A model generated the notes under the pieces. That model saw only the letters and a list, made by a program, of their open reading frames with translations. It did not search any database and was not told the DNA's origin. DNA of 64,000 bases from the NCBI GenBank assembly GCA_964601935.1, contig CAZROP010000001.1:185867-249866 (forward strand). Reading direction: 5' to 3'. This document shows, piece by piece, positions 1-64,000 of the stretch. This DNA comes from an uncultured Candidatus Saccharibacteria bacterium. Its GTDB lineage: Bacteria > Patescibacteriota > Minisyncoccia > Phycocordibacterales > UBA1006. Both the position numbers and the translations under genes were made by a program. How positions within the stretch are numbered: the first letter of the stretch is position 1; every line of letters begins with the position of its first letter.

Positions 1-127
1 TATGACGAATGAATTAAAGCTATATTTTTATAATAAGTAGAATTATACCATACTGAATCGGGAAGAATGTTATTCCCGAACACATCGACTACCTGGATAA
101 TTAGGTAATCGATGAGTCAAATTCATA

Positions 128-1336
128 CTAATTCTCTTTGATAATAGGAATACCCTTTACTTTACTGCCAGCAGCACAGTTTGTGTTACCATTCAGTCCT
201 GCCTGCTCGCTCGGTGTACCTGGTAAATAGTTACCTGTCAGTACACAGCCGCTGTGACATGCATTATCTGCATGATCTGCCTTGGTATCTTCTGGGTCAG
301 TGTTGTCTATACTATCAGAACATTCAGTACAGCTAAACGTTCCCAGTGTTCGTGTAACAGGCGAGGTTTCTGCATCAGGGTTAGTACAGGTCATCGAGAG
401 CACTGTCGAAGAACTCGTAGGCGTAAAGGTGAATGTCCGACTCGTTTGCGCCAAGTTCACTGCCTGAGAAGGCTGCCCTGTCAAATTCCATGTACATGAA
501 GTTCCGGCCACAGGAGTCACAGTATAATTCACAGTAATTGTCTGAGAAACCGTGTTATAGGGAGGCGTTGACTGCCTACAAGCCCCATTCCAACCACTTG
601 TCGTCCCTGCAATCTCTACTTCAAAGGAATCACGCACAAGCACGGCCTTGAACAGGCTACCTGCAAAGTCGATAAATGACAAGCCGCCCCATCCTATGGG
701 TGTAGCACAGTCAGCAGGTGACGCAACGAGACCCGCAGCATTCCATGCATGCCCCTGACCTAGGTATGATCCTGGTACTCCTGCTATTTGCGGGAATCTC
801 ACTGCAAAACTGACTGGACACGCTGTCGTTGCTGATGATGCGGGCATACTTGCGTTATCAAAGTATATACAGCCATTCCAGTTCCCATGCGCAGTTACAT
901 TAGACCAGCCAAATGACGACTGCATCGGAGACAATGCGCGGGCGGTACCTGTAAGTTTATACCCTGTTCCATCCGTCACTAACCGTGAAGGAACAGCTGC
1001 ACTGACTGGTCCTTGGCAGGAAGGACCAATGATCAAATCTGCTTGGTTAAAACTGATCCACCCTATATTGGGCGACCAGGCATACCCAGAACCAAGCCCA
1101 GTCGTTGCATCAAACGTAACACCATAGAGAGAGGATCCTGGCTCCTCTACATCGGTTGGATATCCAGCAGAATCCATTTGTTTACTACTGAGTTTGATCC
1201 ATCCTGTAGTCCATGACCATGCCCAACCATGGAGCAACAAATTAGTAGAAGGAGTCTGCGCAAAGGCAAATGTTCCCCACGCCAGAGTAATAATGAGAGT
1301 AATTGCGAAAGTGAGCTTTTTCATAAAATAGTACAA
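128..1336 (-). CDS. secreted Cys/Thr/Ser/Gly-rich hypothetical protein (N-terminal signal peptide ending FAFAQ)
   Basis: 402-aa ORF with a hydrophobic N-terminus (MKKLTFAITLIITLAWGTFAFAQ), many Cys and a T/S/G-rich body; no recognisable catalytic motif. Confidence 0.5.
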   Translation of the reverse strand: MYYFMKKLTFAITLIITLAWGTFAFAQTPSTNLLLHGWAWSWTTGWIKLSSKQMDSAGYPTDVEEPGSSLYGVTFDATTGLGSGYAWSPNIGWISFNQADLIIGPSCQGPVSAAVPSRLVTDGTGYKLTGTARALSPMQSSFGWSNVTAHGNWNGCIYFDNASMPASSATTACPVSFAVRFPQIAGVPGSYLGQGHAWNAAGLVASPADCATPIGWGGLSFIDFAGSLFKAVLVRDSFEVEIAGTTSGWNGACRQSTPPYNTVSQTITVNYTVTPVAGTSCTWNLTGQPSQAVNLAQTSRTFTFTPTSSSTVLSMTCTNPDAETSPVTRTLGTFSCTECSDSIDNTDPEDTKADHADNACHSGCVLTGNYLPGTPSEQAGLNGNTNCAAGSKVKGIPIIKEN

Positions 1337-1414
1337 TATCAGTATACTAAATATTTACTACTAACACCCAATATTAATCCACTTATTCCTACTGACACCA
1401 GACATAAACATATA

Positions 1415-1440
1415 AAACAACCCCAAAGCGGGGTTGTTTT
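1415..1440 (-). terminator. intrinsic terminator downstream of rplL (hairpin aaaacaacccc/ggggttgtttt)
   Basis: perfect GC-cored hairpin flanked by A/T runs immediately after the rplL stop. Confidence 0.6.
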
Positions 1441-1460
1441 ATATTTACAACAGAAAAGGA

Positions 1461-1853
1461 TTACTTAATTTCAACCTTTCCTCCTGCCTCTTCGATCTGC
1501 TTTTTCAGAGACTCTGCCTCTTCTTTCTTGACTCCAGATTTTAGAACCGATGGGATACCATCTACCAAATCCTTTGCCTCCTTCAGACCCAGACCCAGAG
1601 CTTCTTTGACTACCTTCATAACAGCAATCTTTGCTCCACCGTCTGCTGTCAGATGTACGTCAAATTCGCTTTTCTCCTCTGCCTCTGCTGCTGGACCTGC
1701 TCCACCTACTGCAGCAACAGCCTGTGCTGATACTCCGAACTTCTGCTCAAAAATCTTTACCAACTGATGTAGTTCGAGAACTGACATTTTTTCGATTTTC
1801 TCCACGATATCTTTGAATTGTGAAGGGATTTCTACTTGTGTTTCTTCATTCAT
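1461..1853 (-). CDS. rplL: 50S ribosomal protein L7/L12
   Basis: 130 aa with the Ala/Glu-rich hinge ([15 protein letters not shown]) and a C-terminal domain ending KEAKDLVDG...GGKVEIK. Confidence 0.93.
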
Positions 1854-1883
1854 ATATTTTTTGTAAATAAACTAACCTAATAA

Positions 1884-2378
1884 TTATGATTGCTTTTCTG
1901 CAATCTTCCACAACGCGGTAGCCAACTGCTGAATAGGAGTATTGATGATATTCACGAACATTCCACGAAGTGTGTGTTGGTCAGGAATATTAGCAACCTC
2001 TGTCATTGCGGTACTATCCATGTAACGGGATTCAAATATACCTCCGAGGATCTGAACTTTTGGTGCGCGATCTTTGGATGCTTTTCGCCAAGCGAATAAT
2101 TCGCGGGCCGAAGCAGTAGGATCAGTACTCCAGGTAATAGCAATATTACCCTCGAGTGCAGGCATGGTGCCAGCAACATCAGATCCTAGAGCACGAGATA
2201 ACAGGGTCTTTTTGACAACCTGATATTCTACCCCTTCACTGCGTAACTGACGGCGCAAATCACTGACCTCTGCCACAGTTAGCGCATTGAATGATAGGAA
2301 TGTCACTGATCCAGCCTGCGCCAAATCCTGTGATAATTCAGATACCACTTCTACCTTTTTTTGTTTTGATATAGCCAT
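1884..2378 (-). CDS. rplJ: 50S ribosomal protein L10
   Basis: 164 aa, L10-like N-terminus (MAISKQKKVEVV...), directly upstream of rplL in the conserved order. Confidence 0.88.
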   Translation of the reverse strand: MAISKQKKVEVVSELSQDLAQAGSVTFLSFNALTVAEVSDLRRQLRSEGVEYQVVKKTLLSRALGSDVAGTMPALEGNIAITWSTDPTASARELFAWRKASKDRAPKVQILGGIFESRYMDSTAMTEVANIPDQHTLRGMFVNIINTPIQQLATALWKIAEKQS

Positions 2379-2722
2379 GTAATTATGGTGATAAAACGAG
2401 TATATAATTCGACCTGTACCAAAGAATTACGAACTAGCCGAGAAGCTGTTCGAACAAGAATCTCGGAAGGTCTTGCGCCATGCCCACAAACGTGGAGATG
2501 ACCGCCCTCTGTCTCTGATTCTTTGAATACCCTGCAAATCTACCATTTTTTTAGAGAAAGACAAGGACTTTGTGATTTAACCAAAGATACGAAATGACAC
2601 CCTTCTGTCACCCTGAATTTATTTCAGGGTTCATAGAGATAGCTGTACAGATGCTGAAATAAATTTATCTTGCCCTGTAGGTACAGCATGACACATCAAA
2701 GTTTGTTTTTATATTTAAACTT
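2379..2722 (-). promoter_or_regulatory. long 5' leader of rplJ-rplL, candidate L10 autoregulatory leader; contains the palindromic repeat element
   Basis: ~340-nt ORF-free region upstream of rplJ with several stem-loops; the L10 leader is a well-known regulatory RNA in bacteria. Confidence 0.3.
2597..2700. repeat. two inverted copies of the CCCTGAAATAAATT...CAGGGTGACAGA palindromic repeat family (locus A)
   Basis: left copy tgtcaccctgaatttatttcaggg, right copy gctgaaataaatttatcttgccctgtaggtacagcatgacaca; related copies at 33757 and 40106. Confidence 0.55.
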
Positions 2723-2995
2723 TTAAAACAACTTCTTCCCGAACAGTGTTCCAATAGCATCCTCGAATGGTTTGTGCAGAGTATTATAAATAATGAGAGC
2801 CAAAACAACCAAAACGGTCAGGGGAAGGATCAGGACTAGGCGCGTTATATTGCTTTTCAGGTCGCCATTTTCCTTTATCCACTTTTCCCATATTGGATAC
2901 AAATAGGCCATAACCCACATTGCAGGCAATACAATAGGTCCTAGTATAATCAGTTTCGTATACTGTACCCATTTAGGAGACGTCGCGGCTGCCAT
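2723..2995 (-). CDS. small integral membrane protein, hypothetical
   Basis: 90 aa with two hydrophobic helices. Confidence 0.4.
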   Translation of the reverse strand: MAAATSPKWVQYTKLIILGPIVLPAMWVMAYLYPIWEKWIKENGDLKSNITRLVLILPLTVLVVLALIIYNTLHKPFEDAIGTLFGKKLF

Positions 2996-3015
2996 ATCGT
3001 ACTATACTACCAAAG

Positions 3016-3498
3016 TTATACGCAGTATCGCAAGTGATAAAGCGCAATGGCTCCTGCAACACTAACATTGAAAGACTCTTTTGTGCCCTGCTGCGGGATT
3101 TCGATAACTCCATGGGCACTCTGCAAGACCTGCGCTGACACTCCGTCAATTTCATTACCTACAACCAGTGCAATAAACTCACCCATCAATGAAGATTTAC
3201 GTACAGCAGGAAGATTGATTGAATCATCGCTCTGTTCGAGTGCATATACGGACATTCCCTTCTCCTGCAAACCTGATAATGCTGCTGATATGTCAGGGTA
3301 GTATCTCCAAGGTATGATATCTTCTGCCCCCAGAGAAACCTTTGCGAAATCTTGTCGTTTTCTGCCAAATCTATCTATCGGCGTCGGCGTAGTGCCTACT
3401 AAATATAATTCTGCTACACCCAAACATTCTGCCGTACGAAACAGTGACCCGGTATTATGCACACTGCGTATATTCTCCAGTACCAGTGTTATATTCAT
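3016..3498 (-). CDS. SpoU/TrmH-family RNA 2'-O-methyltransferase
   Basis: 160 aa; motifs NTGSLFRTAECLG, YLVG, and GNEIDGVS are typical of the SPOUT MTase class. Confidence 0.7.
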   Translation of the reverse strand: MNITLVLENIRSVHNTGSLFRTAECLGVAELYLVGTTPTPIDRFGRKRQDFAKVSLGAEDIIPWRYYPDISAALSGLQEKGMSVYALEQSDDSINLPAVRKSSLMGEFIALVVGNEIDGVSAQVLQSAHGVIEIPQQGTKESFNVSVAGAIALYHLRYCV

Positions 3499-3505
3499 AT
3501 CAATG

Positions 3506-3578
3506 TCCCCCCGGTAGGGCTCGAACCTACGACCGTCTCCTTAAAAGGGAGCTGCTCTACCATCTGAGCTACAGGGGG
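3506..3578 (-). tRNA. tRNA-Lys (anticodon UUU)
   Basis: cloverleaf by eye on the minus strand: acceptor CCCCCTG/CGGGGGG, D-arm GCTCAGATGGTAGAGC, anticodon loop CTTTTAA, T-arm GTAGGTTCGAGCCCTAC. Confidence 0.8.
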
Positions 3579-3611
3579 ATTCTTGTTCCAAGCAGCAATA
3601 TAATACCAGCT

Positions 3612-4508
3612 TTAGCGGAAAAGTCTATACAAACCTTTTACAAACAAGCTCGGATATTCGTTCTGTACCCACAGTGTTGCACCATCTGTTACAACACTGA
3701 ATGTCCCCCTGTCACAGGTAGTATACACAGGGATATTTAGGTAATTATACCTATCAACTGCCTGCGTACTGGGGTGCCCATACGAGTTTTTGCACGCGAA
3801 CGATACAATACCCATTTCAGGGCGTACTACCTTTAGAAACTCAAGGCTGGATGAAAAACGTGAGCCATGATGCGGGATTTTCAGAACAGACACATCTAAA
3901 CTATCAGCGCCATATCTCTGTAGTAGTGACGACTCAACTGATGAATCCATATCACCAGTAAATAAATAAGAAATACTGCCGTAGGATAGCTTTAAAACCG
4001 TTGAATAATTATTCACCTCCTCCGATGTATAACCTACCGACGGGTGCAATACCTCGATAGTGACTCCTGATGGCAAATCCATGCGATCACCTGCATATAG
4101 AGCACGAACTTCTGCAACCTCGTCTTGTTCGTCTGCTCGCGCGCGTAACGCAGTATCAGTATCCTTGGCAACACGATTATCGGCAACCTGGTATACACGA
4201 TATACATCCAGAACAGATGATACACCTCCGATATGGTCAGCATCTGGGTGTGTGACGATCAGCATGTCCAAACTTTTGTCATACAGAGGAACAACTGATT
4301 CCAGAGCCTGCACAACCCCATCATCAGGTCCTGCGTCGATCAGTATCTGGAATCCATTTGGATCAGTGACCAGAATTGCATCGCCCTGCCCTACATTCAG
4401 CATAGATACCCGCAAATACTCGTTGTCGGCACAAGCACCCAGGTAATACACAGCACCGAGAAGAGCAAAAACGACACATCCGATCAAGAACTTATACTTT
4501 ACTGACAT
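3612..4508 (-). CDS. ComEC/Rec2-related metallo-beta-lactamase domain protein (membrane anchored)
   Basis: 298 aa with an N-terminal TM; MBL motifs LIDAGPDDG and THPDADHIGG. Confidence 0.65.
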   Translation of the reverse strand: MSVKYKFLIGCVVFALLGAVYYLGACADNEYLRVSMLNVGQGDAILVTDPNGFQILIDAGPDDGVVQALESVVPLYDKSLDMLIVTHPDADHIGGVSSVLDVYRVYQVADNRVAKDTDTALRARADEQDEVAEVRALYAGDRMDLPSGVTIEVLHPSVGYTSEEVNNYSTVLKLSYGSISYLFTGDMDSSVESSLLQRYGADSLDVSVLKIPHHGSRFSSSLEFLKVVRPEMGIVSFACKNSYGHPSTQAVDRYNYLNIPVYTTCDRGTFSVVTDGATLWVQNEYPSLFVKGLYRLFR

Positions 4509-4530
4509 GGTTGTAGTATAATCAAATTAT

Positions 4531-5136
4531 ATGGAAATAACACCCAAAACATTTACTATCCCAGCGAAACTGATCGGCAGCATAACCCCAACAACCATTG
4601 CAGAACATTTAAAGCTGTATCAAGGCTATGTTGCCAATGCAAACACTGTACTGACTAAAAAACAGGAATATATGAAGGACCCTGCAATGAATACCTACGA
4701 GATCAGCGAGCTCAATCGCCGACTATCATTCGAATATAACGGTATCACTAACCACGAACTTTATTTCGAACAAATAGAAGGCGGACCATCTGCCATTGAC
4801 ACCTCGAGTGCTCTCTATGCAAAAATAGTGGATCAATGGGGTTCATGGGACGCCTGGATCGCCGACTTTGTACAAACCGCAAAAACACGTGGTATCGGCT
4901 GGGCTATGCTGTATTATGATTCAGAGCGTGACTTCTTTATTAATTCCTGGGTAGATGAACAGCATATCGGCCATCTGGGATCATTGCACTGTATTTACGC
5001 TCTCGATATGTGGGAACACTCGTATGTATTGGATTATTTACCATCCGGCAAAGCATCCTACATACAGGACTACATGAGTAACACTAACTGGAATATACCT
5101 CAGGAACGGTATAACGCGATAACACATCAGGGTTAA
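4531..5136 (+). CDS. Fe/Mn superoxide dismutase-like protein
   Basis: 201 aa; C-terminal DMWEHSYVLDY and GWAMLYYD match the SOD Asp/His ligand region (DVWEHAYY). The N-terminal HHxKHH is reduced to a single His. Confidence 0.55.
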   Translation: MEITPKTFTIPAKLIGSITPTTIAEHLKLYQGYVANANTVLTKKQEYMKDPAMNTYEISELNRRLSFEYNGITNHELYFEQIEGGPSAIDTSSALYAKIVDQWGSWDAWIADFVQTAKTRGIGWAMLYYDSERDFFINSWVDEQHIGHLGSLHCIYALDMWEHSYVLDYLPSGKASYIQDYMSNTNWNIPQERYNAITHQG

Positions 5137-5246
5137 GACTTTTCATGTCGCAGTTTGACTACAGGTTTTCACGAACGAGTGAGTTCGGGTTATACCCAAC
5201 ATTGCACTCTAAGATATTTTTAGTATGGTGAGAATTATTACCTACT

Positions 5247-6344
5247 ATGTGTAACCTTCTGCATCATATGAAAAAGCATATACTTCTCATGCCGGGACGT
5301 AGTTTTGCATTTGTCATATGCGGAGTCTTTGCATGTGTAGGATTCTTGTTCTCTGTTGTCTTTGTAGGAATGAATGTGGGTCTGTTCAATGTTCGTGGGG
5401 CCGCAGCAGAACGCAATATATCAATAGGTATTACTACTCAGGCAAACGATCAGCCACAGACGAGAAGTGCGCTCTCCTGTATGATACATGCGCTCGATGC
5501 CGAGGCTCCTGATACTGCCCAGGCAATTTCGCAAACTCTATCGGTTACGAATGATATACCGCTCGCCACCACCATGACCCAACGCGCACTGGGCACAACA
5601 AAAAGCCTCCAGGCACAGAATATTATCACAGCATGCTCCGAGGTAGGACAGTTTATACAAGACAACATTCAGCGACGTACCTCCTATGTATGGGCAAATA
5701 GCCCAGAGTGGGCAACATTATCCGCAGCGCTGATTCGAGACCGCGAGCACATACAGCGTGCCGCCGCCGACGCACAAATCAACCCACGACTTATCGTCAC
5801 AGGCGTAATCGGCGAACAGTTCCGATTCTTTGCTGGGCAGCGCGAATCATTCAAACGATATTTTGAACCTCTCAAAATATTCGGCAGACTATCAAAATTC
5901 TCCTACGGTATAGCAGGGCTCAAACCTGATACCGTGCGACAGGTCGAATCCCATATCATAAATCCTGATAGTATCTTTTATCTAGGACCTCAATATGAAT
6001 CTATTATTCATTATACTGAATCAGAATTGGAACAATACGATGATCCACAGCTGGCTCGTATCACTGATCCTCATAATAATTACTATTCGTATCTCTACGT
6101 AGGATTATTTATGCGCCAGGCCATGCAGCAATGGGAACGATCAGGATTTCCTATCAATAATCAACCTGGGGTACTGGCAACCCTGTACAACCTAGGATTT
6201 AACCGGTCTTTACCTAAAAGTAATCCCGGCATAGGCGGAGCCATCATCAAAATTGGCAATACTGAATACACATTCGGACAAATCGGCGAAGAATTTTACT
6301 ACTCAGGAGAATTAGTATCAGAGTTTCCGTATCCTACTGAATAA
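5247..6344 (+). CDS. hypothetical membrane-anchored protein
   Basis: 365 aa with an N-terminal TM helix; no recognised domain. Confidence 0.45.
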   Translation: MCNLLHHMKKHILLMPGRSFAFVICGVFACVGFLFSVVFVGMNVGLFNVRGAAAERNISIGITTQANDQPQTRSALSCMIHALDAEAPDTAQAISQTLSVTNDIPLATTMTQRALGTTKSLQAQNIITACSEVGQFIQDNIQRRTSYVWANSPEWATLSAALIRDREHIQRAAADAQINPRLIVTGVIGEQFRFFAGQRESFKRYFEPLKIFGRLSKFSYGIAGLKPDTVRQVESHIINPDSIFYLGPQYESIIHYTESELEQYDDPQLARITDPHNNYYSYLYVGLFMRQAMQQWERSGFPINNQPGVLATLYNLGFNRSLPKSNPGIGGAIIKIGNTEYTFGQIGEEFYYSGELVSEFPYPTE

Positions 6345-6444
6345 TGGAGAGAAGCCTATGGAAAGAATCCATATTATCTCGTATAAAAAACATGACGCAA
6401 AGCATCATGGTTTCTTTTACTACGAACTACTGATTGAATACCTA

Positions 6445-7464
6445 CTAGCCCCCAATTACGATATCTTCAAGCGACTGAAATGCATTCTGTGCATTTGATA
6501 TTTGCTGCTTCAGACTTGATCGGTATTGATCCAGGAATTCCACCAGAGTGATCCCTTCTACCTCTACCTGAGTGGCAGCATTCGGGCCTACGTAACGCCA
6601 GTGCCAGGGTTCTGCACGGAATCCTGTGATAGCTTCTTTGCCCTCTGGATAACTGTTTACAAAACCAAATTCAGCAGCATTTTTATACAACCACTCTATT
6701 TGCTTGCCAGCTGTTAATGGAACACGCTTTCCATCTTCTTCTGCTGCGAAATCTGCTGATGTTCCCAGATTATGTTCGGACCGCCCTGGCAATGCTACAA
6801 TACGATGAGCATACTCTCCTATACGACGCACCATGACCTGTAGCAAGTAATCCTGCGAGTCTTCACCACGGTAGGATGAGGTTACATACAGGTTAACACC
6901 GTCATCTGCTGCTGCCTGGTACATACGCTTTAGCGCATGATAAGTTTCTGCCTCCAGACATACAGGACCATTAGAAGGTATCGAATTATCTAGTTCAAGG
7001 ACCAAATTGTTGGGTACATATTCACTCGGCAAGACACGTGCTTTATTCACATTATCCAGTCGGAAATCTGCTACATCGCGACTGGTCTGACCTACGGGGC
7101 AGTACAAAAAGGCATACAGCGAATTAATATTTTTCTTGGTCTCAGGTGCGAGCCATGCCTTGCCTGGTCCCTGGTGAACATTCAGAGTATCCCGCGTAAT
7201 TTTATCCCACACCCCAGAAGCATTGAGATCATACCCTCGCGAGCTCAGATAATGTTGAATTATCAGAATCTGCTGACGAGTGAGTTTTGAAGCATCTGAT
7301 GGAAAAGAAAAAGATGAATCCGTAGCTCTCCACGCATCCACCAATGAATAAGGTATATTCAAATATAATCGAGGATCAGTCTCGGTGTTCGTCACAGCAA
7401 AAGATATTCCTGGAACAGCCAATACCAAACAACATACAATAGAACACATCCGACGATACAACAT
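6445..7464 (-). CDS. D-alanyl-D-alanine carboxypeptidase (VanY/M15 family) with peptidoglycan-binding domain
   Basis: 339 aa with a signal peptide; PG-binding-like LTRQQILIIQHYLSSRGYDLNASGVWDKITRDTLNVHQ; M15 motif SEHNLGTSADF. Confidence 0.7.
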   Translation of the reverse strand: MLYRRMCSIVCCLVLAVPGISFAVTNTETDPRLYLNIPYSLVDAWRATDSSFSFPSDASKLTRQQILIIQHYLSSRGYDLNASGVWDKITRDTLNVHQGPGKAWLAPETKKNINSLYAFLYCPVGQTSRDVADFRLDNVNKARVLPSEYVPNNLVLELDNSIPSNGPVCLEAETYHALKRMYQAAADDGVNLYVTSSYRGEDSQDYLLQVMVRRIGEYAHRIVALPGRSEHNLGTSADFAAEEDGKRVPLTAGKQIEWLYKNAAEFGFVNSYPEGKEAITGFRAEPWHWRYVGPNAATQVEVEGITLVEFLDQYRSSLKQQISNAQNAFQSLEDIVIGG

Positions 7465-7562
7465 AGTACCTGTCGATTCTACCGCAGAGCAGGAAAAATC
7501 ACAAACTTATTACGGGGAAAGCACTGCTATCTATAGCAACTGAACTCTATCAATGCGTGAAT

Positions 7563-8072
7563 TTATTCAGAGACCTGCGACTCTCTATATACATTATAAG
7601 CCTCTACTAGCATCTCCCTCTTCTGGACTTCGTCAGGCCCTGCCAGAGCCTGCTGTATCATGCCCCAGACACTATGCAGCACTACTAGGGCTTCTTTTAT
7701 TTCTATAGCTAATTGTTCCTCCGTATCACCAGAAGCTATATATTGTTCAAATTCGGATATCTTTTCTTGTACGTCTTCTATAAACAACTGCATTTTTAGA
7801 GCAACGAATGCATCTTCTTTGTTATCAAATGTAGTTCTTTCACTATGTTTCGCTGTTTGAAACTGAAAGCGCATAGGATGCAGGTCACGCACATCAATCG
7901 GGCGCCAGCTATCATCCTGAAAATCCAGCCGCCATATCAAACCATCTGCATCTCCAAAGAATGCCTGTGTATCCGAAAAATACAACAATGCGACTTCTCC
8001 ATCCAGTAAACTCTCACATAAAGATGTGTCAAAAGGCACTATTTCGTTACTACCAGGTGTAGATTCGGTCAT
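7563..8072 (-). CDS. hypothetical protein
   Basis: 169-aa acidic soluble ORF with clean boundaries. Confidence 0.4.
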   Translation of the reverse strand: MTESTPGSNEIVPFDTSLCESLLDGEVALLYFSDTQAFFGDADGLIWRLDFQDDSWRPIDVRDLHPMRFQFQTAKHSERTTFDNKEDAFVALKMQLFIEDVQEKISEFEQYIASGDTEEQLAIEIKEALVVLHSVWGMIQQALAGPDEVQKREMLVEAYNVYRESQVSE

Positions 8073-8170
8073 AGCTAGTATTATATAGGTTACTACAGAC
8101 TCGGCAAATCAGGATAGATATACCAGGGCTGGTATATTGGTAGATTTTAGCAGCTTTGGCAGATAATTAC

Positions 8171-8923
8171 CTATCCGAGACTGTATAGAAATCCATTTCT
8201 ACTCCAAAACCACAGTGGCGGATGCATTTCGATAGGTGCAATTCCGCTGCCTTCGAGTAGTACTCGCCAGCGTTCCGATATCTGCTCTTTCGTCAACGTC
8301 AATGATTCGTCTTTTGTGATAACACCCAGAATAACTGAGCACTGTGTAATATGAGTATCGGGTGCGATATCAATATACTCTCTACTACTCAGCTGAATCT
8401 GACCATACTCACCTAATATGAACGACCAGTAGTTAAATATTTTCGGACCTGATAGATAGGGAAATTTCTTCTTGTGTGTACGCTGTACTATGTCTTTTAA
8501 TTTCAAGAAATCATACTCTGTTGCACGTATTAAATTAGTGAAGCTACCCCATTCCTGTTGTATAGTTGTCGCAATGGTCTTCCAGGTAGTAACATGTTTA
8601 TTTGGTTGTAATGCTAACTTGTATTTCATTAATTTCTGACGTAATTCATCTTCAGGCATGTGAGCAACAGAATGAACATCAAAAACATCTCGCGTCGCAC
8701 TATCATTCCATGTTTTGTGTGCAGCTTCCCATAATTTATAACTATCCCGTTGATAGTTCAGTGCCATAGGCAGCGTAAAATACGCCAGCCTCATTCCCTG
8801 CTCTGTGTCAGAGAATCCAGGATTGCTGTCTTCGGGCATTTTTGTCTGACCGAGCTGCCCCGCGCGGAACGCCTCCAATAGCAGCCGACAGTTTTGGTGT
8901 AATGTATTAGTCATAACGATCAT
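8171..8923 (-). CDS. hypothetical protein, weak resemblance to HhH-type DNA glycosylases
   Basis: 250 aa; the segment FPYLSGPKIFNYW resembles an HhH Gly-Pro-Lys turn. Assignment is weak. Confidence 0.3.
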   Translation of the reverse strand: MIVMTNTLHQNCRLLLEAFRAGQLGQTKMPEDSNPGFSDTEQGMRLAYFTLPMALNYQRDSYKLWEAAHKTWNDSATRDVFDVHSVAHMPEDELRQKLMKYKLALQPNKHVTTWKTIATTIQQEWGSFTNLIRATEYDFLKLKDIVQRTHKKKFPYLSGPKIFNYWSFILGEYGQIQLSSREYIDIAPDTHITQCSVILGVITKDESLTLTKEQISERWRVLLEGSGIAPIEMHPPLWFWSRNGFLYSLG

Positions 8924-8971
8924 CTATAGGATAGCACGCTAGAAACAGTTACATAAATCTGCTGGTTGCGC

Positions 8972-9637
8972 TCATATATTCTGCATAATAGCTTGGATAT
9001 CCTCGATCGCTTTTGGCATATTACGCTGCCCCATACCGACAGGATAATAGGTTGGGTGCACAGCAAATACTTTCCCATCAATGGTCAGGTCATATCTGCG
9101 ACATCTAGATTCCGAAACCTTGATCGGCTGCTGTAACAAATTTGATGCAACCTGATTACCAAACGCAATGATTACCCGGGGAGAAACCAATGCAATCTCT
9201 GCCAGGGTCACGTCTCTGCTCTCTCGAAATACCAGATCGGAAACATGGCGAGCATCACACTGAGTACAGCGTGCTAAGTTCGTTAGATAGTATTTATTCT
9301 TTGCGACCTGCTGATACAGCTGCTGCGCAAATTCGGGAGTCCATTCATGTGTTTTGAGTGCTTGAATATATGCATACGTTTTATCGTCAATGACACCTAA
9401 TCGATACATCAATTTCCAGGTATTTTTCAATCCTATCCATGGCGCACGCAATCCAGTCCACTCCTTTATTACAGTGATATTCCTCGCCGTCGGATTCATG
9501 AACAAAAACATCACGTCTGGATTGCGAATACAGCCCGTCCCATATAGTGCGGTATAATTACTATCGCCATATTTTGTCTGCAAGGAGTCTATTTCTGGCT
9601 TGAGACTATCTAATTGAAGCATACTTCGATTATACAC
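8972..9637 (-). CDS. uracil-DNA glycosylase superfamily-like protein
   Basis: 221 aa; motifs VMFLFMNPTARN, IIAFGNQVA, and VHPTYYPVG resemble UDG-superfamily motifs A and B. Confidence 0.4.
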   Translation of the reverse strand: MYNRSMLQLDSLKPEIDSLQTKYGDSNYTALYGTGCIRNPDVMFLFMNPTARNITVIKEWTGLRAPWIGLKNTWKLMYRLGVIDDKTYAYIQALKTHEWTPEFAQQLYQQVAKNKYYLTNLARCTQCDARHVSDLVFRESRDVTLAEIALVSPRVIIAFGNQVASNLLQQPIKVSESRCRRYDLTIDGKVFAVHPTYYPVGMGQRNMPKAIEDIQAIMQNI

Positions 9638-9694
9638 TAGTGACTACGTAGCTTACCCCCCTTCCCCTCCTCTATGTGATTAGGTCTTACTTTA

Positions 9695-10240
9695 CTACTT
9701 GTTTGTATCACTGATTCGGCCCAGTAGCAACTCAAGCGAATCGTTTGGCGTAAATATGATCGGATTCTCGCTCTCGGTGGGACGCTCAAACTTGTGAGTA
9801 TCAGTCTCCATCCATTCTGACGGCACATCGTGGCGAGTTTTGTTGAGTTTATTTTGCAATTTCCGCTCCCTTAACACCTCGAATGGAGTATCTACAAAAA
9901 TAAGTACCGTGTTCACTCCAGCCTTTGACGCAATACTCCTGAGCTCGTTACGTTGCTCCACATAAAAGCAATTATCATCAATAATGACCGAATCTCCTAA
10001 TAGGAGTTTATTTTTTACACCCTGAATCAGGAGTTGCCACAATGCACCTCTCCAAATAGCATCATCATCTTCATCAGGTGTAGATTCAAGTTCTAATGAT
10101 TGTTCGATCGCAAAATATATATCATCTCGACCAATTATTGGTATATTTAGAGTCTCAGCTAATTTCTTTGAAAGAGTCGATTTTCCAGAAAATGACTCTC
10201 CACAGAGAATAATCAATTTTTGTTTACTTGTAGAGTTCAT
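9695..10240 (-). CDS. P-loop NTPase / AAA_33-type putative kinase
   Basis: 181 aa with Walker A GESFSGKST. Confidence 0.6.
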   Translation of the reverse strand: MNSTSKQKLIILCGESFSGKSTLSKKLAETLNIPIIGRDDIYFAIEQSLELESTPDEDDDAIWRGALWQLLIQGVKNKLLLGDSVIIDDNCFYVEQRNELRSIASKAGVNTVLIFVDTPFEVLRERKLQNKLNKTRHDVPSEWMETDTHKFERPTESENPIIFTPNDSLELLLGRISDTNK

Positions 10241-10253
10241 AATATTTATAGTG

Positions 10254-10949
10254 TTAGCAAAAGGTTTCTAGTAATCTATTCCAAAGCTTTTCAATGTCTT
10301 TCTCTTCATTCCAAATGTCTTCAATTTGTTTTCTCAATTCTTGGTGCTGCGGATAACCGATATCAGGATTACGTCTGAACGTATCTGGAAACTCGATATT
10401 GAGCAGAACAGTCAGCGCTTCTTTGAGGTCATTGTATCTTTGTTTGCCCATAATCTTTTCATGGATGACGCCGAATTTGTACCACGTATAAAAATGCCAC
10501 AACTCGTGCATTATTATCCTATTTGGTATAGGCGAAGATATCGTCACAAAAAAGCTATTATTCTCGATATTGTATGGGCAACGATTATTTACCGTCAAAA
10601 ATACCGTAATATCCTTTGGTAAAATAACACCAAAAATACCCTCAGCTTTTGCCTGGTAGTTATCTCGTACAGACAACCAGTCGCTTTCACATTTCGCCAA
10701 TTTCTCATCGACATTGATTGCATTATCTTTCAGATATTCTACTACGAAATCATTGATCTGTTTTTCTGTTGGACTATCTCCATATTCTGTTACCAGTTTT
10801 TCGTATACCTGTGTGGGTGTTTTTGAATTATTCGAACTAGCCCCATAGTTTATGAGACACCAAACATCTCTATCCTTTTCATAGACAAAATTAAGTTTCA
10901 AAGGATTGCCCTCGAAACTCACTCCTGACACTGTTTCGAGAAATTCCAT
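10254..10949 (-). CDS. putative zinc metallopeptidase (HExxH)
   Basis: 231 aa with IIMHELWHFYTW, an HExxH zinc-binding motif. Confidence 0.45.
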   Translation of the reverse strand: MEFLETVSGVSFEGNPLKLNFVYEKDRDVWCLINYGASSNNSKTPTQVYEKLVTEYGDSPTEKQINDFVVEYLKDNAINVDEKLAKCESDWLSVRDNYQAKAEGIFGVILPKDITVFLTVNNRCPYNIENNSFFVTISSPIPNRIIMHELWHFYTWYKFGVIHEKIMGKQRYNDLKEALTVLLNIEFPDTFRRNPDIGYPQHQELRKQIEDIWNEEKDIEKLWNRLLETFC

Positions 10950-10951
10950 AA

Positions 10952-11026
10952 TGGGTGACCACAGGGAATCGAACCCTGATCAGAGGTACCACAAACCTCT
11001 GTGTTAACCGTTACACCATGGCCACC
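10952..11026 (-). tRNA. tRNA-His (anticodon GUG) with encoded G-1
   Basis: minus-strand cloverleaf: G-1 plus GTGGCCA acceptor, anticodon loop TTGTGGT, T-arm CAGGGTTCGATTCCCTG, discriminator C. Confidence 0.8.
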
Positions 11027-11142
11027 ATGACTACCCATTACAGGCATCAACCAGCAATATACCATACCCCGTTAGGGATTACCATACATCTATCGGTCCA
11101 TACGACGCCTGCTATCGATAACGCCCAACCCAGGCTTGTTCT

Positions 11143-12363
11143 TTATTCTGAAGAATTACCTTTCGCTACAATACCCTCCTGGTATTCATAACAGTATTTC
11201 AGGACCATCACCCATGCAATAATAATTGCTACAAAAATCAATATAAATGGCGCACGTATCCCAAATAACGAGGTAATACCCAGTAACAATGGACAGGCTG
11301 CGGCAGCCAATGCTGTATAGGCAGAGTCTACTCCTGATATATATCCCAATCCGTACTTGGTACCATAACTACTAATCATACTGACGCGATTCGCCATAGT
11401 CAGCCCATTCCATAAACAAAACCAGGCTAATGCTATATACAGATACTCTCGTGGAACAAATGCTAGTAGTACCGCTGCTAACGCAAATAGCGGCATAACA
11501 TGCTGCAAAACACGCCTGGGACGGATAAACTGTGCAACATATCTGACCACCAACCCCTGAACAACAGCGATACATACACCAGTGAACACAAAGGTATATC
11601 CCACTTCACGAACAGTCATACCAAAGTTAGTGTACAGATACAGCGACCAGTAGGTAGTGAATACTCCGAAACCTGCCACATATAGTACGCTGACGAGAAT
11701 ATGCGGAATCAGTTCGCGCTCTAGTCTGGGCAGTAACTTTGGTTTTATAGATTTGGTTGTATCCAAATTGGTGTTGGTTTCCCGGAAGAACCCTATAGTG
11801 ACCACCACCGACAGGAACGATAGCATAGCTGCAAATACGAGCGTGGATGACTCCATGGATAGGCCAAAGAGGTTAATACCGGCTCCCCCTACCAATGGAC
11901 CAATGACCATTCCAATACCGAACAAGGCCCCGACAATACCCAGTGCCTGTGTGCGCTTTTCAGGCTCTGCAATATCCAGCAAGGCTGCGCGTGCCACTGC
12001 AATATTTCCCGCTGTTCCACCATCAATAATACGTCCTACCGCTAGCAATAGTAATGATGATGCCTGCAAACCTATAATACTAAGGCCGTATCCAAGCACT
12101 GATCCACAGAAGGCAACCACTAGTACCCACTTCCGCCCTAATCTATCTGACAAGGTACCTAGAAATGGCGCCGAGAAGAATGCGCCGATAGGATGAAAGC
12201 CAATGACCAGGCTATACCAGATAATGGTGTTAATTTGCGTGTTGGTGCTAATAACAGGCAGGGTCATGGACTGGAATATAGCGGGTAGTACCGGGATCAA
12301 AATACCCAGAGACATTACATCTAATAAGATAATACCCAACAATATGGCCTTGTTACGTGTCAT
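11143..12363 (-). CDS. MFS transporter
   Basis: 406 aa with ~12 TM helices; MFS signature GTLSDRLGRKWVL. Confidence 0.8.
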   Translation of the reverse strand: MTRNKAILLGIILLDVMSLGILIPVLPAIFQSMTLPVISTNTQINTIIWYSLVIGFHPIGAFFSAPFLGTLSDRLGRKWVLVVAFCGSVLGYGLSIIGLQASSLLLLAVGRIIDGGTAGNIAVARAALLDIAEPEKRTQALGIVGALFGIGMVIGPLVGGAGINLFGLSMESSTLVFAAMLSFLSVVVTIGFFRETNTNLDTTKSIKPKLLPRLERELIPHILVSVLYVAGFGVFTTYWSLYLYTNFGMTVREVGYTFVFTGVCIAVVQGLVVRYVAQFIRPRRVLQHVMPLFALAAVLLAFVPREYLYIALAWFCLWNGLTMANRVSMISSYGTKYGLGYISGVDSAYTALAAAACPLLLGITSLFGIRAPFILIFVAIIIAWVMVLKYCYEYQEGIVAKGNSSE

Positions 12364-12451
12364 AAATTATGCGAATAGTATACCATATGAGTGGTTTTAA
12401 TAATATGAGTATTGCCTAAAATATTGCCAAATAGCAGGTCAAATACTACAA

Positions 12452-13147
12452 TTGAATATCTGCCCAAGACCCTTCTCTAGCTCTATGAAAAATCAAATCA
12501 CACAAGTTCTACCCCGTAGCGCATGGGAAAAGGTCATAATTCAAGAAAACAACGAACCGCTGGTTGAAATGAAAGAAATTGATCGTCTAAAAATAGGATT
12601 GGTTTCAAAGTCGTATACACCTTCATTTTTCGTCCGCCAAACTGTTGCGGAAAAACTATATAGGGTTTCTGAGACGCTGCCTCAAGAAATGCATCTCGTT
12701 CTAATCGAAGGATACCGAACTATGCAAGCTCAGCAATCAGAGTGGAATAGAGTCTTCCAAGAATTGCAGCAAGAAAACCCAACATGGACACACGATCAAA
12801 TTGAATTTCAAGTACGACAATATGTTGCCAAACCCGCACCACTTGCAAATCATCACTGTGGCGGTGCTATTGATGTGACTCTTTGCTATAGTAACGGCGT
12901 GCTGCTGGATATGGGATCCTCCTATATTTCCGAAGCCCCGATCACGGATAAGGTTAGATTTCCTATGTTCTCTAGCGAGATTACAAAAGAGCAGCATATG
13001 AATCGTAAGATACTGAGAGACGCCATGGAGTCCGAAGACTTTATCTGGTATCCAGGAGAATGGTGGCACTACTGCTGGGGCGATAGAATGTGGGCAGTCT
13101 ACTCTAATCAAATAGAGTGTTATTACGGCCCCGCCTATTTAGAATAG
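12452..13147 (+). CDS. D-Ala-D-Ala dipeptidase, VanX-like (peptidase M15D)
   Basis: 231 aa; HHCGGAIDVTL and EWWHYCW match the VanX zinc-ligand motifs. Confidence 0.65.
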   Translation: MNICPRPFSSSMKNQITQVLPRSAWEKVIIQENNEPLVEMKEIDRLKIGLVSKSYTPSFFVRQTVAEKLYRVSETLPQEMHLVLIEGYRTMQAQQSEWNRVFQELQQENPTWTHDQIEFQVRQYVAKPAPLANHHCGGAIDVTLCYSNGVLLDMGSSYISEAPITDKVRFPMFSSEITKEQHMNRKILRDAMESEDFIWYPGEWWHYCWGDRMWAVYSNQIECYYGPAYLE

Positions 13148-13202
13148 TAACGTATCTAAAAAACCGACAACTTATCAGTCATCGGTTTTTGTTTTGTCGA
13201 TG

Positions 13203-13286
13203 TGCGCAAGAGAGGACTTGAACCTCCAAGGGATTGCTCCCGCTACCACCTCAAGGTAGTGCGTCTACCAGTTTCGCCACCTGCGC
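13203..13286 (-). tRNA. tRNA-Leu (anticodon GAG), type II with long variable arm
   Basis: minus-strand cloverleaf: acceptor GCGCAGG/CTTGCGC, anticodon loop TTGAGGT, variable arm CGGGAGCAATCCC, T-loop TTCAAGT. Confidence 0.8.
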
Positions 13287-13369
13287 AGGCGTGCACACTA
13301 TATCAGAAAGACAATCTCTATACAATAGAATACAAAAATACCCCCGATTTGGGAGTATTTTTCGAAGAA

Positions 13370-13801
13370 CTATTCTGCTGATTCTGCCAGAGCCAATTCT
13401 GCCTCTGCTGCTAATTCCTTTTTAGATTTGGTATCAGCAACAAATGATACGAAATTGCGCATTTTGCGACGAATTTCGCGAGCAACCTTGGTACGGATGT
13501 AGTACAGTTTGCTACGGCGTACTACAGAACGCTTTACGACAGTGAATGATTCAATAGTTGTAGAATAGAGAGGAAATACACGCTCTACTCCGACACCATG
13601 TGAAATCTTGCGAACCGTGATGGTTGCGCCTGCCTCGCGGCCATGTTTGCGAGCTATGATAATACCTTCGAACGCCTGAAGACGGAAATTACCTCCTTTT
13701 TCTGGTACTTTTACCTGTACGCGAACAGTATCGCCCACACGAATATCCAGAGAAGCGCGCGCCTGTACTGATTCTGGCAAGTGAGTAATACTCGATGTCA
13801 T
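13370..13801 (-). CDS. rplS: 50S ribosomal protein L19
   Basis: the [10 protein letters not shown]...FEGIIIARK...[19 protein letters not shown] signature is unmistakable; the true start may be internal to the 143-aa ORF. Confidence 0.88.
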
Positions 13802-14062
13802 ATAGGACCAAAACTACCACAGAACAGGCGGTAATGCAAGAAATCTACGATGAACCCTGGAACTAATCAAATACCCTCTTCGCAAGAAAAGTGAGAAGTT
13901 TTTATAGGAAAACTTGCATACTTTCGAGAAAAGCGGCTCGCTCCGGTGCAGGCGAGAATGTGTGGGTTTTGATTAGCTCCGGGGTTTAAATTCGTAATAA
14001 ACGAGAGTATTATCGACCAATACAATTCTATACTGTTACTGTCCTATGATATACTACGCATT

Positions 14063-14635
14063 ATGATAGGATTTATTGCTGGCACCGTCCATTTTGTGCA
14101 TCCACGGATCAAATTGATAACTATTCTGACTACTGCTGGTATCGGCTACAACGTGCATGTACCCAATCAGGAATTCTATACCATAGGTGACTATGTCGAG
14201 CTGTATACCATCACCATAGTCCGTGAGGACGTACTCGACCTATATGGATTCGCATCCACCGAGGAGCGCGAGTTATGCGAACTCCTGATGAGTGTCAGTG
14301 GTGTTGGGCCCAAAACAGCTCTGAATATTACCAATAGCACTACCCCATCCCTGCTGGTTGATGCATTACGGACCAAAAATAGCACATTTATAGCAACACT
14401 GCCCGGTATCGGCAAAAAAAGCGCAGAAAAAATGATTATAGAATTACATGACAAGGTAAAGAACCTATCGTTCGAAGCAACAACATCGACCGTTCATAAT
14501 GATTTAATAGAAACACTGCTAGCAATGGGATATCAGCCGCGCGTTATCACAGAAACCATATCAGCACATGTATTCACAACAGAAACCCTCCAGGATCGTA
14601 TTCGTGAAGCCTTGGGCCTACTACAGAGAAATTAG
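14063..14635 (+). CDS. ruvA: Holliday junction branch-migration protein RuvA
   Basis: 190 aa; OB-fold N-terminus GIGYNVHVP and two HhH motifs (VSGVGPKTAL, LPGIGKKSAEK). Confidence 0.85.
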   Translation: MIGFIAGTVHFVHPRIKLITILTTAGIGYNVHVPNQEFYTIGDYVELYTITIVREDVLDLYGFASTEERELCELLMSVSGVGPKTALNITNSTTPSLLVDALRTKNSTFIATLPGIGKKSAEKMIIELHDKVKNLSFEATTSTVHNDLIETLLAMGYQPRVITETISAHVFTTETLQDRIREALGLLQRN

Positions 14636-14677
14636 CGAGATATTGGGTGGAATATACACTCTAATCTGAATAGACTA

Positions 14678-14974
14678 TTATCTTTGGTCCCCAATGTATG
14701 TATATGCAACTCTTTCTTCCATATTTCTAGTAAAGACCGTGACCTCAATACGTTTATATGAATTACCTTCATATATATCAATACTCTCCAAGGTGTTATC
14801 ATCGACTTCAGCCAGATAGCCACATACAATATCATAAGGATTTCCAGTATGAACCAACGAGATATAATGATAGTTAGTTGTTGTTATAGGGCTTTTACGG
14901 ATAACACATTTCCATCCGCGGACAAAAACACTCTGAATGGGTGTAATTTTAATCTTTGAAGAATCCAAAATCAA
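14678..14974 (-). CDS. gamma-glutamylcyclotransferase-like (AIG2/GGCT fold) protein
   Basis: GYLAEVDDNTLESIDIYEGNSYKRIEVTV matches the GxLYxV...LDxxEG..YxR motif; the N-terminus is probably truncated by start calling. Confidence 0.4.
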   Translation of the reverse strand: MILDSSKIKITPIQSVFVRGWKCVIRKSPITTTNYHYISLVHTGNPYDIVCGYLAEVDDNTLESIDIYEGNSYKRIEVTVFTRNMEERVAYTYIGDQR

Positions 14975-15010
14975 ACTACCCTAGGTAAATAAGTACATAT
15001 AACCAAGAAG

Positions 15011-16270
15011 CTACTCCAACCATTTTAACGTACCAGCAATGTCGTGTACCACCTCTGTCAATTCGGTACGCATTTTACATGCATAACCACCAGATTCTAT
15101 AGATTTAGGACTTATCACAATACGATACGGCATACCCATCAAATCTGCATCAGCCAGCTTCTGCCCTGCTCCTGCGTCACGATCATCTAGAATATAATCG
15201 ATAGCCATACTACGAAGATTATCTGTCAAAAGAGCTGTGTATTCTAATACACTCTCGTCCTCTGACATAAGTGCAACAATATGCACTGTATAAGGCGCAA
15301 TAGCACGTGGCCATACTAGTCCTTTATCATCAGACAGCAGTTCAGCAATAGCGCCGACGAGGCGGCTGACACCGATACCGTAACAACCCGCTATTATTGA
15401 CTGTTTTTCACCTTTTTCATCCGTGTAGTAGACATTCAGAGCATCAGTAAATCTACTCTCCAAAGGAAAGATATTTCCCACCTCGATAGCACGCTCTTCG
15501 GTTAATTCATCTGCTTTCCATCCTAATTTTTCAAGTATCTCATCATTGTATACCTCTTTGTTGATAGCACGACCGCTCGGGTGTACATAGATAGTATCTT
15601 CTCCAACAGGAGATAGTGTTTGATATTCATCACTAAAGCGTGTAGTAAATATTCCACCATCTGCATAGGTACGAATAGTTTTATCACCAATACCCAGACG
15701 ATTATATACACGTGTATATGCTGCAGCGATTAATTCATACAATTCCTCGTGCTCTTCCTGAGTACGTGAGAATGAATACATGTCCTTCATAACAAACTCA
15801 CGTCCGCGCAAGATTCCACTTTTGGCACGTAATTCATTGCGAAACTTGTTTTGAATCTGATACACCGAAAATGGTAAATCACGGTACGATGATACGTAAC
15901 TACTGATTGCGTCTACAATAGGTTCTTCATGGGTCAGCCCCATTCCCAACTCTGTACCATTGTTCAGCGTTGTTTTGAACCAATTATCTACCTTTGTGTC
16001 GTCCCATCGATCGGTAAGCTCAAAGATATCCTTTGACAACAATGTCGTCATGAATAATTCCTGGCCACCCACAGCGTTCATCTCTTCGCGGATTATAGTT
16101 TTTATCTTTTCCAGCACACGAAATCCGAGCGGCAGAAAAGCATATACCCCAGCAAGAACCTTGTGAATATACCCAGCACGTATCAATAATTGAGCGTTTC
16201 TGGATTGTTCATCTGCGGGAACCTCTTTGCGGGTTTTTGTGAATAATTGGGACATGCGGATATGACTCAT
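15011..16270 (-). CDS. proS: prolyl-tRNA synthetase (short form lacking editing insertion)
   Basis: 419 aa; ProRS-like N-terminus MSQLFTKTRKEVPADEQSRNAQLLIRAGYI, class II core, and a C-terminal class IIa anticodon-binding domain. Confidence 0.8.
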   Translation of the reverse strand: MSHIRMSQLFTKTRKEVPADEQSRNAQLLIRAGYIHKVLAGVYAFLPLGFRVLEKIKTIIREEMNAVGGQELFMTTLLSKDIFELTDRWDDTKVDNWFKTTLNNGTELGMGLTHEEPIVDAISSYVSSYRDLPFSVYQIQNKFRNELRAKSGILRGREFVMKDMYSFSRTQEEHEELYELIAAAYTRVYNRLGIGDKTIRTYADGGIFTTRFSDEYQTLSPVGEDTIYVHPSGRAINKEVYNDEILEKLGWKADELTEERAIEVGNIFPLESRFTDALNVYYTDEKGEKQSIIAGCYGIGVSRLVGAIAELLSDDKGLVWPRAIAPYTVHIVALMSEDESVLEYTALLTDNLRSMAIDYILDDRDAGAGQKLADADLMGMPYRIVISPKSIESGGYACKMRTELTEVVHDIAGTLKWLE

Positions 16271-16323
16271 ATGCGTGCATTATAGCATATATATGAATTT
16301 CCCCCACTTTTACAAAAAAAGTA

Positions 16324-16932
16324 CTATCTGTTGTCTTTTATATGAGTACAGTATCCTTCCTGCTGTTTTTTGCCGATCTGTGACCCCATAATCATAACAA
16401 AACCTTTTTTGACCTGCTCCCAGCGGTATACTAAAATATCGCATCCATCAGCTGTATCGTACTGCACGATGGAATGATTTTCCTTATCAAGGAAATAATT
16501 TGCTGTTGAGCTCTTTGTAAGGGTTAGCACCGTGCTCTGCCCTACAGAATCCTCTAACTTCATATAGCGGCGAGCCTCTGTAATAGAGTTATTTTCTCCC
16601 TGCATGAACATAACAAACTGATCTTTGCGATCGGTAGCATATACCCCTTCTGGAACACCATCACCCGTAATATCGAATGTATGTACTGGAGTTAATTTGG
16701 ATAGCTTTATTTTTAACTCTTCTGCTCTGGTACCCACCTTATCTTTCTCCTTTTCTATAAAGAATGTATTTTCTGTTAGAGGAATAGGAAACTTTTCATT
16801 ATCACTAGGTCCATTAGTTTTTTTAGAAGAGAGGGCGTAAAATGCAGCAACACCCACTACAACAACCGCTACACATAGTAAAGCTATTTTTTTCATTTTA
16901 TCATCACTACTCCATTTCTTATTCTTCTTCAT
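16324..16932 (-). CDS. hypothetical membrane-anchored protein
   Basis: 202 aa with an N-terminal TM (IALLCVAVVVVGVAAFYAL). Confidence 0.45.
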   Translation of the reverse strand: MKKNKKWSSDDKMKKIALLCVAVVVVGVAAFYALSSKKTNGPSDNEKFPIPLTENTFFIEKEKDKVGTRAEELKIKLSKLTPVHTFDITGDGVPEGVYATDRKDQFVMFMQGENNSITEARRYMKLEDSVGQSTVLTLTKSSTANYFLDKENHSIVQYDTADGCDILVYRWEQVKKGFVMIMGSQIGKKQQEGYCTHIKDNR

Positions 16933-17066
16933 ATATAATTCTATTGTATAGAGATTGATGCACTATTCAATCATGTCTGTGGATAGAGGTTCTAAGTTTC
17001 TTGGTTATACCAGAATAAAAGCCTTACTGCATCGCAGTAAGGCTTTTCTTAAAGTATCTACATACA

Positions 17067-17927
17067 CTACAGCGTGCAGAGAACGTACAGATTGAATGCT
17101 TGTGGATCCAGTGTCCAGGTAGCGACTACCTTCAGATTCACCATATGAATCTTCCAATTACGCTGTATGCCTGCCTGGATCTTCCATATATTAGGACCTT
17201 CTTTTTGATAAAAGCATCCTACGTCGGCAAATATCCTGTAGTCTTTCAATCCCGGAGCTGGTGCAGATATGAACACTCCTACCTCGCTATTTTTCGCCGA
17301 AATAAGTGCGAAAAATCTCTTATCTTCATACTGCATCGCGTATCCCCAACCAATAACTGTATCAGGTCGTACCCAGCCTGCGAATGTAAACCGGTTCCAT
17401 ACTGATATGACGTTGCGACCGAACTGACCTGCAAGATGGTATTCGGGCTTGAAGTTACGCAAGTGTACTCCTCCTAACACCCTGCCCGCTGAGTATTGAT
17501 ATTGTGCTCGCAGACCGGGAGCTTTCCCGGTAATCCGACTTTGTGCGGTTACTTCGAATTGACCACTACCTGTTACAGGCAACGGTCGCAACAGTGCAGC
17601 CGCAGGTGATGGAATATCCCCCAGGCTAAATGTCCAATGTGCATTGGGTTTCCAGTTAATACCCAGACTCAACGCTGGTTGCACACCCGAATCCCAGTAA
17701 CCCCAACCAGCCAGCAACACGTTGCCACCTAGCGACACCTCAAATCCGATACCAATTCTAATATCCCCAACTGTGGAGTTTTTGGTAGTGTCGAGCCGGT
17801 ATTGGTTCCCACCCAGAATACCAGCATATATATCAAGCTTCTTCCCCAAGGTATCAATAACAGTCAGTTGCGCGATTGCTGTATACCCTAGGCATACGCA
17901 AAGAATAGAAGAAATGATACTTTTCAT
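17067..17927 (-). CDS. secreted beta-rich hypothetical protein
   Basis: 286 aa with a signal peptide MKSIISSILCVCLGYTAIAQ and alternating hydrophobic, Gly/Trp-rich beta-strand-like segments. Confidence 0.5.
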   Translation of the reverse strand: MKSIISSILCVCLGYTAIAQLTVIDTLGKKLDIYAGILGGNQYRLDTTKNSTVGDIRIGIGFEVSLGGNVLLAGWGYWDSGVQPALSLGINWKPNAHWTFSLGDIPSPAAALLRPLPVTGSGQFEVTAQSRITGKAPGLRAQYQYSAGRVLGGVHLRNFKPEYHLAGQFGRNVISVWNRFTFAGWVRPDTVIGWGYAMQYEDKRFFALISAKNSEVGVFISAPAPGLKDYRIFADVGCFYQKEGPNIWKIQAGIQRNWKIHMVNLKVVATWTLDPQAFNLYVLCTL

Positions 17928-19008
17928 TACACATGGTTTTTAATATTGAACAATCTTGCTTAAAAAACAAAACCGAACAAAACCAAGGAATAGGATCTAG
18001 AGCGCGAACGAATCCGCACACTATCCTATCGATGTAATGAAAAAATATTTTTCCTCTCCTCTCTGTATAGCTATGTGCCTCATACGGAACAACAATGTAT
18101 ACGTCATTGTAACAGTCTGGTGGCGGATGATAGATATCCGCAACAATTATCGTAGTAATATCCATACTGATTACTGTACTCATTTGTGCCGAAACACGTA
18201 GCGAACACACAACCGATAGAGATACCAACATCCCATGTCGCAGTATATGTCCTTGATTCAGAAGCAATTGAAATCCTTGGAGAATACCTAACCGTTTGGT
18301 TGGTAACTCCCTTACCAACAATCTCTCAGTTTTCGTCAGAGTACCTGTCAGCGATTTTTTGGTTCGTCGGACAAGTGTTTCTGCTACTATGCTGAAGTAA
18401 TGATCCTCAAACTTTCGTTTCAGGACCAGCCACAAGAACAAGGGCCAGAGTAATGTAACAAACAGAAGCTTGATAGGACTACCTGCGAATCGCCGGAAGT
18501 ATGGGTTTTCGTACACCCACAAACAGAACAATAATCCAACGAACGGCAATCCAAACAAGTACTGACGAAGCAACCAACTCAAGAGAGCTAACCATGCTGC
18601 TTTCCAATTAATCGGCTCCGCATCATCCAATTCTGGAAAATACTTGCTGCGTGCAGCATCAATGCTTGCCCGAGACGGGTTCTGTCTTTCCATAACTCGC
18701 ATGACTTCATTCTGTAGCAGTATAAATGCTGGTAGATTATCGGATCCCGTAAGATCATACCAGATCTGTTTCGCCGTATACAAATCGGCGAAATAACAAT
18801 CAGGGGTGTAGCTGTAGTATGCTGGTTCTGTGGCAGTAATCTTATGCAGTCTGCCCTTCCAGAACCTTTGAAGAGAGTCTATTGCAAACTGTGCGGTACC
18901 TGACGGTATCTCGTTTGCAGGTATATTGTATGTGTGCCAAAAACTCGTTGGCATACCAGTGTTCCAGATTAGCATCAGAAACACGGCAAGTTTGATAAAC
19001 TTTTTCAT
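17854..19008 (-). CDS. hypothetical polytopic membrane protein
   Basis: 384 aa with a signal peptide and several TMs; its 3' end overlaps the next gene by 74 nt. Confidence 0.45.
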   Translation of the reverse strand: MKKFIKLAVFLMLIWNTGMPTSFWHTYNIPANEIPSGTAQFAIDSLQRFWKGRLHKITATEPAYYSYTPDCYFADLYTAKQIWYDLTGSDNLPAFILLQNEVMRVMERQNPSRASIDAARSKYFPELDDAEPINWKAAWLALLSWLLRQYLFGLPFVGLLFCLWVYENPYFRRFAGSPIKLLFVTLLWPLFLWLVLKRKFEDHYFSIVAETLVRRTKKSLTGTLTKTERLLVRELPTKRLGILQGFQLLLNQGHILRHGMLVSLSVVCSLRVSAQMSTVISMDITTIIVADIYHPPPDCYNDVYIVVPYEAHSYTERRGKIFFHYIDRIVCGFVRALDPIPWFCSVLFFKQDCSILKTMCNEKYHFFYSLRMPRVYSNRATDCY

Positions 19009-19174
19009 GTTTCTGATGTTTTGAATTAAGAAATGTAATAATTATTGGGTTCATACTACGTCAGTCTGGATATATGTCAATAACTATCCTTATGAGTTTC
19101 GAGACTGTTATTAACCCAGCTCATCACAAAAAACACCCTATTCGGGTGGTTTTTGTTGTATTTAGTACTGCGTA

Positions 19175-19600
19175 TTATTCCGCGATCTTTACTCCCATCG
19201 AACGACAGGTTCCTTCTATCATCTTTATCACAGCATCGATGTCATTTGCATTAGAATACTGCATTTTCTCCTGTGCAATTTCTTCCATCTGCTTGCGAGT
19301 GATCTTACCTACGAATGATGAAGCATTTTTACCACTGCCTTTTGCTATGCCCAGTTTTGCTTTTATTAGCGCTGACATAGGAGAAGACTTGATAACATAA
19401 TCAAAAGAACGATCATCGTATGCCTGGAGAATAACATTCATGAGCATACCGTTTTTATCAGCGGTTTCTGCATTGAATTGCTTGATAAATTCACCGATAT
19501 TGACTCCCGCACCGCCCAATACTGGTCCCAAGGGAACTCCTGGAGCAGCCTTGCCACCTGGTACTACTAATTTGATTGTTTTTGTTGCTTTTTTTGCCAT
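19175..19600 (-). CDS. rplK: 50S ribosomal protein L11
   Basis: 141 aa with the L11 signature MAKKATKTIKLVVPGGKAAPGVPLGPVLG. Confidence 0.92.
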   Translation of the reverse strand: MAKKATKTIKLVVPGGKAAPGVPLGPVLGGAGVNIGEFIKQFNAETADKNGMLMNVILQAYDDRSFDYVIKSSPMSALIKAKLGIAKGSGKNASSFVGKITRKQMEEIAQEKMQYSNANDIDAVIKMIEGTCRSMGVKIAE

Positions 19601-19779
19601 AACACTGCTATATAATTACCTCTTCGTTGATTCGGCAGGTGAGAAGCATGGACCCTAGAAGAGGTTGTAAGGTACCATTCCTGACGAACTAAGATATTCA
19701 CTATAATGCCATATATTTAAATAAATGCAATATTTTAAACCTGCAATTACCGATGAGTATTGAAAATATTTTGATTATA

Positions 19780-20325
19780 TTATTTTTCTCGCCCACCCTT
19801 AAGAACCTCTGCGTACCATACAAGCTCCTTAACCATTAAAGCAATCTTTTCCTTGTATGAAAGGTCGATGATTTGACCATCAACATCAAACAAATTTTGA
19901 GCCACAGGAAACGGTAAAGAAGGGGAAATGGGGACCATACCCAAAGTGATAAGTGTCGGCAGGATAGCCTCCGCCATTCTTGAACCACCCCATTTCCCAC
20001 TTGATACACCAACAATAGCAACAGGCTTCTTTATATACTCCTCATCAAGAGAATCAATAAGTATTTTAAGCTCCCCAGGTATACCACGATTATATTCTGG
20101 ACTAACGATAATAAGTCCATCTGCTCTAGCCATAATATCTTGCCACGGTTTTACCATTTCGGAATATCCTACAGTTTTTCCAAACAGAAAATCTCGCACA
20201 TCAACAAATTGAGTTTCAAACGCGTTTAGATCGGATATTTCTTTGAAGACGTACTGAGCAACCTTTTCAGAAACGCGACCCTCACGCGCAGTACCAAGTA
20301 TTATGGGTATAAAAAGTTTCTTCAT
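19780..20325 (-). CDS. NAD(P)H-dependent FMN reductase (flavodoxin-like fold)
   Basis: 181 aa; motifs LIIVSPEYNRGIPGELK and AIVGVSSGKWGG are typical of the FMN_red family. Confidence 0.7.
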   Translation of the reverse strand: MKKLFIPIILGTAREGRVSEKVAQYVFKEISDLNAFETQFVDVRDFLFGKTVGYSEMVKPWQDIMARADGLIIVSPEYNRGIPGELKILIDSLDEEYIKKPVAIVGVSSGKWGGSRMAEAILPTLITLGMVPISPSLPFPVAQNLFDVDGQIIDLSYKEKIALMVKELVWYAEVLKGGREK

Positions 20326-20423
20326 AAATTAATAGGTATATTATAGCTTGGATGTAGAATTTAAGTAATAAGGTTACCCTACATTCGTAGACACTCGGGT
20401 TTGCTTTTAATTATCACTACTTT

Positions 20424-20443
20424 TGCGGAGATGGCGGGATTCG
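20424..20443. repeat. partial copy of tRNA-Ser 3' end (TGCGGAGATGGCGGGATTCG), direct repeat of 20594-20613
   Basis: a 19-20-nt exact duplicate of the T-loop/acceptor 3' half of the adjacent tRNA-Ser; the upstream part does not fold as a tRNA. Confidence 0.6.
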
Positions 20444-20595
20444 GTCACGCCGCATAGTCGCTCGATGCTCTCCTTCGATTCCTCAGGATCATATTCGCTC
20501 CTTGCAGCTCGACCCCTAATTCGAATCTGCCGTTTCCGTTTATCAAATATACTACAAATGCTCCTATGGGTCGCATTCATAGCATTTTGCTAATG

Positions 20596-20680
20596 CGGAG
20601 ATGGCGGGATTCGAACCCGCGAGGGGTTGCCCCCTGCTACCTTTCCAAGGTAGTGCACTCGACCACTATGCGACATCTCC
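20596..20680 (-). tRNA. tRNA-Ser (anticodon GGA), type II
   Basis: minus-strand cloverleaf: acceptor GGAGATG/CATCTCC, anticodon loop TTGGAAA, long variable arm CAGGGGGCAACCCCTCG, T-arm GCGGGTTCGAATCCCGC. Confidence 0.8.
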
Positions 20681-20727
20681 AATCAACCTAGAGATACTAG
20701 CATAGTGTTAACGGTGTAACAATGGAA

Positions 20728-23700
20728 TTACGCTGCTTCTTGTAATTCTTCTCTTCCTTGCTCATTCAATGGAACAACTTTTGTACCGCTAGTTCTTTTA
20801 CGAGATAAAAAGTCTTTGAAATCTCTACCATTTTTTATTCGATCGACATGACTCTTTATCTGTTCATTAGTAGTACTCATTGATTCTACAACTTCTGGAG
20901 TAGTACTATTCTCCCGACCACGAGCTCTTCTTGCCAGCTGAGCTTGTATTTGCTCTGTAGTAGGACTTTTATTTTCTCTTGGTTTAGCATTTTCTATCCT
21001 TCTGCTCTGCCAAGAAGCTGTGGCTCTTTTTAGTGCAGGAGTAACGAATGCAGTACTTTGAAGCTGACCCTCCTCTTCTTTAGGTTTATCAAACACGCCA
21101 TCCCAGAAACTATCCCATCTATGTTCCTGTGTAAGGGTTTGAGATTCTGCGACGGGGGCTACATTTGCTTCTATTACACTTGATGTAGCAGAGGTTTGAT
21201 TGGTTTCTTCACCTGCAATAGGGGTATCAAACCCAAAGAATGAGGAATCATAACTCTGATTAGTAGTATTATTAATCGTCTGAGAGTTATTATCTTCAGC
21301 TTGCAGCCTATTACCTTGATTAGTATTATTAAGCTGTTCTCTATTATTTTCACCATCTCGAGCAAGAGAACGATCTCTCTGTAGAGTCCGCCTCTCATCA
21401 TTATCAGGCGTACGGCCTGGTTCTTGGTCTGGGTGTTTTTCCTTGTAGTCATCTGTCGGCCCCATAAATCGCTGGGCATGTATAGGTTGCACATGTATAT
21501 CAGTATCATATACATTAGGTGCTTCGTAGTCTATATCAAGGATTGGTTGATTCGAAAAGTTCTCACCCTGTATACGAGCCAACGAGCGTACATTGTACGG
21601 CATAGTATCTGAACCATCTCCCTCTAATACTTCTACTGCCAGTATCTGCCCTTTCAATTCGAATTTTCCATCTTCAGTCACATGAAGGAATTCAGAGTTA
21701 ACACCAGTATTCGGAATAAATGCCTTACCATTTTTATCAAATTCTATAAATACAGCACCTTTGTTACCGATACTATCACTTGTTACTAATTTTTCGCTTC
21801 CCTCGTAGAGCATTAACTTTATTTTTCCTTTTCCTACCATTTCTTTTATTTGATCTCCTGTCAGTTTATTACTACCAAATGTTGACTCATCGTTAAACAT
21901 GTCTGCAATCGACATTTCGTATCCCTTCACATTTCCATCAGCATCCCATATTACACCTGATCCATTTGGTCCTCCCCATTTTAGATCCAATTCATTGCGC
22001 GCAAATTCTTTGGTATCATAATCATAATAATTGTCCATTCGAACAGATTTGAATTCAGCTGGACGCTCTGCTCCATTATAAGAATCAAAATATGAACCTG
22101 GGACAGGTGTCTCTGTTATCGTGAATCCTTTCCCTGCTAATGCTTTCTGTATATCGTCCTGACCTATTACACCATCACCTGCGGCATCTGGTATAGAAAT
22201 GTTTACGCCATTCGGTCCTGTTAGTGCAACACCATTTCCCTGCTGCTCCAGACAGAACCCATCCGGTAGACGCACATCTGCAGATACCTTGCCATCTATA
22301 CCCTGGATGATAGAACTGTGAGACATGGTAGTCGTGCCTCCGCCTGTTATCAGATTTTTTAACTGCATCAGGAGTGTTGCCTTTTTCTCGGAATCTCGTT
22401 CTGTGAACCAACTTTCTACCAAACCCATCGTAGAATCATCTATCAATGCCCATATTTCAGCAGTTGCAATACCGAATGCAAATGATAGTGCAAATACGGC
22501 TGAACCTGTTATCGCTGCCTCTTTTGCGAGCATTGATTTCACCCCCCTCTTATGTTTAGAAATACTTTCTATCAACTCCTTTCTAGTTTTTGAAATCTCA
22601 GGATTTTCACGTGCATTTTGTAGAGCATTATTAAATTCATTACCAAGTTCTTTTTTTAATCCTGCACGTAGACGTGCCATTAGAACAGCAATTTCACGAT
22701 GTTGTGCTTCTACCTGACCCGGATCATACTGAATTAATTCTACCTTTTTAATATTACCTGACTTTATAAGATCTTCATAACGGATCAATAATTCCAGTTT
22801 TGATTCTAGGGGATACTCCTGACCAGCACGTAATTCGCTGATAATAGATTGTGCTGGTTGCAAATCCATGCTAAATTTTTCAAACTTTGCAGCAACTTTA
22901 TCATTACTATAGGTTTCTCCTGCAGCAGTGTTCTGGTAATACTGCTGTGCCTCGGTGGTTCTACGATTATACTGCGCTGATCCTGCGAATGCTCCACCTA
23001 TAACTGAACCTACGACTGGCACAGCTAATGTTGCTTCTGCTGCCTTTTTCGAAACTATTTTTGCGACTGATGCCGCAGCACCCGCGAGGACAGCCAGCGT
23101 TGTTCCATTAAACACTCTTGTGACTTTTATTTTTTCACACCATCTACCAAATCTACCTTTGTATTTCGATGATAACGAATGTTCTGCAATCGCTATTTTC
23201 AGAGAAATATGAAGTTCGTTTATATATCTAGCTTTCTCATCAGCGCTCAAACCCTCAAATAGAGACTTGACTTCTCTGCAGACCACAAAGAAATTATGAG
23301 CAGTTATTGTTTCCTGACCACCTCCTTGGATTCTGCGTAGTGTATCGAGCTGCTGATTTACTAACTCCTGATACGTAATTGTTTGACCTGTGGGTACTTC
23401 TGATCTGAAACTATCGATATCTTCCTGAGATTTCAGAAATTCTATCAAAAATGTTCTGAGATTTTCTGATACCTGTGCCTGTCGAGTTTCATTATTATCT
23501 ACATTATAGACCTTTTCACCTGCGCTCAAGATACTATCGTCACCACTAATCACACGATCAGCTGCTGATTCGTACAGTGCACGTGTTCTTGCCTCGCCAT
23601 CATCCTCACCCAAAAACACATTACGCTGTTCTGCTGTTTCCCGTAGTGCAGCAACACGGTGTTTTGCCTGTCGATACTCATGAACTATTGCATTTTTAGC

Positions 23701-23871
23701 TCTTGTGAACTGTCGTGCGATCCAGTTCTTTTTTTCTGCTGACTGTTCCTGAGCCCCTAATCGTTCTGCTGCCAATTTACGAGCATACTGTCGTTGAATA
23801 TCAGTCACATCAGCAATACCTACATTAACTTCTGTAGGTATTTCTTCAAAACTTGTTTCTCTGAGCAACAT
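20728..23871 (-). CDS. large surface/membrane protein: N-terminal coiled-coil domain, two TM helices, large C-terminal extracytoplasmic domain with Q/N/T-rich tail
   Basis: 1047 aa with Gly/Ala-rich TMs (LAVPVVGSVIGGAFAGSAQY; AITGSAVFALSFAFGIATAEIW); no known catalytic motifs; paralogous in architecture to 52969..55047. Confidence 0.5.
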   Translation of the reverse strand: MLLRETSFEEIPTEVNVGIADVTDIQRQYARKLAAERLGAQEQSAEKKNWIARQFTRAKNAIVHEYRQAKHRVAALRETAEQRNVFLGEDDGEARTRALYESAADRVISGDDSILSAGEKVYNVDNNETRQAQVSENLRTFLIEFLKSQEDIDSFRSEVPTGQTITYQELVNQQLDTLRRIQGGGQETITAHNFFVVCREVKSLFEGLSADEKARYINELHISLKIAIAEHSLSSKYKGRFGRWCEKIKVTRVFNGTTLAVLAGAAASVAKIVSKKAAEATLAVPVVGSVIGGAFAGSAQYNRRTTEAQQYYQNTAAGETYSNDKVAAKFEKFSMDLQPAQSIISELRAGQEYPLESKLELLIRYEDLIKSGNIKKVELIQYDPGQVEAQHREIAVLMARLRAGLKKELGNEFNNALQNARENPEISKTRKELIESISKHKRGVKSMLAKEAAITGSAVFALSFAFGIATAEIWALIDDSTMGLVESWFTERDSEKKATLLMQLKNLITGGGTTTMSHSSIIQGIDGKVSADVRLPDGFCLEQQGNGVALTGPNGVNISIPDAAGDGVIGQDDIQKALAGKGFTITETPVPGSYFDSYNGAERPAEFKSVRMDNYYDYDTKEFARNELDLKWGGPNGSGVIWDADGNVKGYEMSIADMFNDESTFGSNKLTGDQIKEMVGKGKIKLMLYEGSEKLVTSDSIGNKGAVFIEFDKNGKAFIPNTGVNSEFLHVTEDGKFELKGQILAVEVLEGDGSDTMPYNVRSLARIQGENFSNQPILDIDYEAPNVYDTDIHVQPIHAQRFMGPTDDYKEKHPDQEPGRTPDNDERRTLQRDRSLARDGENNREQLNNTNQGNRLQAEDNNSQTINNTTNQSYDSSFFGFDTPIAGEETNQTSATSSVIEANVAPVAESQTLTQEHRWDSFWDGVFDKPKEEEGQLQSTAFVTPALKRATASWQSRRIENAKPRENKSPTTEQIQAQLARRARGRENSTTPEVVESMSTTNEQIKSHVDRIKNGRDFKDFLSRKRTSGTKVVPLNEQGREELQEAA

Positions 23872-23885
23872 ACCGATATAGAAAT

Positions 23886-24233
23886 CTATTGAGACACCTC
23901 TGTCGGGGACACAGGTTCTTGCGACGATGAATTATCTGGGATGTAGAGTCTTCTGAACTCTAACATTTCTTTCGTAAGAAGCTCTGCCATATTAGGAACA
24001 TGTGCTGCGCAGAATTCCTGAATTTCAGCATCTGATGCTGTTTCTGTCATAGCATCGAATGTATCTAGTTTGTCTTTCGGTAATGCTGTAAAAATAGCAA
24101 CCTGAATACGCGTTTCCAATTGCTGCATAAAATCAGCTTTCATTTCGGCATAAATTTCCGGCTCTAGATCGCCAAAATTTTTGTCGTGCAGTATCTCGTC
24201 TATAAAATTTCCTAAAATTTCATCAGTGTTCAT
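23886..24233 (-). CDS. small acidic protein, paralog of 55096..55419 (possible dedicated chaperone/partner)
   Basis: 115 aa, highly acidic, 15 nt upstream of the 1047-aa gene; the C-terminal half aligns with the 107-aa ORF (LD.FDAM....DAEI.EF....P..AE...EM). Confidence 0.5.
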   Translation of the reverse strand: MNTDEILGNFIDEILHDKNFGDLEPEIYAEMKADFMQQLETRIQVAIFTALPKDKLDTFDAMTETASDAEIQEFCAAHVPNMAELLTKEMLEFRRLYIPDNSSSQEPVSPTEVSQ

Positions 24234-24419
24234 AAGTACTATAAGGTGGAATTATACAATAACACCATCAGTATACACTGAACATAGATTATTGTATTGT
24301 GTATAACATTATAGTATTTATCGAAGAAACATTTGAAGATTGTGAATATAACTAAGTATAAAAGTATAAAAAACAAAACACCCTTACGGGTGTTTTGTTT
24401 TAGGTATTCTCAGAGAGAA

Positions 24420-24641
24420 TTACTGAGCAGGTACAACAACGTCTGTTGATACTTCAACAGGCTGTACTGCTGGCGCAGGCTGGATGTCTGTAACTGGTGC
24501 TCCCTCTACTGGAACTTCTTCTACAGCCTTGTTCTTCTTTCCGGTTACGATGATAATGATGATTATCACGATTACTGCAACAGCGATAAGGCTAGTTACG
24601 ATTGTATTTCCTTTGATCATAATAAATATAGATTCTTTCAA
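24420..24641 (-). CDS. small single-pass membrane protein
   Basis: 73 aa with one strongly hydrophobic helix (IAVAVIVIIIIIIVTG) followed by a Pro/Val-rich tail. Confidence 0.4.
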   Translation of the reverse strand: MKESIFIMIKGNTIVTSLIAVAVIVIIIIIIVTGKKNKAVEEVPVEGAPVTDIQPAPAVQPVEVSTDVVVPAQ

Positions 24642-24792
24642 ATGTTTTTAATAAAGTTGACATACCCTTTCCCCACAACAGAAGGGTGGATACGTATCTA
24701 TCGTATATCTTTACCCCAAAAATGCAACGGTCGTACGTGGAAAACAATAATTCCCGAGAAATGTCTACTTCGAGACCTCTGAAAATCCTTAT

Positions 24793-26427
24793 TTATACAT
24801 CGACCAACGGAGGTTTTGGACGGTACTGCAACGCATCCAGTATATGCCGGTCTTCAATAGTAGGAGACGATTCCATATCTGCAATCGTACGACCAATACG
24901 TATTACGCGATGATAGGCACGCGGTGACAAGTGCAGTTTTTCCGCGCTTTTCATCAATAACGTTCGTGCGCTATCTGACAAACCTACGGAATTCATATCA
25001 CGCGCCTGAATCAATGCATTAGGTGATCGTAATCCTGCAGACCCTGCACGTGTACTACCAAACGCACGTGCCTGTATGATATTTTGCCTGATCTGTGCAC
25101 TAGTTTCTCCTATAGAACTGTTATCATGCAAAGTTTCGTAGGAAATATGCTCTACCGGAACCCAGAGATCAATACGATCAACCAGAGGTCCTGATAGCTT
25201 TTTCCTATATTTTCGTATCTGAATTTCGCTACAGGTACAGCGTTTGACCCGTGACCCTGCAAATCCACATGGACAAGGATTCATAGCTGCAACTAATATA
25301 AAATTAGCAGGAAATTCTATTGTTCCTCGGGCACGCGATACAGTTACCACCTTATCCTCCAGCGGTTGCCGTAAACTTTCTAATACTTTTAGGTCAAATT
25401 CAGGGAATTCATCCAAAAACAACACACCGCGGTGCGCGAGACTCACTTCGCCAGGGCGTGGCACCGTGCCCCCACCTACTAATGCCACATAACTACTAGT
25501 ATGGTGCGGACTACGAAATGGCGGGTAATTAATAAATGACCCTTGTAGTGTTCCTGCGACTGAATGAATCCCTGTTACCTCTATGGCATCATCCAGTGAT
25601 AACTGAGGTAATAACCCAGTAAACGCACGGGCGAGCATGGTTTTGCCCGTTCCGGGCGGTCCGAACAAGGCAATACTATGGCCGCCTGCGGCGGCTATTT
25701 CTAACGCCCGTTTTGCCGATTCCTGACCTCGCACTGTCGATATGTCAGGATACTGTGGTGATTGTCGTAATAATGACTCGTCGAACTGGGCTATGGTAAT
25801 ATTCTGTACCTCTGTAGGTAGTTTTTGTTCCCGCATCATGCGTTCGAAACCATTCGTATCAATATGCGCTACAATATCCCGCAGATGATGTACGCCATAT
25901 ACGGTGATACCTTCCACTACCGATGCCTCATTGGCGTTTTCTTGCGGCACATATATGTCGGTATATCCCTGGTTCCGAGCCTCGATAGTCAACGGTAACA
26001 CCCCGCGTACTGACTGAATATCTCCATTCAGTGATAACTCACCTAAAAACAAGGACTTGTCACACTCACCCTGTATCGATCCGCTCGCTATCAAATACCC
26101 TATAGCTATTGCAATATCGTAATATGACCCTTCTTTGCGTAATTCTGCGGGCGATAACGATACAATTGTTTTTTGATTAGCATGTTTTGGCGACGGAAAA
26201 CCGCTATTATGCAACGCGGTGCCCACGCGCCCTCGAGATTCATCCACTGATTTATCAGGTACACCAATAATATCGAATTTATTAAGAGTATTATGAACAA
26301 TATCTACCTCGACCGTAACAACACTACCCGTAATACCTCGTGGCTGCGCCGAATGTACCCGTGCAAATGACGGCTTTTTCATAGATAGCCAGTACTGTAA
26401 CACAAATAATTGTAATATCAAAAACAC
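24793..26427 (-). CDS. comM: Mg-chelatase-like AAA+ ATPase YifB/ComM
   Basis: 544 aa; Lon-like N-terminal domain; Walker A FGPPGTGKTM; FLDEFPEF; C-terminal Zn motif VKRCTCS. Confidence 0.8.
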   Translation of the reverse strand: MFLILQLFVLQYWLSMKKPSFARVHSAQPRGITGSVVTVEVDIVHNTLNKFDIIGVPDKSVDESRGRVGTALHNSGFPSPKHANQKTIVSLSPAELRKEGSYYDIAIAIGYLIASGSIQGECDKSLFLGELSLNGDIQSVRGVLPLTIEARNQGYTDIYVPQENANEASVVEGITVYGVHHLRDIVAHIDTNGFERMMREQKLPTEVQNITIAQFDESLLRQSPQYPDISTVRGQESAKRALEIAAAGGHSIALFGPPGTGKTMLARAFTGLLPQLSLDDAIEVTGIHSVAGTLQGSFINYPPFRSPHHTSSYVALVGGGTVPRPGEVSLAHRGVLFLDEFPEFDLKVLESLRQPLEDKVVTVSRARGTIEFPANFILVAAMNPCPCGFAGSRVKRCTCSEIQIRKYRKKLSGPLVDRIDLWVPVEHISYETLHDNSSIGETSAQIRQNIIQARAFGSTRAGSAGLRSPNALIQARDMNSVGLSDSARTLLMKSAEKLHLSPRAYHRVIRIGRTIADMESSPTIEDRHILDALQYRPKPPLVDV

Positions 26428-26461
26428 CCTCTATAGGGTGTTTTATCAAATTAAACTAGTA

Positions 26462-26935
26462 TTACCACTCGTAATAATTATAGTCGTAGCTGGAATTATT
26501 GTAGTTATTATTATAATTACGCCCACAATAGTAACATCGGTTAGCACTTGAATTATTACGTCGCGCATTTCTCTGCTGATTACATGCGCGATTAGTACAG
26601 ACTACTTGATCATTGTATCCGCCGTAGTTGCGATAATTATTGGTATTACACGAATATCCACAATTTGATTGGTATCGTGTTGTAGGGCGATAGTTATTAC
26701 AGCCACTATAACCACAATTACCGTTATAATACCCATTATTATAGCTGTAATCTATACTAAAGTCGACGTAGCTATAGTTACTACCATAATAGTAATCATC
26801 GTAATAACAATTAGAGTAATAATCACATGCAAAGGTAAGGCTCGGTAGTACGAAGCCGCCTGCGAGAATGATCATGAATGTTGATATAATCTTTTTCATA
26901 TGAGTTAAGTGTATAGCTATATTATAAAAATGCAA
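26462..26935 (-). CDS. secreted Tyr/Asn/Cys-rich low-complexity mini-protein
   Basis: signal peptide MKKIISTFMIILAGGFVLPSLTFA (probable start at the internal Met, ~26896); the mature ~120 aa is roughly a quarter Tyr, a quarter Asn, with 10 Cys. Confidence 0.45.
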   Translation of the reverse strand: MHFYNIAIHLTHMKKIISTFMIILAGGFVLPSLTFACDYYSNCYYDDYYYGSNYSYVDFSIDYSYNNGYYNGNCGYSGCNNYRPTTRYQSNCGYSCNTNNYRNYGGYNDQVVCTNRACNQQRNARRNNSSANRCYYCGRNYNNNYNNSSYDYNYYEW

Positions 26936-27154
26936 TAGATATTGATGTTATCGCGTATTTATCAACCAGTGATAGGGCGACAAGTATATCCGAGAAGTAC
27001 TAAAAACCATACGTATTTTAGAATCGTTTCGTGACTTGTAAGTTCTAAAACTACAAATGCGCAACGATACTCTATTTACTAAACTTGATATATATGGCGA
27101 TATATTCATATCATAGTGAATAATACACTATATTATTAATATGTCAAATTATAA

Positions 27155-27188
27155 AACAAAAAACTCCTTTTTAATAAGGAGTTTTTTG
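27155..27188 (-). terminator. bidirectional intrinsic terminator after nusG
   Basis: hairpin aaaaaactcc/ggagtttttt with A/T runs on both sides. Confidence 0.6.
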
Positions 27189-27205
27189 TTTCTCTTGCAT
27201 AAGTA

Positions 27206-27751
27206 CTACAATGCCTTGATATGCGTAAAATCCAGATCTACAGGAGTTTCGCGACCAAACATCGAGATAATGACTCGTGCACGTCCTGTTTCTGGGGATA
27301 GCTCGCTAATAACCCCATACTGGTCCTTGAACGGTCCTTCGAGCACACGAACCTTGTCATGTACCGCAAAGTCCGATTGATAGGTCACAGCGGTGTTTTC
27401 TGCCCGCTGCATGATGCGATTGAGCTCGTCCTCGGTAATCGGCACAGGCTGCGTTCCTGACCCCACAAAGCCCGTCACACGCGGTGTATTACGCACAATG
27501 TACCAGGAATCGTCGTCTACGATCATTTCTACTAGAACATACCCTGGATAGACCTTTTCATCCACAGTCTGCTTCTTTGCGCCCTTTATTTTTACCGTTT
27601 TTTCATGAGGAACCAGTACACTGAATATTTTATCCTGATATCCCAGAGATTCCACACGCTGACGCAAATTACGCGCCACAGCATCCTCGTAACCAGAATA
27701 AGTGTGTACTACATACCATGCACGCTGCCCTGAACTTTGTTGGCGAGACAT
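27206..27751 (-). CDS. nusG: transcription termination/antitermination factor NusG
   Basis: 181 aa; NGN domain (WYVVHTYSGYE) and KOW domain (GDKVRVLEGPFKDQYGVI). Confidence 0.88.
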   Translation of the reverse strand: MSRQQSSGQRAWYVVHTYSGYEDAVARNLRQRVESLGYQDKIFSVLVPHEKTVKIKGAKKQTVDEKVYPGYVLVEMIVDDDSWYIVRNTPRVTGFVGSGTQPVPITEDELNRIMQRAENTAVTYQSDFAVHDKVRVLEGPFKDQYGVISELSPETGRARVIISMFGRETPVDLDFTHIKAL

Positions 27752-27754
27752 ATA

Positions 27755-28108
27755 TTATTGATTAGGGTTATCGGTTGTTGTAGTAATCGGGTTTGAAATC
27801 TGCTGCTGTATTAAGGAATTGATATCGATAGGATTACCGTTTTCATCAGTAACACTCGCTCCAGTTGGGAGGAATGACGGCTGCTCGGTAACAGTTTCTG
27901 TACCTACGAGTGTTCGCAAACCCTTCAAACCTGCCAAAAATCCTGCATCTACCAGGCTAATAAAATATGAAAACCCGATAACGCACAGAATAACCAACGC
28001 CGTGAATGCAGCTACTTTACGTGGACGAGGCCAGGTTACATTACGTAATTCTGCATATACCTCGCGGAAAAACGTGAATTTAGGTAGTGCCATAGATAGT
28101 TTTGCCAT
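27755..28108 (-). CDS. secE: preprotein translocase subunit SecE
   Basis: REVYAELRNVTWPRPRKV followed by a single TM; conserved secE-nusG adjacency. Confidence 0.75.
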   Translation of the reverse strand: MAKLSMALPKFTFFREVYAELRNVTWPRPRKVAAFTALVILCVIGFSYFISLVDAGFLAGLKGLRTLVGTETVTEQPSFLPTGASVTDENGNPIDINSLIQQQISNPITTTTDNPNQ

Positions 28109-28376
28109 ATACGCGTTATAATACTATAGATAGCGCATTTTTCAAGTAGTCTCACTATTTTAAACCGACATTTTCAATGTTATACACTTTTTTAAGGGTT
28201 TTCCCCAGGTATATACACAGAAATGTCGTTTATTAGTCTTTTATTACCCCCGTCTATTCAAAATAAAGACACTTTCGCAAGAGAAATAGGTAGTTATGTT
28301 TATTGTATAAGATGGGTAGTTCTCGAAATTTCTATGAACTTATTACGTTTCAACCTGAATGCTACAATAGTAGTCT

Positions 28377-28868
28377 ATGAAAGTTAGAGCATTTATATGT
28401 GCAATTTATAACCAGGAAAGCGAAAATGAGCTCTCTAGGTTTATTCTAAATCTAGAGAAAAATGGATATTCTGTACTAAATACTTGGGATAACAACGTAT
28501 GGGAAGCTCCAAAAGAGTATATTCAAGAGACAGGGGATACGCTGGAAAACAGAATTTTAATTATAAATAGCTTGTCTCTATCTGAAATTAGTAAATTAAA
28601 GCTATTTCTAATGGAACAGGAAGTAGAGTTTACAAAAAATAACAGAAGAACTCTCAATCTCAACCCTGGATACTTGTCTCCGAAAGGTATGTTCTTGATA
28701 ACACATAAAGACAACCCATATCGCAAAAGAGAAGAAATTGCGAATAATCTCTGGCAAGAAAAACAGTATGCCTACAACGGTTCAACATTTGAGATACTTG
28801 ATAATACTTTTTCTGAATACAGGGATAACGAAAGAATTGCTAAATTTACTAAATTATTTGACGAATAG
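28377..28868 (+). CDS. hypothetical protein
   Basis: 163-aa soluble ORF with no confident family assignment. Confidence 0.4.
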   Translation: MKVRAFICAIYNQESENELSRFILNLEKNGYSVLNTWDNNVWEAPKEYIQETGDTLENRILIINSLSLSEISKLKLFLMEQEVEFTKNNRRTLNLNPGYLSPKGMFLITHKDNPYRKREEIANNLWQEKQYAYNGSTFEILDNTFSEYRDNERIAKFTKLFDE

Positions 28869-28953
28869 AGCTCATTACTGCACACTGATATTGCTACATA
28901 GTGAAAAACATCCATAGTTCGGGAGTTATCGTGGAAAACATGGTGCTTAAACT

Positions 28954-29226
28954 CTATCTAATAATCACATCATTGATACTAAACTCGTGGGGATTACTGT
29001 TAATATACTGAACCAATCCATCCATACTGCAACGCGTTTGGAGTACCGTTTGTTCCGCAAAGGTTAAGTGTTGCAGTAATACCACCGTCTGCCCTATAAC
29101 AACCTGACGATTATTCAACGACATGCCTGTGCTATGACCTATATATTCCAAAGCTAGATCCTTTAAAACCTGGTCTCGCGACACAGTTTGTGCAAACATA
29201 TTCACCATTTCACTGATATGCTTCAT
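28954..29226 (-). CDS. hypothetical protein
   Basis: 90-aa ORF tightly packed upstream of dnaN. Confidence 0.35.
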   Translation of the reverse strand: MKHISEMVNMFAQTVSRDQVLKDLALEYIGHSTGMSLNNRQVVIGQTVVLLQHLTFAEQTVLQTRCSMDGLVQYINSNPHEFSINDVIIR

Positions 29227-29247
29227 ATACTATTAGATTTTTTCTTA

Positions 29248-30354
29248 TTATCGGCCTACCGGCATTAATAATGCTCTAAAATAGATATCATCTGGCGAGG
29301 TAACCATGATAGGGCGCATTGGATCTATACAGGAAAATACCACCCTATCCACAGACAGTACGTTCATTATTTTCATAATATTATCAGCATTTACGCGTAT
29401 CATGAGGTTTTCCTCGATATCTCCGACTATCAACGCTCTAAATGATGATTTACCCCGTCCACGGTCGTTATAATCCGTTTCGCAGACACACATACTCTCG
29501 TCTGTATTGGGCTTTAGCATTATTTTAGGGAACTGAGGGTCGGCGAATGGCTGTACTGTACGTAGTGCAGTACGTACCTCGTCACGTGTGGTCTCTATGG
29601 TAATAGGAAATTCTTTGGGAATGATTTGTTCATACTGAGGATACGAACCTGTGATAGTGCGTATTATCAATGTGTAATTTCCTGACTGAAACTGACAACT
29701 GCCTTCTGTCGCCACACAATCGACCTTTCCACTATTTCCTAGGCAATGTAGCACATGAGGCGTGTATTTATTAGGTAACAACACTGTCCCCTCCTCTAGC
29801 TCACAAGGTACTCGAGTCTCAGCCAGGTAAAAACTATCTGTCGCAGCAGCTACTAAAAACCCTTGTTTTATTGACAAAAACACCGATGCAAGCTCCGGTC
29901 GTATATCAGAAACCGCACAGGCGAATGACACCCGTTTGATAACATCAGATAGTAATGTAGACGATCCTGTATACCAAGTATCTCCAACGAGTTCAGCGAA
30001 CTCCTGAACAGTTTCATGGGGATAGGTTTTAATGTCCGCCTCCGAATCCCCTGAAACGACATGTACCACACCTTCTACTATCTCCAATGTCACTTCGCCG
30101 AGGTTTTTGATAGTACTCAGAAACCCTATCAGGACATTCTGATCGATAGCGACACGTCCTGCATCATCAACAGATACAAACGGTATGATGACGCGTCCCG
30201 ATACCCCTAGACCATGCGCCAGCACCTCTACGTGATCTGTGGCAACAGTGAGACACGTGTACGCTAGGATAGGTTGCGCTGGATGGCGTGTTGGTAATTT
30301 TGATACTGATTGTAGCGCATCCAGTAGAGTTTTCCCCTGCAAGGTCAGTTTCAT
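29248..30354 (-). CDS. dnaN: DNA polymerase III beta sliding clamp
   Basis: 368 aa; N-terminus MKLTLQGKTLLDALQSVSKLPTRHPAQPILAYTCLTV matches the DnaN pattern; length and three-domain periodicity fit. Confidence 0.65.
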   Translation of the reverse strand: MKLTLQGKTLLDALQSVSKLPTRHPAQPILAYTCLTVATDHVEVLAHGLGVSGRVIIPFVSVDDAGRVAIDQNVLIGFLSTIKNLGEVTLEIVEGVVHVVSGDSEADIKTYPHETVQEFAELVGDTWYTGSSTLLSDVIKRVSFACAVSDIRPELASVFLSIKQGFLVAAATDSFYLAETRVPCELEEGTVLLPNKYTPHVLHCLGNSGKVDCVATEGSCQFQSGNYTLIIRTITGSYPQYEQIIPKEFPITIETTRDEVRTALRTVQPFADPQFPKIMLKPNTDESMCVCETDYNDRGRGKSSFRALIVGDIEENLMIRVNADNIMKIMNVLSVDRVVFSCIDPMRPIMVTSPDDIYFRALLMPVGR

Positions 30355-30590
30355 AGTAGGTATAGTTAACCATGAAAAAGAAAAAGTTATTATTATTAGG
30401 GGTGTGGGTTATGGGGATTGAGCACTACACCCTTATCAGTATAGAGATAATAGAGATGCTTCATACTGGATAACTATGGGTAGATTGCTCAATACTCGGG
30501 GAAAACCTCACTATATACCGATACTATCAGGTTGTTGTGGGTAACTGATAGGGTATATCCCCAGGAAGAGTACGGGTTATCACCAGGGTG

Positions 30591-33305
30591 CTAGGGTGCG
30601 CACAGGGTGTTCGCTCTATCACGAGTTAGGCTATCCCAAATACCAGGAGGCTCCTCTAGTCCGCGCGGCTGCATAATAGTGGTGTAGTTCTGTAGTTGGA
30701 AATCTTTTACTGCTTCTTCGGTTTTGGATTCAAAAGTGCCGGTGACTTCTATACTATAGCCTTGTTGTACTAGAAAGAGTTGTACTCGCTGGATCTCTGA
30801 AGTGTCAGTGCTATCACGGGTGAGTTCAGTGATAAATGGTGCCGAGCATGCCGATACGGACTGTTCGCCCAGGGCGACCTGTTCTATTGTCGATACGCGG
30901 GGTTCTGTATCGGGGATATCCAATTCCTGTAGCCCGGTACGCACTCGTACATCATTGAGGACTTTATTTGCTTTACCTCGACTGAATTTGAAGAAGTTGC
31001 CAGTAGCGTGACCTACTCCAGCCTGGATCAGAATATCGCTGTCGTTGTTCTGATAGGTGTTCACGGCCTGGGTAGTTTCAGGTCCGAAGTATCCATTCAC
31101 CTCGAGATCAGTGCCAAGATAGTAGTTGAGGAATTCTTGAATACGTTTTACTTCTTCAGGATAAGTTGGTCCGAGGTTCTGGTTCATGTCTTTGAGAAAT
31201 AGATACTCTTCCAGAGATTGTGGTAGCGGTTTGTTTGTGTTGAATGGGGATGTCTCTATCGTTTCTTTTGTTATAGAAGGCTGATTTTTTGATACCTCTT
31301 TGATACTTTCTTTTGTAGTTGTCGTTTTTATCGTGGTGTTCGTAGTCAGAGAAGGTACAGTAGTTGGTGTTTTTTCTGCTGTTGAACTTACCGCGGTGGT
31401 ACTTGATTTTGAAAGAGGATTGTAAGTATCTACGGAAGTAGCCAAAGCCAATCGAATCGAACCTCTGTCGAGAGCGGTACCTTGTGATAATGAATCGGAC
31501 AGAGTTCTGCTGTCTGTTATGAGTACACCGTCCATTGATCCGAGGATTGGTAGATTAAATGCATCAGAACTTTCCGGTATAAATCCTGTACTACCTGATG
31601 CTAATAATAGTAGGAGTGTAGCAATAGTCGCCTTTTTGACATGTTTTTTTGCTACCTGATGACGTACTTTTTTGTGAATCTGTTTATGTACCGGTATCGA
31701 TTTGTTTTCTGGTTTGCTACTGCTGAATAGTGCTTGTATGAGAGCTATTACAATAGTACTACCTAGTACTATTGCTCCTATGGATGCAAGGAGGAAGAGT
31801 AATTGGTTGATAGAGATATCAGTATACATATAGTAGGTCACTATTCGTGTATACATAACGTATCCACCGAGTGCGATACACCCTATCAGACCTATAAATA
31901 TAGTGAATAATAGGAAATTACTTGTAGGTTTTGTAGTATGTACCGATGTTGTGATTCGTTTCATACGCATAACGGTTGGTGTCCGCGTATCTTTGTGCTT
32001 CATAGATGCATACTGCCCCCATAATGTGCCCAGCATATAGAATAACCCTCCTATCATCAATGTGAATCCTATATCAGATAAAATATCTCCTGTTAGTGAC
32101 CAGGTATAGGGCAGCTTTTCGATTACATGTGCAGAAGAAGCACTGTACGCCTGAACATTTTGTACAAAGGGTACCACTAATGCTACAACAAATAAAACAT
32201 AGTTTGCGATATGGAGAGCCGCTGTTTCAGGGGATCGTGTGCTTCCTTTGTGTGCTTTATGATGGAGTAGTGTAGCAATACAGAGCACTGCCAAGAATCC
32301 TAGTGTTATAGGTAATAACTCATAAGTTTCTATAAATGTTCGTAGAGAGGTTTTCCAGTCTACGTTTTGCAGCGAACGTGTTTGTATAGCGTTTTCTTCT
32401 TCTGGTGTTGTTATGACTTTGGTGCCGAGTGCCAGACGTAATGGCTCTGTACTCTGTGTGTAATAATGATCGCCTGCTGGTGTGATAATAGTGGTAATGG
32501 ATGTTTCAGTATTAGGTAATAGAGATGCTAATACATCAGGAGTCAGTGATGCCATACGAAGCCTGTGCCCAGATAGGTTACTCGATTCAGAAATATATTG
32601 AACGGTTTCTCTATTTGCAGTAAAAGGAGTAATTTCTGATAGTGAAGGTAGCTCACCATTCTGTAGTGCATACGCGGAAGCAGGTATAAATACTAATGTA
32701 CATACTGCAACAGCAACTAATTTATACCAAGAGTTGGATAACTGCATTAATACTTGTGCAGTATTTTTGAATAGAGAGAAATCTTGTGAATACTTTAGGG
32801 GTCTACGTCTGTCAGGTTCTCCATCATCAAGACACAAGCCATCCTGTGGGCTCGATGAGCTGGAAACACATACTGCACGCTCTCCTGAATAGGAAGATGG
32901 TGTTGCAGATGTATTTCCGGTAGAAGCTATAAGGTATGGAGACTGGATATATGTTGATGTAGATACTGTGCGACCACTGCGTGTTGCAGTTTTTGGTGCT
33001 GTTGCATAAACATGACTGCGTTCCTGTCGGATACGACTAGAAAGAGTACGTGGAGATTTCGATGTGATAGTTGTACGAGAATCCATCAGAGAACTTTGTG
33101 TTTGCGCACGCTGCGATACTGCGCGCTTGAACTCACCAGAAATATCTTTCTTTTGTGCAGTAACCGTTGTGGCGCGATTCCATACCTGTACAATCGGTGA
33201 CGGAGTTGCAGCGTGTGTGAACTTCTGTGTCTTTGATCGTGCACGAGAAGTACGTACGGACGACTGGGTGTTCATATGAACATGAGAGAGAGTTGATGTG
33301 CTCAT
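30591..33305 (-). CDS. large polytopic membrane protein with two C-terminal peptidoglycan-binding (PG_binding_1-like) domains and S/T-rich N-terminus
   Basis: 904 aa; at least 8 TM helices in the middle; two C-terminal repeats (EFLNYYLGTDLEVNGYFGPETTQAVNTYQ and LFLVQQGYSIEVTGTFESKTEEAVKDFQ) fit the PG-binding motif. Confidence 0.5.
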   Translation of the reverse strand: MSTSTLSHVHMNTQSSVRTSRARSKTQKFTHAATPSPIVQVWNRATTVTAQKKDISGEFKRAVSQRAQTQSSLMDSRTTITSKSPRTLSSRIRQERSHVYATAPKTATRSGRTVSTSTYIQSPYLIASTGNTSATPSSYSGERAVCVSSSSSPQDGLCLDDGEPDRRRPLKYSQDFSLFKNTAQVLMQLSNSWYKLVAVAVCTLVFIPASAYALQNGELPSLSEITPFTANRETVQYISESSNLSGHRLRMASLTPDVLASLLPNTETSITTIITPAGDHYYTQSTEPLRLALGTKVITTPEEENAIQTRSLQNVDWKTSLRTFIETYELLPITLGFLAVLCIATLLHHKAHKGSTRSPETAALHIANYVLFVVALVVPFVQNVQAYSASSAHVIEKLPYTWSLTGDILSDIGFTLMIGGLFYMLGTLWGQYASMKHKDTRTPTVMRMKRITTSVHTTKPTSNFLLFTIFIGLIGCIALGGYVMYTRIVTYYMYTDISINQLLFLLASIGAIVLGSTIVIALIQALFSSSKPENKSIPVHKQIHKKVRHQVAKKHVKKATIATLLLLLASGSTGFIPESSDAFNLPILGSMDGVLITDSRTLSDSLSQGTALDRGSIRLALATSVDTYNPLSKSSTTAVSSTAEKTPTTVPSLTTNTTIKTTTTKESIKEVSKNQPSITKETIETSPFNTNKPLPQSLEEYLFLKDMNQNLGPTYPEEVKRIQEFLNYYLGTDLEVNGYFGPETTQAVNTYQNNDSDILIQAGVGHATGNFFKFSRGKANKVLNDVRVRTGLQELDIPDTEPRVSTIEQVALGEQSVSACSAPFITELTRDSTDTSEIQRVQLFLVQQGYSIEVTGTFESKTEEAVKDFQLQNYTTIMQPRGLEEPPGIWDSLTRDRANTLCAP

Positions 33306-33756
33306 AATAGTTATTGATAAAGATGGATTGTTAATAATAAAGTATCACATCGAGTGTAGAGAATTATGTCCTATACACTTCGATAGTACGAGTATACATG
33401 TCTATTACTAAGTAACGCAAAACAACTGTGTGGATAAAAGACATATTAATGTGGTAAAACAGGTGGATAGACTGAGTATAGTGTCTTTTATAATGTGCAG
33501 ATACTAGTGCACTAGTGTGGAGAGAGCTAATCCAAAGTTACTAGAAATATATTCAACTAATACTTTGTTGTCTTGGATGCTTTTTGGTTATGTCTTTTAA
33601 TATTCTGTCTTCACAGGTCCCGACCTGGGGTTATAAAAACAAGGAGTATAACGACTATGTTTTTCTATGCAAGGCCCAGGAATTAGAAAGATAGCAGGAC
33701 TTCGTAAGCGTATACCTCCCAGAATAAGCTTAAAGTGATAATATAGTCTCTATAGG

Positions 33757-33782
33757 CCCTCAAATAAATTCAGGGTGACAGA
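33757..33782. repeat. CCCTCAAATAAATTCAGGGTGACAGA repeat copy (locus B)
   Basis: 26/27 identical to the reverse complement of 2605..2629. Confidence 0.55.
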
Positions 33783-33827
33783 TCAAAGTGATTTTTCCTT
33801 AAAAATATGTATCCTGGGATGACAAAG

Positions 33828-33857
33828 TAAAACCCCTGCCGTATAGAGAGGGGTTTT
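33828..33857 (-). terminator. bidirectional terminator downstream of pnp
   Basis: hairpin aaaacccctgcc/ggggttttt flanked by A and T runs. Confidence 0.6.
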
Positions 33858-33887
33858 TAGATGAGAGCACGGTACGACAGAGGAACC

Positions 33888-36137
33888 TTAAGCTGTACCA
33901 GACAATCTCTTCATAGAAAGACCGATACGATCTCGTTCTTTGTCTACAGAAACAATGATTGCTTCTACGGATTGTCCTTGCGATAGCTTATCGCTTACAC
34001 GTGAAACGCGATCTTTGGATATTTCAGAGATATGAATCATACCTGAAGTATTCCCCCACTCTACAATGGCGCCTGTTTCGTCAATAATTTTAACTACCAC
34101 TGCTGTTACACGCTCACCTACAACCCATTCATGAGTCATGTCCTCTATAATTTTGCGTGCCGCAGAAGGTCCTGAAAAAGATTGGCTTGTTTCAGCTAGT
34201 CCTTTTTCTGGGTGACCAGTAATAAATATTCTTCCGTCGTCCTCAATGCTGATAGTGGTTTTTGTGTCCTTTTGAATCTTTTGGATAGTCTTACCTCCGC
34301 CACCTATAACCAAACCTATCTTTTCTGGATCAATTTGTAGTATTTCAATACGCGGTGCGTATGGTGATAATATAGGTCGAGGTACAGAAATAGCATCAGT
34401 AATCGTCTTTAAAAGCGTTTCATGTGCAACACGGGCCGCTCGAACTGCCTCGCGACACACAGAAACAGGGATACTCGCTAATTTTATATCCATCTGGATG
34501 GCAGTGATACCTGCACTTGTTCCTGCAACTTTGAAATCCATATCTCCATGATGATCCTCGGGGCCCTGAATATCGGTCAATAAAGCATATTTGCTAGTAA
34601 CTGCATCCATCATGAGTCCTATAGAAATTCCAACTACCGGTCGGGTAATAGGTACTCCAGCATCCATTAGAGCCAGAGTTGCAGCACAAACACTGGCCTG
34701 ACTGGTTGATCCGTTAGATGAAAGACATTCTGATACTACACGGATAGTATAGGGAAATAGGTCTACATTAGGGATAACTGGCTCGAGAGCCTTCTGAGCC
34801 AGAGCTCCATGGCCCAATTCGCGTCTGCCAGTTGATCCTATACGACCAGTTTCTCCTGTGCTGTAGGGAGGAAAGTTGTAGTGATGCCAAAATCGCTCCT
34901 CTCCGGCACTATCCATAGATTCATGCATCAAATTACTATCGGGTCCAGCCAGTGTTGCAACTGACAGTACATGTGTTTCACCGCGGTAGAATATGCCACT
35001 ACCATGTAATCTGTCGGATATACCTCCTGCCTGGGCATATAATGGACGTACTTCATCCATTTTTCGACCATCAGCACGTTTTTTGTCTTGTAGTGCTGCA
35101 GTGTGGAGGACTTCATCAATCTTGTGATCCAAAAAGTCACTAGAATTGTGAAAGGGATCAGATTCTTTTTCTATTTGTGGGTTTTCTTCAGTAACTTTTT
35201 TATATTCTTTTCGTTCTTCCTCGATTATCTCCTTCCAGGTAGTGAATATCTGTCCTATACGAGATTTACTGTCAGTACCAAACAGATCGCGTTCTATAAT
35301 CAGTCGCATACGTGTCTCGTATATGTCTGATAATTTTTGAGAAAATACCGGGAATTCGATTACTTTTTTTGTTTTTCCTACTGTAGTACGTAATTCAGTT
35401 ATCCAGGATGTCCATTGTGCTGTAATAGACACAGTCGTGTCTAATAATTGATCAAATAGCTCAGGAGATACCTCAGCAGAGCCCATTTCTATCATGTTTA
35501 CTGCTGTACCATTGCCACATACCAGTAGATCTGCAGATAGAAAAGGCGTAATCGACATATTAGGTTGATAGGGGTTAATAGATATTTCTTGAGAATTTGA
35601 ATTCAATAATACACCACTACGAGCACAGCCAATAGGTCCATTCCACGGAATGTCTGATATGTGTAACGCCATAGATGCTGCGTTTGTAGCCAAGACAACA
35701 GGATCGTAATCTCCAACAGAAAGTACGGTTACGATGATTTGTACGGAGTTTTTGATACGGCTATCGAATAAAGGACGTAATGTTCTGTCTATAATACGTG
35801 ATGCTAACGTTGCATTCAGGCTGGGACGTCCCTCGCGACGCTGGTAAGGACCGCCAGCTATTTTGCCAGATGCATAGAATCGCTCGGTATATTCGACAGT
35901 CAAATTGAAATATCCAGGATTCTTGTGTGTATCATCACCCATAGTGATCGCAGCCAGCACTACTGTTCCGTTTGCTGATAGCATTATTGACCCGTTTGCC
36001 TGTCCTGCTAAATCGGTGAGGTGCGCCGTAACTGTGGTTCCTGATATGTCCTTTATATAGGTTGTGTGTTTCATAGATGGTTCTGTTATGTCGAGTAATA
36101 AAGTATTGATTAGATTAATCAATAGATCTGTAACCAA
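33888..36137 (-). CDS. pnp: polyribonucleotide nucleotidyltransferase (PNPase)
   Basis: 749 aa; two RNase PH domains (RREGRPS...RPLF), a KH domain (KIGLVIGGGGKTIQKI), and a C-terminal S1 domain. Confidence 0.88.
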   Translation of the reverse strand: MVTDLLINLINTLLLDITEPSMKHTTYIKDISGTTVTAHLTDLAGQANGSIMLSANGTVVLAAITMGDDTHKNPGYFNLTVEYTERFYASGKIAGGPYQRREGRPSLNATLASRIIDRTLRPLFDSRIKNSVQIIVTVLSVGDYDPVVLATNAASMALHISDIPWNGPIGCARSGVLLNSNSQEISINPYQPNMSITPFLSADLLVCGNGTAVNMIEMGSAEVSPELFDQLLDTTVSITAQWTSWITELRTTVGKTKKVIEFPVFSQKLSDIYETRMRLIIERDLFGTDSKSRIGQIFTTWKEIIEEERKEYKKVTEENPQIEKESDPFHNSSDFLDHKIDEVLHTAALQDKKRADGRKMDEVRPLYAQAGGISDRLHGSGIFYRGETHVLSVATLAGPDSNLMHESMDSAGEERFWHHYNFPPYSTGETGRIGSTGRRELGHGALAQKALEPVIPNVDLFPYTIRVVSECLSSNGSTSQASVCAATLALMDAGVPITRPVVGISIGLMMDAVTSKYALLTDIQGPEDHHGDMDFKVAGTSAGITAIQMDIKLASIPVSVCREAVRAARVAHETLLKTITDAISVPRPILSPYAPRIEILQIDPEKIGLVIGGGGKTIQKIQKDTKTTISIEDDGRIFITGHPEKGLAETSQSFSGPSAARKIIEDMTHEWVVGERVTAVVVKIIDETGAIVEWGNTSGMIHISEISKDRVSRVSDKLSQGQSVEAIIVSVDKERDRIGLSMKRLSGTA

Positions 36138-36359
36138 TCGCCAGTATTCATAAGGGTATTCATACTAATAGCATAACCAGAATGCCAGAGTAGTGTATTT
36201 CACGACTCTGATAGTGATTATGTGAATTAATATTCAGAGTATGAAGAGCCTGAGAATACGAGCAGGTTGGTGGATCAAGTACGAGTATAGCATATAGACG
36301 AGTGACTACCTAATCAGTGGATACAGAGAGGTTTTTCGGGTAATCGGCTGTTGAATAAA

Positions 36360-36403
36360 CAAAAACATCTCGTTTCCATAATGGAAACGAGATGTTTTTG
36401 TTA
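36360..36403 (-). terminator. intrinsic terminator (15-bp perfect stem) between pilin array and pnp
   Basis: aaacatctcgtttcc-ataat-ggaaacgagatgttt followed by a T-run on the minus strand. Confidence 0.65.
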
Positions 36404-36454
36404 TTAGATAAAGTATACGCATACTTTTCACTCCTGCGAGTAGTTTCTCCACAA

Positions 36455-36490
36455 ACAAAAAACCACTGTCATGACGCAGTGGTTTTTGTA
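36455..36490 (-). terminator. intrinsic terminator immediately after pilin gene 1
   Basis: aaccactg-tcatgacg-cagtggtt followed by a T-run. Confidence 0.6.
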
Positions 36491-36511
36491 GATACTAACT
36501 AGATAAACCTA

Positions 36512-37012
36512 TTATGGACATTTCACAGTCGCAGGTGTTCCAGCAGCAGCAGCAATAGTTACTACACTGGATGAAGCAGCAATCTGTTTGTTGGATCCTG
36601 CTGAGTCAGCACACCATGCAGTACTACCTGCACCACTCTTCAATAATGTGACCGCAGCCCAAGAAACTGAGTTACTAGAACATGCAGTTGCCACTGTTGT
36701 TGATGTTGAAACGGCAGCACCTGCTGTACTTGCAGCTACTGTTGTCGCAGGTAAGTAGGCCTGTCCTGCTGCCAACACTCCATCATATGTCTTACTTGTA
36801 GTAGCACATACAGTTTGATAACCTGTTGTTGTTTCATCGTAAATAACTTCTGCCGAAGCTCTCACATTAGATATATTACCCTTGATCGCAGCATCAGCAC
36901 CTTTCACACGCGCACTGTTTACTGAACCAATCACTACTGTTGCAAGAACACCAATGATGGCAATAACCACGAGAAGCTCTATCAGAGTAAAACCTCGTAA
37001 TTTTATACTCAT
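36512..37012 (-). CDS. type IV pilin / pseudopilin (class III signal peptide), copy 1
   Basis: 166 aa starting MSIKLRG|FTLIELLVVIAIIG (prepilin peptidase site); conserved C-terminus IAAAAGTPATVKCP. Confidence 0.85.
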   Translation of the reverse strand: MSIKLRGFTLIELLVVIAIIGVLATVVIGSVNSARVKGADAAIKGNISNVRASAEVIYDETTTGYQTVCATTSKTYDGVLAAGQAYLPATTVAASTAGAAVSTSTTVATACSSNSVSWAAVTLLKSGAGSTAWCADSAGSNKQIAASSSVVTIAAAAGTPATVKCP

Positions 37013-37069
37013 AGTATATTAAATTGTTAAGTTGATAATATGATAGAGAATTTACGTATTATTCTCTAT
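36783..37069. repeat. 287-bp block (pilin 5' coding region plus leader plus operator) 100% identical to 37531..37817
   Basis: direct base-by-base comparison of the two segments. Confidence 0.85.
37043..37069. promoter_or_regulatory. 9-bp perfect inverted repeat ATAGAGAAT-N9-ATTCTCTAT about 31 nt upstream of pilin copy 1 start (candidate operator)
   Basis: identical element upstream of all three pilin genes. Confidence 0.5.
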
Positions 37070-37183
37070 CATGTAACAATCATATCAGTCATTACTAAGT
37101 TTTCATTATGAATAATTGGGTAAACTGTGGAGATCTAGTATGGGTATACGCACCAATTTAGTATGTGTGACATAGTGAGTACA

Positions 37184-37218
37184 CTAGCTCTGGAAAATAC
37201 AAAGACCACTGTCGATTG
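37184..37218 (-). terminator. intrinsic terminator after pilin gene 2
   Basis: gaccactgtc-gatt-gacagtggtc with a T-run on the minus strand. Confidence 0.6.
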
Positions 37219-37253
37219 ACAGTGGTCTCGGTAAATACTAGTTATGTAACACA

Positions 37254-37760
37254 CTATGGACATTTCACAGTAGCTGGCGTCCCAGCTGCCGCGGCAATAG
37301 ATACTGTATAAGCTGTGGTCAGTGTAATCTGCTCATTAGACCCCGATGAATCAGCGCACCATGCTGTTAACCCTGCTGTTCCTCGTAGTGGTACCGCTGC
37401 AACCCAAGAAATCCCATTACTAACACATACACCCAGTGTTGTTGGTGCGCCAGTATTAGTTGCAGTACCGCTTGTATTGGCGGTTACTGTCGCGTCAGAT
37501 CTGTGTACCTTTGCTGCCGCTAATACCCCTTCATATGTCTTACTTGTAGTAGCACATACAGTTTGATAACCTGTTGTTGTTTCATCGTAAATAACTTCTG
37601 CCGAAGCTCTCACATTAGATATATTACCCTTGATCGCAGCATCAGCACCTTTCACACGCGCACTGTTTACTGAACCAATCACTACTGTTGCAAGAACACC
37701 AATGATGGCAATAACCACGAGAAGCTCTATCAGAGTAAAACCTCGTAATTTTATACTCAT
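37254..37760 (-). CDS. type IV pilin / pseudopilin, copy 2
   Basis: 168 aa; first 75 residues identical to copy 1, divergent middle, shared C-terminus ...GTPATVKCP. Confidence 0.85.
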   Translation of the reverse strand: MSIKLRGFTLIELLVVIAIIGVLATVVIGSVNSARVKGADAAIKGNISNVRASAEVIYDETTTGYQTVCATTSKTYEGVLAAAKVHRSDATVTANTSGTATNTGAPTTLGVCVSNGISWVAAVPLRGTAGLTAWCADSSGSNEQITLTTAYTVSIAAAAGTPATVKCP

Positions 37761-37790
37761 AGTATATTAAATTGTTAAGTTGATAATATG

Positions 37791-37817
37791 ATAGAGAATT
37801 TACGTATTATTCTCTAT
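37791..37817. promoter_or_regulatory. inverted repeat ATAGAGAAT-N9-ATTCTCTAT upstream of pilin copy 2
   Basis: exact copy of the element at 37043. Confidence 0.5.
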
Positions 37818-37893
37818 ATAGCTGTATAATAACAGACTTAATAACTGTTTATATTTAATTTTCTCGAACCCTGTGGAGATCTAGAACAATATA

Positions 37894-37923
37894 AAAACTA
37901 CTATCTGTCGATAGTAGTTTTTA
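37894..37923 (-). terminator. intrinsic terminator after pilin gene 3
   Basis: aaaaactactatc-tgtc-gatagtagttttt. Confidence 0.55.
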
Positions 37924-37933
37924 TTATTCATAC

Positions 37934-38431
37934 TTATGGACATTTCACGGTAGGAGGCGTCCCAGCTGCGGCGGCGATGGTTACACTACCAACAACGGCA
38001 GGTACTGATTTGTTAGACCCCGATGAATCAGCGCACCATGCAGTCGAATAGTTTGCTCCTTTGAGAGGAGAAACAGCAGCCCATGATACTCCATTACTAA
38101 CGCAAACAGCTAATATCCCTGATGCCGTATTTGCTGCTGCACCAGTTGTGTTGGATGCTACGGTTATAGTAGATCCGTGTACTTTCGCTGCGGCGAGAAC
38201 ACCTTCGTATCCTTTGCTGGTAGTAGCACATACACTCGTGTAATTACCTGTTTCATCATAAATAGTTTCTGCTGTAGTGCGTACATTCGATATATTCCCC
38301 TTGATAGCTGCGTCTGCTGCTTTTACTCTTGCACTGTTTACTGAACCAATCACTACTGTTGCAAGAACACCAATGATGGCAATAACCACGAGAAGCTCTA
38401 TCAGAGTAAAACCTCGTAATTTTATAATCAT
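37934..38431 (-). CDS. type IV pilin / pseudopilin, copy 3
   Basis: 165 aa starting MIIKLRGFTLIELLVVIAIIG; about 80% identical N-terminus, variable middle, C-terminus ...GTPPTVKCP. Confidence 0.85.
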   Translation of the reverse strand: MIIKLRGFTLIELLVVIAIIGVLATVVIGSVNSARVKAADAAIKGNISNVRTTAETIYDETGNYTSVCATTSKGYEGVLAAAKVHGSTITVASNTTGAAANTASGILAVCVSNGVSWAAVSPLKGANYSTAWCADSSGSNKSVPAVVGSVTIAAAAGTPPTVKCP

Positions 38432-38470
38432 ACGTTTCTAATATTACCATTGTTAAGTTTATAAAATCTG

Positions 38471-38497
38471 ATAGAGAATTTACGTATTATTCTCTAT
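38471..38497. promoter_or_regulatory. inverted repeat ATAGAGAAT-N9-ATTCTCTAT upstream of pilin copy 3
   Basis: third exact copy of the palindrome. Confidence 0.5.
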
Positions 38498-38639
38498 ATA
38501 TCTATGGTATCAGAATAATTCTGTGAAAGGCTGGATAGTATCTGTTAATTGTGGAGAATGTGAAATCTAGTTGTGAGTAGATTTATTGATACCTTACAAG
38601 AATTAATCTATTTTAGATTCTTGATTTGCTGATTAACTA

Positions 38640-38676
38640 TAACAAACCCCTGAACAGTTGTTCAGGGGTTTGTTTG
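38640..38676 (-). terminator. intrinsic terminator after rpsO
   Basis: aaacccctgaac-agtt-gttcaggggttt. Confidence 0.6.
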
Positions 38677-38688
38677 GAAGAGGTAGTA

Positions 38689-38973
38689 CTATTTTCGCAG
38701 TTCCAGTTTTTCGATCAGAGCAGTGTAGGCTGCGACATCATGCTTTTTTATGTAGTTTAGCATACGGCGGCGAGTTGAAACGAGTTTCACTAATCCCATT
38801 CTACTCGACAGATCTTTCTTGTGGATCTTGAGGTGCTCGGTGAGCTCCTTTATGCGAGCAGTCAGGAGAGCAACCTGTACGGGAGCAGATCCTGTATCGT
38901 TCGTCGATTTCTGATGAGGCTTGATAATTCTGGTTTTTGTTTTTGAAGTCATCATAGATGGTTCGCGAGACAA
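38689..38973 (-). CDS. rpsO: 30S ribosomal protein S15
   Basis: 94 aa with S15 signatures [27 protein letters not shown] and TRRRMLNYI. Confidence 0.85.
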
Positions 38974-39011
38974 CTAGTTGTGTAACCGATTGTTCGTATT
39001 AGTTTGTAACA

Positions 39012-39992
39012 ATGCTATACTATAGCCATATTATAGTTATGTCAAGTCATGCTGCTTTGCGCCAATTCTTGGAACATTTAGAAATCGAACGTGGTCGATC
39101 CTCGCTCACTCTGCGTAACTATGAACATTATTTGACCACACTGTTCAATGTGATGAAGATCGAGTCTGTGGCTCAGATCGATGCAGATGTTATTCGCGAG
39201 TTTCGGTTGTGGTTGAATCGTCAGCCAGGCGCACGAGCACGAGGTCAGACAGATTCTCTGATGAAACGACGCACTCAAAATTACTACCTCATCGCTCTGC
39301 GATCATTCCTACGGTATGCGATGAAACGGGGTTGGACGCAGTTTGCTCCTGACAATATCGAACTCGCCCGTGTCGGTGATCGTCACATTGATATGATATC
39401 TGCTGATGAGCTTTCCAGAATAATGTCATCATTTGATACGACTACTCGTTCAGGTGTTCGGGACCGAGCTATACTCGAACTCCTCTACTCGACCGGATTG
39501 CGTGTATCAGAATTGGTGTCACTAAACTGTGACCTGGATCTATCCCGCGATGAACTGTCGATTCGCGGTAAGGGTGACAAGGTGCGACTCGTATTCGTTT
39601 CACCAGATGCTCGCATATGGTTGAAAAAATACCTCGGACTTCGTGCCGATGCACAGGATGCTCTGTTCGTCGATGAGCGTGCCAGCGCCGCAGAGTCATC
39701 GGATCGCGAGGCACGCCTAACGCCTCGATCTGTGGAACGTATTGTCGCCGCCGCCGCGGTACGTGCTGGTATCGGAAAGAAGGTGACCCCACATATCATT
39801 CGTCATTCGTTCGCGACAGGTCTATTGGAAAATGGCGCGGACATTCGTTCGGTGCAGACACTGCTCGGTCATGCGCATATCGGGACAACGCAGATCTACA
39901 CGCATGTCACTGACAAACATCTAAAAGATGTATTCAAAAAATTTCACAAACCGACAGATACCTCGGTTACAGAAAAAACCTCTGACACGTAG
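39012..39992 (+). CDS. xerC: tyrosine site-specific recombinase (XerC/XerD family)
   Basis: 326 aa; C-terminal catalytic box HIIRHSFATGLLENGADIRSVQTLLGHAHIGTTQIYTHV (R..H..Y). Confidence 0.75.
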   Translation: MLYYSHIIVMSSHAALRQFLEHLEIERGRSSLTLRNYEHYLTTLFNVMKIESVAQIDADVIREFRLWLNRQPGARARGQTDSLMKRRTQNYYLIALRSFLRYAMKRGWTQFAPDNIELARVGDRHIDMISADELSRIMSSFDTTTRSGVRDRAILELLYSTGLRVSELVSLNCDLDLSRDELSIRGKGDKVRLVFVSPDARIWLKKYLGLRADAQDALFVDERASAAESSDREARLTPRSVERIVAAAAVRAGIGKKVTPHIIRHSFATGLLENGADIRSVQTLLGHAHIGTTQIYTHVTDKHLKDVFKKFHKPTDTSVTEKTSDT

Positions 39993-40105
39993 TCGGAGGT
40001 TTTTTGTTTCATTATCCCTTCTCTTTCCGTCATTCTGAGTTTATCTTAGAATCCACAAACTCTCACTCCCAGATTAAACTTATGTAATACTGCAACCTCT
40101 CTGGA

Positions 40106-40149
40106 CCCTGAAATGAATTTATCATGCCCTATGGGTACAGGGTGACAGA
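40106..40149. repeat. CCCTGAAATGAATTTATCATGCCCTATGGGTACAGGGTGACAGA repeat copy with expanded loop (locus C)
   Basis: about 80% identical to 2653..2695 over 44 nt and shares both ends with the other copies. Confidence 0.55.
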
Positions 40150-40300
40150 GAGTGTAGTGATGAGCTATTCCAGTACACGTGTGTAACCCAATAAAACAAG
40201 CGTTACACTCGCCTATATAATCAGTGCAAATAAATAAGCCAACTACCCGAGGAGTAGTTGGCCGTAATAGTTATACTGGTTTTTCATTAGATTCTATTCC

Positions 40301-41716
40301 TTAGCTGGTCTTCAGTCGTTGTGAGAGACCTAGAACAATCGCAAGTATTCCTGTTAGCAGAGCGACAGTAGTTGGTTGCCAGTCATAGTGTTTTATCGCT
40401 AACATAATACTGAGCGATATCAGGAGTCCTGCCAGTGCAACCCTTGTTTCATAAATCGACAACATGGTCGTTCCATATTGTCGGCGTAGCTTGTTCGGTA
40501 TGCTGCCGGCTATAGATCCTGCATGCACTCGTCCAAATATGCCTGCAGTAGTAAAGATGCTCAGTATTATTCCGGCAACTAAAAGCCCATCTATAAATTT
40601 TGTGCAGATCATAAGAACTCCGATCAGTACGATTGATGACTTCAGTACAAGAAACTCCATTCTTGTTTGTCCTTCATCGTTGCGACGTTTGTAGTTGTTC
40701 GTTTTTTCAAACATAACAACAAACATGCCGCCAATAACACTGAATAGAATTGTCGCTGCTGTCACAACCCAAATGGGTATATGATGGATCAACGCGATTG
40801 GTTCTGTTATGGGTACCCAGATCAATTTCACTACCTGGGCAATTGTTGCGAATGATAAACCAATGAGAACAAATGATCTCACTGATTTTTCTTTGCGTAA
40901 TGTTACCCAGCTTGCAACTAGTATTTCCTTCCAGGGAAGCTTACTCTGCACCTGGATGGGTATCGTCTGATGATACATATGCCACCACACGTATCCAACG
41001 AGTAGAGCACAAATCCCTGCTCCGACTAGCCATACCCCAGCAGGATTCCAGCTAGTTGCTAGGAATCCTCCGGCAGTCCCAGTTGCAAACATAAATACCG
41101 ATATGAAACCAAATACTTCTTTTGCTGATTTGCGACAAAAGTTATTTGATTCCAACTCTATAAGGGCTGTATCGATTCCTTCTTTGTTCCGGTTCTGAAG
41201 CTTCGCCTTGAGGTGGTAGGTGTTTTCGATAATATTGCGGTACCATACACCGAGTACGCCAGACACGCACGCGCCTGCGATACCGAATGTGATTTCAGCC
41301 AATACTGATGTAGTCCATGTACCTATTCCATACAATAAGTATGAGAATAGGAACATCGTCGTTCCGAACAAATATACTTTCCTTCGCCCAAGTCTACTAT
41401 CCGCCAAAATTCCAAAAGGAATGTTTAATAGAAAATAGGTAGCGTGGTAGATTGCCTGTAGCGTTGCTGCACCCTGAAATCCAAATGTCTGCTGTACGAA
41501 TACTGCATACATACCGGCTTTCAGTCCGACCGCAATCGCTAGTATTATTTGCGAGTTCCGGAAAAATACCGATACTCGTCGTCTATGACCTTTGAGGTCT
41601 TTCTGTAGTCGCTGGATTTCCAGCTCGCTCAAATCTTCGCCCTCAACAAAATCAAATTCCTCTGTTTTCTTAAAGGTGAAGATTTTGCTGTACTCATGCA
41701 AGAGATACTTCTTCAC
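40301..41716 (-). CDS. MFS-type transporter with cytoplasmic N-terminal extension
   Basis: 471 aa, ~12 TM, motif GILADSRLGRRKVYLFG (MFS motif A). Confidence 0.65.
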   Translation of the reverse strand: MKKYLLHEYSKIFTFKKTEEFDFVEGEDLSELEIQRLQKDLKGHRRRVSVFFRNSQIILAIAVGLKAGMYAVFVQQTFGFQGAATLQAIYHATYFLLNIPFGILADSRLGRRKVYLFGTTMFLFSYLLYGIGTWTTSVLAEITFGIAGACVSGVLGVWYRNIIENTYHLKAKLQNRNKEGIDTALIELESNNFCRKSAKEVFGFISVFMFATGTAGGFLATSWNPAGVWLVGAGICALLVGYVWWHMYHQTIPIQVQSKLPWKEILVASWVTLRKEKSVRSFVLIGLSFATIAQVVKLIWVPITEPIALIHHIPIWVVTAATILFSVIGGMFVVMFEKTNNYKRRNDEGQTRMEFLVLKSSIVLIGVLMICTKFIDGLLVAGIILSIFTTAGIFGRVHAGSIAGSIPNKLRRQYGTTMLSIYETRVALAGLLISLSIMLAIKHYDWQPTTVALLTGILAIVLGLSQRLKTS

Positions 41717-41812
41717 GTGACGTTAGTGCTTTATGTGTGAATCAAATTTGTTTAGATATGAGTTTCACCATACCTTATTTATAGATTATGTCAAATTATT
41801 GAACCAGGATAT

Positions 41813-42742
41813 ATGGCTATCATGCTATACTGCATCCATATGAAATTTGTATCATGGAATGTGAACGGTCTGCGTGCCGTGACGAAAAAAGGATTCTTCC
41901 CCACCTACGTCGCGAGTGGAGAATATGATGTGATATTTCTAATGGAGACAAAATCAGAAATCGGTCAGCTATCTGATGAGGTAATATCGATTTCGGGATA
42001 CTCGTTCATGTTGCAGCCGAGTACCTACAAAAAAGGATACGCAGGTGTCGGCATGTATGTCCGCGATGGATTGTCGGCTGTGATCGAGACCGGATTTTCT
42101 CATGACTGTGCATTGCATGACGAGGAGCGCATTATGACTGTATCACTCGTACATCCTATTCACGGACGGATTGCGATCACAGGAGCATACTTCCCGAACG
42201 GTGCGCGCGGCAGTGTAAAGAGGGGTGGAGATGTAGAGACTAATAATCGAGTTTCTGATGAGTCAAACCCCCTCCCGACCTCCCCCTTTTCTAGTGGGAG
42301 GAGCTTGAAAACAGCTGCAGACTTCGGATCGAACCTGGAATACAAGCTGGCATTTTTTACCGAGTTTCAGAATCACATGGAGCACCTGGAGAAATCCCAT
42401 GATCATGTACTAGTTTGTGGTGACATCAATATTGCACACCACCCTATTGATCTGGCACGACCCGAGTCGAACAAAAATTCTGTAGGATTCTTGCCGGTCG
42501 AGCGTGCGCGACTAGATGCATGGCATAGCGATGGGTGGAGAGATATATGGCGAGAACTGCATAGCGATGAAGTGGTATACAGTTGGTGGGATGTTATCAG
42601 TGGTGCGCGTGCACGCAATGTTGGATGGCGTATTGATGCATGGTGGATGCGGCAGTCATCACTACCGATCATCGACGAGATCAGATACGATACAGAACAA
42701 ATGGGTTCGGATCATTGTCCTGTGGTGGTAATTCTGAAATAA
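41813..42742 (+). CDS. xth: exodeoxyribonuclease III / AP endonuclease (EEP fold)
   Basis: 309 aa; N-terminus WNVNGLRA, then CGDINIAHHPIDL, WWD, and C-terminal SDHCPVVV; contains a ~55-aa insertion. Confidence 0.8.
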   Translation: MAIMLYCIHMKFVSWNVNGLRAVTKKGFFPTYVASGEYDVIFLMETKSEIGQLSDEVISISGYSFMLQPSTYKKGYAGVGMYVRDGLSAVIETGFSHDCALHDEERIMTVSLVHPIHGRIAITGAYFPNGARGSVKRGGDVETNNRVSDESNPLPTSPFSSGRSLKTAADFGSNLEYKLAFFTEFQNHMEHLEKSHDHVLVCGDINIAHHPIDLARPESNKNSVGFLPVERARLDAWHSDGWRDIWRELHSDEVVYSWWDVISGARARNVGWRIDAWWMRQSSLPIIDEIRYDTEQMGSDHCPVVVILK

Positions 42743-42761
42743 CGGAGATTCATTTCAGCAG

Positions 42762-42806
42762 AAAAACCACCCGCACTGCGTAGCAATGCGGGTGGTTTTG
42801 TTTTAG
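42762..42806 (+). terminator. intrinsic terminator after xth
   Basis: aaaaccacccgcactgcg-tagcaa-tgcgggtggtttt followed by a T-run. Confidence 0.6.
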
Positions 42807-42901
42807 CCATTAAAGTCTTCATTATCTAACCCAAAATGAAATCCGCCAGCATCAGAATGATGTGGCGGATCCGAACGGACTAGTATGAAAAAAATCTTTC
42901 G

Positions 42902-43118
42902 TTAGTTCGATTCCGGAAGATCTGGAATCTTTTTGTTTTTGAAGCCATCAATCTTTTCTAGGGAATCTTGTCTCTGATCCAGCTCTTTTTGGTGAAGAGC
43001 TTTTTCGATGGCGTTCTTCTCCTCCGTTGTCTTTTTGATCTGCTGGTCATAATAAGGGTCGCAGCTTCCGAGGACTAAGATACAAACTGCCAGAAATACA
43101 ACAGTAGTAAGTTACTTC
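42902..43118 (-). pseudogene. small lipoprotein gene with in-frame TAA at codon 3 (MK*LTTVVFLAVCILVLGSC...)
   Basis: translation by hand: ATG AAG TAA, then 70 sense codons giving a lipobox signal (LVLGSC) and a charged mature peptide; no alternative ATG is present. Confidence 0.4.
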
Positions 43119-43286
43119 ATGATGTTTATGTTTTGTATTAAACTAGCATTCATCTGAGTATTTGTCAAATACTATAGTTGCTGTATATGTTCGTGGGTCC
43201 TAGGGTCTATCACAAGAAAAAATCCGTGAACAGTCAAATTGACTGTTCACGGACTTTCAAGGATTTACTGTATCAGGCTTGCTTAA

Positions 43287-44021
43287 TCAGAAAGGATACT
43301 CTTGCAAGAGGCTATCCGGGTTACTCACTAATAAGGCCGTTTGCTCTGCCGACAACTGTGTCAGAGTATACCAGGCTACTTTTTCCTGCCAGGTGCTTCC
43401 TTTCGCCTTATCCTGTATTGCAAACTTTATGCGGTAGTAGTTATCGGCTTCTGGTTGTGTGTCCGAGTCGCCGAGTGCTGCAATCAGAAATTCATCAAGA
43501 GTAGAAAAATATTCCATGCTTTGAGTTGATATAACCCAGGTGAAAGATTCACATGGGTTTTTTGTCAACCCATTGAGTGGTGTAAAGTGCGGCATATAGA
43601 GCGCCTCTTCACTGGTCTGTAATAAGTACCAGGTGTTGTAGTATAAGTAATTCTCGAAAGAATCCACGTACACCCTACCTGTTAATGCGATTTCTGTAAA
43701 AGGTACTTCAGGTGTTTCAACATCGTTCCAGTCCTTAACATATAACGGTGTCGTTGGTGTACCTATATACACGGGTACATTACTGTATCGTACATAGTAT
43801 ACCGCCCCTGTATCTTCTATCGTTGTATTCAGCGAGTCTCGTAATGAGAGCGCAACGCTATCCATCATTTCTGCAAAGCCTTTGACTGTTGATGATTGAT
43901 ATTGATAGTCGGTGGGTTTTGCGATACTTCCTAATCCAAGAAAGATGAAAAATAGAAGTAAACAAATACCCGAGAACTGTACAAACCCGGATGGGTCTGC
44001 GATGTTAAAGAGCTTACTCAT
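43287..44021 (-). CDS. hypothetical membrane-anchored protein
   Basis: 244 aa with an N-terminal TM (GICLLLFFIFLGLGSI). Confidence 0.45.
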   Translation of the reverse strand: MSKLFNIADPSGFVQFSGICLLLFFIFLGLGSIAKPTDYQYQSSTVKGFAEMMDSVALSLRDSLNTTIEDTGAVYYVRYSNVPVYIGTPTTPLYVKDWNDVETPEVPFTEIALTGRVYVDSFENYLYYNTWYLLQTSEEALYMPHFTPLNGLTKNPCESFTWVISTQSMEYFSTLDEFLIAALGDSDTQPEADNYYRIKFAIQDKAKGSTWQEKVAWYTLTQLSAEQTALLVSNPDSLLQEYPF

Positions 44022-44143
44022 TGTTTTTCGATTTTTATATATGAATGATTATATACTACTCTCCATATAAAAATGTTGTTGTCAATTGTGTATTCCTACC
44101 CGAAAGCTCGTATATTGACTATTCCCTACTATCATAGTAGTGT

Positions 44144-44680
44144 TTGCGCAAACAAATAAAATATTTTGCCATGAAGAAGAATATCTTGTATACCGTTGCG
44201 ATGGTGCTCGGGTTGAGTACATTCACAGTGCCGCTGGCGGCACAAACTGAAATGATTTCCGTTAATGGATTGGAGCCCACTCCATCCTATGTAGCCGCGG
44301 GCTACATGATGCAGGGTGTTGGTAACCCGCTGGTTCCCCGGATTTACCACACAACCCAGGGAGATACTGAATTTATCGCCAATATTCGCTGGAACTCTGA
44401 GGCTCAAGAGTGGAGCCTTGTACTGTATCAAAGCTGCCTCGGGAACCTGCGCCTGGACAAGGGTGAAAGCCCAGCAGATGGGTGCTGGTCTATCCCGTTG
44501 GCGGCGTTCTACATGTCGCAGCGAGCGGATGGCGGGCTGCATTATGCCGCTCAATCGGGAGCGGTACCCTGGAACTCCGTAGAGATAACCGCGCTAGTTC
44601 TCCAGTTCTGGATCGAGCTTTCCCAGTACCAGTGGAACGGTAGCCCATCAGTTATACACGCACCATTCGCGGGTGGTTAG
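44144..44680 (+). CDS. secreted hypothetical protein
   Basis: 178 aa with signal peptide MKKNILYTVAMVLGLSTFTVPLAAQ. Confidence 0.5.
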   Translation: MRKQIKYFAMKKNILYTVAMVLGLSTFTVPLAAQTEMISVNGLEPTPSYVAAGYMMQGVGNPLVPRIYHTTQGDTEFIANIRWNSEAQEWSLVLYQSCLGNLRLDKGESPADGCWSIPLAAFYMSQRADGGLHYAAQSGAVPWNSVEITALVLQFWIELSQYQWNGSPSVIHAPFAGG

Positions 44681-44868
44681 CGGGTAGATGCAATTATGGG
44701 TTATCTCTAAAACCTTTGTTGAAGTATTGGTTATTGTACGATATGTACACAAACCAGGAATCAACAAGGGTTTTTTGATTTGTCAGGGTAGATAGGGAAA
44801 TTAAGTACATATACTTGACCTAATAGACATTATATGTTAATATAGATTCAAACAAAAAAACTAAATCA

Positions 44869-45312
44869 ATGAAGAAAGTAAATTTTGTTCTTGCGATCGT
44901 TGCATTTGTAACTCTGGCTAATCCACTTGCTGGGCAAATGGACCAGTATAATTTTTTAACCACTGCTGCGTTGGCCACGGTTACTTTGGCTGATACTGCA
45001 GAAACAGGAATGAATATTGTGAAAGTATGGCCCTACAACAACCCGTTTCAGGTTGAGAAAACCACTATCCGTCATGAGATGGGGACAGAAGTTTGGTACG
45101 AAGTCCAATGTTACTTCTGGCTGTTCTACCGCGGAAAAGTTCGCGTGGAGTGGAACGTCAGTGTAGCAATCCTACCTTGGAATGCTAACAGCGACGGAGG
45201 CAGGTTATTCAGTACCAATCTGGATGCCGGAGTTGGGAGAAAACTCACTAATAAAGAGAAGAAGCTAATCTCGCAAGGTATCCTGTATCTCCTTATCGAA
45301 AGCAAGATGTAA
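44869..45312 (+). CDS. secreted hypothetical protein
   Basis: 147 aa with signal peptide MKKVNFVLAIVAFVTLANPLAGQ. Confidence 0.5.
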   Translation: MKKVNFVLAIVAFVTLANPLAGQMDQYNFLTTAALATVTLADTAETGMNIVKVWPYNNPFQVEKTTIRHEMGTEVWYEVQCYFWLFYRGKVRVEWNVSVAILPWNANSDGGRLFSTNLDAGVGRKLTNKEKKLISQGILYLLIESKM

Positions 45313-45468
45313 TGGTCCTGTAATTTTGATAAACTGTTAATCCTATACACCGCATGTATGCGTGTCACTGGGATTAACAGTTTTCATTTTGTTGGGACTT
45401 CCCTGTTTGATATGTTCTGTCTTCTGTATGTAGTATAAAACCCCTGATTAATCAGGGGTTGTTCGTTA

Positions 45469-45918
45469 TTATTGTTGAAAGGTTTGGATATTCTTGCCTA
45501 TGCTTGCCTGATCCTCGTTGTGTAACTGTATTGTCTGGACGAGCTGTTCCAGGGCATCAATACGTTCAATAAAACCAGGAATAACCTCACGGACTTCGGA
45601 CAGGTGTCCTAACCTGTCTGCCTCGCTGAGAGCATCCAGGTCCACTGATAACTGAACCAGTATATTCTGCCAGTCTTGCAGTGATCCATTGAGTTGTTGT
45701 GCTCTGCGTTCATAGTTTCCTGGATGAGAGAAGAAATCCAGTACCAGACCCATGCGCTGAGACATGTTCTGTTCATAGTTTGCTGACTTATACGTGGCAG
45801 ACTCGTCCAGTCGTTGGAGGATGTTCGCCATACGCTGTCGGCATTTTGTTACAGATTCTGCAAATTGTGCCATTGCTTGGTCAAATAAAGATATCTCGCT
45901 CGGTTGTGATTCGGTCAT
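45469..45918 (-). CDS. hypothetical coiled-coil protein
   Basis: 149-aa acidic helical ORF. Confidence 0.4.
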   Translation of the reverse strand: MTESQPSEISLFDQAMAQFAESVTKCRQRMANILQRLDESATYKSANYEQNMSQRMGLVLDFFSHPGNYERRAQQLNGSLQDWQNILVQLSVDLDALSEADRLGHLSEVREVIPGFIERIDALEQLVQTIQLHNEDQASIGKNIQTFQQ

Positions 45919-46047
45919 ATACCAGTATTGTTACATGATGATTATACAGGTGCAAGCAGTCTGGATTGTGGGTGATTATTCGGCCGATCTGGTCCAAAAC
46001 AAAACCACCCCTTGCGGAGTGGTCTGTTTGATTTCATCGATAAATGG

Positions 46048-46443
46048 TTAGTAACCACCACCGAATCCACCACTGTTCTGGTCGTTACCATAGTCACGGC
46101 GAGGAGCACGCTGGCCACCACCGAATCCACCACGGTCACCTCCACCAAAGCCTCCTGAACGTCCACCTCCACCGTTAAAATCACGGCGCTGTGGGCGATC
46201 GGTCATAGGACGAGCCTCGTTGACCATAATATTGCGTCCCATGAATTCTGTATTATTCAAGGCAGCTATTGCAGCGTTTGCTTCTGCATCAGGCATTTCC
46301 ACGAATGCGATACCGCGTGAACGGGTTGGATTATCGCGCTCCATGATGATGGTTGCTGTTTCTACAGTACCGAATGCGCTGAATAATTCGCGAAGATCTT
46401 CTTCACGAGACTGCCAAGAAAGGTTGCCTACGTATATTTTCAT
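46048..46443 (-). CDS. RRM-type RNA-binding protein with Gly-rich C-terminal tail
   Basis: RNP-2 KIYVGNLS, RNP-1 RGIAFVEM, then a GGGGRSGGFGGG tail. Confidence 0.85.
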   Translation of the reverse strand: MKIYVGNLSWQSREEDLRELFSAFGTVETATIIMERDNPTRSRGIAFVEMPDAEANAAIAALNNTEFMGRNIMVNEARPMTDRPQRRDFNGGGGRSGGFGGGDRGGFGGGQRAPRRDYGNDQNSGGFGGGY

Positions 46444-49064
46444 AGAAAATGAGGGAAATTAGGTTATATAGTTCAGAGAGCTATAGTTCCTAGATTCCAA
46501 GGGTTGTACTGACTGTTTCATGCGAAACGAGTCGATTTGTTTTTATAATCGACATGTTGTCTCGCGTTACTTGTTACCTGTCTCTTTACCCAGTACTGAC
46601 GTCATGACTCGCCTGTACCAATAAACTCACATTCTCAAAAACCAGCCAGAGATACTATGTCGCGCATAGTGTATCATGCGTGGGGTGTAAAAGCAAAGTT
46701 ATTGACCTTTTTTCTTCCGTCTTCCCAGGCGTAGCGATAGCGGAGATCTGGGATACAGGATTAGAAAAACTCACTGGAGTGTTGTAAGTATGCTGAATCC
46801 TGGATCCCGGGTTGACTATTCATATAGTCGGACCTTGTCCTTCCTTATGAATATGTCCCCCGGGAAGACAGGAAGATTTACGCAAAGCCTTGCGCATTCG
46901 TATAATATGGGTTATTGTGAATTAAATTTCATTAAAATCCACACGGTTATGAGAAAGTTATACATTTTTTTCTGTACCAAATTTGTTAGTTTGACTACGT
47001 GGGCGATGTGCTGGCATTATATTTATTCAGGAGCTGCCCTTCCTGTGAAGAAGGTGGTCAAGACACACTCCTATCACAAAAGGTTAAAGCGTTGGTGGCA
47101 TTGTCGAAAGCTACGATTGCGTATTTGGGTCGACAAAGTGATCTGGGGTAAGGAAGAGGAGATTATACTTGGTGCCGACAGTTCGGTACATCAGGTGCGT
47201 CCTCCAGATGGTTATACTCAAATAAATAAGGATAATTTCCCCCGCCCCGCATTACCTGATTGAAGGACGCTAGTGTTAGAACTAAAAGACCTGATTTTAC
47301 CGAACATATCGATATATTCGATTGTTGCAGTAAGATCAGGTTTTTCTTTTGTTGGATATAAAAATACCCGATAATCTTTATGATTACGGGTGGTTTTATG
47401 ACTAAAGCTAGTTTCTAAAAAAGTGCAGGGTCTTTCCTGGAGGTATGAGGAGAGGACCAGGAGACCCTGCGCGAGTATAGCTTGTTATTCAGTAGTGTAC
47501 TCCGTATAGATAATTATGCAAGGGAGTATTAAAAAACTGCTATGTCCTTTCAGATCAGATATAGCAGTAGTTGGTCCAGAGGGTCCTCCCCGAATTCCCC
47601 TAATCTGTAACTTGTGAGGGAGGCCCTTGTTCCCTCTGGATTTTTTTTGAAAAGTCGGCACCCAGCGCCACAGCGACCCCTGTACCACGTTGTTGTTCTG
47701 GGTCAGGGCACTAGGTGCTCAACTTTTCTATTTGTTCATAGTGTTGAGCCCTACACTACTAGTATTTATTGCAAAGTCAACAGTAACCAGTCATCCTGAT
47801 CATTTTGGAATAATAAAAAACTGCTGTCATCTCGGAGAGAAACAGCAGCTTGTTGCGGCGATCATTCATCATGACCCCCTAATATAACCCCAAAAAACCA
47901 AATGAAAACTTCTTTCGGTGCTGTAACTAAACGCTACGGCACTGAAAGAATGATTTTCTATAAAAAATATGCTCTCTGGAATTTACACCTAGTATATACC
48001 CTCTTGATTCATTGTCAAGAACGCCTGTTCATATTCAGGGTATCTTTGTAAGTATTGTCAAAATAAAAAGTCCCAGAATGGTTACAACGGGCGCTGTGTC
48101 ATCCTCTCTCACGGAGATACAAAAAACCGCTCGCAGATTTTGTACCGAAGGAAAACTGTCCTAGGGGCTAAAAATGGAGCGGCTTCACATGAAACAAATT
48201 TACGTCTTGAGGGTTTCGGTATTAAAGAGAGGTCGACCACTGCTGCCAGTATCGACCTCCCGAAAAACACCTAAAACCCTATTTTTTTCTGTATCATTCG
48301 GTTCGAACGGATTAGCATAATTATATGCTTATAATCCTACATCGTCAATATAATTCAAATAAAAAGGCTGACTCGAAAACATAAAAAGAATTCGGGTCAG
48401 ACTGTGTATGAGAGGATAATCAACGAATGAAATAATAAAAAATCCCCCTTTTGCTGGCCCACTCTACACCCGATTGCGGATTTGTCCAATAGGTATTAAA
48501 AAACGGGAGCCACTGGTGATCTTTGTGGCCCCGTTCAGGGTTGTTGCGCCTCTGGTAGAGTCCGCAACGGGTATATGTGGAGTGAGCTCGTTTTCTTTGA
48601 ATTAGGTCGGGACCTGAATACTGTCCCGACCAGTATATTCAAAAAACAGCAGGTATAGGGTCAATTGAGTAATAGTATAGAGACATGTTCCGGTTTGTCA
48701 ACCCTAGACGGTAATAAAAACCCCTGCAAGGTCACCCATGGGGTAACTACTGCAAGGATCGAGGTTTCGCCTTCTGAAGCTATAAAAGTGTAGTCAGATT
48801 TCCAGTATACTGAAAATATAATGCGTGACTATTGTGGTGGGGTTATAAAAAACCGCTTCATCGGGAGTCTCGGTCGCTAAAACGAGTGATGAAGCGGAGT
48901 AATATCTGGGCGCATGGCATTAGGTGGGGCGCCCAGAACAAAAAACGTATGACGATCTAATAGTGAGGCGTAGCCTACAGGAATTATCGGGCATTGTCAA
49001 GAATTGCAGATGTTAATCGGGTACACATTGTCCTATAACGTCGTATTGTCAAACACCGTGTCTC
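46444..49064. other. ~2.6-kb ORF-poor, stem-loop-dense region (candidate cluster of ncRNAs or a large structured RNA)
   Basis: no ORF over 160 aa; the only ORF (46790..47263) has an implausible W/C/H-rich composition; many perfect 7-11-bp hairpins; + strand terminators at ~47288-47350, 47366-47397, and 47577-47649; minus-strand terminators at ~47815-47850 and 48845-48897. Confidence 0.5.
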
Positions 49065-50576
49065 TTAGGAGACACGGTGTTTTTGTCGTAACAGGGCTAT
49101 TTCTTCTGCCTCGCGAATTTCGCGCTCTCGTTTCCCTGCTTCACCGAGGTTTTTCAGTTCGCTGTCGGATAGATTTTGTAGTTCCGTCACACGTGTACCC
49201 AGATATTCACGTGTATTACGAGTATCGTCATCCAAGACCTCTTCTAGGAGCGTGTTCAGTATCCATCCCAGACGTGGCCCTGGGTTCACATGAAACTCGT
49301 TCATCAGATCGTTGCCGTTCAGCGCCAGCATGGTGACCGACAGTGGACTGCGCAGTGCCTCCTCTATCATTGCCTCATATTTACGTAGTCGATAGGGTTC
49401 TGCGTCCTTTTTGCCCATTCCTATGCGATCGCTGCGCCGTACACGCATGAGATCCCATATCAAATCCTCACCTACGTTGACTATCATACGGCGTACGGCA
49501 GATAGTGTGATAGTTTCTGTATCCGAAAAGAACATATGATATCGGACAAGCTTCTCTACTTTGTCCGATAGATCTCGAGGATATTTCATGCGCTCCATTA
49601 TTTTGCGTACCATTTTGGCGCCAATAACCTCGTGTCCATAAAATGTCCATATTCCAGCCTGTTCATCGCGTCTACGGCTGCGTGGTTTTCCTATATCGTG
49701 GAATAGCGCAGCCAGGCACACGTGCAGCGGCCATTCCTGCCATACCGCATTCTGACAGGCATTCAAATTATGAGTAAATACATCATAGATATGGCTTCGG
49801 GATTGCTCGCAACCATGGCCTTCTAGCAATTCAGGGAGAATAATGGCGAGCAATCCAGTTTCATGTGCAACCTCTATCCCCTTTTTGGGCTCCGCAGACA
49901 TAACCATTTTGGTGAATTCATCACGAATACGTTCTATAGAGACGGTCTTTGTTTCGTCCATGAGTTGTTTCATAGCGTATGCGGTCTCTGGTTCAATGGT
50001 AAATCCGAGCTGGGCTGAAAATCGTATCGCTCGCATAATTCGTAATGGGTCTTCTGAAAAACGCTCAAACGGACTGCCTATGGTGCGAATAGTCTTGGAT
50101 AATATGTCAGAAACTCCGCCTGTATTGTCGTGTAACAGATGTTTCACTGTGTCATACACTAATGCATTCATCGTAAAGTCTCGCCGAGAGAGATCATCCA
50201 TCAGATTGGTACTAAAAGACACATTATCAGGATGACGTTTATCGCTATACTCTGACTCTGTCCTGTATGGAGTTGCATGAATTTCGCGTAGTCCGGACGA
50301 CTGTTCGTTATCAGGGAATATAAAAGACACAGTACCAAAGGGGTTTTCGTATACGACACGAATACTAGAAGATTCTGCTACAGCTATCATCTGATCGGGT
50401 GTGGCAGAGGTGGTGATATCCCAGTCGTGAGGATCACGATTCATCAGCAGGTCGCGCACGCAGCCACCAACGAGAAATGCCTCGTGTCCATTAGATTGTA
50501 GTAATTCTATAACACGTGCTGGTTCTGTAGGGATATCGAATTGAATTGCAACCGAATTGGTATCAGGAGTAGTCAT
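49065..50576 (-). CDS. cca: CCA-adding tRNA nucleotidyltransferase with HD domain
   Basis: 503 aa; Pol-beta NTase head GGCVRDLLM...DWD; HD motif LFHDIGKP. Confidence 0.8.
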   Translation of the reverse strand: MTTPDTNSVAIQFDIPTEPARVIELLQSNGHEAFLVGGCVRDLLMNRDPHDWDITTSATPDQMIAVAESSSIRVVYENPFGTVSFIFPDNEQSSGLREIHATPYRTESEYSDKRHPDNVSFSTNLMDDLSRRDFTMNALVYDTVKHLLHDNTGGVSDILSKTIRTIGSPFERFSEDPLRIMRAIRFSAQLGFTIEPETAYAMKQLMDETKTVSIERIRDEFTKMVMSAEPKKGIEVAHETGLLAIILPELLEGHGCEQSRSHIYDVFTHNLNACQNAVWQEWPLHVCLAALFHDIGKPRSRRRDEQAGIWTFYGHEVIGAKMVRKIMERMKYPRDLSDKVEKLVRYHMFFSDTETITLSAVRRMIVNVGEDLIWDLMRVRRSDRIGMGKKDAEPYRLRKYEAMIEEALRSPLSVTMLALNGNDLMNEFHVNPGPRLGWILNTLLEEVLDDDTRNTREYLGTRVTELQNLSDSELKNLGEAGKREREIREAEEIALLRQKHRVS

Positions 50577-50732
50577 AATGTCCTTTTAGTATAGGTGAAT
50601 TATATCATGGGTAGAGTAGGTTGTCAGGAAGGTGTGCAGGGCATGACTATTGTTGTAGTCTGCACATGGATTGGTGTCATTGTGTGGATACAATCACCAG
50701 GAATATGGACAACTAGAGTAAAATAGTGGTAT

Positions 50733-52802
50733 ATGAGTGAACGCACGCCCGGAGAAGAAATCCTAGAAAACGCCGAGAATACTCCAGAAAGATTAATAAA
50801 TGCTCATATATTGAACGATATAGAGTTACAGTATGCATTACAGTTATTCCCTGTAGAAACTCTAGAATCTGTGCAAGAGAAAAGTCACGAAAAGATAGTA
50901 GATGAGCGAGTAACAATGCTGAACCGTTCGTGCATGTATGACGAGGTCAAGCCAGGAGAGGAGGGTATGCATCGACCAGAGCGTGCATATACTCCATTTT
51001 CGAAACTACGGTTCATAGCACCTCCTACTGAAGAGGTTGCAAATGAACTGCGATCACTGGGGGTGGTTCATGTGAAACAGTCTCTCGAGGCAACGAGACA
51101 GGCCCAAGATCTAGCACAATTTACCGAAATGGTCGAATGGTACGAAACACAAGAGCAGGCAAAACAGGAATGTTTAGAAGTTCTTCGTTCTTTACAAGAG
51201 AGCGCACAAGATGATTTACATGAGCTGGCTTTGCTCTTTCAGAAGATAGAGACTTCTTCTTCGGAGGCTGGTCACATGAATTACGAGCACGCGCAGAAAT
51301 GGGCGTACCAACTACTGATGGGAGGGCCTCTCACGAACAGTGTACAGTCGAGCGGAGGAGGACTGCGCGATACCTTCGAGGCATACATTTCTAATGTAGA
51401 GAACCTAAGGCAGCCGGCATACTACACCGATTTGTTGGTTGAAATACAAAATCACCAACGTGCTATAGAAATACTGAAGAGTTTGCCAGCGGCTACAGAC
51501 CCAGGATTGCAGGAGAAGTATAGAATCTGGCGGCAGATGAATACTCTTTTCAGAGGAGATGTAGAGGATAAGGTCTATACGTTCATGACCGAACAGGTAG
51601 GATATAATCAGACAAAACAGGGTATCCACATCCACAATCGTGTACCCAAAAGCTATCAACCTACACGTGGTCAGTATTCTCCTAAATACGGGTACAATGA
51701 TGCAAAGAATAAGCAACAAGAACTAATGCCTCGGGTGGAGCTTGCTCTGGAGAGCGCAACTCGATTCGTCGATACGACAGTCGCTCGTGCGCAGATGGAG
51801 TACGAAGTACTGCATCTGCCCGCGACAGAAACAAAATACGTTTCACCTGATGACGCGGCGAAGTATCTGAAACACGAGAAAGACAAGCGAGTAATAGAAG
51901 CACGAAAAGCAGCTGAGTTATTAGGTCGTAGACCAGAGACGTTTGCGCGGACTGTGGTTGATGCGGGGAACTTTACAGGAGAAGTCAGCTTTACTCTGAG
52001 GCCAAGAGATATGTTACCTGATATACATGCTGAGATACAAGAGCTAGAGAGACAAATCGTGGATTTGGGGATCGAGATAGGTAAATTGACGAAATCGGCT
52101 GATTCCATGAAAGATTCATTGGAAAAGGGTAGGGCGTATGATAGTTCGTCTAAACTTTATAAATTGGTTGTGTCACCTCCTATTGTTAACACAACCTGGA
52201 CTGAGCATGGCAACAAGCTTGATGATATAAAAAACTTAACATCAAAAAAGACAGACATAGAGCAAAATCTCGAGGTATTGCAAGCAGAATTAGAAACACA
52301 ATCACGACACCAATCTAATATATCGTTTGACTGGGAAAATGAGTGTATAAATATGATTACTAGAGGTGAATACCTGGGTTATGATATGAAACAGGGCGAA
52401 GTATCGGATATAGGGGCAGATTTTGATGTGGTGGCGTTCAAAAGATCACTATATAATCGTCTGTCTGGTGGTAGTAAGTCTATTTCAGAATTAGAACTGC
52501 GTAATTTGCAGAATGATATTGTTACATTCCTAGGCTTGGTATCCCGATGGGGGTTGTCGCCTGCAGAACAAACAGCATTAGACCATTATGATTCTGTGTT
52601 GCAGCGAGTCAGTAAAGGCGAATCGCGTACTCCAGAATGGTTACAGGGCGTGCCATTTGATGCGAAACAGGTGTACGAACATGCACTCGATGTTGTAATG
52701 CCTGCACAGGAAGCAGCTTTGGGTGTTGTAGATGGAAATGTATCTGTTGAAGTAGTGGCTGACGCGTATATGCGGTTGTACGGCGATAATAATGAAAAGT
52801 AA
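50733..52802 (+). CDS. large soluble coiled-coil hypothetical protein (first gene of + strand module)
   Basis: 689 aa, acidic and helical, no TM. Confidence 0.45.
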   Translation: MSERTPGEEILENAENTPERLINAHILNDIELQYALQLFPVETLESVQEKSHEKIVDERVTMLNRSCMYDEVKPGEEGMHRPERAYTPFSKLRFIAPPTEEVANELRSLGVVHVKQSLEATRQAQDLAQFTEMVEWYETQEQAKQECLEVLRSLQESAQDDLHELALLFQKIETSSSEAGHMNYEHAQKWAYQLLMGGPLTNSVQSSGGGLRDTFEAYISNVENLRQPAYYTDLLVEIQNHQRAIEILKSLPAATDPGLQEKYRIWRQMNTLFRGDVEDKVYTFMTEQVGYNQTKQGIHIHNRVPKSYQPTRGQYSPKYGYNDAKNKQQELMPRVELALESATRFVDTTVARAQMEYEVLHLPATETKYVSPDDAAKYLKHEKDKRVIEARKAAELLGRRPETFARTVVDAGNFTGEVSFTLRPRDMLPDIHAEIQELERQIVDLGIEIGKLTKSADSMKDSLEKGRAYDSSSKLYKLVVSPPIVNTTWTEHGNKLDDIKNLTSKKTDIEQNLEVLQAELETQSRHQSNISFDWENECINMITRGEYLGYDMKQGEVSDIGADFDVVAFKRSLYNRLSGGSKSISELELRNLQNDIVTFLGLVSRWGLSPAEQTALDHYDSVLQRVSKGESRTPEWLQGVPFDAKQVYEHALDVVMPAQEAALGVVDGNVSVEVVADAYMRLYGDNNEK

Positions 52803-52968
52803 GTTTGCAGTCTTTAGCAAGACAGAACAAAACCCGCTGCCAAGGGCAGCGGGTTTTGTTCTACGTGAAACCTGTATCGGTGTCATAGTACAGTGGATAA
52901 TGCCTGAAATTACAAGCAATTGATTGATATACTGGGTTAGACATCGGTATGCGCCGATCTTGTAGTGT

Positions 52969-55047
52969 ATGACATCACCAGAAAATACTGTTCCACAAAG
53001 AGATCCGATTCCAGGTGTAGGACATCCGGACGGGCTTTTGCCTGAGGAACAGGATTGGTGGAACGCACTACAGCGAGAAAAAGCGTCTCTAGCGCAAAAT
53101 GAGGGTATGGTATTGTCGCCTGTGATAGCACAATCTTCGCGTAGTTGGGATTCAGTTCAGATCCCGAAAGGTCGTAGAGAAGGCGGGCGATCTGCATCTA
53201 CTCTCGAAACATTGCGAACCAAAGGGGTTCATTCAGGCTCTGCGCTGGAACAAAAGATCTTAAATTCAGTTAGCGCTCCTACGAGTCCTATTACCTGGGA
53301 AGCAGTTGTTGCGACAAGAGCTCGATTAACTCCTCGATTAGAACAGGCTTTGGCAGCAGCAGATCCGCACCTGGCGTATGTATACGAGAGGTCACTGTCT
53401 CGTTCAGCCGCGAATATTACCTCGAACGATACATCAGCACGAACTGCAAAAATCATACCAATAGGCCAACCTCTAGGGGTAAGTTTGCGTGAGGCGGCGC
53501 TTGTAGATGACCAGGATGGTATCGAGATGCCTCAGATGCAGATTGCTTCGGTAGCAGCATCTGCCGATGTACCCGATGTAGAAACAGTCGGCGAGCCTGT
53601 TGCACCAGCGGCAGTAGCACCAGAGGTACATTCTGATGAGCCTATTTCTCTGCAGGAATTGGTTGATAGGGTAAACAGAAATGTATCAACTGTACAGGAG
53701 TCTCTGGATCTTGCAATAGAGCCTGTTGCACCAGCAATAGAAGAAGACCATAACTGGGCAGAACAGGTGCATCTATCAACTGAACGGTATTCTAGTACAC
53801 TAGAATCTGCGTACAATGAAGCATATTTGAATCTTCATAGAGGGGCGCATTGCAGTTGGTTATCGAATTCTACACATAGAGAAACATTACTCAATCAGGA
53901 GTGTCAGATAGCGCGTCGTGAATTGGTACTGGCTCTCGTGAATCAACGCCGGCAGCAGAATAACGGCGTACTCAGTCGTGCTGACCTGATTCAGATAGAA
54001 CAGAGCGTGGTACAGCAAGAGCGTATCACATTGGATACTCTTGGACAGCAGTATGCGCAACACGCAGACATGCGCATGGTTCGTAATGTTCCAGAATTGG
54101 CAAATATTGCGCGTGCTCGCGGTGCAGCAGTGATGGAACGAGGCAGACAAGGTGTCACACGTGTAACAGGTATGTTGTCGAGATTATGGACTAGAACTGC
54201 AGGGCAGAGTGATACCGTACAGAGAGCACAAGAATCCATGACGGCACACAGTCGTCGCGTGCGCGGTTGGGTGGATAGGCGATTGGGATCAGAGCGAGTT
54301 GCACAGATGCAGCATGTAGCGGTGCGTATTGCTGTACCTACTGTATTTACCATTGCTACGGGTGGAGCACTGCTGCCGGTGATAGCAGGTGCAACAGTGG
54401 CTACGGCTACGGGTGCTGGTATTGATGCCGGATATCGTGCAGTCACTAGGTCGCAGAATCGTGCCGACCAGAGCATACCCATTGCTCCTGAAAATGTAGA
54501 CGCAATGTTAGTTGATGCGCAACAGGAAGCGGCAATTAGGAATCGGGAGCGACGTATTGCGCGCTGGGTGTCTACCATTACATCCTCTCTCGTGGGAATA
54601 GTAACAGGGCATTGGACAGCAGATGCGATGCAGGCTCACACTAATACGCCAACATCTGGGCCTGCACCGAAACCAACGCAGCCTATTATCGAAAAACCAC
54701 CCATCCCATTTATAGAACACACTGTTGCTATTCAAAATGGGTCAGGCGAAGGGTTTACTCAGGCGGTTAATCGCTTATTATCAGTGACGCCAACAGATCA
54801 AGTGCCAGCATTGATTACTGACTTCGCACGAGTACATAATGTACCTATCGTTAACGGTCATTATCAGATGACTCCAGAACAGGCGCGAGCGTTTGCCGAA
54901 CAGGTACGTGCAATCGATACATTCGGTCGTTCAATCATTATGCAGCCGGGTGATACAGTAGGATTCGATGCGGAAGGACAGCTGGTACATACACATGCAG
55001 GAGTGAGCCGCGCAGTAACAGGCGCATTACGCGGGAAATGGATGTAG
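52969..55047 (+). CDS. large two-TM membrane protein, architectural paralog of 20728..23871
   Basis: 692 aa; ~450-aa cytoplasmic N-domain; Gly/Ala-rich TM pair (IAVPTVFTIATGGALLPVIAGATVATATGAGIDAGY; VSTITSSLVGIVTGHW); ~150-aa C-terminal domain. Confidence 0.5.
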   Translation: MTSPENTVPQRDPIPGVGHPDGLLPEEQDWWNALQREKASLAQNEGMVLSPVIAQSSRSWDSVQIPKGRREGGRSASTLETLRTKGVHSGSALEQKILNSVSAPTSPITWEAVVATRARLTPRLEQALAAADPHLAYVYERSLSRSAANITSNDTSARTAKIIPIGQPLGVSLREAALVDDQDGIEMPQMQIASVAASADVPDVETVGEPVAPAAVAPEVHSDEPISLQELVDRVNRNVSTVQESLDLAIEPVAPAIEEDHNWAEQVHLSTERYSSTLESAYNEAYLNLHRGAHCSWLSNSTHRETLLNQECQIARRELVLALVNQRRQQNNGVLSRADLIQIEQSVVQQERITLDTLGQQYAQHADMRMVRNVPELANIARARGAAVMERGRQGVTRVTGMLSRLWTRTAGQSDTVQRAQESMTAHSRRVRGWVDRRLGSERVAQMQHVAVRIAVPTVFTIATGGALLPVIAGATVATATGAGIDAGYRAVTRSQNRADQSIPIAPENVDAMLVDAQQEAAIRNRERRIARWVSTITSSLVGIVTGHWTADAMQAHTNTPTSGPAPKPTQPIIEKPPIPFIEHTVAIQNGSGEGFTQAVNRLLSVTPTDQVPALITDFARVHNVPIVNGHYQMTPEQARAFAEQVRAIDTFGRSIIMQPGDTVGFDAEGQLVHTHAGVSRAVTGALRGKWM

Positions 55048-55095
55048 GGTGTAATTCTTGCTCTTGAATCTAGTTGGGTATGATATACTAATTCT

Positions 55096-55419
55096 ATGAC
55101 AAATTTGCATGACATTACTAGTGCGTTCGCGCAGGTGTACGGATTCGATCCTGTCGATACCAGTGATAACGGTGCAGGATTGACAGGACAGCTGCTGGTG
55201 ACGTTGATGGAGCGTTTAGTAGCACGATCATACAGCTATCTAGGTGTTGACGATCAACGCATACTGGATGATATGCTGGACGCTGATGCAGAACCGGATG
55301 CTGTGATTGGATTTTTGTCGCAGCGTATTCCTGTATTTGCACAAGTAGTAATGGAGATTATCACAGAGATGAAGAACTCTATAGATGAAGTAGAGAAGAT
55401 TGCAGAGAGTGTAGTATAA
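55096..55419 (+). CDS. small acidic protein, paralog of 23886..24233
   Basis: 107 aa, pI about 4, aligns with the 115-aa ORF next to the other large membrane protein. Confidence 0.5.
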   Translation: MTNLHDITSAFAQVYGFDPVDTSDNGAGLTGQLLVTLMERLVARSYSYLGVDDQRILDDMLDADAEPDAVIGFLSQRIPVFAQVVMEIITEMKNSIDEVEKIAESVV

Positions 55420-55442
55420 TTCTTTGAATAGTGTGAGTATGC

Positions 55443-55476
55443 AAAAACCACCTGTAGCATCAGGTGGTTTTTTGTA
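55443..55476 (+). terminator. intrinsic terminator after 55096..55419
   Basis: aaaaaccacctg-tagcat-caggtggtttttt. Confidence 0.65.
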
Positions 55477-55487
55477 ATGATGTTATT

Positions 55488-55529
55488 GGTAAAAAATAAC
55501 GCCTATCTGGAAAAATTCCAGATAGGCGG
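55488..55529 (-). terminator. intrinsic terminator after cmk
   Basis: 11-bp perfect stem cgcctatctgg/ccagataggcg followed on the minus strand by TTATTTTTT. Confidence 0.6.
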
Positions 55530-55548
55530 CATATACTGTCCTGTACTC

Positions 55549-56403
55549 TTATATAGATACAACCAACTGCTCAGGCTTTGGCAGTTGAGCGATCAGCTGC
55601 TGCACTGTTGCTTCCATTGGTCCATCATTCATGACCGTGGTCATATCAACAGTTTTTACGAGAGGGTGTATTTCTCTAGAGCCATCGAGTTGATCACGCC
55701 GGGTCAGCTTTAGATGGAGTTCGTTATACTCATCTGGTTTGTTTTCCCAGTCAGGAAGTATTCGCATGATCCTTATGTGTAAGCTACATGTAAGAAAAAA
55801 CTTTGCATAGGCGTTAGGAAACAATGCAGATCCGATATGACGACCTTCCACAACCAATACTTTATTGCCGTACACGAACACCTGTTCAATACAGGCTTGT
55901 AGTAGTATCAAGTCTGCGAGGAGTCTTACCTCCAGATCCTGTGCATACTCCGCGACACTGTTTGTCACGAATTTGCTCTGTAGTTCTGCTTCATGTTGCC
56001 CTAACTCTTTGGGGCTCGGGTAGTATATATCGTCTGTAGCCACTCCTCTGAGCCTGTGTAGTGTAATCCACCGGAAATAGTCCCCGGTAGACAGTGCGAC
56101 CCCGCCCAGTTGTCGAGCTGCTTCGGTGCTGACGGCACCTTTACCGCTTTTCCCTGGGCCGTCCAAGGTAATAATCTGGACACCCATAAGTTGCAGTAAG
56201 TGGGCTGTTACCAAACCCGCAAAATCAGCTAGCTGAGGTTTATCGGGGCACTCGAAATCTTCTGGGAACCCCTCGTTTCTTTTTTGGTTAAAAATCGCAA
56301 GATCTCCCCATACATGTTGGAGCAGTAGTAACTGCTGCTCACAAACTTGTTTGGGACCATTAATCCACGCCCATATAGGTGTTGTTTTTTGCATGATTCG
56401 CAA
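55549..56403 (-). CDS. cmk: cytidylate kinase (probable true start internal at MGVQIITLDGPGKSGKG, ~56190)
   Basis: P-loop ITLDGPGKSGKG followed by ALSTGDYFR; the N-terminal ~70 aa of the ORF is probably upstream read-through. Confidence 0.65.
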   Translation of the reverse strand: MRIMQKTTPIWAWINGPKQVCEQQLLLLQHVWGDLAIFNQKRNEGFPEDFECPDKPQLADFAGLVTAHLLQLMGVQIITLDGPGKSGKGAVSTEAARQLGGVALSTGDYFRWITLHRLRGVATDDIYYPSPKELGQHEAELQSKFVTNSVAEYAQDLEVRLLADLILLQACIEQVFVYGNKVLVVEGRHIGSALFPNAYAKFFLTCSLHIRIMRILPDWENKPDEYNELHLKLTRRDQLDGSREIHPLVKTVDMTTVMNDGPMEATVQQLIAQLPKPEQLVVSI

Positions 56404-56568
56404 AAATTAAATGAAAAAATATTGTTCTAATACTAAAATCCCATTCTAGTGTGTTGTGGCGCAAAGTCAATCTTATGGATGTCGGGCAGATGGGTGTTAA
56501 TGCGGTCAGGGTTATTTGCGTTTGGGGCTGGTTTCGGTATACTAGAATCTGTAGGTAATTAGTCTATT

Positions 56569-56639
56569 GCGGTCATAGTTTATTGGTAAAACACGTCCTT
56601 GCCAAGGATGAGAGCGGAGTTCGATTCTCCGTGGCCGCA
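56569..56639 (+). tRNA. tRNA-Gly (anticodon GCC)
   Basis: acceptor GCGGTCA/TGGCCGC, D-arm GTTTATTGGTAAAAC, anticodon loop TTGCCAA, T-arm CGGAGTTCGATTCTCCG. Confidence 0.8.
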
Positions 56640-56650
56640 CAAATAACAAG

Positions 56651-56682
56651 AAAAAACGCGACCTCAGAAGCGTTTTTTCTTG
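56651..56682 (+). terminator. intrinsic terminator after tRNA-Gly
   Basis: aaaaacgc-gacctcagaa-gcgttttt followed by a T-run. Confidence 0.55.
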
Positions 56683-56801
56683 TATATTTTGCGGAAACCA
56701 CCACGGAGAATTGAACCGGGGTCGCGAAATACTCTGCGAATATGGGCGTAAGCGAATACCGAGTATAGATATTTTGTTGGCCGCACACTGGTTCTGTTCC
56801 C

Positions 56802-56820
56802 TCCCCTCGCAAAGGGGAGA
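56802..56820. repeat. palindromic hairpin TCCCCTCGCAAAGGGGAGA flanking the DUF559 gene on the left
   Basis: the same stem (CCCCT/AGGGG) reappears at 57253..57273. Confidence 0.45.
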
Positions 56821-56876
56821 GTTAGGGTGGGGTTTGATTACTCACGAGCATTATATTAGAGTAGCAAGTATATTGT

Positions 56877-57302
56877 ATGGCTATTTTTACGAAACAGAAC
56901 TCTGCCTATTTGGAAAAACGCAGGCACTTGCGAATCAATATGACTCCAGAAGAGCGTACACTTTGGTACTATCTAAAGCATCAGCAAACAGGATATAAAT
57001 GGCGCAGGCAATACAGTGTTGATAATTATATTGTTGACTTTGCTTGTATACAGCAACGTCTAATTATAGAGATTGACGGCGGGGATCATTTGATGAAGCA
57101 AGAATACGATGCAGTCCGCCAAGAGTATATTCAATCTTTAGGGTGGTGTGTACTCAGGTTTGGAAACAATGAAGTGCGAGAACAACTAGAAAGTGTTGTT
57201 AGTAGGATATACGAGTTATTGTATCAACTGTACGACCAAACCCCACCTCAATCCTCCCCTTTGCTAGGGGAGGAACCCCGAACACCGAAACCAGAAATAT
57301 AG
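56877..57302 (+). CDS. DUF559 (Vsr-like) endonuclease domain protein
   Basis: 141 aa; the DUF559 signature MTPEERTLWYYLK....YKWRRQY.V..YIVDFAC....LIIEIDGG.H......YD..R...L...GW.VLRF.NNEV. Confidence 0.7.
   Translation: MAIFTKQNSAYLEKRRHLRINMTPEERTLWYYLKHQQTGYKWRRQYSVDNYIVDFACIQQRLIIEIDGGDHLMKQEYDAVRQEYIQSLGWCVLRFGNNEVREQLESVVSRIYELLYQLYDQTPPQSSPLLGEEPRTPKPEI
57253..57273. repeat. palindromic hairpin CCTCCCCTTTGCTAGGGGAGG, right flank inside the 3' end of the DUF559 ORF
   Basis: 19/20 match to the reverse complement of the left hairpin. Confidence 0.45.
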
Positions 57303-57395
57303 TTTTTGCATACGTGGTGATGGACAATAAACAACCTTTGTGGCAGTATGGACATAAAATTCTGAAACCAATTTTTTAAAATAAAAGCAGAGGCT

Positions 57396-57944
57396 ATGCG
57401 TCATTATGAGGATTACTTAATCATCGGGAGCCTTTTAGTTATTCTCCTATTGATTATCAGATGTTTAAAGCGTCGTCATGCGCGCTTGGCTGATCTTGTG
57501 CGGGTTTACCAGCAGGATAATGGTAGGGGAAATCAGATCGCCGCAGGCACGGAGCTATTCAACGGATACCAGGTTCTTCGTGAAATGGATGGACAATTGG
57601 TTATGCAGTATACTGATCCATCCTCGGGCAAAATCACAGTACTGATCCGGTGTTATCAGCTTTGGCAGCTGACATCTGGTCGGAACGAGATCCTGGTTGT
57701 CGGCTACGATCTAGAGGGGTGCATCGTGGATGTTTTACAGGTACAGGCTCGAGAAGATGATTTTGGCGAAATCGCCCTGGTTTCTATAGACTTCTCGACG
57801 AAAGAACCAATCGACTATATTTATATACTCGATGGCGGGGGTTTGTGCGTTTGCGAGAAAGGTAGTGAAGAACAGGTGCTGTGGCCAGAAGGTCGGATAC
57901 AGGATGCTTTTGGCGAGCACCAGTTGAGAATGTCGGAAGGGTAG
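57396..57944 (+). CDS. hypothetical membrane-anchored protein
   Basis: 182 aa with an N-terminal TM. Confidence 0.4.
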   Translation: MRHYEDYLIIGSLLVILLLIIRCLKRRHARLADLVRVYQQDNGRGNQIAAGTELFNGYQVLREMDGQLVMQYTDPSSGKITVLIRCYQLWQLTSGRNEILVVGYDLEGCIVDVLQVQAREDDFGEIALVSIDFSTKEPIDYIYILDGGGLCVCEKGSEEQVLWPEGRIQDAFGEHQLRMSEG

Positions 57945-58079
57945 AATCCTACCAATTGCAACACCTTGTGAGCTTTATTGTAAGCTCACAAGGTGTTTTG
58001 TCTACATTGTTCCAATGGTATCTAGTGCCACGTGAAACGGAGGGATAGTGAGGAGGGTTCGGGTAGGGTGAATGGGTAA

Positions 58080-58955
58080 TTGGGCAGAAATGTACACTTG
58101 ACATATATACACTCAAATGCGATAATATTTGGTAATTTGTACGGATCGTTTCTATCTGTAGGACAGTCCAAACAAGGCTTGAAAATATTTCCAAAACCGT
58201 ATCAGGTGATGAGCCTGGTCACAATACTGATCGCCATGAACGCGAAAAAAATCATTCTTATCGCTGGAATTTGTATTTTCGCAGTAGCTGCAACCCTGTT
58301 GGCTACCAATATCGCCCCGAACAGTTTCCTGGGCGACATCCGCGAGGATGTCTTTGGTAAGCGAACAGGACTGTTCGCTGCCACTACAGCGCCCAACACG
58401 GGCCCTCAAAGCTTTTTGGAAGCAGAGCAGACTCGGTATATTACAGAGCGCGCTGCCCTCGGCGATCACACGGTTACCGTTGGCGACAATTCCATCGGGA
58501 ATGCGGCTACTACCACCCGCGATCCCGAGGTTGTGGAGGTTGAAGGGGATGCCGCGGCAGACCCCAGGGATCGGCGACCCGAGGAGGCAAGAGAATTAAC
58601 CGACGCCGATTTGGCAGCAGGAGTGGGTGACCGCACCCATGAAGGGGAGAAAATGCTGGAAGATATGACGGTAGGAACTAAGATTACCCGGATCTCCGAT
58701 GGTAAAAGCCTAAAGGTTGTTGGCCTGAGCGCTAATGGCCGGGTCGTGGAAGTGACATTCCGAGATGGGTACGGCGGGGAGCCTGTATTCCAGCTGACTC
58801 TTAAGGGCACTGTCTATACTGGCCCTGGCTTGTCCGACAAGGGGATGACGGATATCAACCTCTCCGAGACAGAAGAGGGTGTGCTCATCCTGTCGTGGAC
58901 GAATAGTCTGGGTGGAGACTCGGAGGTTCGGTTCCCGCTCGCCGACGTTCGCTGA
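58080..58955 (+). CDS. secreted/membrane-anchored hypothetical protein (likely start at Met 58206)
   Basis: the internal Met precedes a TM/signal (MSLVTILIAMNAKKIILIAGICIFAVAATLLA); acidic Gly/Asp-rich body. Confidence 0.45.
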   Translation: MGRNVHLTYIHSNAIIFGNLYGSFLSVGQSKQGLKIFPKPYQVMSLVTILIAMNAKKIILIAGICIFAVAATLLATNIAPNSFLGDIREDVFGKRTGLFAATTAPNTGPQSFLEAEQTRYITERAALGDHTVTVGDNSIGNAATTTRDPEVVEVEGDAAADPRDRRPEEARELTDADLAAGVGDRTHEGEKMLEDMTVGTKITRISDGKSLKVVGLSANGRVVEVTFRDGYGGEPVFQLTLKGTVYTGPGLSDKGMTDINLSETEEGVLILSWTNSLGGDSEVRFPLADVR

Positions 58956-59258
58956 AAGAGTATCAAGAGTTTTCTCAAAAACGCATTAGTAATTGTACAC
59001 GAGCAGTATACATCACCCTCTGGGGTTGGTGGCACTACGTTCTGTATCAATTGCTGATGCGTTTTTACTTTTTCTTCGTCTTACCAGCCTTCGAATTGGG
59101 ATGTGTAAAGGAGAGGGCGGGTACCCCCTTGACAATCGTCGAATAATCTGTAGCTTGGTGATTAGTATCAATCTGGGTTAATGCTCAGAAAGAACATAAA
59201 ATAAACTATTTTTTTCACTGCTGGCGCATATACACGCTGGCTAAAATATGACAAAGCC

Positions 59259-60419
59259 ATGAGGGCATTTCTCTATTCATTATTTTTGTTGTTTGCTACT
59301 ACTCTGACAACAACAAGTACGAACGCACAGACGACCGCTACTACAATTTTTGAATCTTTGACTGCGCAAGGGCTGGACCAGCTCACTGAATATCGCAAGG
59401 GGTTAAATCCTCGTATCTGGCTCTTGCAGAAAGGTGGCATCGAGAAGACCAAAGAAGTCTCCGAAGGTGGAAACTTTACTGCAACCTATCTTTACCTGGG
59501 AGAAAAAAAGAAATTCACTGGCACATGGCTTTGGGGAGTGAAAGCGAACGGACGCGAAGTTGCCGCAAGCCTGAACCCGGAAGCCTACACTGCAACAAAA
59601 AGTAGCACTGGGTTTATGCCGGTCAAGAAACCGAAAGCTGCAACTCCGTCTAAAGAGGACAACCTGAGCCCTCTCGAAACTGAGATAGACGTTCAGGCTG
59701 CACTGTTTACAGCAGCGCTCTCTATTACTGCGCTGAGCGAACAGAATGCGGATCAGCAACTCCGGATTGAGGACTTGGAAGAAGAAAATCGGGGGCAGGC
59801 GGAAGATATCTTATTCCTGGAGACCTTGCTACTCGATCATGACAGCTTGATCTATTTGTTGCTACGGCAGCAGGCTCAGGCTGCCCAAGGAAAAACTTCA
59901 GCCCAGCCTAAAACTTTCTGTTCCAGGGCTCCTCGCAGCGGTTTCATTGGAGCACAGTATAGCCAAGGGATGGTTAAAGGAATGGAGGGGCTGGGTCTGG
60001 CTGAAAGCGCTGACTTTGAGACCTATGGAATCAATGTAGGTGGGGCATTTCCAATCCAAGGACGCGTGTCGGTATCGGCAGGTCTCAGTGGTACTGTAGG
60101 GAAAATGGTTCCTCGGGGCGCTGAACTCCAGCCGGGTGAAAAACTTACAGCACAAGTAATAGGCGCAACGCTGGGATTCAACTATGAAGTCGCAGGCAGG
60201 CTGTATGTAGGTGCAGGGGGAGAGGTCAGGATCGCTCACTGGAAGTATCAGTACTCTGATTTCAATGCTCTCAATCTCACAGGAAGTGTAGTGTCAGTTG
60301 CACCATATGCCCAACTGGGCTACTGGGGTCGAGGATTTGGTATCTGGGGTCGCTACGACAGTGACAAAACACTGAGCGCAGGGATCGCTTACCATGTCCC
60401 GTACAAAATAAAAAATTAA
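59259..60419 (+). CDS. secreted protein with central coiled coil and C-terminal Gly-rich beta domain
   Basis: 386 aa with signal peptide MRAFLYSLFLLFATTLTTTSTNAQ; C-terminus ...GIAYHVPYKIKN. Confidence 0.5.
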   Translation: MRAFLYSLFLLFATTLTTTSTNAQTTATTIFESLTAQGLDQLTEYRKGLNPRIWLLQKGGIEKTKEVSEGGNFTATYLYLGEKKKFTGTWLWGVKANGREVAASLNPEAYTATKSSTGFMPVKKPKAATPSKEDNLSPLETEIDVQAALFTAALSITALSEQNADQQLRIEDLEEENRGQAEDILFLETLLLDHDSLIYLLLRQQAQAAQGKTSAQPKTFCSRAPRSGFIGAQYSQGMVKGMEGLGLAESADFETYGINVGGAFPIQGRVSVSAGLSGTVGKMVPRGAELQPGEKLTAQVIGATLGFNYEVAGRLYVGAGGEVRIAHWKYQYSDFNALNLTGSVVSVAPYAQLGYWGRGFGIWGRYDSDKTLSAGIAYHVPYKIKN

Positions 60420-60603
60420 GGCAAAAGGATAGTCCTATTGCTACAATTCATAAACGCGTTGGCGAGATCAGGTGTGCAGTTGCATGCAGGATCATTCGCC
60501 AACGCGTTTTTTTATTCTTCCTATTTATGATTTCAATAGTACGCGCGAGCAGTCATAATAATTCATTTTTCTTCCTCAGGTTATATGATATACTCGTGTT
60601 TCT

Positions 60604-61119
60604 ATGTCACTACTCCACAAATATTTACCCGAGGTGGTCTACGGATCCATTGATGGAACGGTAACTACATTCGCTATTATTGCGGGCGCTGCGGGCGCGG
60701 GATTCCCACCAGCGGTGATGTTGGTGTTGGGGGTATCCAACGTTCTGGCGGACGCATGGTCTATGGCGTCATCCAATTATCTATCCGCCAAATCAGAATC
60801 TCAGCGTGATGGCGATGATCATTCGCATCATAACGCGCTGTCATCTGCTGCGGCAACATTCGCATCATTCGTCCTGGTAGGATGTATTCCGCTGCTATCA
60901 TATATTGCATCATTCGCGTTCGGTATCGGGCAGGGGCATGAATTCGTATCATCAATCATACTTACGGGTGCTGCATTCATATTCATTGGTACTATGCGTG
61001 GTCGTGTTGCAGGCGTGTCAGTGGTGCGCGCTGCTGTGGAGACATTAGTGATTGGTGCAGTTGCCGCCAGTGTTGCCTATTTCGTAGGATCATGGATAGA
61101 AGTGCTGATACGCGGATAG
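60604..61119 (+). CDS. VIT1/CCC1-family (PF01988) Fe/Mn transporter
   Basis: 171 aa; N-terminus VVYGSIDGTVTTFAIIAGAAGAGF is characteristic of the VIT family, plus multiple TM helices. Confidence 0.65.
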   Translation: MSLLHKYLPEVVYGSIDGTVTTFAIIAGAAGAGFPPAVMLVLGVSNVLADAWSMASSNYLSAKSESQRDGDDHSHHNALSSAAATFASFVLVGCIPLLSYIASFAFGIGQGHEFVSSIILTGAAFIFIGTMRGRVAGVSVVRAAVETLVIGAVAASVAYFVGSWIEVLIRG

Positions 61120-61209
61120 TCTCTCTGCAATAAACTGTACATCACAAAAAACAGCCTCGTCGAGAACTCTCGACGAGGCTGTTGTATAATAGGGTTCTTC
61201 CTTTGTAGA

Positions 61210-63438
61210 CTATTGGCGGACCTTGGTCTTATCGTTAGAACTCCTGCCTATTTCATGGATCCAATTGAGCATCCGTTGGCGGCGTGTGAGAGGTGCTTCT
61301 GCTAGTGTGTCAGGATTCTGGATCCGTTCTTGGATCCGTCGTTTCAGTGTTGTTAATGCAGCATTGTAGTCTTCTCCCTCATTCAACATTCGGAAGAATT
61401 CGATAAAATCATTCGGTTGTGCGTACTGAATGCCGTAACGGTCTCCTGCATCACGCTCGCTGTCCGTCGAGTTCTCCTGGGTCTGCTCTTTTATATTCTC
61501 GTAACCTCGGTTGGTTAGAATAGGTGCTAGTTCTTGTAGCACGAGCACTGACCACAGTTTTCTGTCAGAGAATGTCCGGTGCCAGGTTGTAATAGATAGA
61601 ACATAATTCAGCAGAGCACCCAAGAGCGCTTCTAATTGTTCAGCGGCCTTTGCTCTTGTCCAAAAGGAATTGTTGCAGGTAGTTGCAGGTAGGACCGTGA
61701 TACTCCTACTAGCTTCCAACTTTTCCGCAATATACTCCTCAATTCGGAATACCCACTGCTCGTGTTCCCAGAACCGATACTCTTTGAGCAACAGTATGAG
61801 CGTAGAGAGACTGGTAATTATAGAAATGATTCCTATCGTCATGCAGAAGTACATATACCAGGCAGGAACTTCTGTGTCAGACAGAACCCTCATCGCATAC
61901 TGAGTCACTAGGATGCTTCCAATGAATCCAATAAACACTATTCTTCTTACTTCATATACAAAATAGCGTCTTCCCATTCGGTGACTTTTGATCATAATCT
62001 GAGTAACCCATAATGTGGCGGCAGCCAGAATGATAATGATTGTTCCACTGGGAGACAGTATAAATCCGTGGACCAGTGCTATCGCCATGGTTGCTGCACA
62101 GGGAATGAATATGGTGACCAGTGCAATCATCGGGTCCTTCTTCCAGTTCACTAGTTTGTCTACACCCCGTGCTAGCATATAGGCAATGATTGTAGCAATG
62201 GTGAAGCTGATAACCCCAGGGATGCCAACGTCCATAGTCAGAACCAGACCTGTCCATACTGCAGGTGCTCCTACCAGCACCACTGTCAGGAGCATGATGC
62301 CGAGTACTGCGAAAGTGGCGCTAGCTAGGGCCCAGGCATGCGCCTTGGCCACTGTCCGTGCTGCTTTGCGTTCCTCATGCAGGTTGTAGTTCAATTCTGC
62401 AACTTCTATTAAGCAGGCTGCTGCACTTTCTGCTACAATTTCCCCGATATCATTTCTATTGAGCAATAGTTCTACCCACGCCGATAAATCAGCGCACTCT
62501 ATATACTGCAGTGTGTGAGAGCACTCATGCGAACTCAAAGCTGTCGCGATCTCCTCCAGTTTCTGGATTTCCTCGGTCGTGATAGTAGGCGCATACTTCT
62601 TCGTCAGGACTAATGCCCAATGGTTCCGTCCTTGGAAACGTTCATCGCAAGTTGCTATTCGGTAGAGGACTTGTGCAAGTTGCTTTACCGTTTCAACAGG
62701 TACGGTGCTCATCCTGTTCGTGTTCAGCCTGATTCTGTAGTGCGGCATAGTTAATGCCTCTGCCAGTTCGTACTTCATCTTGAGCATCCTTCGCCCTGGG
62801 AAAAACCCATGCTGGTTCAGCAGTCTTGTGGTTGCCCAGAGCGATGCTGCGCCAGCGAGATGCGCTAGGATTAGAATCCATATACCTATGCCACTCCCCT
62901 GGATACTACTGATCAATATAGCACCTGCAGATATCATGAGCATTAACATAGTGCATGCTACTATAAACCAATAGTAGTATTCCCCCAATCCGTAACGTTG
63001 TTTGCCATAGCGATGGATCGCTATGGCTGCAACGTAGGTCGCGATACCCATACCTGTTACAATCAGTCCTGCTCCAATCCAGGGCATAGTGTGCATCATG
63101 AACGTCAAGTCATGCATCCAGCCAGACTGGTAGGTATTCAGTAACGGTAGTACTATCCAGTGCCAGAGCAGGCTCAGGGCTGCGGTTACGTAGATCAGTT
63201 CTTGTACGTCCGTGACCCAGAATGGATCTTGGAATTTTACTTTGCGCTTCAGTCCGGCATAGCCGATACTGGCAATTGTTGCAGTAGTAATCGCAGCAGA
63301 TGCTGCGGACAGTCCTAATAGTCCCCATAGGAAAACTCCTATGATTGTCGCAATAATACCTGCGACAATTGCCAGTGCGATTGCAAACGCGCTGGCTGGA
63401 CTAGGACTGTCAATCATGGAGTCCATCAACTTCTTCAT
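61210..63438 (-). CDS. large polytopic membrane protein, hypothetical
   Basis: 742 aa, at least 12 TM helices with cytoplasmic helical inserts. Confidence 0.45.
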   Translation of the reverse strand: MKKLMDSMIDSPSPASAFAIALAIVAGIIATIIGVFLWGLLGLSAASAAITTATIASIGYAGLKRKVKFQDPFWVTDVQELIYVTAALSLLWHWIVLPLLNTYQSGWMHDLTFMMHTMPWIGAGLIVTGMGIATYVAAIAIHRYGKQRYGLGEYYYWFIVACTMLMLMISAGAILISSIQGSGIGIWILILAHLAGAASLWATTRLLNQHGFFPGRRMLKMKYELAEALTMPHYRIRLNTNRMSTVPVETVKQLAQVLYRIATCDERFQGRNHWALVLTKKYAPTITTEEIQKLEEIATALSSHECSHTLQYIECADLSAWVELLLNRNDIGEIVAESAAACLIEVAELNYNLHEERKAARTVAKAHAWALASATFAVLGIMLLTVVLVGAPAVWTGLVLTMDVGIPGVISFTIATIIAYMLARGVDKLVNWKKDPMIALVTIFIPCAATMAIALVHGFILSPSGTIIIILAAATLWVTQIMIKSHRMGRRYFVYEVRRIVFIGFIGSILVTQYAMRVLSDTEVPAWYMYFCMTIGIISIITSLSTLILLLKEYRFWEHEQWVFRIEEYIAEKLEASRSITVLPATTCNNSFWTRAKAAEQLEALLGALLNYVLSITTWHRTFSDRKLWSVLVLQELAPILTNRGYENIKEQTQENSTDSERDAGDRYGIQYAQPNDFIEFFRMLNEGEDYNAALTTLKRRIQERIQNPDTLAEAPLTRRQRMLNWIHEIGRSSNDKTKVRQ

Positions 63439-63582
63439 TACTCGTATATTTTTTATGTGTAAAAGATGAATTTAAATTTCCCTCAAACTACCACGTATGA
63501 ATATCCCGGTCAAGAAAAAACCTCCCAAAACACACACGTGTGTTCCAGGAGGCTTGTACAAAACATACTATGAAAACTAGTC

Positions 63583-63918
63583 TTAATTGCGCAGATACAG
63601 CTTTCTTGCTCCTACGAGCAGTAATACTGCTGCAACCAATCCAGATAATACCCAGATCCTCACCCCTGTGTCTACGGGATAAAAGGCATGGAAGGTTTCA
63701 ATCATGGAATAGATCAGGAGCATTATTGCTATGATCACAATACGCTCTTTGCGATCCGTTGGCGCGACCCGTTCAGCAGTTATTGCCGCGCCTATATAGG
63801 TGGCAGCTCCTCCAGCGGCAAAGGCATCGATACTAGAATAACCTAACCACAAGACAGTTGTAATACCACCTCTCCCGACAGTACAGGCACCACATACCAG
63901 AACGTGCTTCGCATCCAT
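63583..63918 (-). CDS. small membrane protein, hypothetical
   Basis: 111 aa with 3 TM helices. Confidence 0.4.
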   Translation of the reverse strand: MDAKHVLVCGACTVGRGGITTVLWLGYSSIDAFAAGGAATYIGAAITAERVAPTDRKERIVIIAIMLLIYSMIETFHAFYPVDTGVRIWVLSGLVAAVLLLVGARKLYLRN

Positions 63919-64000
63919 TCTGTTTTGCTCTGTCGCTTGAGTAATTGGTCATGTCGTGTCTGTGCTTGCTTCAGGATCTCCTTTACAGGAAGCATGACTT

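Follow-up and report, generated by a model that had tools for sequence, protein, structure and literature searches.

What kind of element is a short hairpin that recurs in several intergenic gaps of one Candidatus Saccharibacteria contig, and does it act on the genes beside it? An earlier note on the 64,000-nucleotide stretch analyzed here (the window) described four such copies, near rplJ, pnp and xerC, and offered two readings: a REP/MITE-like element or a shared protein-binding site.

Hairpin units in the window

All four copies were recovered at their positions, and the count was extended by a fifth unit that had been missed (unit E below; covariance model R1, 26.9 bits, E = 2.4e-4). The five units lie in three intergenic gaps, as two dimers with their tags outside (‘HH’; 2606–2693 and 40028–40147) and one decaying singleton (33753–33780), a density of five units per 64 kb; none was found in ∼13 kb of adjoining contigs. 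Read on the strand opposite to that of the earlier description, each opens with a YGTC tag, followed by an 8-bp stem (A[C/T]NCTGAA) closed by a 5-nt loop, and ends in a 3-nt tail after the return stem. The stem, previously given as 7 bp, gains a flanking A–T pair (A-CCCTGAA / TTCAGGG-T), and of the TGACAGA that was said to follow it, the conserved unpaired part is TGAC(A), the reverse complement of the (T/C)GTC tag. The features are as follows.

2606–2633, + strand: unit A, short form, left member of an HH dimer with B; TGTC 2606–2609, stem ACCCTGAA 2610–2617, loop TTTAT 2618–2622, stem TTCAGGGT 2623–2630, tail TCA 2631–2633
2648–2693, − strand: unit B, long form, partner type, right-hand half of HH dimer A–B; TGTC-ATGCTG[18-nt insert]AA-TTTAT-TTCAGCAT-CTG on the − strand
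2666–2683, − strand: insert in unit B, TACCTACAGGGCAAGATA, between stem positions 6 and 7
33753–33780, − strand: unit C, short form, singleton; TGTC-ACCCTGAA-TTTAT-TTGAGGGC-CTA, with two stem mismatches
40028–40055, + strand: unit E, newly found, left-hand half of HH dimer E–D; CGTC-ATTCTGAG-TTTAT-CTTAGAAT-CCA
40102–40147, − strand: unit D, long form, right-hand half of HH dimer E–D; TGTC-ACCCTG[18-nt insert]AA-TTCAT-TTCAGGGT-CCA on the − strand
40120–40137, − strand: insert in unit D, TACCCATAGGGCATGATA, between stem positions 6 and 7

Unit A scored 36.4 bits with model R1 (E = 1.1e-6) and as single-stranded DNA is predicted to fold at −7.3 kcal/mol (z = −5.15). Its tail is separated from that of unit B by 14 nt (2634–2647). 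Unit B had been taken for a degenerate ACCCTG copy with compensatory changes; its stem is instead ATGCTGAA/TTCAGCAT, the usual partner type and the commonest one in other phyla, and its weak predicted fold (z = +0.9) suggests that it is probably decaying. Unit C (26.8 bits, E = 2.6e-4) has no partner within 150 nt and lies 3′ of the terminator-like hairpin of pnp (33830–33860), ∼450 nt upstream of a 904-aa ORF. Units E, which has one G·T pair and a canonical CCA tail, and D are separated by a 46-nt spacer (40056–40101), and their dimer sits between convergent terminator-like hairpins at 39973–40005 (+) and 40263–40237 (−). The string CAGGGTGACAGA occurs three times exactly, at 2604–2615 (−), 33771–33782 (+) and 40138–40149 (+), and TTCAGGGTGACAGA occurs twice; neither was matched in dinucleotide shuffles (100 for the former).

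An insertion of ∼18 nt had been noted in two copies and assigned to the loop. It is present in both (units B and D), at a position within the stem, between bases 6 and 7. The two inserts are identical at 14 of 18 positions. The mini-hairpin attributed to the insert is seen in the copy at 40.1 kb: in unit D a CCC-ATA-GGG hairpin forms within the insert and its ATGA pairs with the TCAT of the old loop region, yielding a predicted three-way junction with two mini-hairpins (−8.4 kcal/mol, z = −2.66 on the − strand; −10.2 kcal/mol, z = −3.87 on the + strand). The insert is absent from the other 119 loci, and with its flanks it had no match in JGI metagenomes. It is a secondary, lineage-specific embellishment of the unit. 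That two stem types carry it at an identical position suggests an origin by preferred-site insertion or by gene conversion between units.

The window units occupy three of the largest gaps and lie outside terminators. Two of them had been placed in the rplJ leader, and both in fact lie upstream of the conserved leader and of the likely promoter. Given these positions, the units probably have little or no effect on host genes. Four Patescibacteria relatives (L10 64–76% identical) keep a conserved rplJ leader, yet no unit was present at this locus or elsewhere in the ∼40 kb of surrounding sequence fetched. This demonstrates gain or loss, not transposition, and it leaves the suggestion of a shared binding site, in the sense of a conserved regulatory signal, unsupported. 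Contig L001 ends 112 nt upstream of rplJ, a break that could conceal a presence/absence polymorphism of the units. For annotation, the window repeats should not be entered as regulatory signals of rplJ, pnp or xerC, nor as an operon-specific motif.

Family membership and distribution

Hairpins of this design were described by Di Nocera, De Gregorio and Rocco (2013, BMC Genomics 14:522, PMC3733652) as CGTC-tagged REPs, with hosts listed from five phyla. According to the text of that paper, members of the superfamily carry at one hairpin end an unpaired terminal tetranucleotide, CGTC (often TGTC or CCTC), have loops of 4–5 nt (5 nt in CGTC-2 to CGTC-4), and end in a short unpaired tail of 3 nt with consensus CCA. 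Their dimers are mainly HH, with heterodimers dominating CGTC-2 and CGTC-3, and they lie mostly between genes, in unidirectional or convergent pairs, with no associated transposase genes. The CGTC-2 members named there come from Sulfurovum, sphingomonads and Kosmotoga, and the text reports that no mobilizing enzyme was found. Our comparison with CGTC-2 is based on the text and supplementary peptides of that paper and on plasmid sequences.

The window units follow this plan closely. Units A to D carry TGTC and unit E carries CGTC; loops are TTTAT in A, C and E, while B and D are variants by virtue of their extra insert; tails are CCA in D and E, CTG in B, CTA in C and TCA in A. Every unit has an 8-bp stem, and the first stem pair is A–T in 68 of 75 aligned units. 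The second pair is T–A in 52 of the 75, as in units B and E, and C–G in A, C and D (the ACCCTGAA subtype), as well as in a Novosphingobium unit that has a CGTC tag and a CCA tail; the subtype would thus be covered by the ‘almost invariably’ of the family description. Compensatory changes at stem pairs 2 (UA 52, CG 18), 3 (CG 31, GC 25, UA 15) and 5 (UA 58, CG 15) indicate that the hairpin is under constraint.

The tag and loop recur well beyond the window. In 806 kb of fetched loci, perfect 8-bp hairpins gave 978 strand readings, of which 197 followed a GTC, against ∼15 expected; the tag was TGTC in 168 and CGTC in 21, and the loop was 5 nt in 190. Tails of tagged hairpins there were mostly CTN, with some CCA. 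Dimers in the fetched loci were HH in 59 cases, TT in 21 and HT in 16, mostly heterodimers of ACCCTGAA with an AT-type stem; both window dimers (A+B and E+D) are likewise HH heterodimers. Coding regions make up 81% of the sequence, yet only 18 of 244 units were intragenic; the intergenic ones fell between unidirectional (92), convergent (46) and divergent (31) gene pairs. CGTC-2 hairpins also seed spurious small ORFs.

Published CGTC-2 sequences gave direct matches. The plasmid pSA1 of Novosphingobium holds a perfect HH homodimer of CGTC-ACCCTGAA-CTTGT-TTCAGGGT-CCA, and the Treponema plasmid pTS2 holds a matching unit whose stem, ACCCTGAA/TTCAGGGT, is identical to the window type. The CGTC-2 peptide RHSELVSGS listed for Sulfurovum SUN_0512 is the translation of CGTCATTCTGAACTTGTTTCAGGATCT; its back-translation is not unique and fits tag plus stem. 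Separately, one pTS2 unit falls within an annotated ‘hypothetical protein’. Novosphingobium and Treponema saccharophilum are cultured, unit-rich hosts.

Likeness to CGTC-2 extends to a stem that starts with A, loops of CTTGT, CTTGA or TTTAT, tails of CCA or CTN, mostly HH heterodimers with spacers of 5–110 nt whose ends are often complementary, intergenic siting and no linked transposase; unit E is a canonical CGTC...CCA unit. Several features differ from the family as presented in the text and supplementary peptides of PMC3733652: the dominant subtype here has a TGTC tag after TC, a TTTAT loop and a CTN tail; the 18-nt in-stem insert of two window units is not described there; and the five phyla listed compare with about 15 here, including Patescibacteria, plus a phage. 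The REP reading is supported by the combination of a tag, a stem of 8 bp, a loop of 5 nt and a tail of 3 nt with dimers whose tags point outward, intergenic siting and lack of a linked transposase. Judged by sequence, the window repeats are members of the CGTC-tagged REP superfamily, family CGTC-2. The REP half of the REP/MITE-like description thus stands, and its MITE half, taken strictly, is not supported, since the units have neither terminal inverted repeats nor target-site duplications.

Searches of GTDB genomes returned, among the matches listed, at least 121 matches in at least 117 loci from about 15 phyla. The exact 26-nt form occurred at least 106 times, against ∼0.5 expected by chance (our own calculation, for one gap length). 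The earlier note would have put the likeness down to chance had only these few copies existed and none elsewhere; with more than 117 loci in some 15 phyla carrying the motif, that is not the case. Besides Patescibacteria, the 26-nt core is found in small-genome lineages of Dependentiae and Rickettsiales, and small host genomes narrow the list of candidate mobilizers. As far as sequence comparison goes, what is new relative to 2013 is the presence of the CGTC-2 element in tiny-genome Patescibacteria and, near letter for letter, in more than 12 other phyla. This near-identity across phyla could also come from a universal host factor that places the sequence under strong functional constraint.

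One temperate phage carries ∼20 units; it encodes RecT, YqaJ, RusA and a CI-like repressor, and no HUH enzyme or transposase was found in it. A 30-mer had no match among INPHARED phages, and literature searches with sequence strings of the repeat gave none. In Gastranaerophilales the 26-mer is embedded in a longer repeat found at the edges of small toxin-antitoxin cassettes beside a 179-aa tyrosine recombinase, and some delta-proteobacterial dimers are nested in a larger element with inverted repeats at its ends. Occurrence in about 15 phyla and a phage sharpens the question posed by a family that has been an orphan, with no known transposase, since 2013.

Proposed mobility and rival explanations

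The units are probably parasitic mobile DNA. More specifically, we favor a non-autonomous CGTC-2 hairpin element mobilized in trans, to which we assign a probability of roughly 0.6. The 28-nt module would extrude as a hairpin once the DNA is single-stranded, and the element would be copied in trans into permissive intergenic DNA, the spreading unit usually being the tags-outside heterodimer of a ACCCTGAA-type and an AT(G/T)C(T/C)GAA-type hairpin. By analogy with GTAG-REP/RAYT and IS200/IS605, a candidate protein may recognize the folded hairpin together with the unpaired 5′ tetranucleotide on single-stranded DNA, and may cut and join without duplicating the target. After insertion, units would decay by mutation, as unit C and the weakly folding unit B might illustrate.

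Direct repeats at the 59 HH dimers did not exceed the control distribution, so that no target-site duplication was detected, as might be expected by analogy with Y1/HUH-type single-strand transposition. No Y1 transposase or RAYT-like ORF was found in the window and ∼0.9 Mb of loci (jackhmmer with IS608 TnpA as the seed, best E = 0.013, noise). When the 2,028 ORFs of 117 loci were clustered all against all, no neighbor gene recurred across phyla, the top clusters being ABC/AAA ATPases, histidine kinases and the toxin-antitoxin and integrase genes of Gastranaerophilales. Counting against mobility, the lagging-strand bias expected of single-strand transposition was not seen with a crude GC-skew proxy (42:57 and 49:32, not significant).

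Might the dimers instead be domesticated architecture sites, comparable to the BIMEs of E. coli, bound or cleaved by a general DNA-handling protein such as gyrase, IHF/HU or DNA polymerase I and retained in intergenic DNA for the control of supercoiling or nucleoid structure? Extreme conservation across phyla would suit such a universal partner, convergent gaps are mildly enriched (27% of intergenic units in 19% of intergenic length), and the E–D dimer lies exactly between two convergent terminators. An IHF-like ATCAAnnnnTTA appears in dimer spacers of delta-proteobacteria and Nitrospirota, but it is absent from the window dimers. The distribution is moreover patchy, with close relatives lacking units at the same locus; the copy number here is as low as five per 64 kb, units B and C are visibly decaying, and the text of PMC3733652 argues from 50-fold differences in family size against any general essential role. 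We consider this explanation quite unlikely. A role as a site-specific recombination target, for a tyrosine recombinase or an IS110-type enzyme, would have the units mark entry points of cassettes or phages, on the model of the Neisseria dRS3 element (CGTC-1), which serves the Nf1 prophage and is documented both as a target of integration and as a hotspot of recombination (PMC3898611). The cassette-bordering repeats of Gastranaerophilales are in keeping with it, as is the start of the E–D dimer 36 nt past the stop of the only Xer-like recombinase gene in the window. By our own estimate, however, that adjacency would arise by chance about once in ten (64 genes, six neighbor positions), and recombinases recur beside units in one Gastranaerophilales locus type only. 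Since being a target leaves the multiplication of units unexplained, we regard this role as very unlikely.

Action at the RNA level, as a 3′-end stabilizer, terminator substitute, RNase target or small RNA module, would fit the siting of most units between unidirectional or convergent genes, which the text of PMC3733652 likewise reports, and the position of unit B 29 nt past the stop of a 90-aa ORF that has no canonical terminator, where the relative L126 has one. Orientation with respect to transcription is nevertheless unbiased (42 sense, 50 antisense; 25:33 for ACCCTGAA units alone), stem mismatches show no G·T excess (G·T 12, A·C 20), Rfam gave no match even at E ≤ 10, three of the units (C, D and E) are situated past terminator-like hairpins, and no T-run follows the unit hairpins; such action is highly improbable. 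Finally, the tag end, (R)TGACA, supplies five of six bases of a −35 hexamer and could make the unit an outward promoter driving a neighbor such as rplJ. Candidate sites exist in GTGACA-16-TATCTT on the − strand (2611 to 2584, towards rplJ) and ATGACA-16-TATATT on the + strand (2688 to 2715), yet two promoter-like sites compare with 1.6 in shuffles, TAnnnT at 16–18 nt from the tag is not enriched among 243 units (3–7 matches, as at other spacings), and relatives that lack the unit keep their own conserved promoter region and leader. The chance that these units serve as promoters seems to us very small.

A bolder form of the favored trans-mobilized element would make CGTC-2 a pan-bacterial, horizontally spreading single-stranded DNA element that multiplies with no linked or dedicated transposase at all, which we think unlikely. 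Were it true, the 26-nt core in small-genome lineages and the ∼20 copies in one temperate phage would mean that mobilization comes either from a widely conserved housekeeping enzyme, such as a nuclease of replication or repair that attacks extruded hairpins, or in trans from phages. The 18-nt insert, with its shared position in two stem types, would be a second-order parasite targeting the hairpin.

Comparison with known systems

Several established classes do not accommodate the window units. CRISPR repeats, type III toxin-antitoxin repeats, integron attC and dif sites are set aside by single dispersed copies with no spacers and no matching core sites, and the delta-proteobacterial LexA box (CTRHAMRYBYGTTCAGS) by a mismatch in register. 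Rfam families, including the L10 leader, gave no match at gathering thresholds, none at E ≤ 10 on 2380–2730 and only noise on L053. A structured RNA or kink-turn (AGA...TGA) is not indicated either: the flanking GA/UGA is not conserved between copies, and Rfam match, orientation bias and G·T excess are all lacking.

The GTAG REPs, BIMEs and REPINs with their RAYT (TnpA-REP) proteins resemble the window units in several respects: an unpaired tetranucleotide sits at the base of a short hairpin, the likely mobile unit is an inverted doublet, siting is intergenic, the target site is not duplicated, and spacers occasionally hold IHF sites. Their tag, however, is GT[AG]G, whereas the window family has YGTC and an AT-rich stem base, and it lacks a flanked RAYT gene (a REPtron). 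GTAG REP sequences are lineage-specific, whereas that of CGTC-2 is common to many phyla. With a YGTC tag and no RAYT-like ORF in the loci searched above, the window units do not belong to the GTAG REP/REPIN-RAYT group.

MITEs (Correia, ERIC) and the Rickettsia elements RPE-4 and RPE-6 (CGTC-4 and CGTC-1 cores) are likewise small non-coding palindromes between, and sometimes within, genes. Unlike MITEs, which are bounded by terminal inverted repeats and flanked by target-site duplications, the window units show no inverted repeat beyond the hairpin itself and no duplication of the target, so that a MITE dependent on a DDE transposase is not supported. RPEs are 100–150 bp long and often lie in frame inside genes, unlike the window units. 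Within the superfamily itself, the dRS3/NIME arrays of Neisseria (CGTC-1; CGTC-ATTCCCGC-GAAA-GCGGGAAT-CCA) share with the window units the tag, the A–T start of the stem and the tail, and are also dispersed intergenic hairpins, with dRS3 serving as a recombination target. They differ in their 4-nt loop, their stem, their ∼700 copies per genome in large arrays and in having a known interacting enzyme, the Nf1 integrase.

Hairpin units in the window

The earlier note had described a dispersed palindromic repeat in four copies. All four lie where it placed them, but the count was incomplete, since a covariance model trained on 75 units of other genomes (with the window's own units left out) identified a fifth, unit E. 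Read on the strand opposite to that note's consensus, a unit is a hairpin with a 5-nt loop and an 8-bp stem (A[C/T]NCTGAA and its return strand), preceded by an unpaired (T/C)GTC tag and followed by a 3-nt tail. The units, in a window from a Patescibacteria (Paceibacteria/Nomurabacteria-like) genome of ∼43% G+C, are:

2606-2633, + strand: unit A, 36.4 bits by the covariance model
2648-2693: unit B, long form with an 18-nt insert, missed by the model
33780-33753, − strand: unit C, 26.8 bits by the model; a singleton with two stem mismatches
40028-40055, + strand: unit E, CGTC-ATTCTGAG-TTTAT-CTTAGAAT-CCA, 26.9 bits; previously overlooked
40102-40147: unit D, long form with an 18-nt insert, missed by the model

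Units A and B lie upstream of rplL-rplJ (− strand), where a 90-aa membrane ORF and a SpoU-type methyltransferase are encoded; unit C follows the PNPase gene, which precedes a 904-aa ORF; and units E and D follow a Xer-type tyrosine recombinase gene that is convergent with the gene of a 471-aa membrane protein. The 12-mer CAGGGTGACAGA has three exact occurrences in the window and the 14-mer TTCAGGGTGACAGA has two, with zero for each in 100 dinucleotide shuffles. The stem of copy B is not a mutated ACCCTG version but a standard partner type known from other loci (ATGCTGAA/TTCAGCAT). Because B is such a partner, and with unit E found, A+B and E+D are two dimers with their tags outside (HH). As single-stranded DNA, unit A folds into a clean hairpin (z = −5.2) and unit D into a three-way junction (z = −2.7 on one strand, −3.9 on the other), while folding of unit B is not better than that of shuffled sequence. 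Immediately adjoining unit A, TGTCAT-TTCGT-ATCTT (2584-2599, − strand; a weak model match at 9.4 bits, E = 5) looks like the remnant of a unit, with the tag, the initial two stem bases and the tail left and the remaining hairpin gone.

The insert of B and D, TACC(T/C)A(C/T)AGGGCA(A/T)GATA, sits between stem positions 6 and 7 in both the ATGCTG-type unit (B) and the ACCCTG-type unit (D), and is identical at 14/18 positions. It was not found in 119 other loci nor (with flanks) in JGI metagenomes. A small sequence might have entered a preferred stem site twice, or the insert could have spread from unit to unit by gene conversion. This long variant is new.

Assignment to the CGTC-2 family

The text of PMC3733652 (Di Nocera, De Gregorio and Rocco 2013) describes CGTC-tagged REPs as intergenic and without an associated transposase, with loops that measure 4 nt in family 1 and otherwise 5 nt, a 3-nt tail of consensus CCA, and prevailing HH dimers, which in CGTC-2 and CGTC-3 are mostly heterodimers; among the members are Neisseria dRS3 (CGTC-1) and, as cores, parts of Rickettsia RPE-4 and RPE-6. 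The defining features were tested and found here, except that the second stem pair agrees only in part: units of the ACCCTGAA subtype have C-G there.

Family features were measured across 806 kb of fetched loci. Perfect 8-bp hairpins with a loop of 4-6 nt gave 978 strand readings. GTC stands before 197 of these (∼15 expected), and ∼80 of the 197 are partner units outside the search pattern's selection. Tags include TGTC (168) and CGTC (21), the loop is 5 nt in 190/197, tails are CTN or CCA, and stems are ACCCTGAA, ATGCTGAA, ATTCTGAA, ATTCCGAA and ATCCTGAA. As units were pre-selected for pairing, only double changes count as evidence of hairpin constraint; such compensatory change is seen at three stem pairs, with GAA/TTC and the closing A-T invariant. 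Dimers are HH (59), TT (21) or HT (16), with heterodimers in the majority and spacer ends often complementary. Long ORFs contain only 18 of 244 units in DNA that is 81% coding, and the intergenic units show a modest excess in gaps between convergent genes. The units match no Rfam family, even at E ≤ 10.

Three sequences link these units to published or isolate material. The peptide RHSELVSGS, listed for a Sulfurovum CGTC-2 unit in the supplementary table of PMC3733652, is the translation of CGTCATTCTGAACTTGTTTCAGGATCT (its back-translation is not unique). Novosphingobium, for which the same text reports CGTC-2 homodimers, carries a perfect HH homodimer on N. resinovorum pSA1 (CGTC-ACCCTGAA-CTTGT-TTCAGGGT-CCA), and Treponema saccharophilum pTS2 contains CGTCACCCTGAACTTGTTTCAGGGTCTA. 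From these links and features, compared through that paper's text and supplementary peptides and the plasmid sequences, we assign the window elements to the CGTC-2 REPs. The earlier REP-like reading is thus borne out: the feature is real, and ordinary for this window's annotation. On pTS2 (L131, 254535-254714), a CGTC-2 unit lies within an annotated 59-aa 'hypothetical protein' CDS, an example of such hairpins seeding doubtful small-ORF annotations.

Distribution and genomic context

A scan of one genome per GTDB species with CCCTSAAAT-N(3-33)-CAGGGTGACAGA returned at least 121 matches in at least 117 loci. By calculation with uniform base composition, chance would give ∼17 matches when all gap lengths are counted and ∼0.5 when only one is. 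Of the 121 matches listed, 106 show the 26-nt short form exactly. Hosts among the matches listed include, judged by record title, Gastranaerophilales/Vampirovibrio, Treponema, Elusimicrobiota/Endomicrobium, Nitrospirota, Thermodesulfovibrionales, delta-proteobacteria/Thermodesulfobacteriota, Ignavibacteria, Flavobacteriaceae, Bacteroidales, Balneolales, Caldiserica, WOR-3, Stahlbacteria, Atribacterota, Dependentiae, Rickettsiales, Gammaproteobacteria, Alphaproteobacteria and a second Patescibacteria MAG with two dimers (L035, L088). Units in cultured isolates (Jejuia, Seonamhaeicola, Aliifodinibius) and finished plasmids (Novosphingobium, Sphingobium, Sphingomonas, Tenacibaculum, Treponema saccharophilum) exclude an assembly artefact. 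A temperate tailed phage (L121/L122, IMGVR_UViG_3300045988_146177, 30.6 kb, and L120) has ∼20 CGTC-2 units, which are of three stem types and lie exclusively between genes; it encodes portal, terminase, capsid, tape measure, RecT/YqaJ, RusA and a CI-like repressor. By contrast, only 3 stretches among 2.9 million viral contigs hold the exact pattern. New are the Patescibacteria host, the range of phyla in which one and the same core recurs, and the phage carrier.

Several loci show larger arrangements. In Gastranaerophilales (L006, L011, L016, L074, L113 and ∼30 further loci), a conserved ∼100-nt repeat (cactttattgcactgggctaaaataggctttgtgagtaggataga[unit]aaattagtgcaaaagagtgcaag) contains the 26-mer and flanks small cassettes (HipBA, HigA-like antidote, HTH proteins) beside a 179-aa tyrosine recombinase, a layout resembling an integron or NIME array. 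In delta-proteobacteria/Thermodesulfobacteriota (L053, 6700-6920; L064, L089, L116) an HH dimer whose spacer carries an IHF-like ATCAAnnnnTTA lies within a ∼170-nt element that ends in inverted repeats (GATGGnnTCGTAAAAAGTC / GACTTTTTACGAnnCCATC); the whole looks like a composite MITE built around a REP dimer. Treponema copies are nested inside a GCTGA...TTCAGC hairpin, and L093 (∼1300-1460) holds five head-to-tail copies at a 30-nt period (AGACCCTGAAATGAATTCAGGGTGACAGAT), a tandem array that is rare for a normally dispersed element.

Contigs of four relatives, reached via L10 homologues (64-76% identity), have no unit upstream of rplJ or anywhere in the ∼40 kb fetched. Upstream of rplJ they have 190-240 nt, which can be aligned to window positions from ∼2545 up to the start codon; the corresponding gap in the window measures 344 nt, longer because of the ∼90-nt A-B dimer. 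This dimer, which the earlier note had put in the rplJ leader, thus sits outside it, with the stop of the 90-aa ORF on one side and the conserved stretch of promoter and leader on the other. Nor do these relatives agree with a shared protein-binding site conserved for regulation; the window copies are best read, from these alignments, as lineage-specific acquisitions rather than conserved regulatory sites.

The 5′ leader of rplJ itself (2379-2545, − strand) is conserved in relatives L123, L126 and L127. A helix, AAGAATC...GAGATTCTT, surrounds GACAG(R)GGC...GACCTTCC, with a GGTCGAAT box near the start codon and compensatory change at five pairs among four sequences. Rfam gave no L10-leader match in this region, which possibly represents an L10 autoregulatory leader in a form particular to Patescibacteria. 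Elsewhere in this otherwise tightly packed genome, 1.8 kb (47264-49064) holds only fragmentary ORFs, none of ≥70 aa (best Rfam E = 0.27); a gene in decay or a large RNA not yet described could account for it. The minimum of the cumulative GC skew falls at ∼28000-30000 (negative leftward, positive rightward), perhaps because replication starts there or because strand composition switches.

Mode of spread

Most likely, the CGTC-2 unit is a non-autonomous element, and permissive DNA receives copies of it made in trans. This reading rests on a hairpin-constrained sequence with a conserved unpaired tag and inverted doublets; on a strongly intergenic placement without strand preference or target duplication; on a distribution patchy among relatives but near-identical across phyla; and on the nested and tandem arrangements in Treponema and L093 and the ∼20 units in one temperate phage. 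Neither transcription direction (42:50; ACCCTGAA units alone 25:33) nor GC skew shows a bias, and by the latter proxy there is no lagging-strand preference; no target-site duplication was found at units.

Each of four rivals is weaker. A BIME-like architectural site is unlikely, and a recombination target slightly more so, although the latter idea is compatible with mobility; dRS3 is known both as a site where the Nf1 prophage integrates and as a hotspot of recombination (PMC3898611). Stem mismatches show no excess of G·T over A·C (12 vs 20), and an RNA 3′-end element is improbable. An outward promoter is more doubtful still.

For trans-copying of the element, no mobilising enzyme was found in the fetched loci, and the text of the 2013 study (PMC3733652) likewise names none. 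No gene recurs beside units across phyla; a search for a Y1 transposase with an IS608 TnpA query found none, which is a weak negative. The data on hosts, phage and long variant make the propagation of CGTC-2 easier to attack. Its closest mechanistic models are GTAG-REP/RAYT and IS200/IS605, in which a Y1/HUH enzyme recognises single-stranded DNA by its folded hairpin and 5′ tetranucleotide and acts without duplicating the target; by analogy, a Y1/HUH-like enzyme would act on the CGTC-2 hairpin and tag as single-stranded DNA.

Follow-up and report, generated by a model that had tools for sequence, protein, structure and literature searches.

A widespread DUF5663–giant-protein operon of Patescibacteria and a diverged DUF5663 relative beside an orphan large protein in a saccharibacterial genome

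Two modules in the window, the whole 64,000-nucleotide stretch of saccharibacterial DNA analysed here, each encode a small acidic protein and a large protein on the same strand. Module 1, composed of small1 and large1, is an instance of an ancient two-gene operon widespread in Patescibacteria (candidate phyla radiation, CPR), in which a member of the Pfam family DUF5663 accompanies a giant protein of an unnamed family. Module 2 carries small2, a true but very diverged DUF5663 relative by the evidence of profile comparisons and detectable only with profiles, next to the orphan protein large2. A DUF5663 gene and a giant gene adjoin in each of 22 informative contexts from several CPR classes, in support of the view that their products are a conserved functional pair. 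Our tentative reading, to which we assign a probability of roughly 45%, is that DUF5663 would be a dedicated chaperone or adaptor of a large envelope-associated client, module 2 being a second such pair. All five ORFs named in a preliminary description of the two modules are present where it placed them (Table 1).

Table 1. Features of modules 1 and 2 and their positions in the window
Feature	Position	Strand	Description
small1	23886..24233	-	115-aa acidic all-helical protein; Pfam DUF5663 (PF18908) member
small1 region aa 35-96	23946..24131	-	aligns to small2 via the DUF5663 profile
large1	20728..23871	-	1047 aa; unnamed giant family accompanying DUF5663; begins 14 nt past the small1 stop codon
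large1 conserved core, aa ~10-810	21442..23844	-	alignment A4 and AF2 secondary structure
large1 two adjacent Gly/Ala-rich segments, aa 256-274 and 280-298	22978..23106	-	KD 1.46 and 1.56; putative hairpin
large1 third hydrophobic segment, aa 459-477	22441..22497	-	KD 1.92
large1 beta-rich conserved domain, aa 519-781	21529..22317	-	alignment A4 and AF2 secondary structure
large1 C-terminal tail, aa 811-1047	20731..21441	-	variable, low-complexity/disordered; differs among family members
Sigma-70-like promoter match	24308..24337	-	TTCAAA, 18 nt, TATAAT; 10/12; ~75 nt upstream of small1; consensus match only
Terminator-like hairpin	24370..24401	-	14 pairs and T-run; closes upstream 73-aa TM ORF
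689-aa orphan protein	50733..52802	+	weak coiled-coil-type matches only; 166-nt gap to large2
Promoter-like match upstream of large2	52904..52933	+	9/12 with TG extension; consensus match only
large2	52969..55047	+	692-aa orphan; no detectable homology to giant family or database proteins
large2 single 32-residue Gly/Ala/Thr-rich hydrophobic stretch, aa 454-485	54328..54423	+	peak KD 1.9
small2	55096..55419	+	107-aa acidic protein; very diverged DUF5663-like relative, below Pfam threshold
13-pair hairpin	55500..55528	.	between convergent small2 and cytidylate kinase genes; found as minus-strand terminator

DUF5663 is a catalogued Pfam family without a described function, and the literature texts searched yielded no mention of a giant partner. 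The small1 protein matches PF18908 at 34.6 bits, above the cut-off of 23.7 (E 2.9e-8), with residues 14-94 covering profile positions 1-81 of 84, and has 413 representative homologues by phmmer, the family forming no fewer than 413 clusters at 50% identity. The acidity described for both small proteins is confirmed, with pI 4.14 and D+E 24 vs K+R 8 in small1, and pI 4.05 and D+E 19 vs K+R 6 in small2; neither sequence has a signal peptide or matches a Pfam family besides DUF5663. The AF2 model of small1 contains five helices at a pLDDT of 87.7. Foldseek returned no significant match for this fold, CnrX recurring at E 3-8 with a TM-score of ~0.25. The acidity of the small proteins, their lack of a signal peptide, the confidently helical small1 and the weak segments of the partner are compatible with a chaperone.

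The partner, large1, shows both the core homology of the giant family and same-strand adjacency to a DUF5663 gene. BLASTP aligns it with 15 partners from other genomes over ~700-880 alignment columns (E 1e-8 to 1e-23), and it matches the giant-family HMM, built from 16 sequences including large1 itself, at E 8.7e-257. DUF5663-linked giants range from 840 to 1691 aa and share a common core of ~800 aa, followed by variable tails; alignment A4 of the family contains 12 invariant columns. The core of large1 runs from a helical N-region through two Gly/Ala-rich hydrophobic segments, a charged helical region and a third hydrophobic segment into a beta-rich domain, and closes with a P..P.V.RRPLE-like end motif. 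Motifs within the beta-rich domain include NEL..WGG.NGTG, HMT.DGS, VPID.NGN and GRFAE, and this domain matched no known fold or family. AF2 models large1 poorly overall (pLDDT 49), with the highest confidence in long helical regions at aa 130-180 and 300-450. Searches of Pfam, NCBIfam and PDB sequences gave no match for large1; an NCBIfam BlhA match at E 0.057 is insignificant, and no similarity to known cytoskeletal or division proteins was found. Pfam detects no toxin domain across 18 giant-family members, and a J-domain match at the C-terminus of the L002 giant, HPD motif included, stays below threshold (23 bits vs a cut-off of 27.8).

Membrane topology was assessed from 19-residue Kyte-Doolittle (KD) peaks, benchmarked against other proteins of the same window, in which clear membrane proteins peak at 2.0-2.8 and the soluble PNPase, DnaN and HisRS at 1.4-1.6. 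Segments of the giant family peak at 1.2-1.9, and two members lack any segment of at least 1.2. Each large protein had been described with a pair of TM helices. What stands in large1 is two peaks (1.5 and 1.6) plus a third segment (1.9) that had been overlooked, and in large2 a single peak of 1.9; the later segment proposed for large2 (~aa 533-551) stays below KD 1.1. These candidate helices are weakly hydrophobic, with marginal peaks, and the putative membrane topology drawn from them is shaky. Across the giant family, a Lys/Arg-rich stretch lies before the third segment and acidic residues lie after it. The overlap of the peaks with those of soluble proteins and the two members without segments weaken the case for membrane insertion.

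A DUF5663 gene lies within 46 nt of a large1 homologue on the same strand in all 22 informative contexts, which comprise the window, L002, 19 GTDB loci and L105 and derive from Saccharibacteria, Paceibacteria and Nomurabacteria. The small gene precedes the giant gene in 20 contexts and follows it in L014 and L016. On L109, a 2-kb contig, an atypical 148-aa DUF5663-like protein is flanked by 262-aa and 80-aa ORFs and not by a giant, a case that speaks against the pairing. Each small gene of the window likewise adjoins a large same-strand ORF, as had been noted, across a 14-nt spacer between small1 and large1 and a 48-nt gap between large2 and small2. The terminator-like hairpin upstream of small1 would set module 1 apart as its own transcription unit.

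Module 1 is set in housekeeping surroundings, not in a mobile island. Its neighbours here are YifB, NusG, L11 and FMN reductase, and elsewhere FtsH, RecG, SMC, RNase III, NusB, RNase R and SmpB flank the DUF5663-giant pair, which persists while the flanking genes vary among genomes. This setting, and a module 1 family of at least 413 clusters, contradict the earlier suggestion of a lineage-specific system. A gene for a VirD4-like coupling protein lies a few kb from the pair in L002 and L008 (2 of 21 loci). No T4SS or secretion genes occur among the window ORFs scanned, and FtsK/SpoIIIE-type families are absent from the Pfam matches of the scanned neighbours. For the module proteins themselves, Pfam, NCBIfam, PHROGs, PADLOC and PDB sequences gave no secretion, toxin or enzyme family, in agreement with the preliminary description.

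The relationship between the two small proteins emerges from profiles. BLASTP gives no match between small1 and small2 even at E<=100, and small2 has no Pfam match at E<=1, placing it below the DUF5663 gathering threshold. When the 479 window ORFs are scored with a DUF5663 profile from 149 database homologues, small2 comes second (E 4.9e-4; next ORF 0.15). With small1 left out of the profile, small2 scores 14.9 bits, whereas the best of 2000 shuffles reaches 7.0 and the reversed sequence -0.5. The alignment of small2 with a family profile covers the C-terminal two-thirds of that profile, and hhalign joins small1 35-96 to small2 33-95 (E 5e-5, probability 67%), exactly the region for which C-terminal similarity had been claimed; that similarity is weaker than described, holding by profiles and failing by BLASTP. 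With small2 as phmmer query against the ORFs of 21 loci, DUF5663 genes take the first 16 places. At the sole near-invariant position within the aligned region, the family has Phe (F93 in small1) and small2 has Met.

Similarity of the two large proteins, claimed earlier, was not found. Large1 and large2 reach a best BLASTP E of 0.21, the giant-family HMM leaves both large2 and the 689-aa protein unmatched at E<=10, and hhalign of large2 against the family gives a probability of 0.2%; no large2 homologues were found for profile building. The idea of two paralogous modules is therefore only half supported, a relationship being seen between the small proteins, as distant homologues. Nor do the data show that the modules recently duplicated within 30 kb, since the large proteins have no detectable similarity and large2 and the 689-aa protein, whose place in module 2 is uncertain, are orphans. 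The order of the genes also differs, small-then-large in module 1 and large-then-small in module 2. Beyond small2, the palindromic hairpin at 55500..55528 may act in both directions.

A locus of the cultured saccharibacterium Southlakia epibionticum ML1, SEML1_0161-0163, is listed as a hypothetical gene of 767 aa and, behind it, a weak DUF5663 gene of 142 aa and then a strong one of 144 aa (Tables S1/S2, PMC10633639), with 14 nt between the large gene and the first DUF5663 gene (PMC10633639). By gene order and annotation in these tables, it resembles module 2 in its large-then-small order and diverged DUF5663, and differs from both window modules in having two tandem, longer DUF5663 genes. Its Tn-seq classes (GD, growth defect; ES, essential) at T0/T1/T2 are GD/ES/ES for SEML1_0161, GD/ES/ES for SEML1_0162 and NE/GD/GD for SEML1_0163 (PMC10633639), and by analogy with this locus the DUF5663-giant operon is probably important for growth. 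The structural matches of SEML1_0163 include a Trigger-factor C-terminal domain protein, and its ECOD assignment is to the LTXXQ family (Table S2, PMC10633639), both likewise compatible with a chaperone. T4SS genes of Southlakia are reported as essential (PMC12102498; PMC10633639). The passages of PMC10633639 consulted contain no discussion of SEML1_0161-0163.

In the chaperone-client reading that we favour, the DUF5663 protein would be the dedicated cytoplasmic partner of the adjacent large protein, acting as a holdase-type chaperone or a targeting adaptor. It would bind the giant, plausibly at the weakly hydrophobic segments or the conserved helices of the N-terminus, so that the giant stays soluble up to its insertion into or attachment to the envelope, where the beta-rich domain and variable tail would be exposed. 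On this model, module 2 would add a further pair of chaperone and client, the latter having diverged past recognition or been replaced. The chaperone role is suggested by adjacency together with size and charge, and by weak hints from fold comparison. The J-domain of the L002 giant, if real, would make the C-terminal part of the giant cytoplasmic rather than exposed, against the envelope model.

Possible but doubtful is a full paralogy of the two modules, in which large2, perhaps with the 689-aa protein, would descend from a giant-family gene and have diverged beyond recognition with its architecture kept. The DUF5663-like small2 fits such a descent; DUF5663 adjoins a giant in every informative context, and a large2 with a Gly/Ala-rich stretch beside small2 is suggestive. 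The giant-then-small order recurs in L014 and L016, as does a large-then-DUF5663 order in the Southlakia tables (PMC10633639), and in both large proteins a long hydrophilic N-region precedes the hydrophobic stretch. That N-region, however, measures ~250 aa in large1 vs 450 aa in large2, and the region after the hydrophobic part ~570 aa vs 140-200 aa. Moreover, large2 is unlike the giant family by BLASTP, HMM and profile-sequence hhalign, lacks the beta-rich conserved domain and its motifs, yielded no homologues from which to build a profile, and is not hydrophobic at its proposed third segment. It is unlikely, in turn, that the giant, rather than being a surface protein, serves as a scaffold in the cytoplasm or at the membrane periphery, for instance in cell division or in envelope or chromosome organisation, with amphipathic or re-entrant segments and with DUF5663 as a stoichiometric subunit or regulator instead of a chaperone. 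The conserved positive-before, acidic-after pattern of the third segment is that expected for an N-in/C-out anchor, and the region that follows is beta-rich with Gly/Asn/Asp-rich motifs, a composition that we read as typical of extracytoplasmic domains; known cytoskeletal and division proteins also show no similarity. Such a scaffold would nonetheless accommodate hydrophobic peaks that lie in the soluble-protein range and are missing in two members, the absence of a signal peptide, the long helical regions modelled best by AF2, the possible J-domain of one giant, housekeeping neighbours including SMC, FtsH and RNase III, and the essential or growth-defect classes of the Southlakia locus in the Tn-seq tables (PMC10633639).

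A moderately hydrophobic hairpin and a small acidic adjacent chaperone are typical of membrane-inserting type III/IV secreted substrates. By analogy, the giant could be an effector or translocator exported to the host, for instance via the patescibacterial type IV secretion system, with a hairpin entering the host membrane and DUF5663 as its secretion chaperone or adaptor; we regard this as improbable. The hairpin and small acidic neighbour resemble such substrate pairs, the C-terminal tails vary between members and are charged and disordered, and the Southlakia T4SS genes are listed as essential (PMC12102498; PMC10633639), but the VirD4-like neighbour seen in L002 and L008 is confined to these two loci, the scanned window ORFs include no T4SS gene, and neither a secretion signal nor a known chaperone family was detected. 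An equally long shot is that DUF5663 proteins are patescibacteria-specific export chaperones or adaptors and the giants host-interface proteins, their weak hairpins kept from the producer membrane and inserted or anchored at the host envelope. If true, the giants would be a phylum-wide, growth-critical part of the epibiotic contact or feeding apparatus without a relative among known secretion substrates, and in organisms like this one module 2 would provide another, rapidly evolving pair of chaperone and client that may be adjusted to host range. Already disfavoured, and highly improbable, is a polymorphic toxin-immunity pair, in which the N-terminal region would be conserved for delivery, the C-terminal toxin would vary and the small neighbour would neutralise it. 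The conserved ~800-aa N-terminal core, variable tails and adjacent small gene have this outline. An immunity gene, however, is expected downstream and to vary with the tail, whereas the small gene belongs to a conserved family and usually lies upstream; the tails are mostly low-complexity and carry no Pfam toxin domain, PADLOC finds no match, the surrounding genes are housekeeping genes, and the Southlakia Tn-seq phenotype includes the large gene itself, which would be unexpected for a toxin (tables of PMC10633639).

Among known systems, polymorphic toxins share with the giant family a conserved N-terminal region and variable C-terminal tails; the giants differ in that no toxin domain was found in them and in their conserved DUF5663 partner, which is not matched to the tail. 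For WXG100/type VII secretion, the small proteins give no WXG100 match and the Pfam scan no FtsK/SpoIIIE-type neighbour. Spy and CpxP (LTXXQ) are periplasmic, and DUF5663 differs from them in lacking a signal peptide and a Pfam LTXXQ match. Likeness to Spy/CpxP, CnrX and the Trigger-factor C-terminal domain comes via the assignments listed for SEML1_0163 (Table S2, PMC10633639) and the weak CnrX matches. Like type III/IV chaperone-client pairs, module 1 sets a small acidic helical protein beside a large one that has long helical regions and a putative hairpin of moderate hydrophobicity. Known examples of such pairs are the type III class II chaperone/translocator pairs IpgC-IpaB and SycD-YopB and, for type IV, VirE1-VirE2. 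Pfam, NCBIfam and fold searches gave no sequence or fold match between module 1 and type III/IV chaperones (CesT/SycE, TPR class II, VirE1, IcmS/W). No type III system is present here and no linked secretion ATPase was found; unlike those pairs, DUF5663 and its giant are surrounded by housekeeping genes and conserved throughout the phylum.

Module 1 pairs the small protein small1 with its large neighbour large1, small gene first across a 14-nt spacer, and module 2 combines large2 and small2, a 689-aa ORF lying just upstream. The ORFs found agree with every coordinate assigned to them in the preliminary description, and the acidity ascribed there to the small proteins is strong in both, with pI values of 4.14 for small1 and 4.05 for small2. 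Upstream of small1 lie a strong terminator-like hairpin and a promoter-like site (10/12), and in module 2 a promoter-like site precedes large2 and a hairpin follows small2, all being consensus matches only. The 73-aa ORF encodes a single, very hydrophobic TM segment (KD 3.55), and the hairpin that follows it is the strongest terminator-like one of the region.

Coordinates of the genes and sites described, in the window or in loci L002, L008, L014 and L016 of other genomes
Feature	Sequence	Position	Strand	Remark
small1	window	23886-24233	minus	115-aa ORF
large1	window	20728-23871	minus	1047-aa ORF
689-aa ORF	window	50733-52802	plus	
large2	window	52969-55047	plus	692-aa ORF
small2	window	55096-55419	plus	107-aa ORF, 48 nt past large2
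73-aa ORF	window	24420-24641	minus	between YifB-like gene and small1
Hairpin	window	24401-24370		after 73-aa ORF
Probable replication origin region	window	28000-30400		
dnaN	window	29248-30354		
904-aa protein	window	30591-33305	minus	by dnaN
742-aa protein	window	61210-63438	minus	
DUF559-family gene	window	56877-57302	plus	
XerC/D-type tyrosine recombinase gene	window	39012-39992	plus	
286- and 384-aa ORFs, overlapping	window	17067-19008	minus	directly downstream of L11 gene
VirD4/TraG-like gene	L002	2509-5010	minus	
VirD4/TraG-like gene	L008	752-3496	plus	
Giant with J-domain-like match	L002	6335-9787		product residues 1094-1129
Giant preceding DUF5663 gene	L014	4535-8285		Paceibacterota
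Giant preceding DUF5663 gene	L016	4565-8285		Paceibacterota

The window is chromosomal housekeeping DNA, encoding YifB, NusG, L11, FMN reductase, CCA-adding enzyme, cytidylate kinase, DnaN, PNPase and HisRS. PHROGs and PADLOC searches came back blank, and phage and defence readings were therefore dropped. A sign switch in GC skew and the minimum of cumulative skew coincide at about 30 kb, probably marking the replication origin region, and each module is transcribed co-directionally with replication on its own arm. The 904-aa protein resembles a large envelope protein, with strong hydrophobicity in several segments (KD 2.2-2.6) and, at the C-terminus, matches to PG_binding_1 and PG_binding_3. 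The 742-aa protein, without a Pfam match, contains ~10 strong TM segments, the DUF559-family gene carries a second, sub-threshold Pfam match to REase_MTES_1575, and the two overlapping ORFs beyond the L11 gene have no Pfam matches, with hydrophobic segments noted in the 384-aa product.

small1 clearly belongs to Pfam DUF5663 (PF18908), its 34.6 bits exceeding the cut-off of 23.7, and a full HMMER scan from small1 through 1.84 billion representatives retrieved 413 members of the family (E<=1e-3), with a typical length of 95-110 aa. Pairwise BLASTP gives no match between small1 and small2, and a naive check of this kind would have refuted that the small proteins are related. A profile built from 149 of the 413 members places small2 second (E 4.9e-4; next ORF 0.15) when all 479 six-frame ORFs in the window are ranked, with profile positions 50-110 aligning to small2 residues 37-98. 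Against the profile rebuilt without small1, small2 scores 14.9 bits, its reversed sequence -0.5 and the best of 2000 composition-preserving shuffles 7.0. Alignment by hhalign joins small1 35-96 to small2 33-95 (E 5e-5, probability 67%), the same region that had been aligned by eye, and in 21 loci, including the module-1 region of the window, the 16 best ORF matches to small2 are all DUF5663 genes. small2 misses Pfam's own DUF5663 model and carries Met at the single near-invariant position within the aligned region, occupied by Phe in the family (F93 in small1). On this profile evidence small2 is a real, very diverged DUF5663 relative; the proposed similarity of the small proteins stands by profile, shuffles and hhalign, and fails by pairwise BLASTP.

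The closest small1 homologue, at 40% identity, is followed 17 nt on by a 1151-aa protein that aligns with large1 over ~690 columns (E 5e-15). Scanning one genome per GTDB species with a five-sequence DUF5663 alignment revealed 19 more loci, labelled Saccharibacteria, Paceibacteria, Paceibacterota, Nomurabacteria, one 'Bdellovibrionales' bin and several unclassified. At all 19, and on a JGI contig, a large1 homologue, here termed the giant, directly adjoins the DUF5663 gene on the same strand across a gap of 5-46 nt, bringing the adjacency to 22/22 informative contexts. The small gene comes first in 20 of these 22; in L014 and L016 the giant leads, with the same flanks (SMC upstream, RNase R downstream) as in loci of the usual order, and the pair is rearranged internally. 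Three loci carry the giant as two consecutive ORFs, namely L005 (840+427 aa), L012 (145+714) and L018 (188+848), which could reflect frameshifts, assembly errors or genuine splits. The contrary case is an atypical 148-aa DUF5663 relative on a 2-kb contig, neighboured by short ORFs; the atypical long DUF5663 proteins P0079, P0023, P0106 and P0135 lie on contigs of 0.6-2 kb with little context.

Flanks vary by lineage and are housekeeping, comprising FtsH, RecG, SMC, RNase III, NusB-NUDIX, RNase R and SmpB. The two genes stay side by side in three or more CPR classes although their surroundings differ, so conservation attaches to the pair as such, and DUF5663 and the giant form a conserved two-gene unit. 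The lineage-specific island suggested earlier is not what this distribution describes. A VirD4/TraG-like coupling-protein gene (TrwB_AAD_bind, TraG-D_C, DUF8128) lies a few kb from the pair in 2 of 21 loci.

Across an alignment of 18 giant sequences, the conserved core spans the equivalent of large1 residues ~10-810. The core begins with a helical N-region bearing a 'RIWKHN..EYYRQKEI' motif in most members, degenerate in large1, followed by a pair of hydrophobic segments, both rich in Gly/Ala, that lie next to each other. About 160 residues of charged helix separate these from a third hydrophobic segment, which has a Lys/Arg cluster before it and acidic residues after it. Next comes a beta-rich domain, whose motifs include NEL..WGG.NGTG and VPID.NGN..IDP, and the core closes with a P..P.V.RRPLE-like motif, beyond which the tails differ widely in length and sequence. 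The AF2 model of large1 (13 sequences; pLDDT 49), with helices at 23-477, strands at 519-781 and disorder at 782-944, is consistent with this layout. Paceibacteria-type tails contain a ~70-residue repeat (alignment columns ~1200-1500; ..DDLKM.NKKIQSSEGII.L.E.DFKSAYGKKRY.EL..I..G.PV.FNK.E...IGDE.E..L), present in L008, L011, L014, L016 and L020-L022, in two copies in several of them, and absent from large1. A glycosyltransferase glimpsed by eye in the L010 and L015 tails found no Pfam support.

In module 2, the second, diverged DUF5663 gene lies beside an orphan large protein. BLASTP between large1 and large2 reaches a best E of only 0.21, the giant-family HMM matches neither large2 nor the 689-aa protein at E<=10, and profile-sequence hhalign assigns them probabilities of 0.2% and 0.1%, respectively. 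large2 contains a single 32-residue hydrophobic stretch, and the later segment proposed for it is not hydrophobic. Word-indexed searches found no homologue of large2 or the 689-aa protein, and those with small1, large1 and large2 matched each query to itself alone; all five module proteins are singleton clusters. With the nearby CCA-adding enzyme as anchor, 80 metagenome loci (~50% identity; 767 kb) showed neither a small2, large2 or 689-aa homologue nor a DUF5663 gene. At the sensitivity reached, large2 and the 689-aa protein are orphans, and these comparisons yield no evidence that large1 and large2 are related. The proposed paralogy of two modules survives for the small proteins, distantly homologous by profile, and is unsupported for the large ones. 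Module 2 might still be fully paralogous to module 1, with small-protein homology in its favour, if large2 had diverged extremely, a reading that we consider doubtful given the large-protein comparisons.

We favour a reading in which DUF5663 would act in the cytoplasm as a chaperone or adaptor dedicated to its large neighbour, itself probably envelope-associated through weakly hydrophobic segments. The giant family has three such segments rather than the pair of TM helices described earlier, and their 19-residue Kyte-Doolittle peaks of 1.2-1.9 fall partly within the range of soluble enzymes in the window (1.4-1.6; clear membrane proteins, 2.0-2.8), with two members lacking any. At the C-terminus of the L002 giant, a stretch with an HPD motif matches DnaJ (J-domain) below threshold (23 bits; cut-off 27.8), a match that, if real, conflicts with an extracellular C-terminus. 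Weak peaks, members without segments and the sub-threshold J-domain match make the 'two-TM surface protein' a hypothesis rather than an observation. The same features would suit a giant that is a cytoplasmic scaffold with DUF5663 as its subunit, a reading that we regard as unlikely, the Lys/Arg-flanked third segment being more in keeping with envelope association. The core matches nothing in Pfam, NCBIfam, PDB-sequence or fold searches, Foldseek matches of the pLDDT-49 model being meaningless. That the giant is a secreted host-directed effector or translocator seems improbable, and a polymorphic toxin with its immunity protein highly improbable.

small1 yields a confident five-helix AF2 model (94-sequence alignment; pLDDT 87.7), for which no PDB entry reaches an E below 1 in Foldseek. 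CnrX, a protein of Spy/CpxP-like fold, recurs among the non-significant matches (E 3-8), a hint rather than evidence.

Southlakia epibionticum, one saccharibacterium with genome-wide Tn-seq, carries what appears from its DUF5663 genes to be a related locus, essential or growth-defective. After the 767-aa hypothetical SEML1_0161 comes, across a 14-nt gap, SEML1_0162 (142 aa, weak DUF5663), with SEML1_0163 (144 aa, strong DUF5663) behind it; the three have TRANSIT calls at T0/T1/T2 of GD/ES/ES, GD/ES/ES and NE/GD/GD, respectively (PMC10633639 supplementary tables). Structure-based annotation describes SEML1_0163 as a Trigger-factor C-terminal domain protein and ECOD LTXXQ family member, and the annotation table carries a third PF18908 gene (PMC10633639). 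The large-then-small order and diverged DUF5663 copy recall module 2; this layout and the Tn-seq calls indicate that a cultured saccharibacterium has a module-2-like arrangement of importance to its growth. The paper texts searched contain no mention of DUF5663 or PF18908, and in a patescibacterial T4SS paper the words 'hypothetical', 'large protein' and 'unknown function' do not occur, its only 'DUF' being an author name.

The window genome holds a standard copy of a phylum-wide uncharacterised operon, probably important for growth, together with a diverged small-protein paralogue beside a different large neighbour, which suggests that the DUF5663 family is re-usable with different large partners. 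This finding differs from the one first proposed and exceeds it in breadth, and it makes a defined two-gene unit of what had been a bare Pfam DUF. A large part of bacterial diversity belongs to Patescibacteria, in which most genes that are conserved and seem essential lack a functional assignment; the unit offers a concrete target for Southlakia or Nanosynbacter work, with a small protein to tag and a giant partner to localise. A surface or host-contact giant would bear directly on host attachment and exploitation by epibionts, and a cytoplasmic scaffold on CPR cell organisation.

The unit has no detectable relative among characterised systems; tests for membership did not place it in the type III/IV chaperone-client families, and for the ATP-independent holdases they gave weak CnrX matches beside the ECOD LTXXQ assignment reported for SEML1_0163. 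Its likeness to both is one of arrangement and proposed role: type III and IV secretion pair a small acidic chaperone with a hairpin-bearing client, much as DUF5663 is paired with the giant, and the role proposed for DUF5663 resembles that of ATP-independent helical holdases.

Follow-up and report, generated by a model that had tools for sequence, protein, structure and literature searches.

The gap of 823 bp between nusG and comM holds a short minus-strand reading frame, and it raises two questions: whether this frame (the mini-gene) is genuine, and what its product (the mini-protein), a predicted exported chain dominated by tyrosine, asparagine and cysteine, could do for the cell. We addressed both in the window, that is, the whole 64-kb stretch of DNA that was analysed. 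Our best overall explanation, which we put forward tentatively, is an orphan gene for an exported, self-associating protein of the cell surface or matrix. The features of the locus are collected in Table 1.

Table 1. Features of the nusG-comM interval and its flanking genes (positions in the window)
Feature	Position	Strand	Description
CDS of the 145-aa precursor	26462..26899	minus	ATG at 26899, TAA at 26462-26464; same product in the public NCBI and Logan gene calls
Predicted signal peptide	26828..26899	minus	residues 1-24: MKK n-region, IISTFMIILAGGFVLPSL h-region, TFA c-region, then Cys25
Predicted mature chain, 121 aa	26465..26827	minus	Tyr/Asn/Cys-rich low-complexity region, from sequence reading and composition
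Internal repeat copy 1, NCGYSGCNNYR	26687..26719	minus	precursor residues 61-71
Internal repeat copy 2, NCGYSCNTNNYR	26630..26665	minus	precursor residues 79-90
Candidate proximal -10 element	26921..26926	minus	perfect TATAAT; ends 22 nt upstream of ATG; good -35 absent
Best sigma-70-like promoter match of the gap	27120..27147	minus	TTGACA, 16 nt, TATTAT (11/12); just downstream of the nusG terminator
Terminator-like hairpin of the mini-gene	26421..26444	minus	10-bp stem AAAACACCCU/AGGGUGUUUU, then U-rich; 17 nt past the stop, ahead of the comM start
nusG terminator hairpin	27154..27191	minus	-22.2 kcal/mol, z -7.7; inverted repeat; upstream limit of the transcription unit
nusG (flanking ORF)	27206-27751		PF02357, E 2e-29; secE just upstream
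comM/YifB Mg-chelatase-like AAA ATPase (flanking ORF)	24793-26382		PF01078, E 1e-89

Coding status and transcription signals

The position of the frame between nusG and comM, on the minus strand, was confirmed. Its 5' end had previously been placed at 26935, which corresponds to an upstream TTG; we prefer the ATG at 26899 (MKKIISTF...), since translation from it yields a canonical signal peptide and the public gene call begins there too, P0001 consisting of the same 145 residues. Within ~5 kb lie dnaN, a 90-aa ORF, DUF4416, secE, nusG, comM, a small TM protein, DUF5663 and a 1047-aa orphan, and the slot is located ~4 kb from the GC-skew switch. The window also encodes an Fe/Mn superoxide dismutase. 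A reading of the mini-gene as a prophage or defence cargo gene was rejected.

The first-pass annotation had proposed third-position periodicity and codon usage as checks on coding, and both speak for a gene. The chi-square test of base by codon position gave p = 6e-15 when run on the whole ORF and p = 5e-22 on its mature part, and synonymous codons are used much as in the genome (TAT 57 vs 62%, AAT 78 vs 66%, GAT 71 vs 73%), with TGT coding for all ten Cys (100%, vs 71% in the genome). Each of the five alternative frames contains from 4 to 28 stops; a gene on the opposite strand, where there are 4-26 stops per frame, was rejected. When the 823-bp gap was shuffled 5000 times with dinucleotides preserved, an ORF of 145 aa or longer came up once; 5000 shuffles of the ORF region produced none. 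It should be noted that N-R-Y codons make up 89 of the 121 codons of the mature part (74%, vs 25% in the genome) and that an N-R-Y codon cannot be a stop, so that such a bias holds the frame open unaided; the length test thus speaks against randomness without alone proving translation. Tandem Repeats Finder detected no tandem repeats in the DNA, and direct repeats are short and at chance level only, which indicates that the low complexity is a property of the protein and does not come from slipped DNA. Overall, the ORF is very probably a real coding gene, and we consider it highly probable that a real exported protein is made from it.

The mini-gene also appears to have transcription signals of its own. 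Its hairpin has a folding energy of -14.5 kcal/mol (z -3.3), matched in stability by 1 of 200 shuffles, and was missed by a stricter terminator scan. Given that nusG and the mini-gene each have a separate hairpin, the mini-gene would form a stand-alone transcription unit. In its 5' leader (219 nt from the promoter match to the ATG) we found no Rfam family, no riboswitch and no unusual fold (z -0.3). A Shine-Dalgarno sequence is essentially absent in the ~35 window genes inspected, many of which have a TATAAT-like box 8-25 nt before the ATG. Its lack is therefore the norm in this genome and no mark against the mini-gene.

Gene order and homology searches

ComM shows 54% identity to its best species representatives and 58-72% to its best metagenomic relatives. 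Among 80 GTDB loci around comM, nusG adjoins comM only in this lineage, and none of these loci carries a Y/N/C-rich ORF. We then compared contexts for the five closest ComM relatives and the 90-aa lineage marker. The sole syntenic relative, L083 (ComM 69%, NusG 88%), has the order dnaN - 90 aa - secE - nusG - HSP20 - comM, with the HSP20 gene filling the nusG-comM slot. In L082 (ComM 70%) a divergent 205-aa multi-pass membrane protein is encoded upstream of comM and secE-nusG is missing there, while L084/85 (ComM 71%) carry a truncated homologue of that membrane protein (118-123 aa, at the contig end) on a flank too short for secE-nusG to show. In L088, comM falls outside the retrieved stretch and the gene after the 90-aa one encodes a large exported protein. 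When the gap was searched by blastn and tblastn against all loci, no remnant of the mini-ORF was found in the relatives, nor did such searches reveal any remnant of HSP20 or of the 205-aa membrane protein in the window.

Absence or frameshift of the ORF in close relatives had been named as grounds for discarding it. The ORF is indeed absent from the nearest ones, though these are distant (ComM <=72%) and their slot is variable; no frameshifted version was seen. As far as these comparisons of sequence go, the absence shows a lack of conservation, not a frameshifted pseudo-ORF. Judging by gene order, the slot in which the mini-gene sits is one of fast turnover.

The claim that nothing comparable is standard in bacterial annotation was upheld, with no match in family libraries or among ~15 billion public proteins. 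Pfam, NCBIfam, PHROGs and PADLOC gave no match to the mini-protein, and PDB sequences gave nothing except one antibody chain at E 0.33. A word-index search of 5.8 billion clusters with the precursor and the mature part (E <= 10) returned only the mini-protein itself. Exhaustive phmmer against 1.84 billion representatives returned itself plus one spurious match, the repetitive 990-aa P0002, which we rejected as a relative since its score is the sum of seven weak stretches. Metagenome and viral contigs scanned with the mini-protein held no relative, and literature searches found no bacterial analogue.

The mini-protein is known from three public contigs (NCBI and Logan; the longest is 377 kb), all with the identical sequence. 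Over 6.4 kb the Logan contig shows no difference (100% identity), and the Logan run SRR13208889 carries the identical locus. Since the public copies are identical, they offer no variation for a selection test and, as homologues are wholly absent, purifying selection is without evolutionary support. At the available resolution, the mini-gene appears to be restricted to one species. About half of the ~38 window proteins scanned have no Pfam family, and many of these are exported; orphan status is thus unremarkable here, and it is the composition of the mini-protein that is remarkable.

Signal peptide and mature chain

The signal peptide, which the first-pass annotation had called convincing, was borne out on reading the sequence, with n-, h- and c-regions of Sec type. 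Translation from the ATG begins MKKIISTFMIILAGGFVLPSLTFA / CDYY..., and it has the marks of an SPase I-type signal: a positively charged n-region, a hydrophobic stretch 10-20 residues long and, at -3/-1, residues that are small and neutral (T-F-A/C). The ORF passes a crude signal-peptide filter, as do just 2 of 82 short ORFs, most of them spurious. Other exported window proteins share the same signal-peptide build, e.g., MKKLTFAITLIITLAWGTFAFA / Q. On established knowledge of Sec signal peptides, the mini-protein would be exported, and the predicted cut by signal peptidase I is probably made after Thr-Phe-Ala24.

The mature part had been described as a peptide of ~120 aa dominated by Tyr, Asn and Cys. 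This was confirmed: it counts 121 aa, and all three strings quoted from it were found verbatim. Compared to the window proteome, Tyr (n = 28, 23.1%) is enriched 6.6-fold, Asn (n = 27, 22.3%) 5.6-fold and Cys (n = 10, 8.3%) 8.3-fold. Ser (n = 12, 10%), Gly (n = 9, 7%), Arg (n = 9, 7%) and Asp (n = 7, 6%) are at 1.3, 1.1, 1.3 and 1.2 times the window level, respectively. Leu, Lys, His and Met are absent from the mature chain, which has one Ile and three Val. N+Q+Y+G+S account for 66% of it and aromatic residues for 25%. Its mass is 14.6 kDa, with a pI of 7.6, a GRAVY of -1.5 and a net charge of ~+1. This composition is without parallel among the ORFs of the window.

The mature chain is internally ordered in four blocks. 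The first (residues 1-34) is acidic and Tyr-rich, with a net charge of -5; the second (35-66) contains two NCGYS(G)C repeats, net +3; the third (67-97) is basic, Tyr-poor and Arg/Asn/Gln-rich, net +4; and the fourth (98-121) consists of CYYC and a Tyr/Asn tail. Repeat copy 1 is encoded by AAT TGT GGT TAT AGT GGC TGT AAT AAC TAT CGC. Codons differ between the two copies, with Ser as AGT vs TCG (the other codon family) and Gly as GGT vs GGA, and these switches hint, if only slightly, at constraint on the amino acids.

Moreover, the ten Cys form five sequential close pairs, at mature positions 1/7, 38/43, 56/60, 77/82 and 98/101. Spacings are Cx5C, Cx4C, Cx3C, Cx4C and Cx2C, with gaps of <=6 residues within pairs and 13-31 residues between pairs, and the only true CxxC is CYYC. 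Five such pairs occurred in 0.56% of 200,000 residue shuffles (p ~0.006), and in 0.02% when wide separation was included (p ~0.0002), for a statistic picked post hoc, once the pattern had been seen. A single-sequence AlphaFold2 model reached a pLDDT of 32, with no confident fold; this is uninformative, yet consistent with a non-globular chain.

The first-pass annotation had offered "disulfide-knotted" as one description of the chain, and this found no support. Knottins have six Cys connected I-IV, II-V and III-VI in a compact domain of 30-50 aa. Here, five local CxnC pairs extend over 101 residues, which does not resemble a knottin-type pattern; the low-confidence model gives no readable connectivity, and there is no match among PDB sequences.

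The position of the first Cys, directly after the predicted cut, bears on how the chain would be released. It could belong to a lipoprotein in which a lipid on Cys25 would keep the Tyr/Asn-rich chain at the membrane. LTFA/C does fit a permissive rule of the PROSITE PS51257 kind, with an N-terminal K/R, six uncharged residues preceding the Cys and the Cys at 25. However, Thr at -3 and Phe at -2 depart from the strict lipobox L-[AS]-[GA]-C, and the ~38 proteins scanned in this 64 kb of the genome include no product of lgt or lspA. Lipidation of Cys25 would also leave nine Cys and break the pattern of five pairs. As the even pairing includes Cys+1, it argues for a free N-terminal Cys left by signal peptidase I rather than for lipidation, and we regard a lipoprotein as unlikely. 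If the anchoring were true, it would change the topology, not necessarily the function.

The same features bear on a further question, namely whether the ORF is a young proto-gene, born de novo in an AT-rich and variable intergenic slot, perhaps transcribed and translated, and free of any selected function. Its odd composition would then be the mere product of an N-R-Y-biased, stop-free stretch. Several results given above fit such an origin: the strict singleton status, with 5.8 billion clusters and 1.84 billion representatives searched; the absence from relatives with 58-72% ComM identity, including the one whose slot is taken by HSP20; the N-R-Y share of 89/121 vs 25% in the genome; the lack of a predicted fold; and the fact that around half of the window proteins are themselves without a Pfam family. 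Against it, this one ORF combines a full signal peptide with a promoter-like site, a terminator of its own and a non-random Cys pairing (p ~0.006), and its length is far above that in shuffles. Moreover, His, which is encoded by CAY and thus also N-R-Y, is absent, and Ser is kept in the repeats across codon families. Both observations point to selection on amino acids and not on a nucleotide pattern. We find a functionless proto-gene rather unlikely, though still a serious alternative, and favour a functional exported protein.

Possible roles of the predicted exported chain

If the mini-protein is indeed a real exported protein, an adhesive or matrix role seems possible, though somewhat short of an even chance. 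We propose that a genuine, monocistronic, lineage-restricted gene of this patescibacterial (Paceibacteria/Nomurabacteria-like) genome would encode a precursor that enters the Sec pathway by its 24-residue signal peptide. Cleavage by signal peptidase I would free a very hydrophilic chain of 121 residues, whose five CxnC pairs would probably close into small local disulfide loops or serve as thiol/metal sites. The chain would form no conventional globular domain. Instead, it would associate with itself into a "sticky" material on the cell surface or within the extracellular matrix. Its self-association may rely on Tyr-Tyr and Tyr-Arg contacts, ladders of Asn hydrogen bonds and attraction between acidic and basic blocks, with cysteines serving as staples, cross-links or a redox buffer. 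In an ultrasmall and probably episymbiotic cell, such material could be used for attachment or for building the envelope or matrix.

These proposals follow from composition. Tyr/Arg "stickers" and Asn-rich zippers are known to have a role in self-association, and a share of 66% N/Q/Y/G/S, 25% aromatics, blocks of opposite charge and few aliphatics together suggest a chain that self-associates and does not fold. That the Cys form disulfides, that the chains self-associate and that they serve in adhesion or in a matrix is inferred. The adhesive guess of the first-pass annotation is, of the readings considered, the one most compatible with the composition. Its biomineral-binding suggestion drew neither support nor contradiction from the analysis. 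Partners of adhesive pathways (tyrosinase, peroxidase, Dsb, sortase, lgt/lsp) were not found among the ~38 window proteins scanned.

The closest known analogue, in composition and build only and not in ancestry, would be Mfp-6 of mussels. Mfp6-1 of Mytilus coruscus has a signal peptide of 22 aa followed by 101 aa with 11.0% Cys and ~16.5% Tyr, without any canonical domain, and Mfp-6 acts both in thiol redox and as an adhesive plaque protein (PMC13208468). The mini-protein resembles it in that a cleavable signal peptide precedes a low-complexity, Cys/Tyr-rich chain of ~100-120 aa without a canonical domain (24 + 121 aa, Cys 8.3%, Tyr 23%). In contrast to this animal protein, which is basic (pI 9.0) and has its Tyr partly converted to DOPA, the mini-protein is bacterial, near neutral (pI 7.6), devoid of Lys and very Asn-rich, and no modifying enzyme is known for it. 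No homology to Mfp-6 was found by phmmer or word-index search, which returned only the mini-protein from libraries that may not hold Mytilus proteins. A stronger version of the adhesive reading would have a mussel-glue-like material evolved independently, which condenses or cross-links (by disulfides, possibly also through Tyr) on the cell surface and attaches to a host cell or mineral; we consider this decidedly unlikely. The mini-protein is best described as an apparently non-homologous bacterial case of a known class, that of small secreted Cys/Tyr-rich low-complexity proteins.

The Mfp-6 analogy overlaps with another reading, in which an extracellular or surface-anchored protein would bind metal or serve in thiol redox, with CxnC pairs and Tyr phenolates as ligands or redox buffer. 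Five regularly separated CxnC motifs, including CYYC, would suit this function, the superoxide dismutase of the window implies that the organism meets oxygen, and thiol-based redox control is a documented role of Mfp-6 (PMC13208468). However, His is absent, only one motif is a true CxxC, and the irregular spacings fit no known metal-site family, with Pfam, NCBIfam and PDB all blank. We judge such a function to be quite improbable, and retain the surface or matrix protein as the preferred reading.

Prion-like and functional-amyloid domains (Sup35-type PrDs of yeast, CsgA of bacterial curli) are similar to the mini-protein in being N/Q/Y/G/S-rich, with few aliphatic or charged residues and no fold, and curli subunits share with it the Sec export that is predicted here. 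The Michelitsch-Weissman criterion for prion-like sequences is at least 30 Q+N per 80 residues; the maximum in the mini-protein is 26 per 80, below this classical cut-off. It also differs by its ten Cys, which are unusual in prion-like and amyloid domains. Unlike CsgA, it has no imperfect repeats of the CsgA type, no Pfam match and no csgB/E/F/G-like operon. A subunit of curli or Fap type was rejected, given that there is no Pfam or NCBIfam match and that the flanks hold no genes of a secretion/nucleation operon.

Comparison with bacteriocins is relevant as the first-pass annotation had also called the peptide bacteriocin-like. Under this alternative, a Sec-dependent bacteriocin or other antimicrobial would be released against competitors or a host, and the small size, export, Cys content, strain specificity and variable slot would all be in keeping with it. 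Class IIa (pediocin-like) bacteriocins carry a YGNG[VL]xCxxxxC box, are cationic and 35-50 aa long, with a hydrophobic C-terminal half, and have an adjacent immunity gene. The mini-protein is likewise small and predicted to be exported, with a Tyr/Asn/Gly-rich N-terminal stretch followed by a Cx4C loop, and its YYNGNCGYSGC bears a superficial likeness to the class IIa YGNGVxCxxxxC box. However, the motif lacks the Val-x spacing and the YGNGV consensus, and neither PF01721 nor any other Pfam bacteriocin family matched at E <= 0.1. The mature part, at 121 aa, is three times longer, and with a net charge of ~+1 and no Lys it is not cationic. The near absence of aliphatics (Leu 0, Ile 1, Val 3) leaves no membrane-active, hydrophobic or amphipathic segment and no C-terminal hydrophobic hairpin. 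The adjacent genes are nusG, secE and comM, with no immunity, ABC-transporter or regulatory gene. The description as bacteriocin-like was thus abandoned, and an antimicrobial function is in our view highly improbable.

Bufferins are RiPP precursors that have a Sec signal and are modified by MNIO enzymes (PMC12452194). A RiPP precursor with a Sec signal peptide was ruled out here by the neighbours, as no modifying enzyme (MNIO/DUF692, radical SAM) is encoded within ~5 kb.

CotC and CotU of Bacillus subtilis are very small, extremely Tyr-rich structural proteins of the spore coat, presumably cross-linked in this envelope layer. They are rich in Lys/Asp, have no Cys pairs and are not Sec-exported, being assembled inside the mother cell. 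What they have in common with the mini-protein, when compared by description only, is this small Tyr-rich character, and database searches returned no homology.

The mini-protein is a single-genome observation, and its present weight is modest. If it is merely a proto-gene, it would provide a clean case for studies of gene birth, with promoter, signal peptide and terminator but without relatives. If the mussel-glue reading were true, it would be the first bacterial example of that class of adhesives, and would imply that a functional surface protein had arisen quickly, perhaps de novo, in a variable slot near the replication origin. By current understanding, Patescibacteria live attached to other cells, and their genomes abound in unannotated exported proteins. 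Should the mini-protein prove to be a self-associating, Tyr/Cys-rich adhesive, it would constitute a compact and expressible bacterial counterpart of marine invertebrate glues, and would show that surface material can arise as a species-specific gene.

Start regions and promoter-like motifs

Across the window, a Shine-Dalgarno motif was found in essentially none of the ~35 genes whose start regions were inspected, and at many of these genes TATAAT-like boxes lie just 8–25 nt 5' of the ATG. Given this short distance between box and start codon, our data suggest leaderless or very-short-leader mRNAs in this Patescibacteria genome. Both promoter-like sites 5' of the mini-gene, which encodes the Tyr/Asn/Cys-rich secreted orphan, share a 16-nt motif, read on the minus strand as CAT[TA]TT[TA]ATAATATAG (repeat family D3); it could represent the extended -10 element of this organism.

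The start of comM and its downstream gene

The public gene call for ComM (P0003) is 542 aa long, compared with 529–530 aa in the closest homologues. When comM starts at the alternative ATG instead, the mini-gene's terminator-like hairpin (26421-26444) falls outside the coding sequence, as does the TG-extended promoter-like site (26421-26394). Immediately 3' of comM, a gene for a small single-pass membrane protein keeps its position in this lineage, as indicated by the window and the related metagenomic loci L082 and L084. The product reads MxKGNTIVTSLIAVAVIVIIIIIIVTGKKNK, followed by a Pro/Val/Ala-rich tail, and is not assigned to any family.

Features of the window, with coordinates
Feature	Position	Strand	Remark
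16-nt D3 motif copies	26917-26932; 27128-27143	minus-strand reading	repeat search
comM start region	26382-26427		alternative start ATG 26382 (MKKPSF...)
Small single-pass membrane protein	24420-24620	minus	directly downstream of comM
Same type, relatives	L082 5717-5983; L084 2275-2520		
Tandem type IV pilin-like paralogues	36512-37012; 37254-37760; 37934-38431	minus	PF07963 N_methyl
Pfam-negative, signal peptide	128-1324; 17854-19008; 44171-44680; 59259-60419		
Pfam-negative, two neighbours of ~690 aa	50733-55047		
Pfam-negative, 1047 aa	20728-23871		
dnaN	29248-30354	minus	
90-aa protein	28954-29226	minus	directly downstream of dnaN

Paralogues, unassigned proteins and an ORF-poor stretch

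The three tandem pilin-like paralogues have near-identical N-termini (M[SI]IKLRGFTLIELLVV...) and are preceded by identical upstream sequence. Of the 38 window proteins scanned, about half lack a Pfam family, including several with signal peptides. No convincing ORF was found over ~2.6 kb (46470-49060), the sole candidate being one doubtful ORF of 157 aa; within this stretch, no Rfam family reached its gathering score and the search for tandem repeats found none. It could be a decayed gene or a non-coding element of a new type.

The dnaN neighbourhood

Next to dnaN, at about 30 kb of the window, the sign of the GC skew switches (region ~29248-33305). This gene is usually paired with dnaA; here the pairing is absent, since the gene upstream of dnaN has a 904-aa product that carries peptidoglycan-binding domains (PF01471). 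The 90-aa protein encoded on the other side of dnaN is kept, at 50–58% identity, in all lineage relatives found (L082, L083 and L088), and is a useful lineage marker.

Follow-up and report, generated by a model that had tools for sequence, protein, structure and literature searches.

Among the structures through which CPR bacteria contact their hosts, type IV pili have the strongest support, and their regulation in these organisms is almost uncharted. In the canonical CPR pilus clusters, the genes follow the order pilB, response regulator, pilT, pilC, two or three tandem pilins, pilD and minor pilins. The pilins of Nanosynbacter lyticus TM7x (pilA1/pilA2) occupy several loci, some of them away from the machinery genes, and the major pilins of this organism are small, highly expressed and rich in Gly, Ala, Ser and Thr (GAST), with a lollipop fold; GAST content is used as a major-pilin trait in the same study (PMC11623550). 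Control at the level of the 5'-UTR is described for pilA translation in A. baumannii, where the sRNA Arp is involved (PMC12338739).

Analysis of a 64-kb window (the whole stretch of 64,000 nucleotides under study, which belongs to a 377-kb contig) reveals three tandem pilin genes between rpsO and pnp, and the features of this region are collected in Table 1. The locus is best explained, with a probability of roughly 0.55, as a lineage-specific tandem array of three complete, separately transcribed PilA-like paralogs that share a 5' stem-loop element. According to this explanation, the array would occupy, in a small CPR clade, the slot between rpsO and pnp that is filled by an NYN-like gene in most relatives.

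Table 1. Positions of the genes, cis-elements and identical blocks in the window.
Feature	Position	Strand	Remarks
pilin 1	36512..37012	-	166 aa; PilA-like type IVa prepilin; ORF with PF07963 and TIGR02532 matches
pilin 2	37254..37760	-	168 aa; ORF with PF07963 and TIGR02532 matches
pilin 3	37934..38431	-	165 aa; most diverged copy; ORF with PF07963 and TIGR02532 matches
palindrome, cassette 1	37043..37069	-	ATAGAGAAT-AATACGTAA-ATTCTCTAT on the coding strand; stem extends to 12 bp here; candidate 5'-terminal mRNA stem-loop
palindrome, cassette 2	37791..37817	-	27 nt; same element
palindrome, cassette 3	38471..38497	-	27/27 identity island within diverged flanks
extended -10 box, cassette 1	37079..37087	-	TGATATGAT; ends 9 nt upstream of palindrome 1
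extended -10 box, cassette 2	37826..37834	-	TGTTATTAT; ends 8 nt upstream of palindrome 2
extended -10 box, cassette 3	38504..38512	-	TGATACCAT; ends 6 nt upstream of palindrome 3
AACTTAACA box, cassettes 1/2/3	37025..37033, 37773..37781, 38451..38459	-	between hairpin and ATG
upstream box	37125..37138, 37871..37884	-	CTAGATCTCCACAG, cassettes 1/2; degenerate form ACTAGATTTCACATTCTCCACA at 38550..38571
intrinsic terminator, pilin 1	36458..36487	-	-13.9 kcal/mol, then U-tract
intrinsic terminator, pilin 2	37202..37229	-	-22.9 kcal/mol, z -8.3
intrinsic terminator, pilin 3	37891..37924	-	-17.9 kcal/mol, z -6.9; stem homologous to the other two, both sides changed
exact 287-bp block	36783..37069 = 37531..37817		palindrome, leader and 76 codons; pilins 1/2; read as gene-conversion tract
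exact 96-bp block	38331..38426, 36912..37007, 37660..37755		common to three genes; N-terminal helix codons
rpsO (ribosomal protein S15)	38689..38973	-	PF00312, E 6e-32; own terminator hairpin 38641..38674, -25.2 kcal/mol
pnp (polynucleotide phosphorylase)	33888..36074	-	RNase_PH, KH and S1 domains; ATG at 36074 is the probable start
XerC/D-like tyrosine recombinase	39012..39992	+	conserved rpsO neighbour; outside the pilin system

The original prediction of three type IV pilin genes is upheld by profile searches, in which all three minus-strand products match the N_methyl profile PF07963 (31-33 bits, against a cut-off of 21.2) and TIGR02532 (32.5 bits, against a cut-off of 16.3). All three begin with the class III (prepilin) signal peptide MSIKLRG/FTLIE, with G at -1, F at +1 and E at +5; they match solved PilA sequences and have the lollipop fold of type IV pilins, in which an N-terminal helix of about 50 residues packs on an antiparallel β-sheet. 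Pilin 1 contains four cysteines, and Cys134 and the penultimate cysteine are invariant across 25 homologs, a conservation consistent with a putative C-terminal D-region bounded by a disulfide. The mature protein of pilin 1 contains 53.5% GAST, and the three pilins contain 49-53%, compared with 27-32% for cytoplasmic proteins. The nearest homologs occupy the first pilin position behind pilC in the canonical CPR clusters, and homologs lie directly after pilC in five other CPR genomes. The GAST content and the first-pilin position of the homologs thus fit a major rather than a minor subunit. Because no pilus assembly genes (PilB, PilC, PilD) are found within the 64-kb window, the tie of these pilins to the pilus machinery comes from the homologs only; the products would be alternative or mixed subunits of a CPR type IV pilus that serves host attachment, motility or DNA uptake. 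The single nearest homolog, P0004, lies on a 571-bp contig, which contains the AACTTAACA box and is cut before the expected position of the hairpin.

The proteins of pilins 1 and 2 are 71-75% identical to that of pilin 3, and their divergence is distributed very unevenly along the genes, as revealed by sliding identity and by Nei-Gojobori estimates of synonymous and nonsynonymous divergence per segment. Between pilins 1 and 2, dS is 0 over codons 1-75 and pS then rises to 0.5-0.8, and pilin 3 differs from both with a pS of approximately 0.68 beyond codon 33. The 287-bp block of complete identity announced for copies 1 and 2 is real, although it covers 76 codons plus 2 nt rather than 75 codons, and its boundary coincides exactly with the distal edge of the palindrome. 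The synonymous sites are saturated outside the identical blocks, which indicates that the paralogs diverged long ago and that the 5' identity is probably the product of gene conversion; of the two origins first proposed, gene conversion or recent duplication, only the former is therefore retained, and it is confined to the 5' part. Non-reciprocal recombination of this kind probably maintains the 5' identity, and it would give the three genes common expression signals and a common filament-core helix, with the differences left to the globular, surface-exposed parts.

The central region of the copies is diverged, as had been noted, and by precedent from other pilins this part is presumably surface-exposed. 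In the variable region, dN/dS is below 1 with dS saturated, which permits no claim of positive selection. The C-terminal motif IAAAAGTP(A/P)TVKCP is indeed present in all three pilins, but it is not a site of re-convergence by conversion: a pN of 0.03 combined with a pS of 0.35-0.63 indicates selection at the protein level.

Each cassette carries its own cis-elements and terminator, as proposed, with a unit length of 681-683 nt. The hairpin after each pilin is followed by a U-tract and is strong (-14 to -23 kcal/mol, z -3 to -8), in agreement with the original prediction, and the terminators after rpsO and after each pilin indicate that the pilins are independent transcription units. The extended -10 box is the sole match to TGNTANNNT within 80 nt upstream in each cassette, and the chance of such a match in all three cassettes is about 3e-7 (a post hoc estimate). 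This box lies 6-9 nt from the palindrome in all three cassettes, with spacers that are otherwise diverged. The AACTTAACA box occurs in four exact copies in the 64 kb, three of them in the pilin leaders, and it is also present in the pilin leaders of the relatives L195 and L198; a T[CT]CACA(G) box is likewise found upstream of the first pilins in other CPR clusters. In the genome of this organism, Shine-Dalgarno sequences are almost absent and many genes look leaderless. The proposed cassette would thus run from a T(C/T)CACA box through an extended -10 promoter to a 27-nt palindrome starting at about +1 to +3, and then through a AACUUAACA box, in an A/U-rich leader that lacks a Shine-Dalgarno sequence, to the ORF and an intrinsic terminator.

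The perfect 9-bp inverted repeat ascribed to each pilin is confirmed: the 64 kb contain exactly three copies of ATAGAGAAT-N9-ATTCTCTAT, and the 9-nt spacer is identical in all three cassettes. The proposed palindrome search, run within the 64-kb window, returns no additional match even with 3 mismatches allowed (0.09 expected by chance). The predicted distance of about 31 nt to the ATG applies to two of the genes but not to the third (30, 30 and 39 nt). Around palindrome 3, the flanks are only 57-90% identical per 30-nt alignment window, and a 9-nt indel separates the palindrome from the ATG. The palindrome, its half-site with at most 1 mismatch and the upstream box are found at no other gene in the window, so that the regulon of a palindromic operator, with the same site at other promoters, is absent from these 64 kb (17% of the contig). 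A metagenome-wide scan of the palindrome arms gave 105 exact-arm matches, none of which has the same spacer or lies upstream of a pilin; some of these matches fall within coding sequence, and others form a recurrent marine element with the spacer ACAAACTGT. Viral contigs scanned with the pattern common to the window and L195 yielded zero matches, and Rfam at gathering thresholds identified tRNAs only, with no family for the 27-nt element.

The palindrome is more likely to be a 5'-terminal stem-loop of the predicted mRNA than a classic operator. In cassette 1, the core of the RNA fold has a predicted energy of -7 kcal/mol (z -4.1) and the predicted UTR one of -15.7 kcal/mol, and each of the four predicted leaders has this hairpin at its 5' end in the minimum-free-energy fold. 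In L195, a homologous element lies about 158 nt from the ATG, with a consensus TATAAT 9 nt upstream of it, which indicates that the conserved linkage is to the -10 box and not to the start codon; this TATAAT and the -10 boxes located 6-9 nt upstream in the window would place the element inside the transcript. A comparison of the L195 element with that of the window shows a centre that is identical at 9/9 positions and arms with 2 compensatory pairs, 1 G-U pair and 1/9 pairs broken. In a shuffle control, 35/500 shuffles equal the observed covariation, with L195 as the sole independent lineage and the window copies non-independent. Taken together, the invariant centre, the co-varying arms and the conserved distance from the -10 box fit a transcribed 5' stem-loop better than the operator for a common regulator that was initially put forward, which is unproven. 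Such a stem-loop, with its invariant loop AAUACGUAA, would set mRNA stability and/or translation alike for the three pilins.

A DNA operator, in which a dimeric regulator bound to the 9-N9-9 repeat would repress or activate the three pilins together, is a possible but doubtful alternative. Such a site would sit at +1 to +27 relative to the upstream promoter, or at -31 to -57 relative to a proximal promoter of the leaderless type, which is plausible in a largely leaderless genome and conceivable near the ATG (TGGTAATAT at 38441..38449 in cassette 3, TTTAAT in cassettes 1 and 2). A perfect inverted repeat found within 64 kb at the three pilin genes only, and preserved in cassette 3 as an identity island within diverged flanks, agrees with this reading, and the symmetric arm changes in L195 would also be expected from a dimeric protein that changes its specificity. 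However, the centre is conserved at 9/9 positions while the arms drift, and spaced-dimer operators usually exhibit the opposite pattern. The half-sites are 18 bp apart centre-to-centre, and the inner TACGTA palindrome is shifted by half a base relative to the outer arms (as read from the sequence), which argues against a single two-fold protein-DNA complex that uses both palindromes. The palindrome also overlaps a weak TAGAGA-17-TATCAT promoter-like match, but this match was rejected as the main promoter because TATCAT is not conserved, reading TATCAG in cassette 3 and TATCCA in L195. Additionally, the distance between palindrome and ATG varies by 9 nt between cassettes, the L195 element keeps its distance to TATAAT and not to the ATG, and no candidate regulator was identified.

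The surroundings of the array bear on whether the cassettes are mobile. The positions given earlier for rpsO and the tyrosine recombinase hold, and the pnp gene predicted at 33888..36137 is present, although its start is more likely 36074 because the resulting 728-aa product is on record. The proposed insertion into a conserved rpsO-pnp operon does not stand: an NYN-like gene encoding some 169 aa (verified as PF01936 in L195) separates rpsO and pnp in 70/80 relatives, adjacency of the two genes was not found among these 80, and the gap between them ranges from 550 to more than 1000 bp, never falling below 550 bp where a relative has both genes. A tblastn search of the window for an NYN remnant found nothing. 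In the closest relatives, L195 (Xer, rpsO, NYN, pilin) and L001 (pilin, toxin-antitoxin pair, pilin, pnp), pilins near rpsO/pnp are homologous to those of the window. A Xer homolog is divergent to rpsO in L195 and in 58/80 relatives, and in all of these 58 the interval from rpsO to pnp is free of pilins.

The palindromes could also be read as core sites of a tyrosine recombinase, with the adjacent Xer-like enzyme excising, reinserting or shuffling the cassettes in the manner of an integron or shufflon. The gene of such an enzyme is 500 bp away, the spacer is identical at the three sites, as recombining partners require, the cassettes are of nearly equal length, and the 287-bp block ends at the palindrome; nevertheless, this scenario is very unlikely. 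The enzyme is a housekeeping XerC/D-like recombinase that scores 120 bits on the integron-integrase model, below the cut-off of 265, and its synteny with rpsO, independent of pilins, removes it as a player in the cassettes; no dedicated cassette-linked recombinase (integron, shufflon or invertase) is thus present. The L195 element precedes a single pilin with no partner site, and the identity runs for 260 bp on one side only, which fits homologous conversion. The element as read from the sequence misfits the 11-6-11 layout of dif-type sites, and a dif-like palindrome was rejected on this arm and spacer geometry together with the Xer synteny. The location at rpsO/pnp and the nearby recombinase are lineage synteny and not signs of mobile or recombinase-driven cassettes. 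Antigenic variation of the Neisseria type, with a single expressed pilin fed by silent donor cassettes, has a slimmer chance still. Mosaic genes with conserved 5' and 3' ends, a variable centre and clear evidence of conversion tracts are compatible with it, but none of the three copies is silent or lacks a predicted promoter or a 5' coding region: the start codon, full leader peptide, N-terminal helix, 5' element and terminator are present in each, as is a promoter-like box. It is the conserved part, and not the variable part, that the conversion tracts homogenise, and the same variable region of pilin 1 is found in two independent assemblies. The cassette anatomy largely refutes this reading.

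An assembly artefact, in which alleles of one pilin from co-existing strains are joined across repeats, is equally improbable. The contig is metagenome-assembled, records of the three pilin proteins come from just one source, and short-read assemblies break at the repeat: two Logan contigs that are 100% identical to the window both stop at 36812, 30 nt inside the 287-bp repeat, and show no variant junctions, being uninformative on cassette variation. Breaks of this kind are the behaviour expected of a real repeat in short-k assembly. A search for cassette variants in other samples found no record of the pilin proteins or the Xer protein as exact products. Against an artefact, each inter-cassette spacer is unique, has diverged from the others and links a particular terminator to a particular promoter, and the saturated dS between copies is far above strain-level variation. 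Additionally, relatives typically have tandem arrays of two or three pilins, and L001 also has at least two pilins at the same site.

Overall, the locus presents an ordinary pilin family plus a modestly interesting candidate cis-element, possibly a new regulatory motif. A more specific proposal, that the 27-nt element is a new cis-regulatory RNA of CPR pilin mRNAs whose 5' hairpin carries a specifically recognised invariant loop, AAUACGUAA, is rather improbable. In this loop, two purines precede and one purine follows a self-complementary UACGUA core, and if the proposal is true, the loop would be recognised by a dedicated RNA-binding factor or by kissing (loop-loop) pairing among the three pilin mRNAs. 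The element and the AACUUAACA box would then set the stability and translation of alternative pilins, and the role of gene conversion would be to hold the control module identical across paralogs. A repeated expression module whose 5' half is identical in anciently diverged paralogs offers a concrete case in which post-transcriptional or operator control over the choice of pilin can be tested in an uncultured lineage. Should the ordinary reading alone hold, the locus is one more multi-copy pilin family of limited general interest.

5'-terminal stem-loops stabilise bacterial mRNAs, as in the E. coli ompA leader and the B. subtilis aprE and ermC leaders, and the window resembles these cases in that the hairpin begins within a few nt of the predicted 5' end of a presumably abundant mRNA for a structural protein. 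The invariance of the loop with its self-complementary core points to specific recognition, for which a simple protective hairpin has no need. The Arp work in A. baumannii offers a precedent for post-transcriptional control of a major pilin. As in E. coli, rpsO lies upstream of pnp on the same strand, with hairpins in the interval; the difference is that an NYN-like gene or three pilins intervene in the window lineage, where rpsO and every pilin have their own terminator. Gene conversion among pilin copies that are conserved at both ends and variable in the middle is common to the window and Neisseria pilE/pilS. In Neisseria, the pilS copies have neither a promoter nor the 5' coding part, and conversion moves variable segments, whereas the window copies are complete and expressible and have their conserved 5' part homogenised.

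TM7x, like the window organism, is a CPR bacterium with multiple or orphan pilin loci, but it belongs to Saccharimonadia, whereas the window organism is Paceibacteria-like and thus of a different class. Its two major pilins belong to separate machineries instead of being near-identical tandem paralogs, and no shared 5' element is described for them (PMC11623550). The canonical CPR clusters contain the closest homologs (44-50% identity) in two or three tandem copies, with a strong terminator after the first pilin, a T(C/T)CACA(G) box upstream, a hairpin just downstream of the -10 box and exact 5' blocks of 41-84 nt between tandem pilins (L190, L191), all of which recall the window. The window trio differs from these clusters in that it is detached from the machinery genes and located between rpsO and pnp, its copies are much more alike (71-75% protein identity) with longer conversion tracts (96 and 287 bp), and the same 27-nt element is present on all three.

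The three minus-strand ORFs between rpsO and pnp encode tandem type IV pilins, in agreement with the original prediction. All three carry the prepilin leader MSIKLRG/FTLIE, match PF07963 and TIGR02532 in profile searches and contain four conserved Cys residues, and they also match solved PilA sequences. The Gly+Ala+Ser+Thr content of the mature pilins is 49-53%, versus 27-32% for the cytoplasmic proteins of the window; a Saccharibacteria study has taken high values as a mark of major pilins (PMC11623550). Apart from self matches, the best pilin match has 52% identity. The source organism is a member of the Patescibacteria/CPR of Nomurabacteria/Paceibacteria type. In canonical clusters of five other CPR genomes (pilB, response regulator, pilT, pilC, two or three tandem pilins, pilD, minor pilins), the closest homolog is the pilin that comes first after pilC. 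The family matches, the composition and these first-pilin homologs indicate that the genes are PilA-like pilins, and tandem sets of two or three are the lineage norm. No pilus machinery genes are present within the 64-kb window. As was also predicted, each ORF is followed by a strong hairpin with a U-tract (-14 to -23 kcal/mol by RNA folding); rpsO has its own hairpin of -25 kcal/mol. Additionally, the interval from the pilin 1 terminator to pnp contains a perfect 22-bp hairpin bordered by an A-run and a T-run (-29 kcal/mol, z -11.5), which may be either another terminator, bidirectional in action, or a structure that opens a ~280-nt pnp leader.

A comparison with 80 relatives fetched through PNPase does not support the proposal that the pilins were inserted into a conserved rpsO-pnp operon. 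Wherever a relative has both genes on the contig, rpsO precedes pnp on the same strand but is never directly adjacent to it, with a gap of 550 to >1000 bp. A conserved gene of ~169 aa, which is absent from the whole window and was assigned to the NYN domain (PF01936) by Pfam in L195, fills the gap in 70 of the 80. The order in L195, the closest relative seen (S15 76%, Xer 64% identical), is Xer, rpsO, NYN and one homologous pilin, and in L001, which has the closest PNPase (58%), it is pilin, toxin-antitoxin pair, pilin and pnp. The pilins thus occupy a slot that is variable in the clade, and their array is no fresh insertion into a tight operon. In L001, two near-identical hairpin repeats (GGGTCAAAAGC..GCTTTTGACCC) bracket the small toxin-antitoxin-like pair, which gives the impression of a small mobile module inserted among the pilin genes. 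The tyrosine recombinase beyond rpsO is present and XerC/D-like (NCBIfam), but a role in the pilin cassettes is not upheld: a homolog with 50-60% identity is divergent to rpsO in 58 of the 80 relatives, which marks it as a housekeeping neighbour, and this synteny, together with the single-copy element in L195, argues against a recombinase-driven cassette system. The Xer, rpsO, NYN and pnp neighbourhood recurs among Paceibacteria-like relatives and appears to form a lineage-wide block with a link to RNA metabolism.

Elsewhere in the window, dnaN sits at the cumulative GC skew minimum at ~30 kb (~29000-31000), and therefore the origin of replication probably lies no more than a few kb away from the pilins. 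No dnaA adjoins dnaN, the next gene encoding a 904-aa protein with peptidoglycan-binding domains. For four large ORFs (689-1047 aa) Pfam gave no match at E <= 0.001, and they are typical CPR dark matter; the last of them recurs identically in two other sequencing runs.

Coordinates of features in the window and in the compared loci (L numbers)
Feature	Position	Strand	Remarks
pilin 1	36512-37012	-	166-aa ORF
pilin 2	37254-37760	-	168-aa ORF
pilin 3	37934-38431	-	165-aa ORF
rpsO	38689-38973		flanks pilin trio
pnp	33888-36074/36137		flanks pilin trio; two possible starts
Xer recombinase	39012-39992	+	beyond rpsO
Palindromes	37043-37069; 37791-37817; 38471-38497		cassettes 1, 2, 3
Exact 287-bp block	36783-37069 = 37531-37817		copies 1 and 2
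T(C/T)CACA(G) box, window	37125-37138; 37871-37884; 38550-38571		
T(C/T)CACA(G) box, relatives	L190 ~4854; L191 ~4897; L193 ~4845; L195 ~2770; L197 ~2896; L196 ~3495		
Leader inverted repeats, relatives	L193 4925-4951; L197 ~2944-2971; L190 ~4962-4984		downstream of -10 box
22-bp hairpin	36358-36402		
dnaN	29248-30354		
904-aa protein gene	30591-33305		next to dnaN
Large ORFs	20728-23871; 50733-52802; 52969-55047; 61210-63438		
NYN gene	L005 9297-9842; L009 9298-9807; L016 9350-9859; L195 1696-2478		also ~66 other loci
Toxin-antitoxin-like ORFs	L001 708-935; 940-1206		between two pilin genes
Hairpin repeats	L001 603-635; 1231-1268		

Homologous terminators, with stem changes on both sides, and a distance of 681-683 nt from upstream box to terminator indicate that whole cassettes were duplicated. 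The 287-bp block common to copies 1 and 2 ends upstream exactly at the distal edge of the palindrome, and an exact 96-bp block is common to all three copies. When divergence is estimated by segment (Nei-Gojobori), dS is 0 over codons 1-75 between copies 1 and 2 and over codons 1-33 between copy 3 and the other two, whereas pS is saturated (0.5-0.8) beyond the identical blocks. The saturation implies that the paralogs are old and that their 5' identity is secondary, which is the apparent signature of gene conversion; of the two histories originally offered, conversion thus stands and recent duplication does not. The likeness of the three C-termini is also real, but pN is 0.03 and pS 0.35-0.63 over the last 16 codons, which argues for protein-level constraint and not for re-convergence by conversion. 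The variable residues (~77-131 and 142-152) are in the helix and strands beyond the N-terminal helix and also within the loop that Cys134 and the C-terminal Cys delimit; such parts are exposed regions in T4a pilins. Because dN/dS is below 1, no claim of positive selection in the variable region is supported. Silent-cassette antigenic variation is rejected, as every copy is complete. Exact 5' blocks of 41-84 nt are also shared by tandem pilins in the relatives L190 and L191. Two independent assemblies of short reads agree with the window at 100% identity, and each breaks off at 36812, after 30 nt of the 287-bp repeat. An assembly artefact is unlikely given the unique spacers, the saturated dS and the tandem pilins in relatives.

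Exactly three copies of the 27-mer ATAGAGAATTTACGTATTATTCTCTAT are present in the window, one ahead of each pilin ORF, with no further match at up to three mismatches in the 64 kb (0.09 expected) and no exact half-site elsewhere in the window. Its predicted distance of about 31 nt from the ATG holds for cassettes 1 and 2 (30 nt each) and not for cassette 3 (39 nt), where a 9-nt indel separates palindrome and ATG. In cassette 3 the palindrome is a 27-nt island of perfect identity in diverged flanks (57% in a 30-nt alignment window over the downstream leader, 47-57% just upstream), and is therefore under a constraint of its own. Across 2.26 Mb of DNA searched, one more instance was found, GTAGAGGAG-AATACGTAA-CTCCTGTAT in L195, 9 nt downstream of a consensus TATAAT and ~158 nt from the ATG. 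A regulon-wide operator is supported neither by the visible 64 kb, where only the pilin copies occur, nor by the metagenome scan. The same 9-nt arms with the spacer ACAAACTGT or ACAGTTTGT are found in L081, L083, L091, L109, L119, L121, L127 and ~30 other metagenome loci, where they form a longer palindrome, ATAGAGAATACA-AAC-TGTATTCTCTAT, that recurs in many low-GC (0.29-0.36), mostly marine contigs and is a conserved element unrelated to that of the pilins.

That a palindrome precedes each pilin is thus confirmed, but its predicted role as an operator is now a serious rival to the reading favoured here, a predicted transcribed 5'-terminal stem-loop with a specifically conserved loop. A TGnTAnnnT motif is the sole match in each spacer, 6-9 nt upstream of the palindrome (TGATATGAT, TGTTATTAT, TGATACCAT); the chance of its occurring in all three otherwise diverged spacers is ~3e-7, calculated post hoc. 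Transcription from this -10 box would place the hairpin at the 5' terminus, and in all four predicted leaders (window and L195) the minimum-free-energy fold has this hairpin at its 5' end. Between the window and L195 the 9-nt centre is identical, and in the arms two pairs are changed on both sides (A-U to G-C, U-A to G-C), one is G-U and one is broken, a level of covariation reached by 35 of 500 shuffles, with L195 as the one independent lineage. The inner palindrome, TACGTA, and the outer arms are offset from one another by half a base, and a second conserved box, AACTTAACA, lies between hairpin and ATG in the window, L195 and L198. The spacing, the L195 homolog, the arm changes, the fold, the register and the second box together tentatively favour the stem-loop.

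An operator at +1 to +27 would nevertheless be a classical repressor site. Alternatively, the palindrome could lie at -31 to -57 of a promoter proximal to the gene, because the genome is nearly free of Shine-Dalgarno sequences (GGAG, GAGG or AGGA in the 25 nt before 4 of 46 ORFs) and 11 of 43 genes have a strong -10-like box whose end lies 4-13 nt ahead of the start codon, versus 3.9% at random positions. These figures suggest widespread leaderless or very short-leader mRNAs, to which the pilin genes, with predicted leaders of ~60-70 nt, would be exceptions.

In distant CPR lineages, too, the T(C/T)CACA(G) box is found ahead of the first or major pilin gene (3/3 canonical clusters vs 19/1154 background upstream regions), usually 28-32 nt before the -10 box and 39-43 nt in the window and L191; it may serve CPR pilA genes as an activator site or as part of the promoter. 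Inverted repeats are also found downstream of the -10 box in other CPR pilA leaders, with the 9-N9-9 layout again in L193 (ATTCAGATA-N9-TATCTGAAT) and 8-N12-8 in L197; CPR major-pilin genes may in general have a structured 5' leader.

The locus is real, well organised and essentially an ordinary multi-copy pilin locus of a CPR bacterium, and what is modestly novel in it is the conserved leader module (-10 box, hairpin and AACUUAACA box), apparently kept identical by gene conversion. That the stem-loop is a new regulatory hairpin of pilin mRNA with a recognised loop is unlikely, with a probability of roughly 15%. Hairpins at the 5' terminus classically protect mRNAs from 5'-end-dependent decay. 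There is also a precedent for regulation of pilA via the 5' UTR (PMC12338739).
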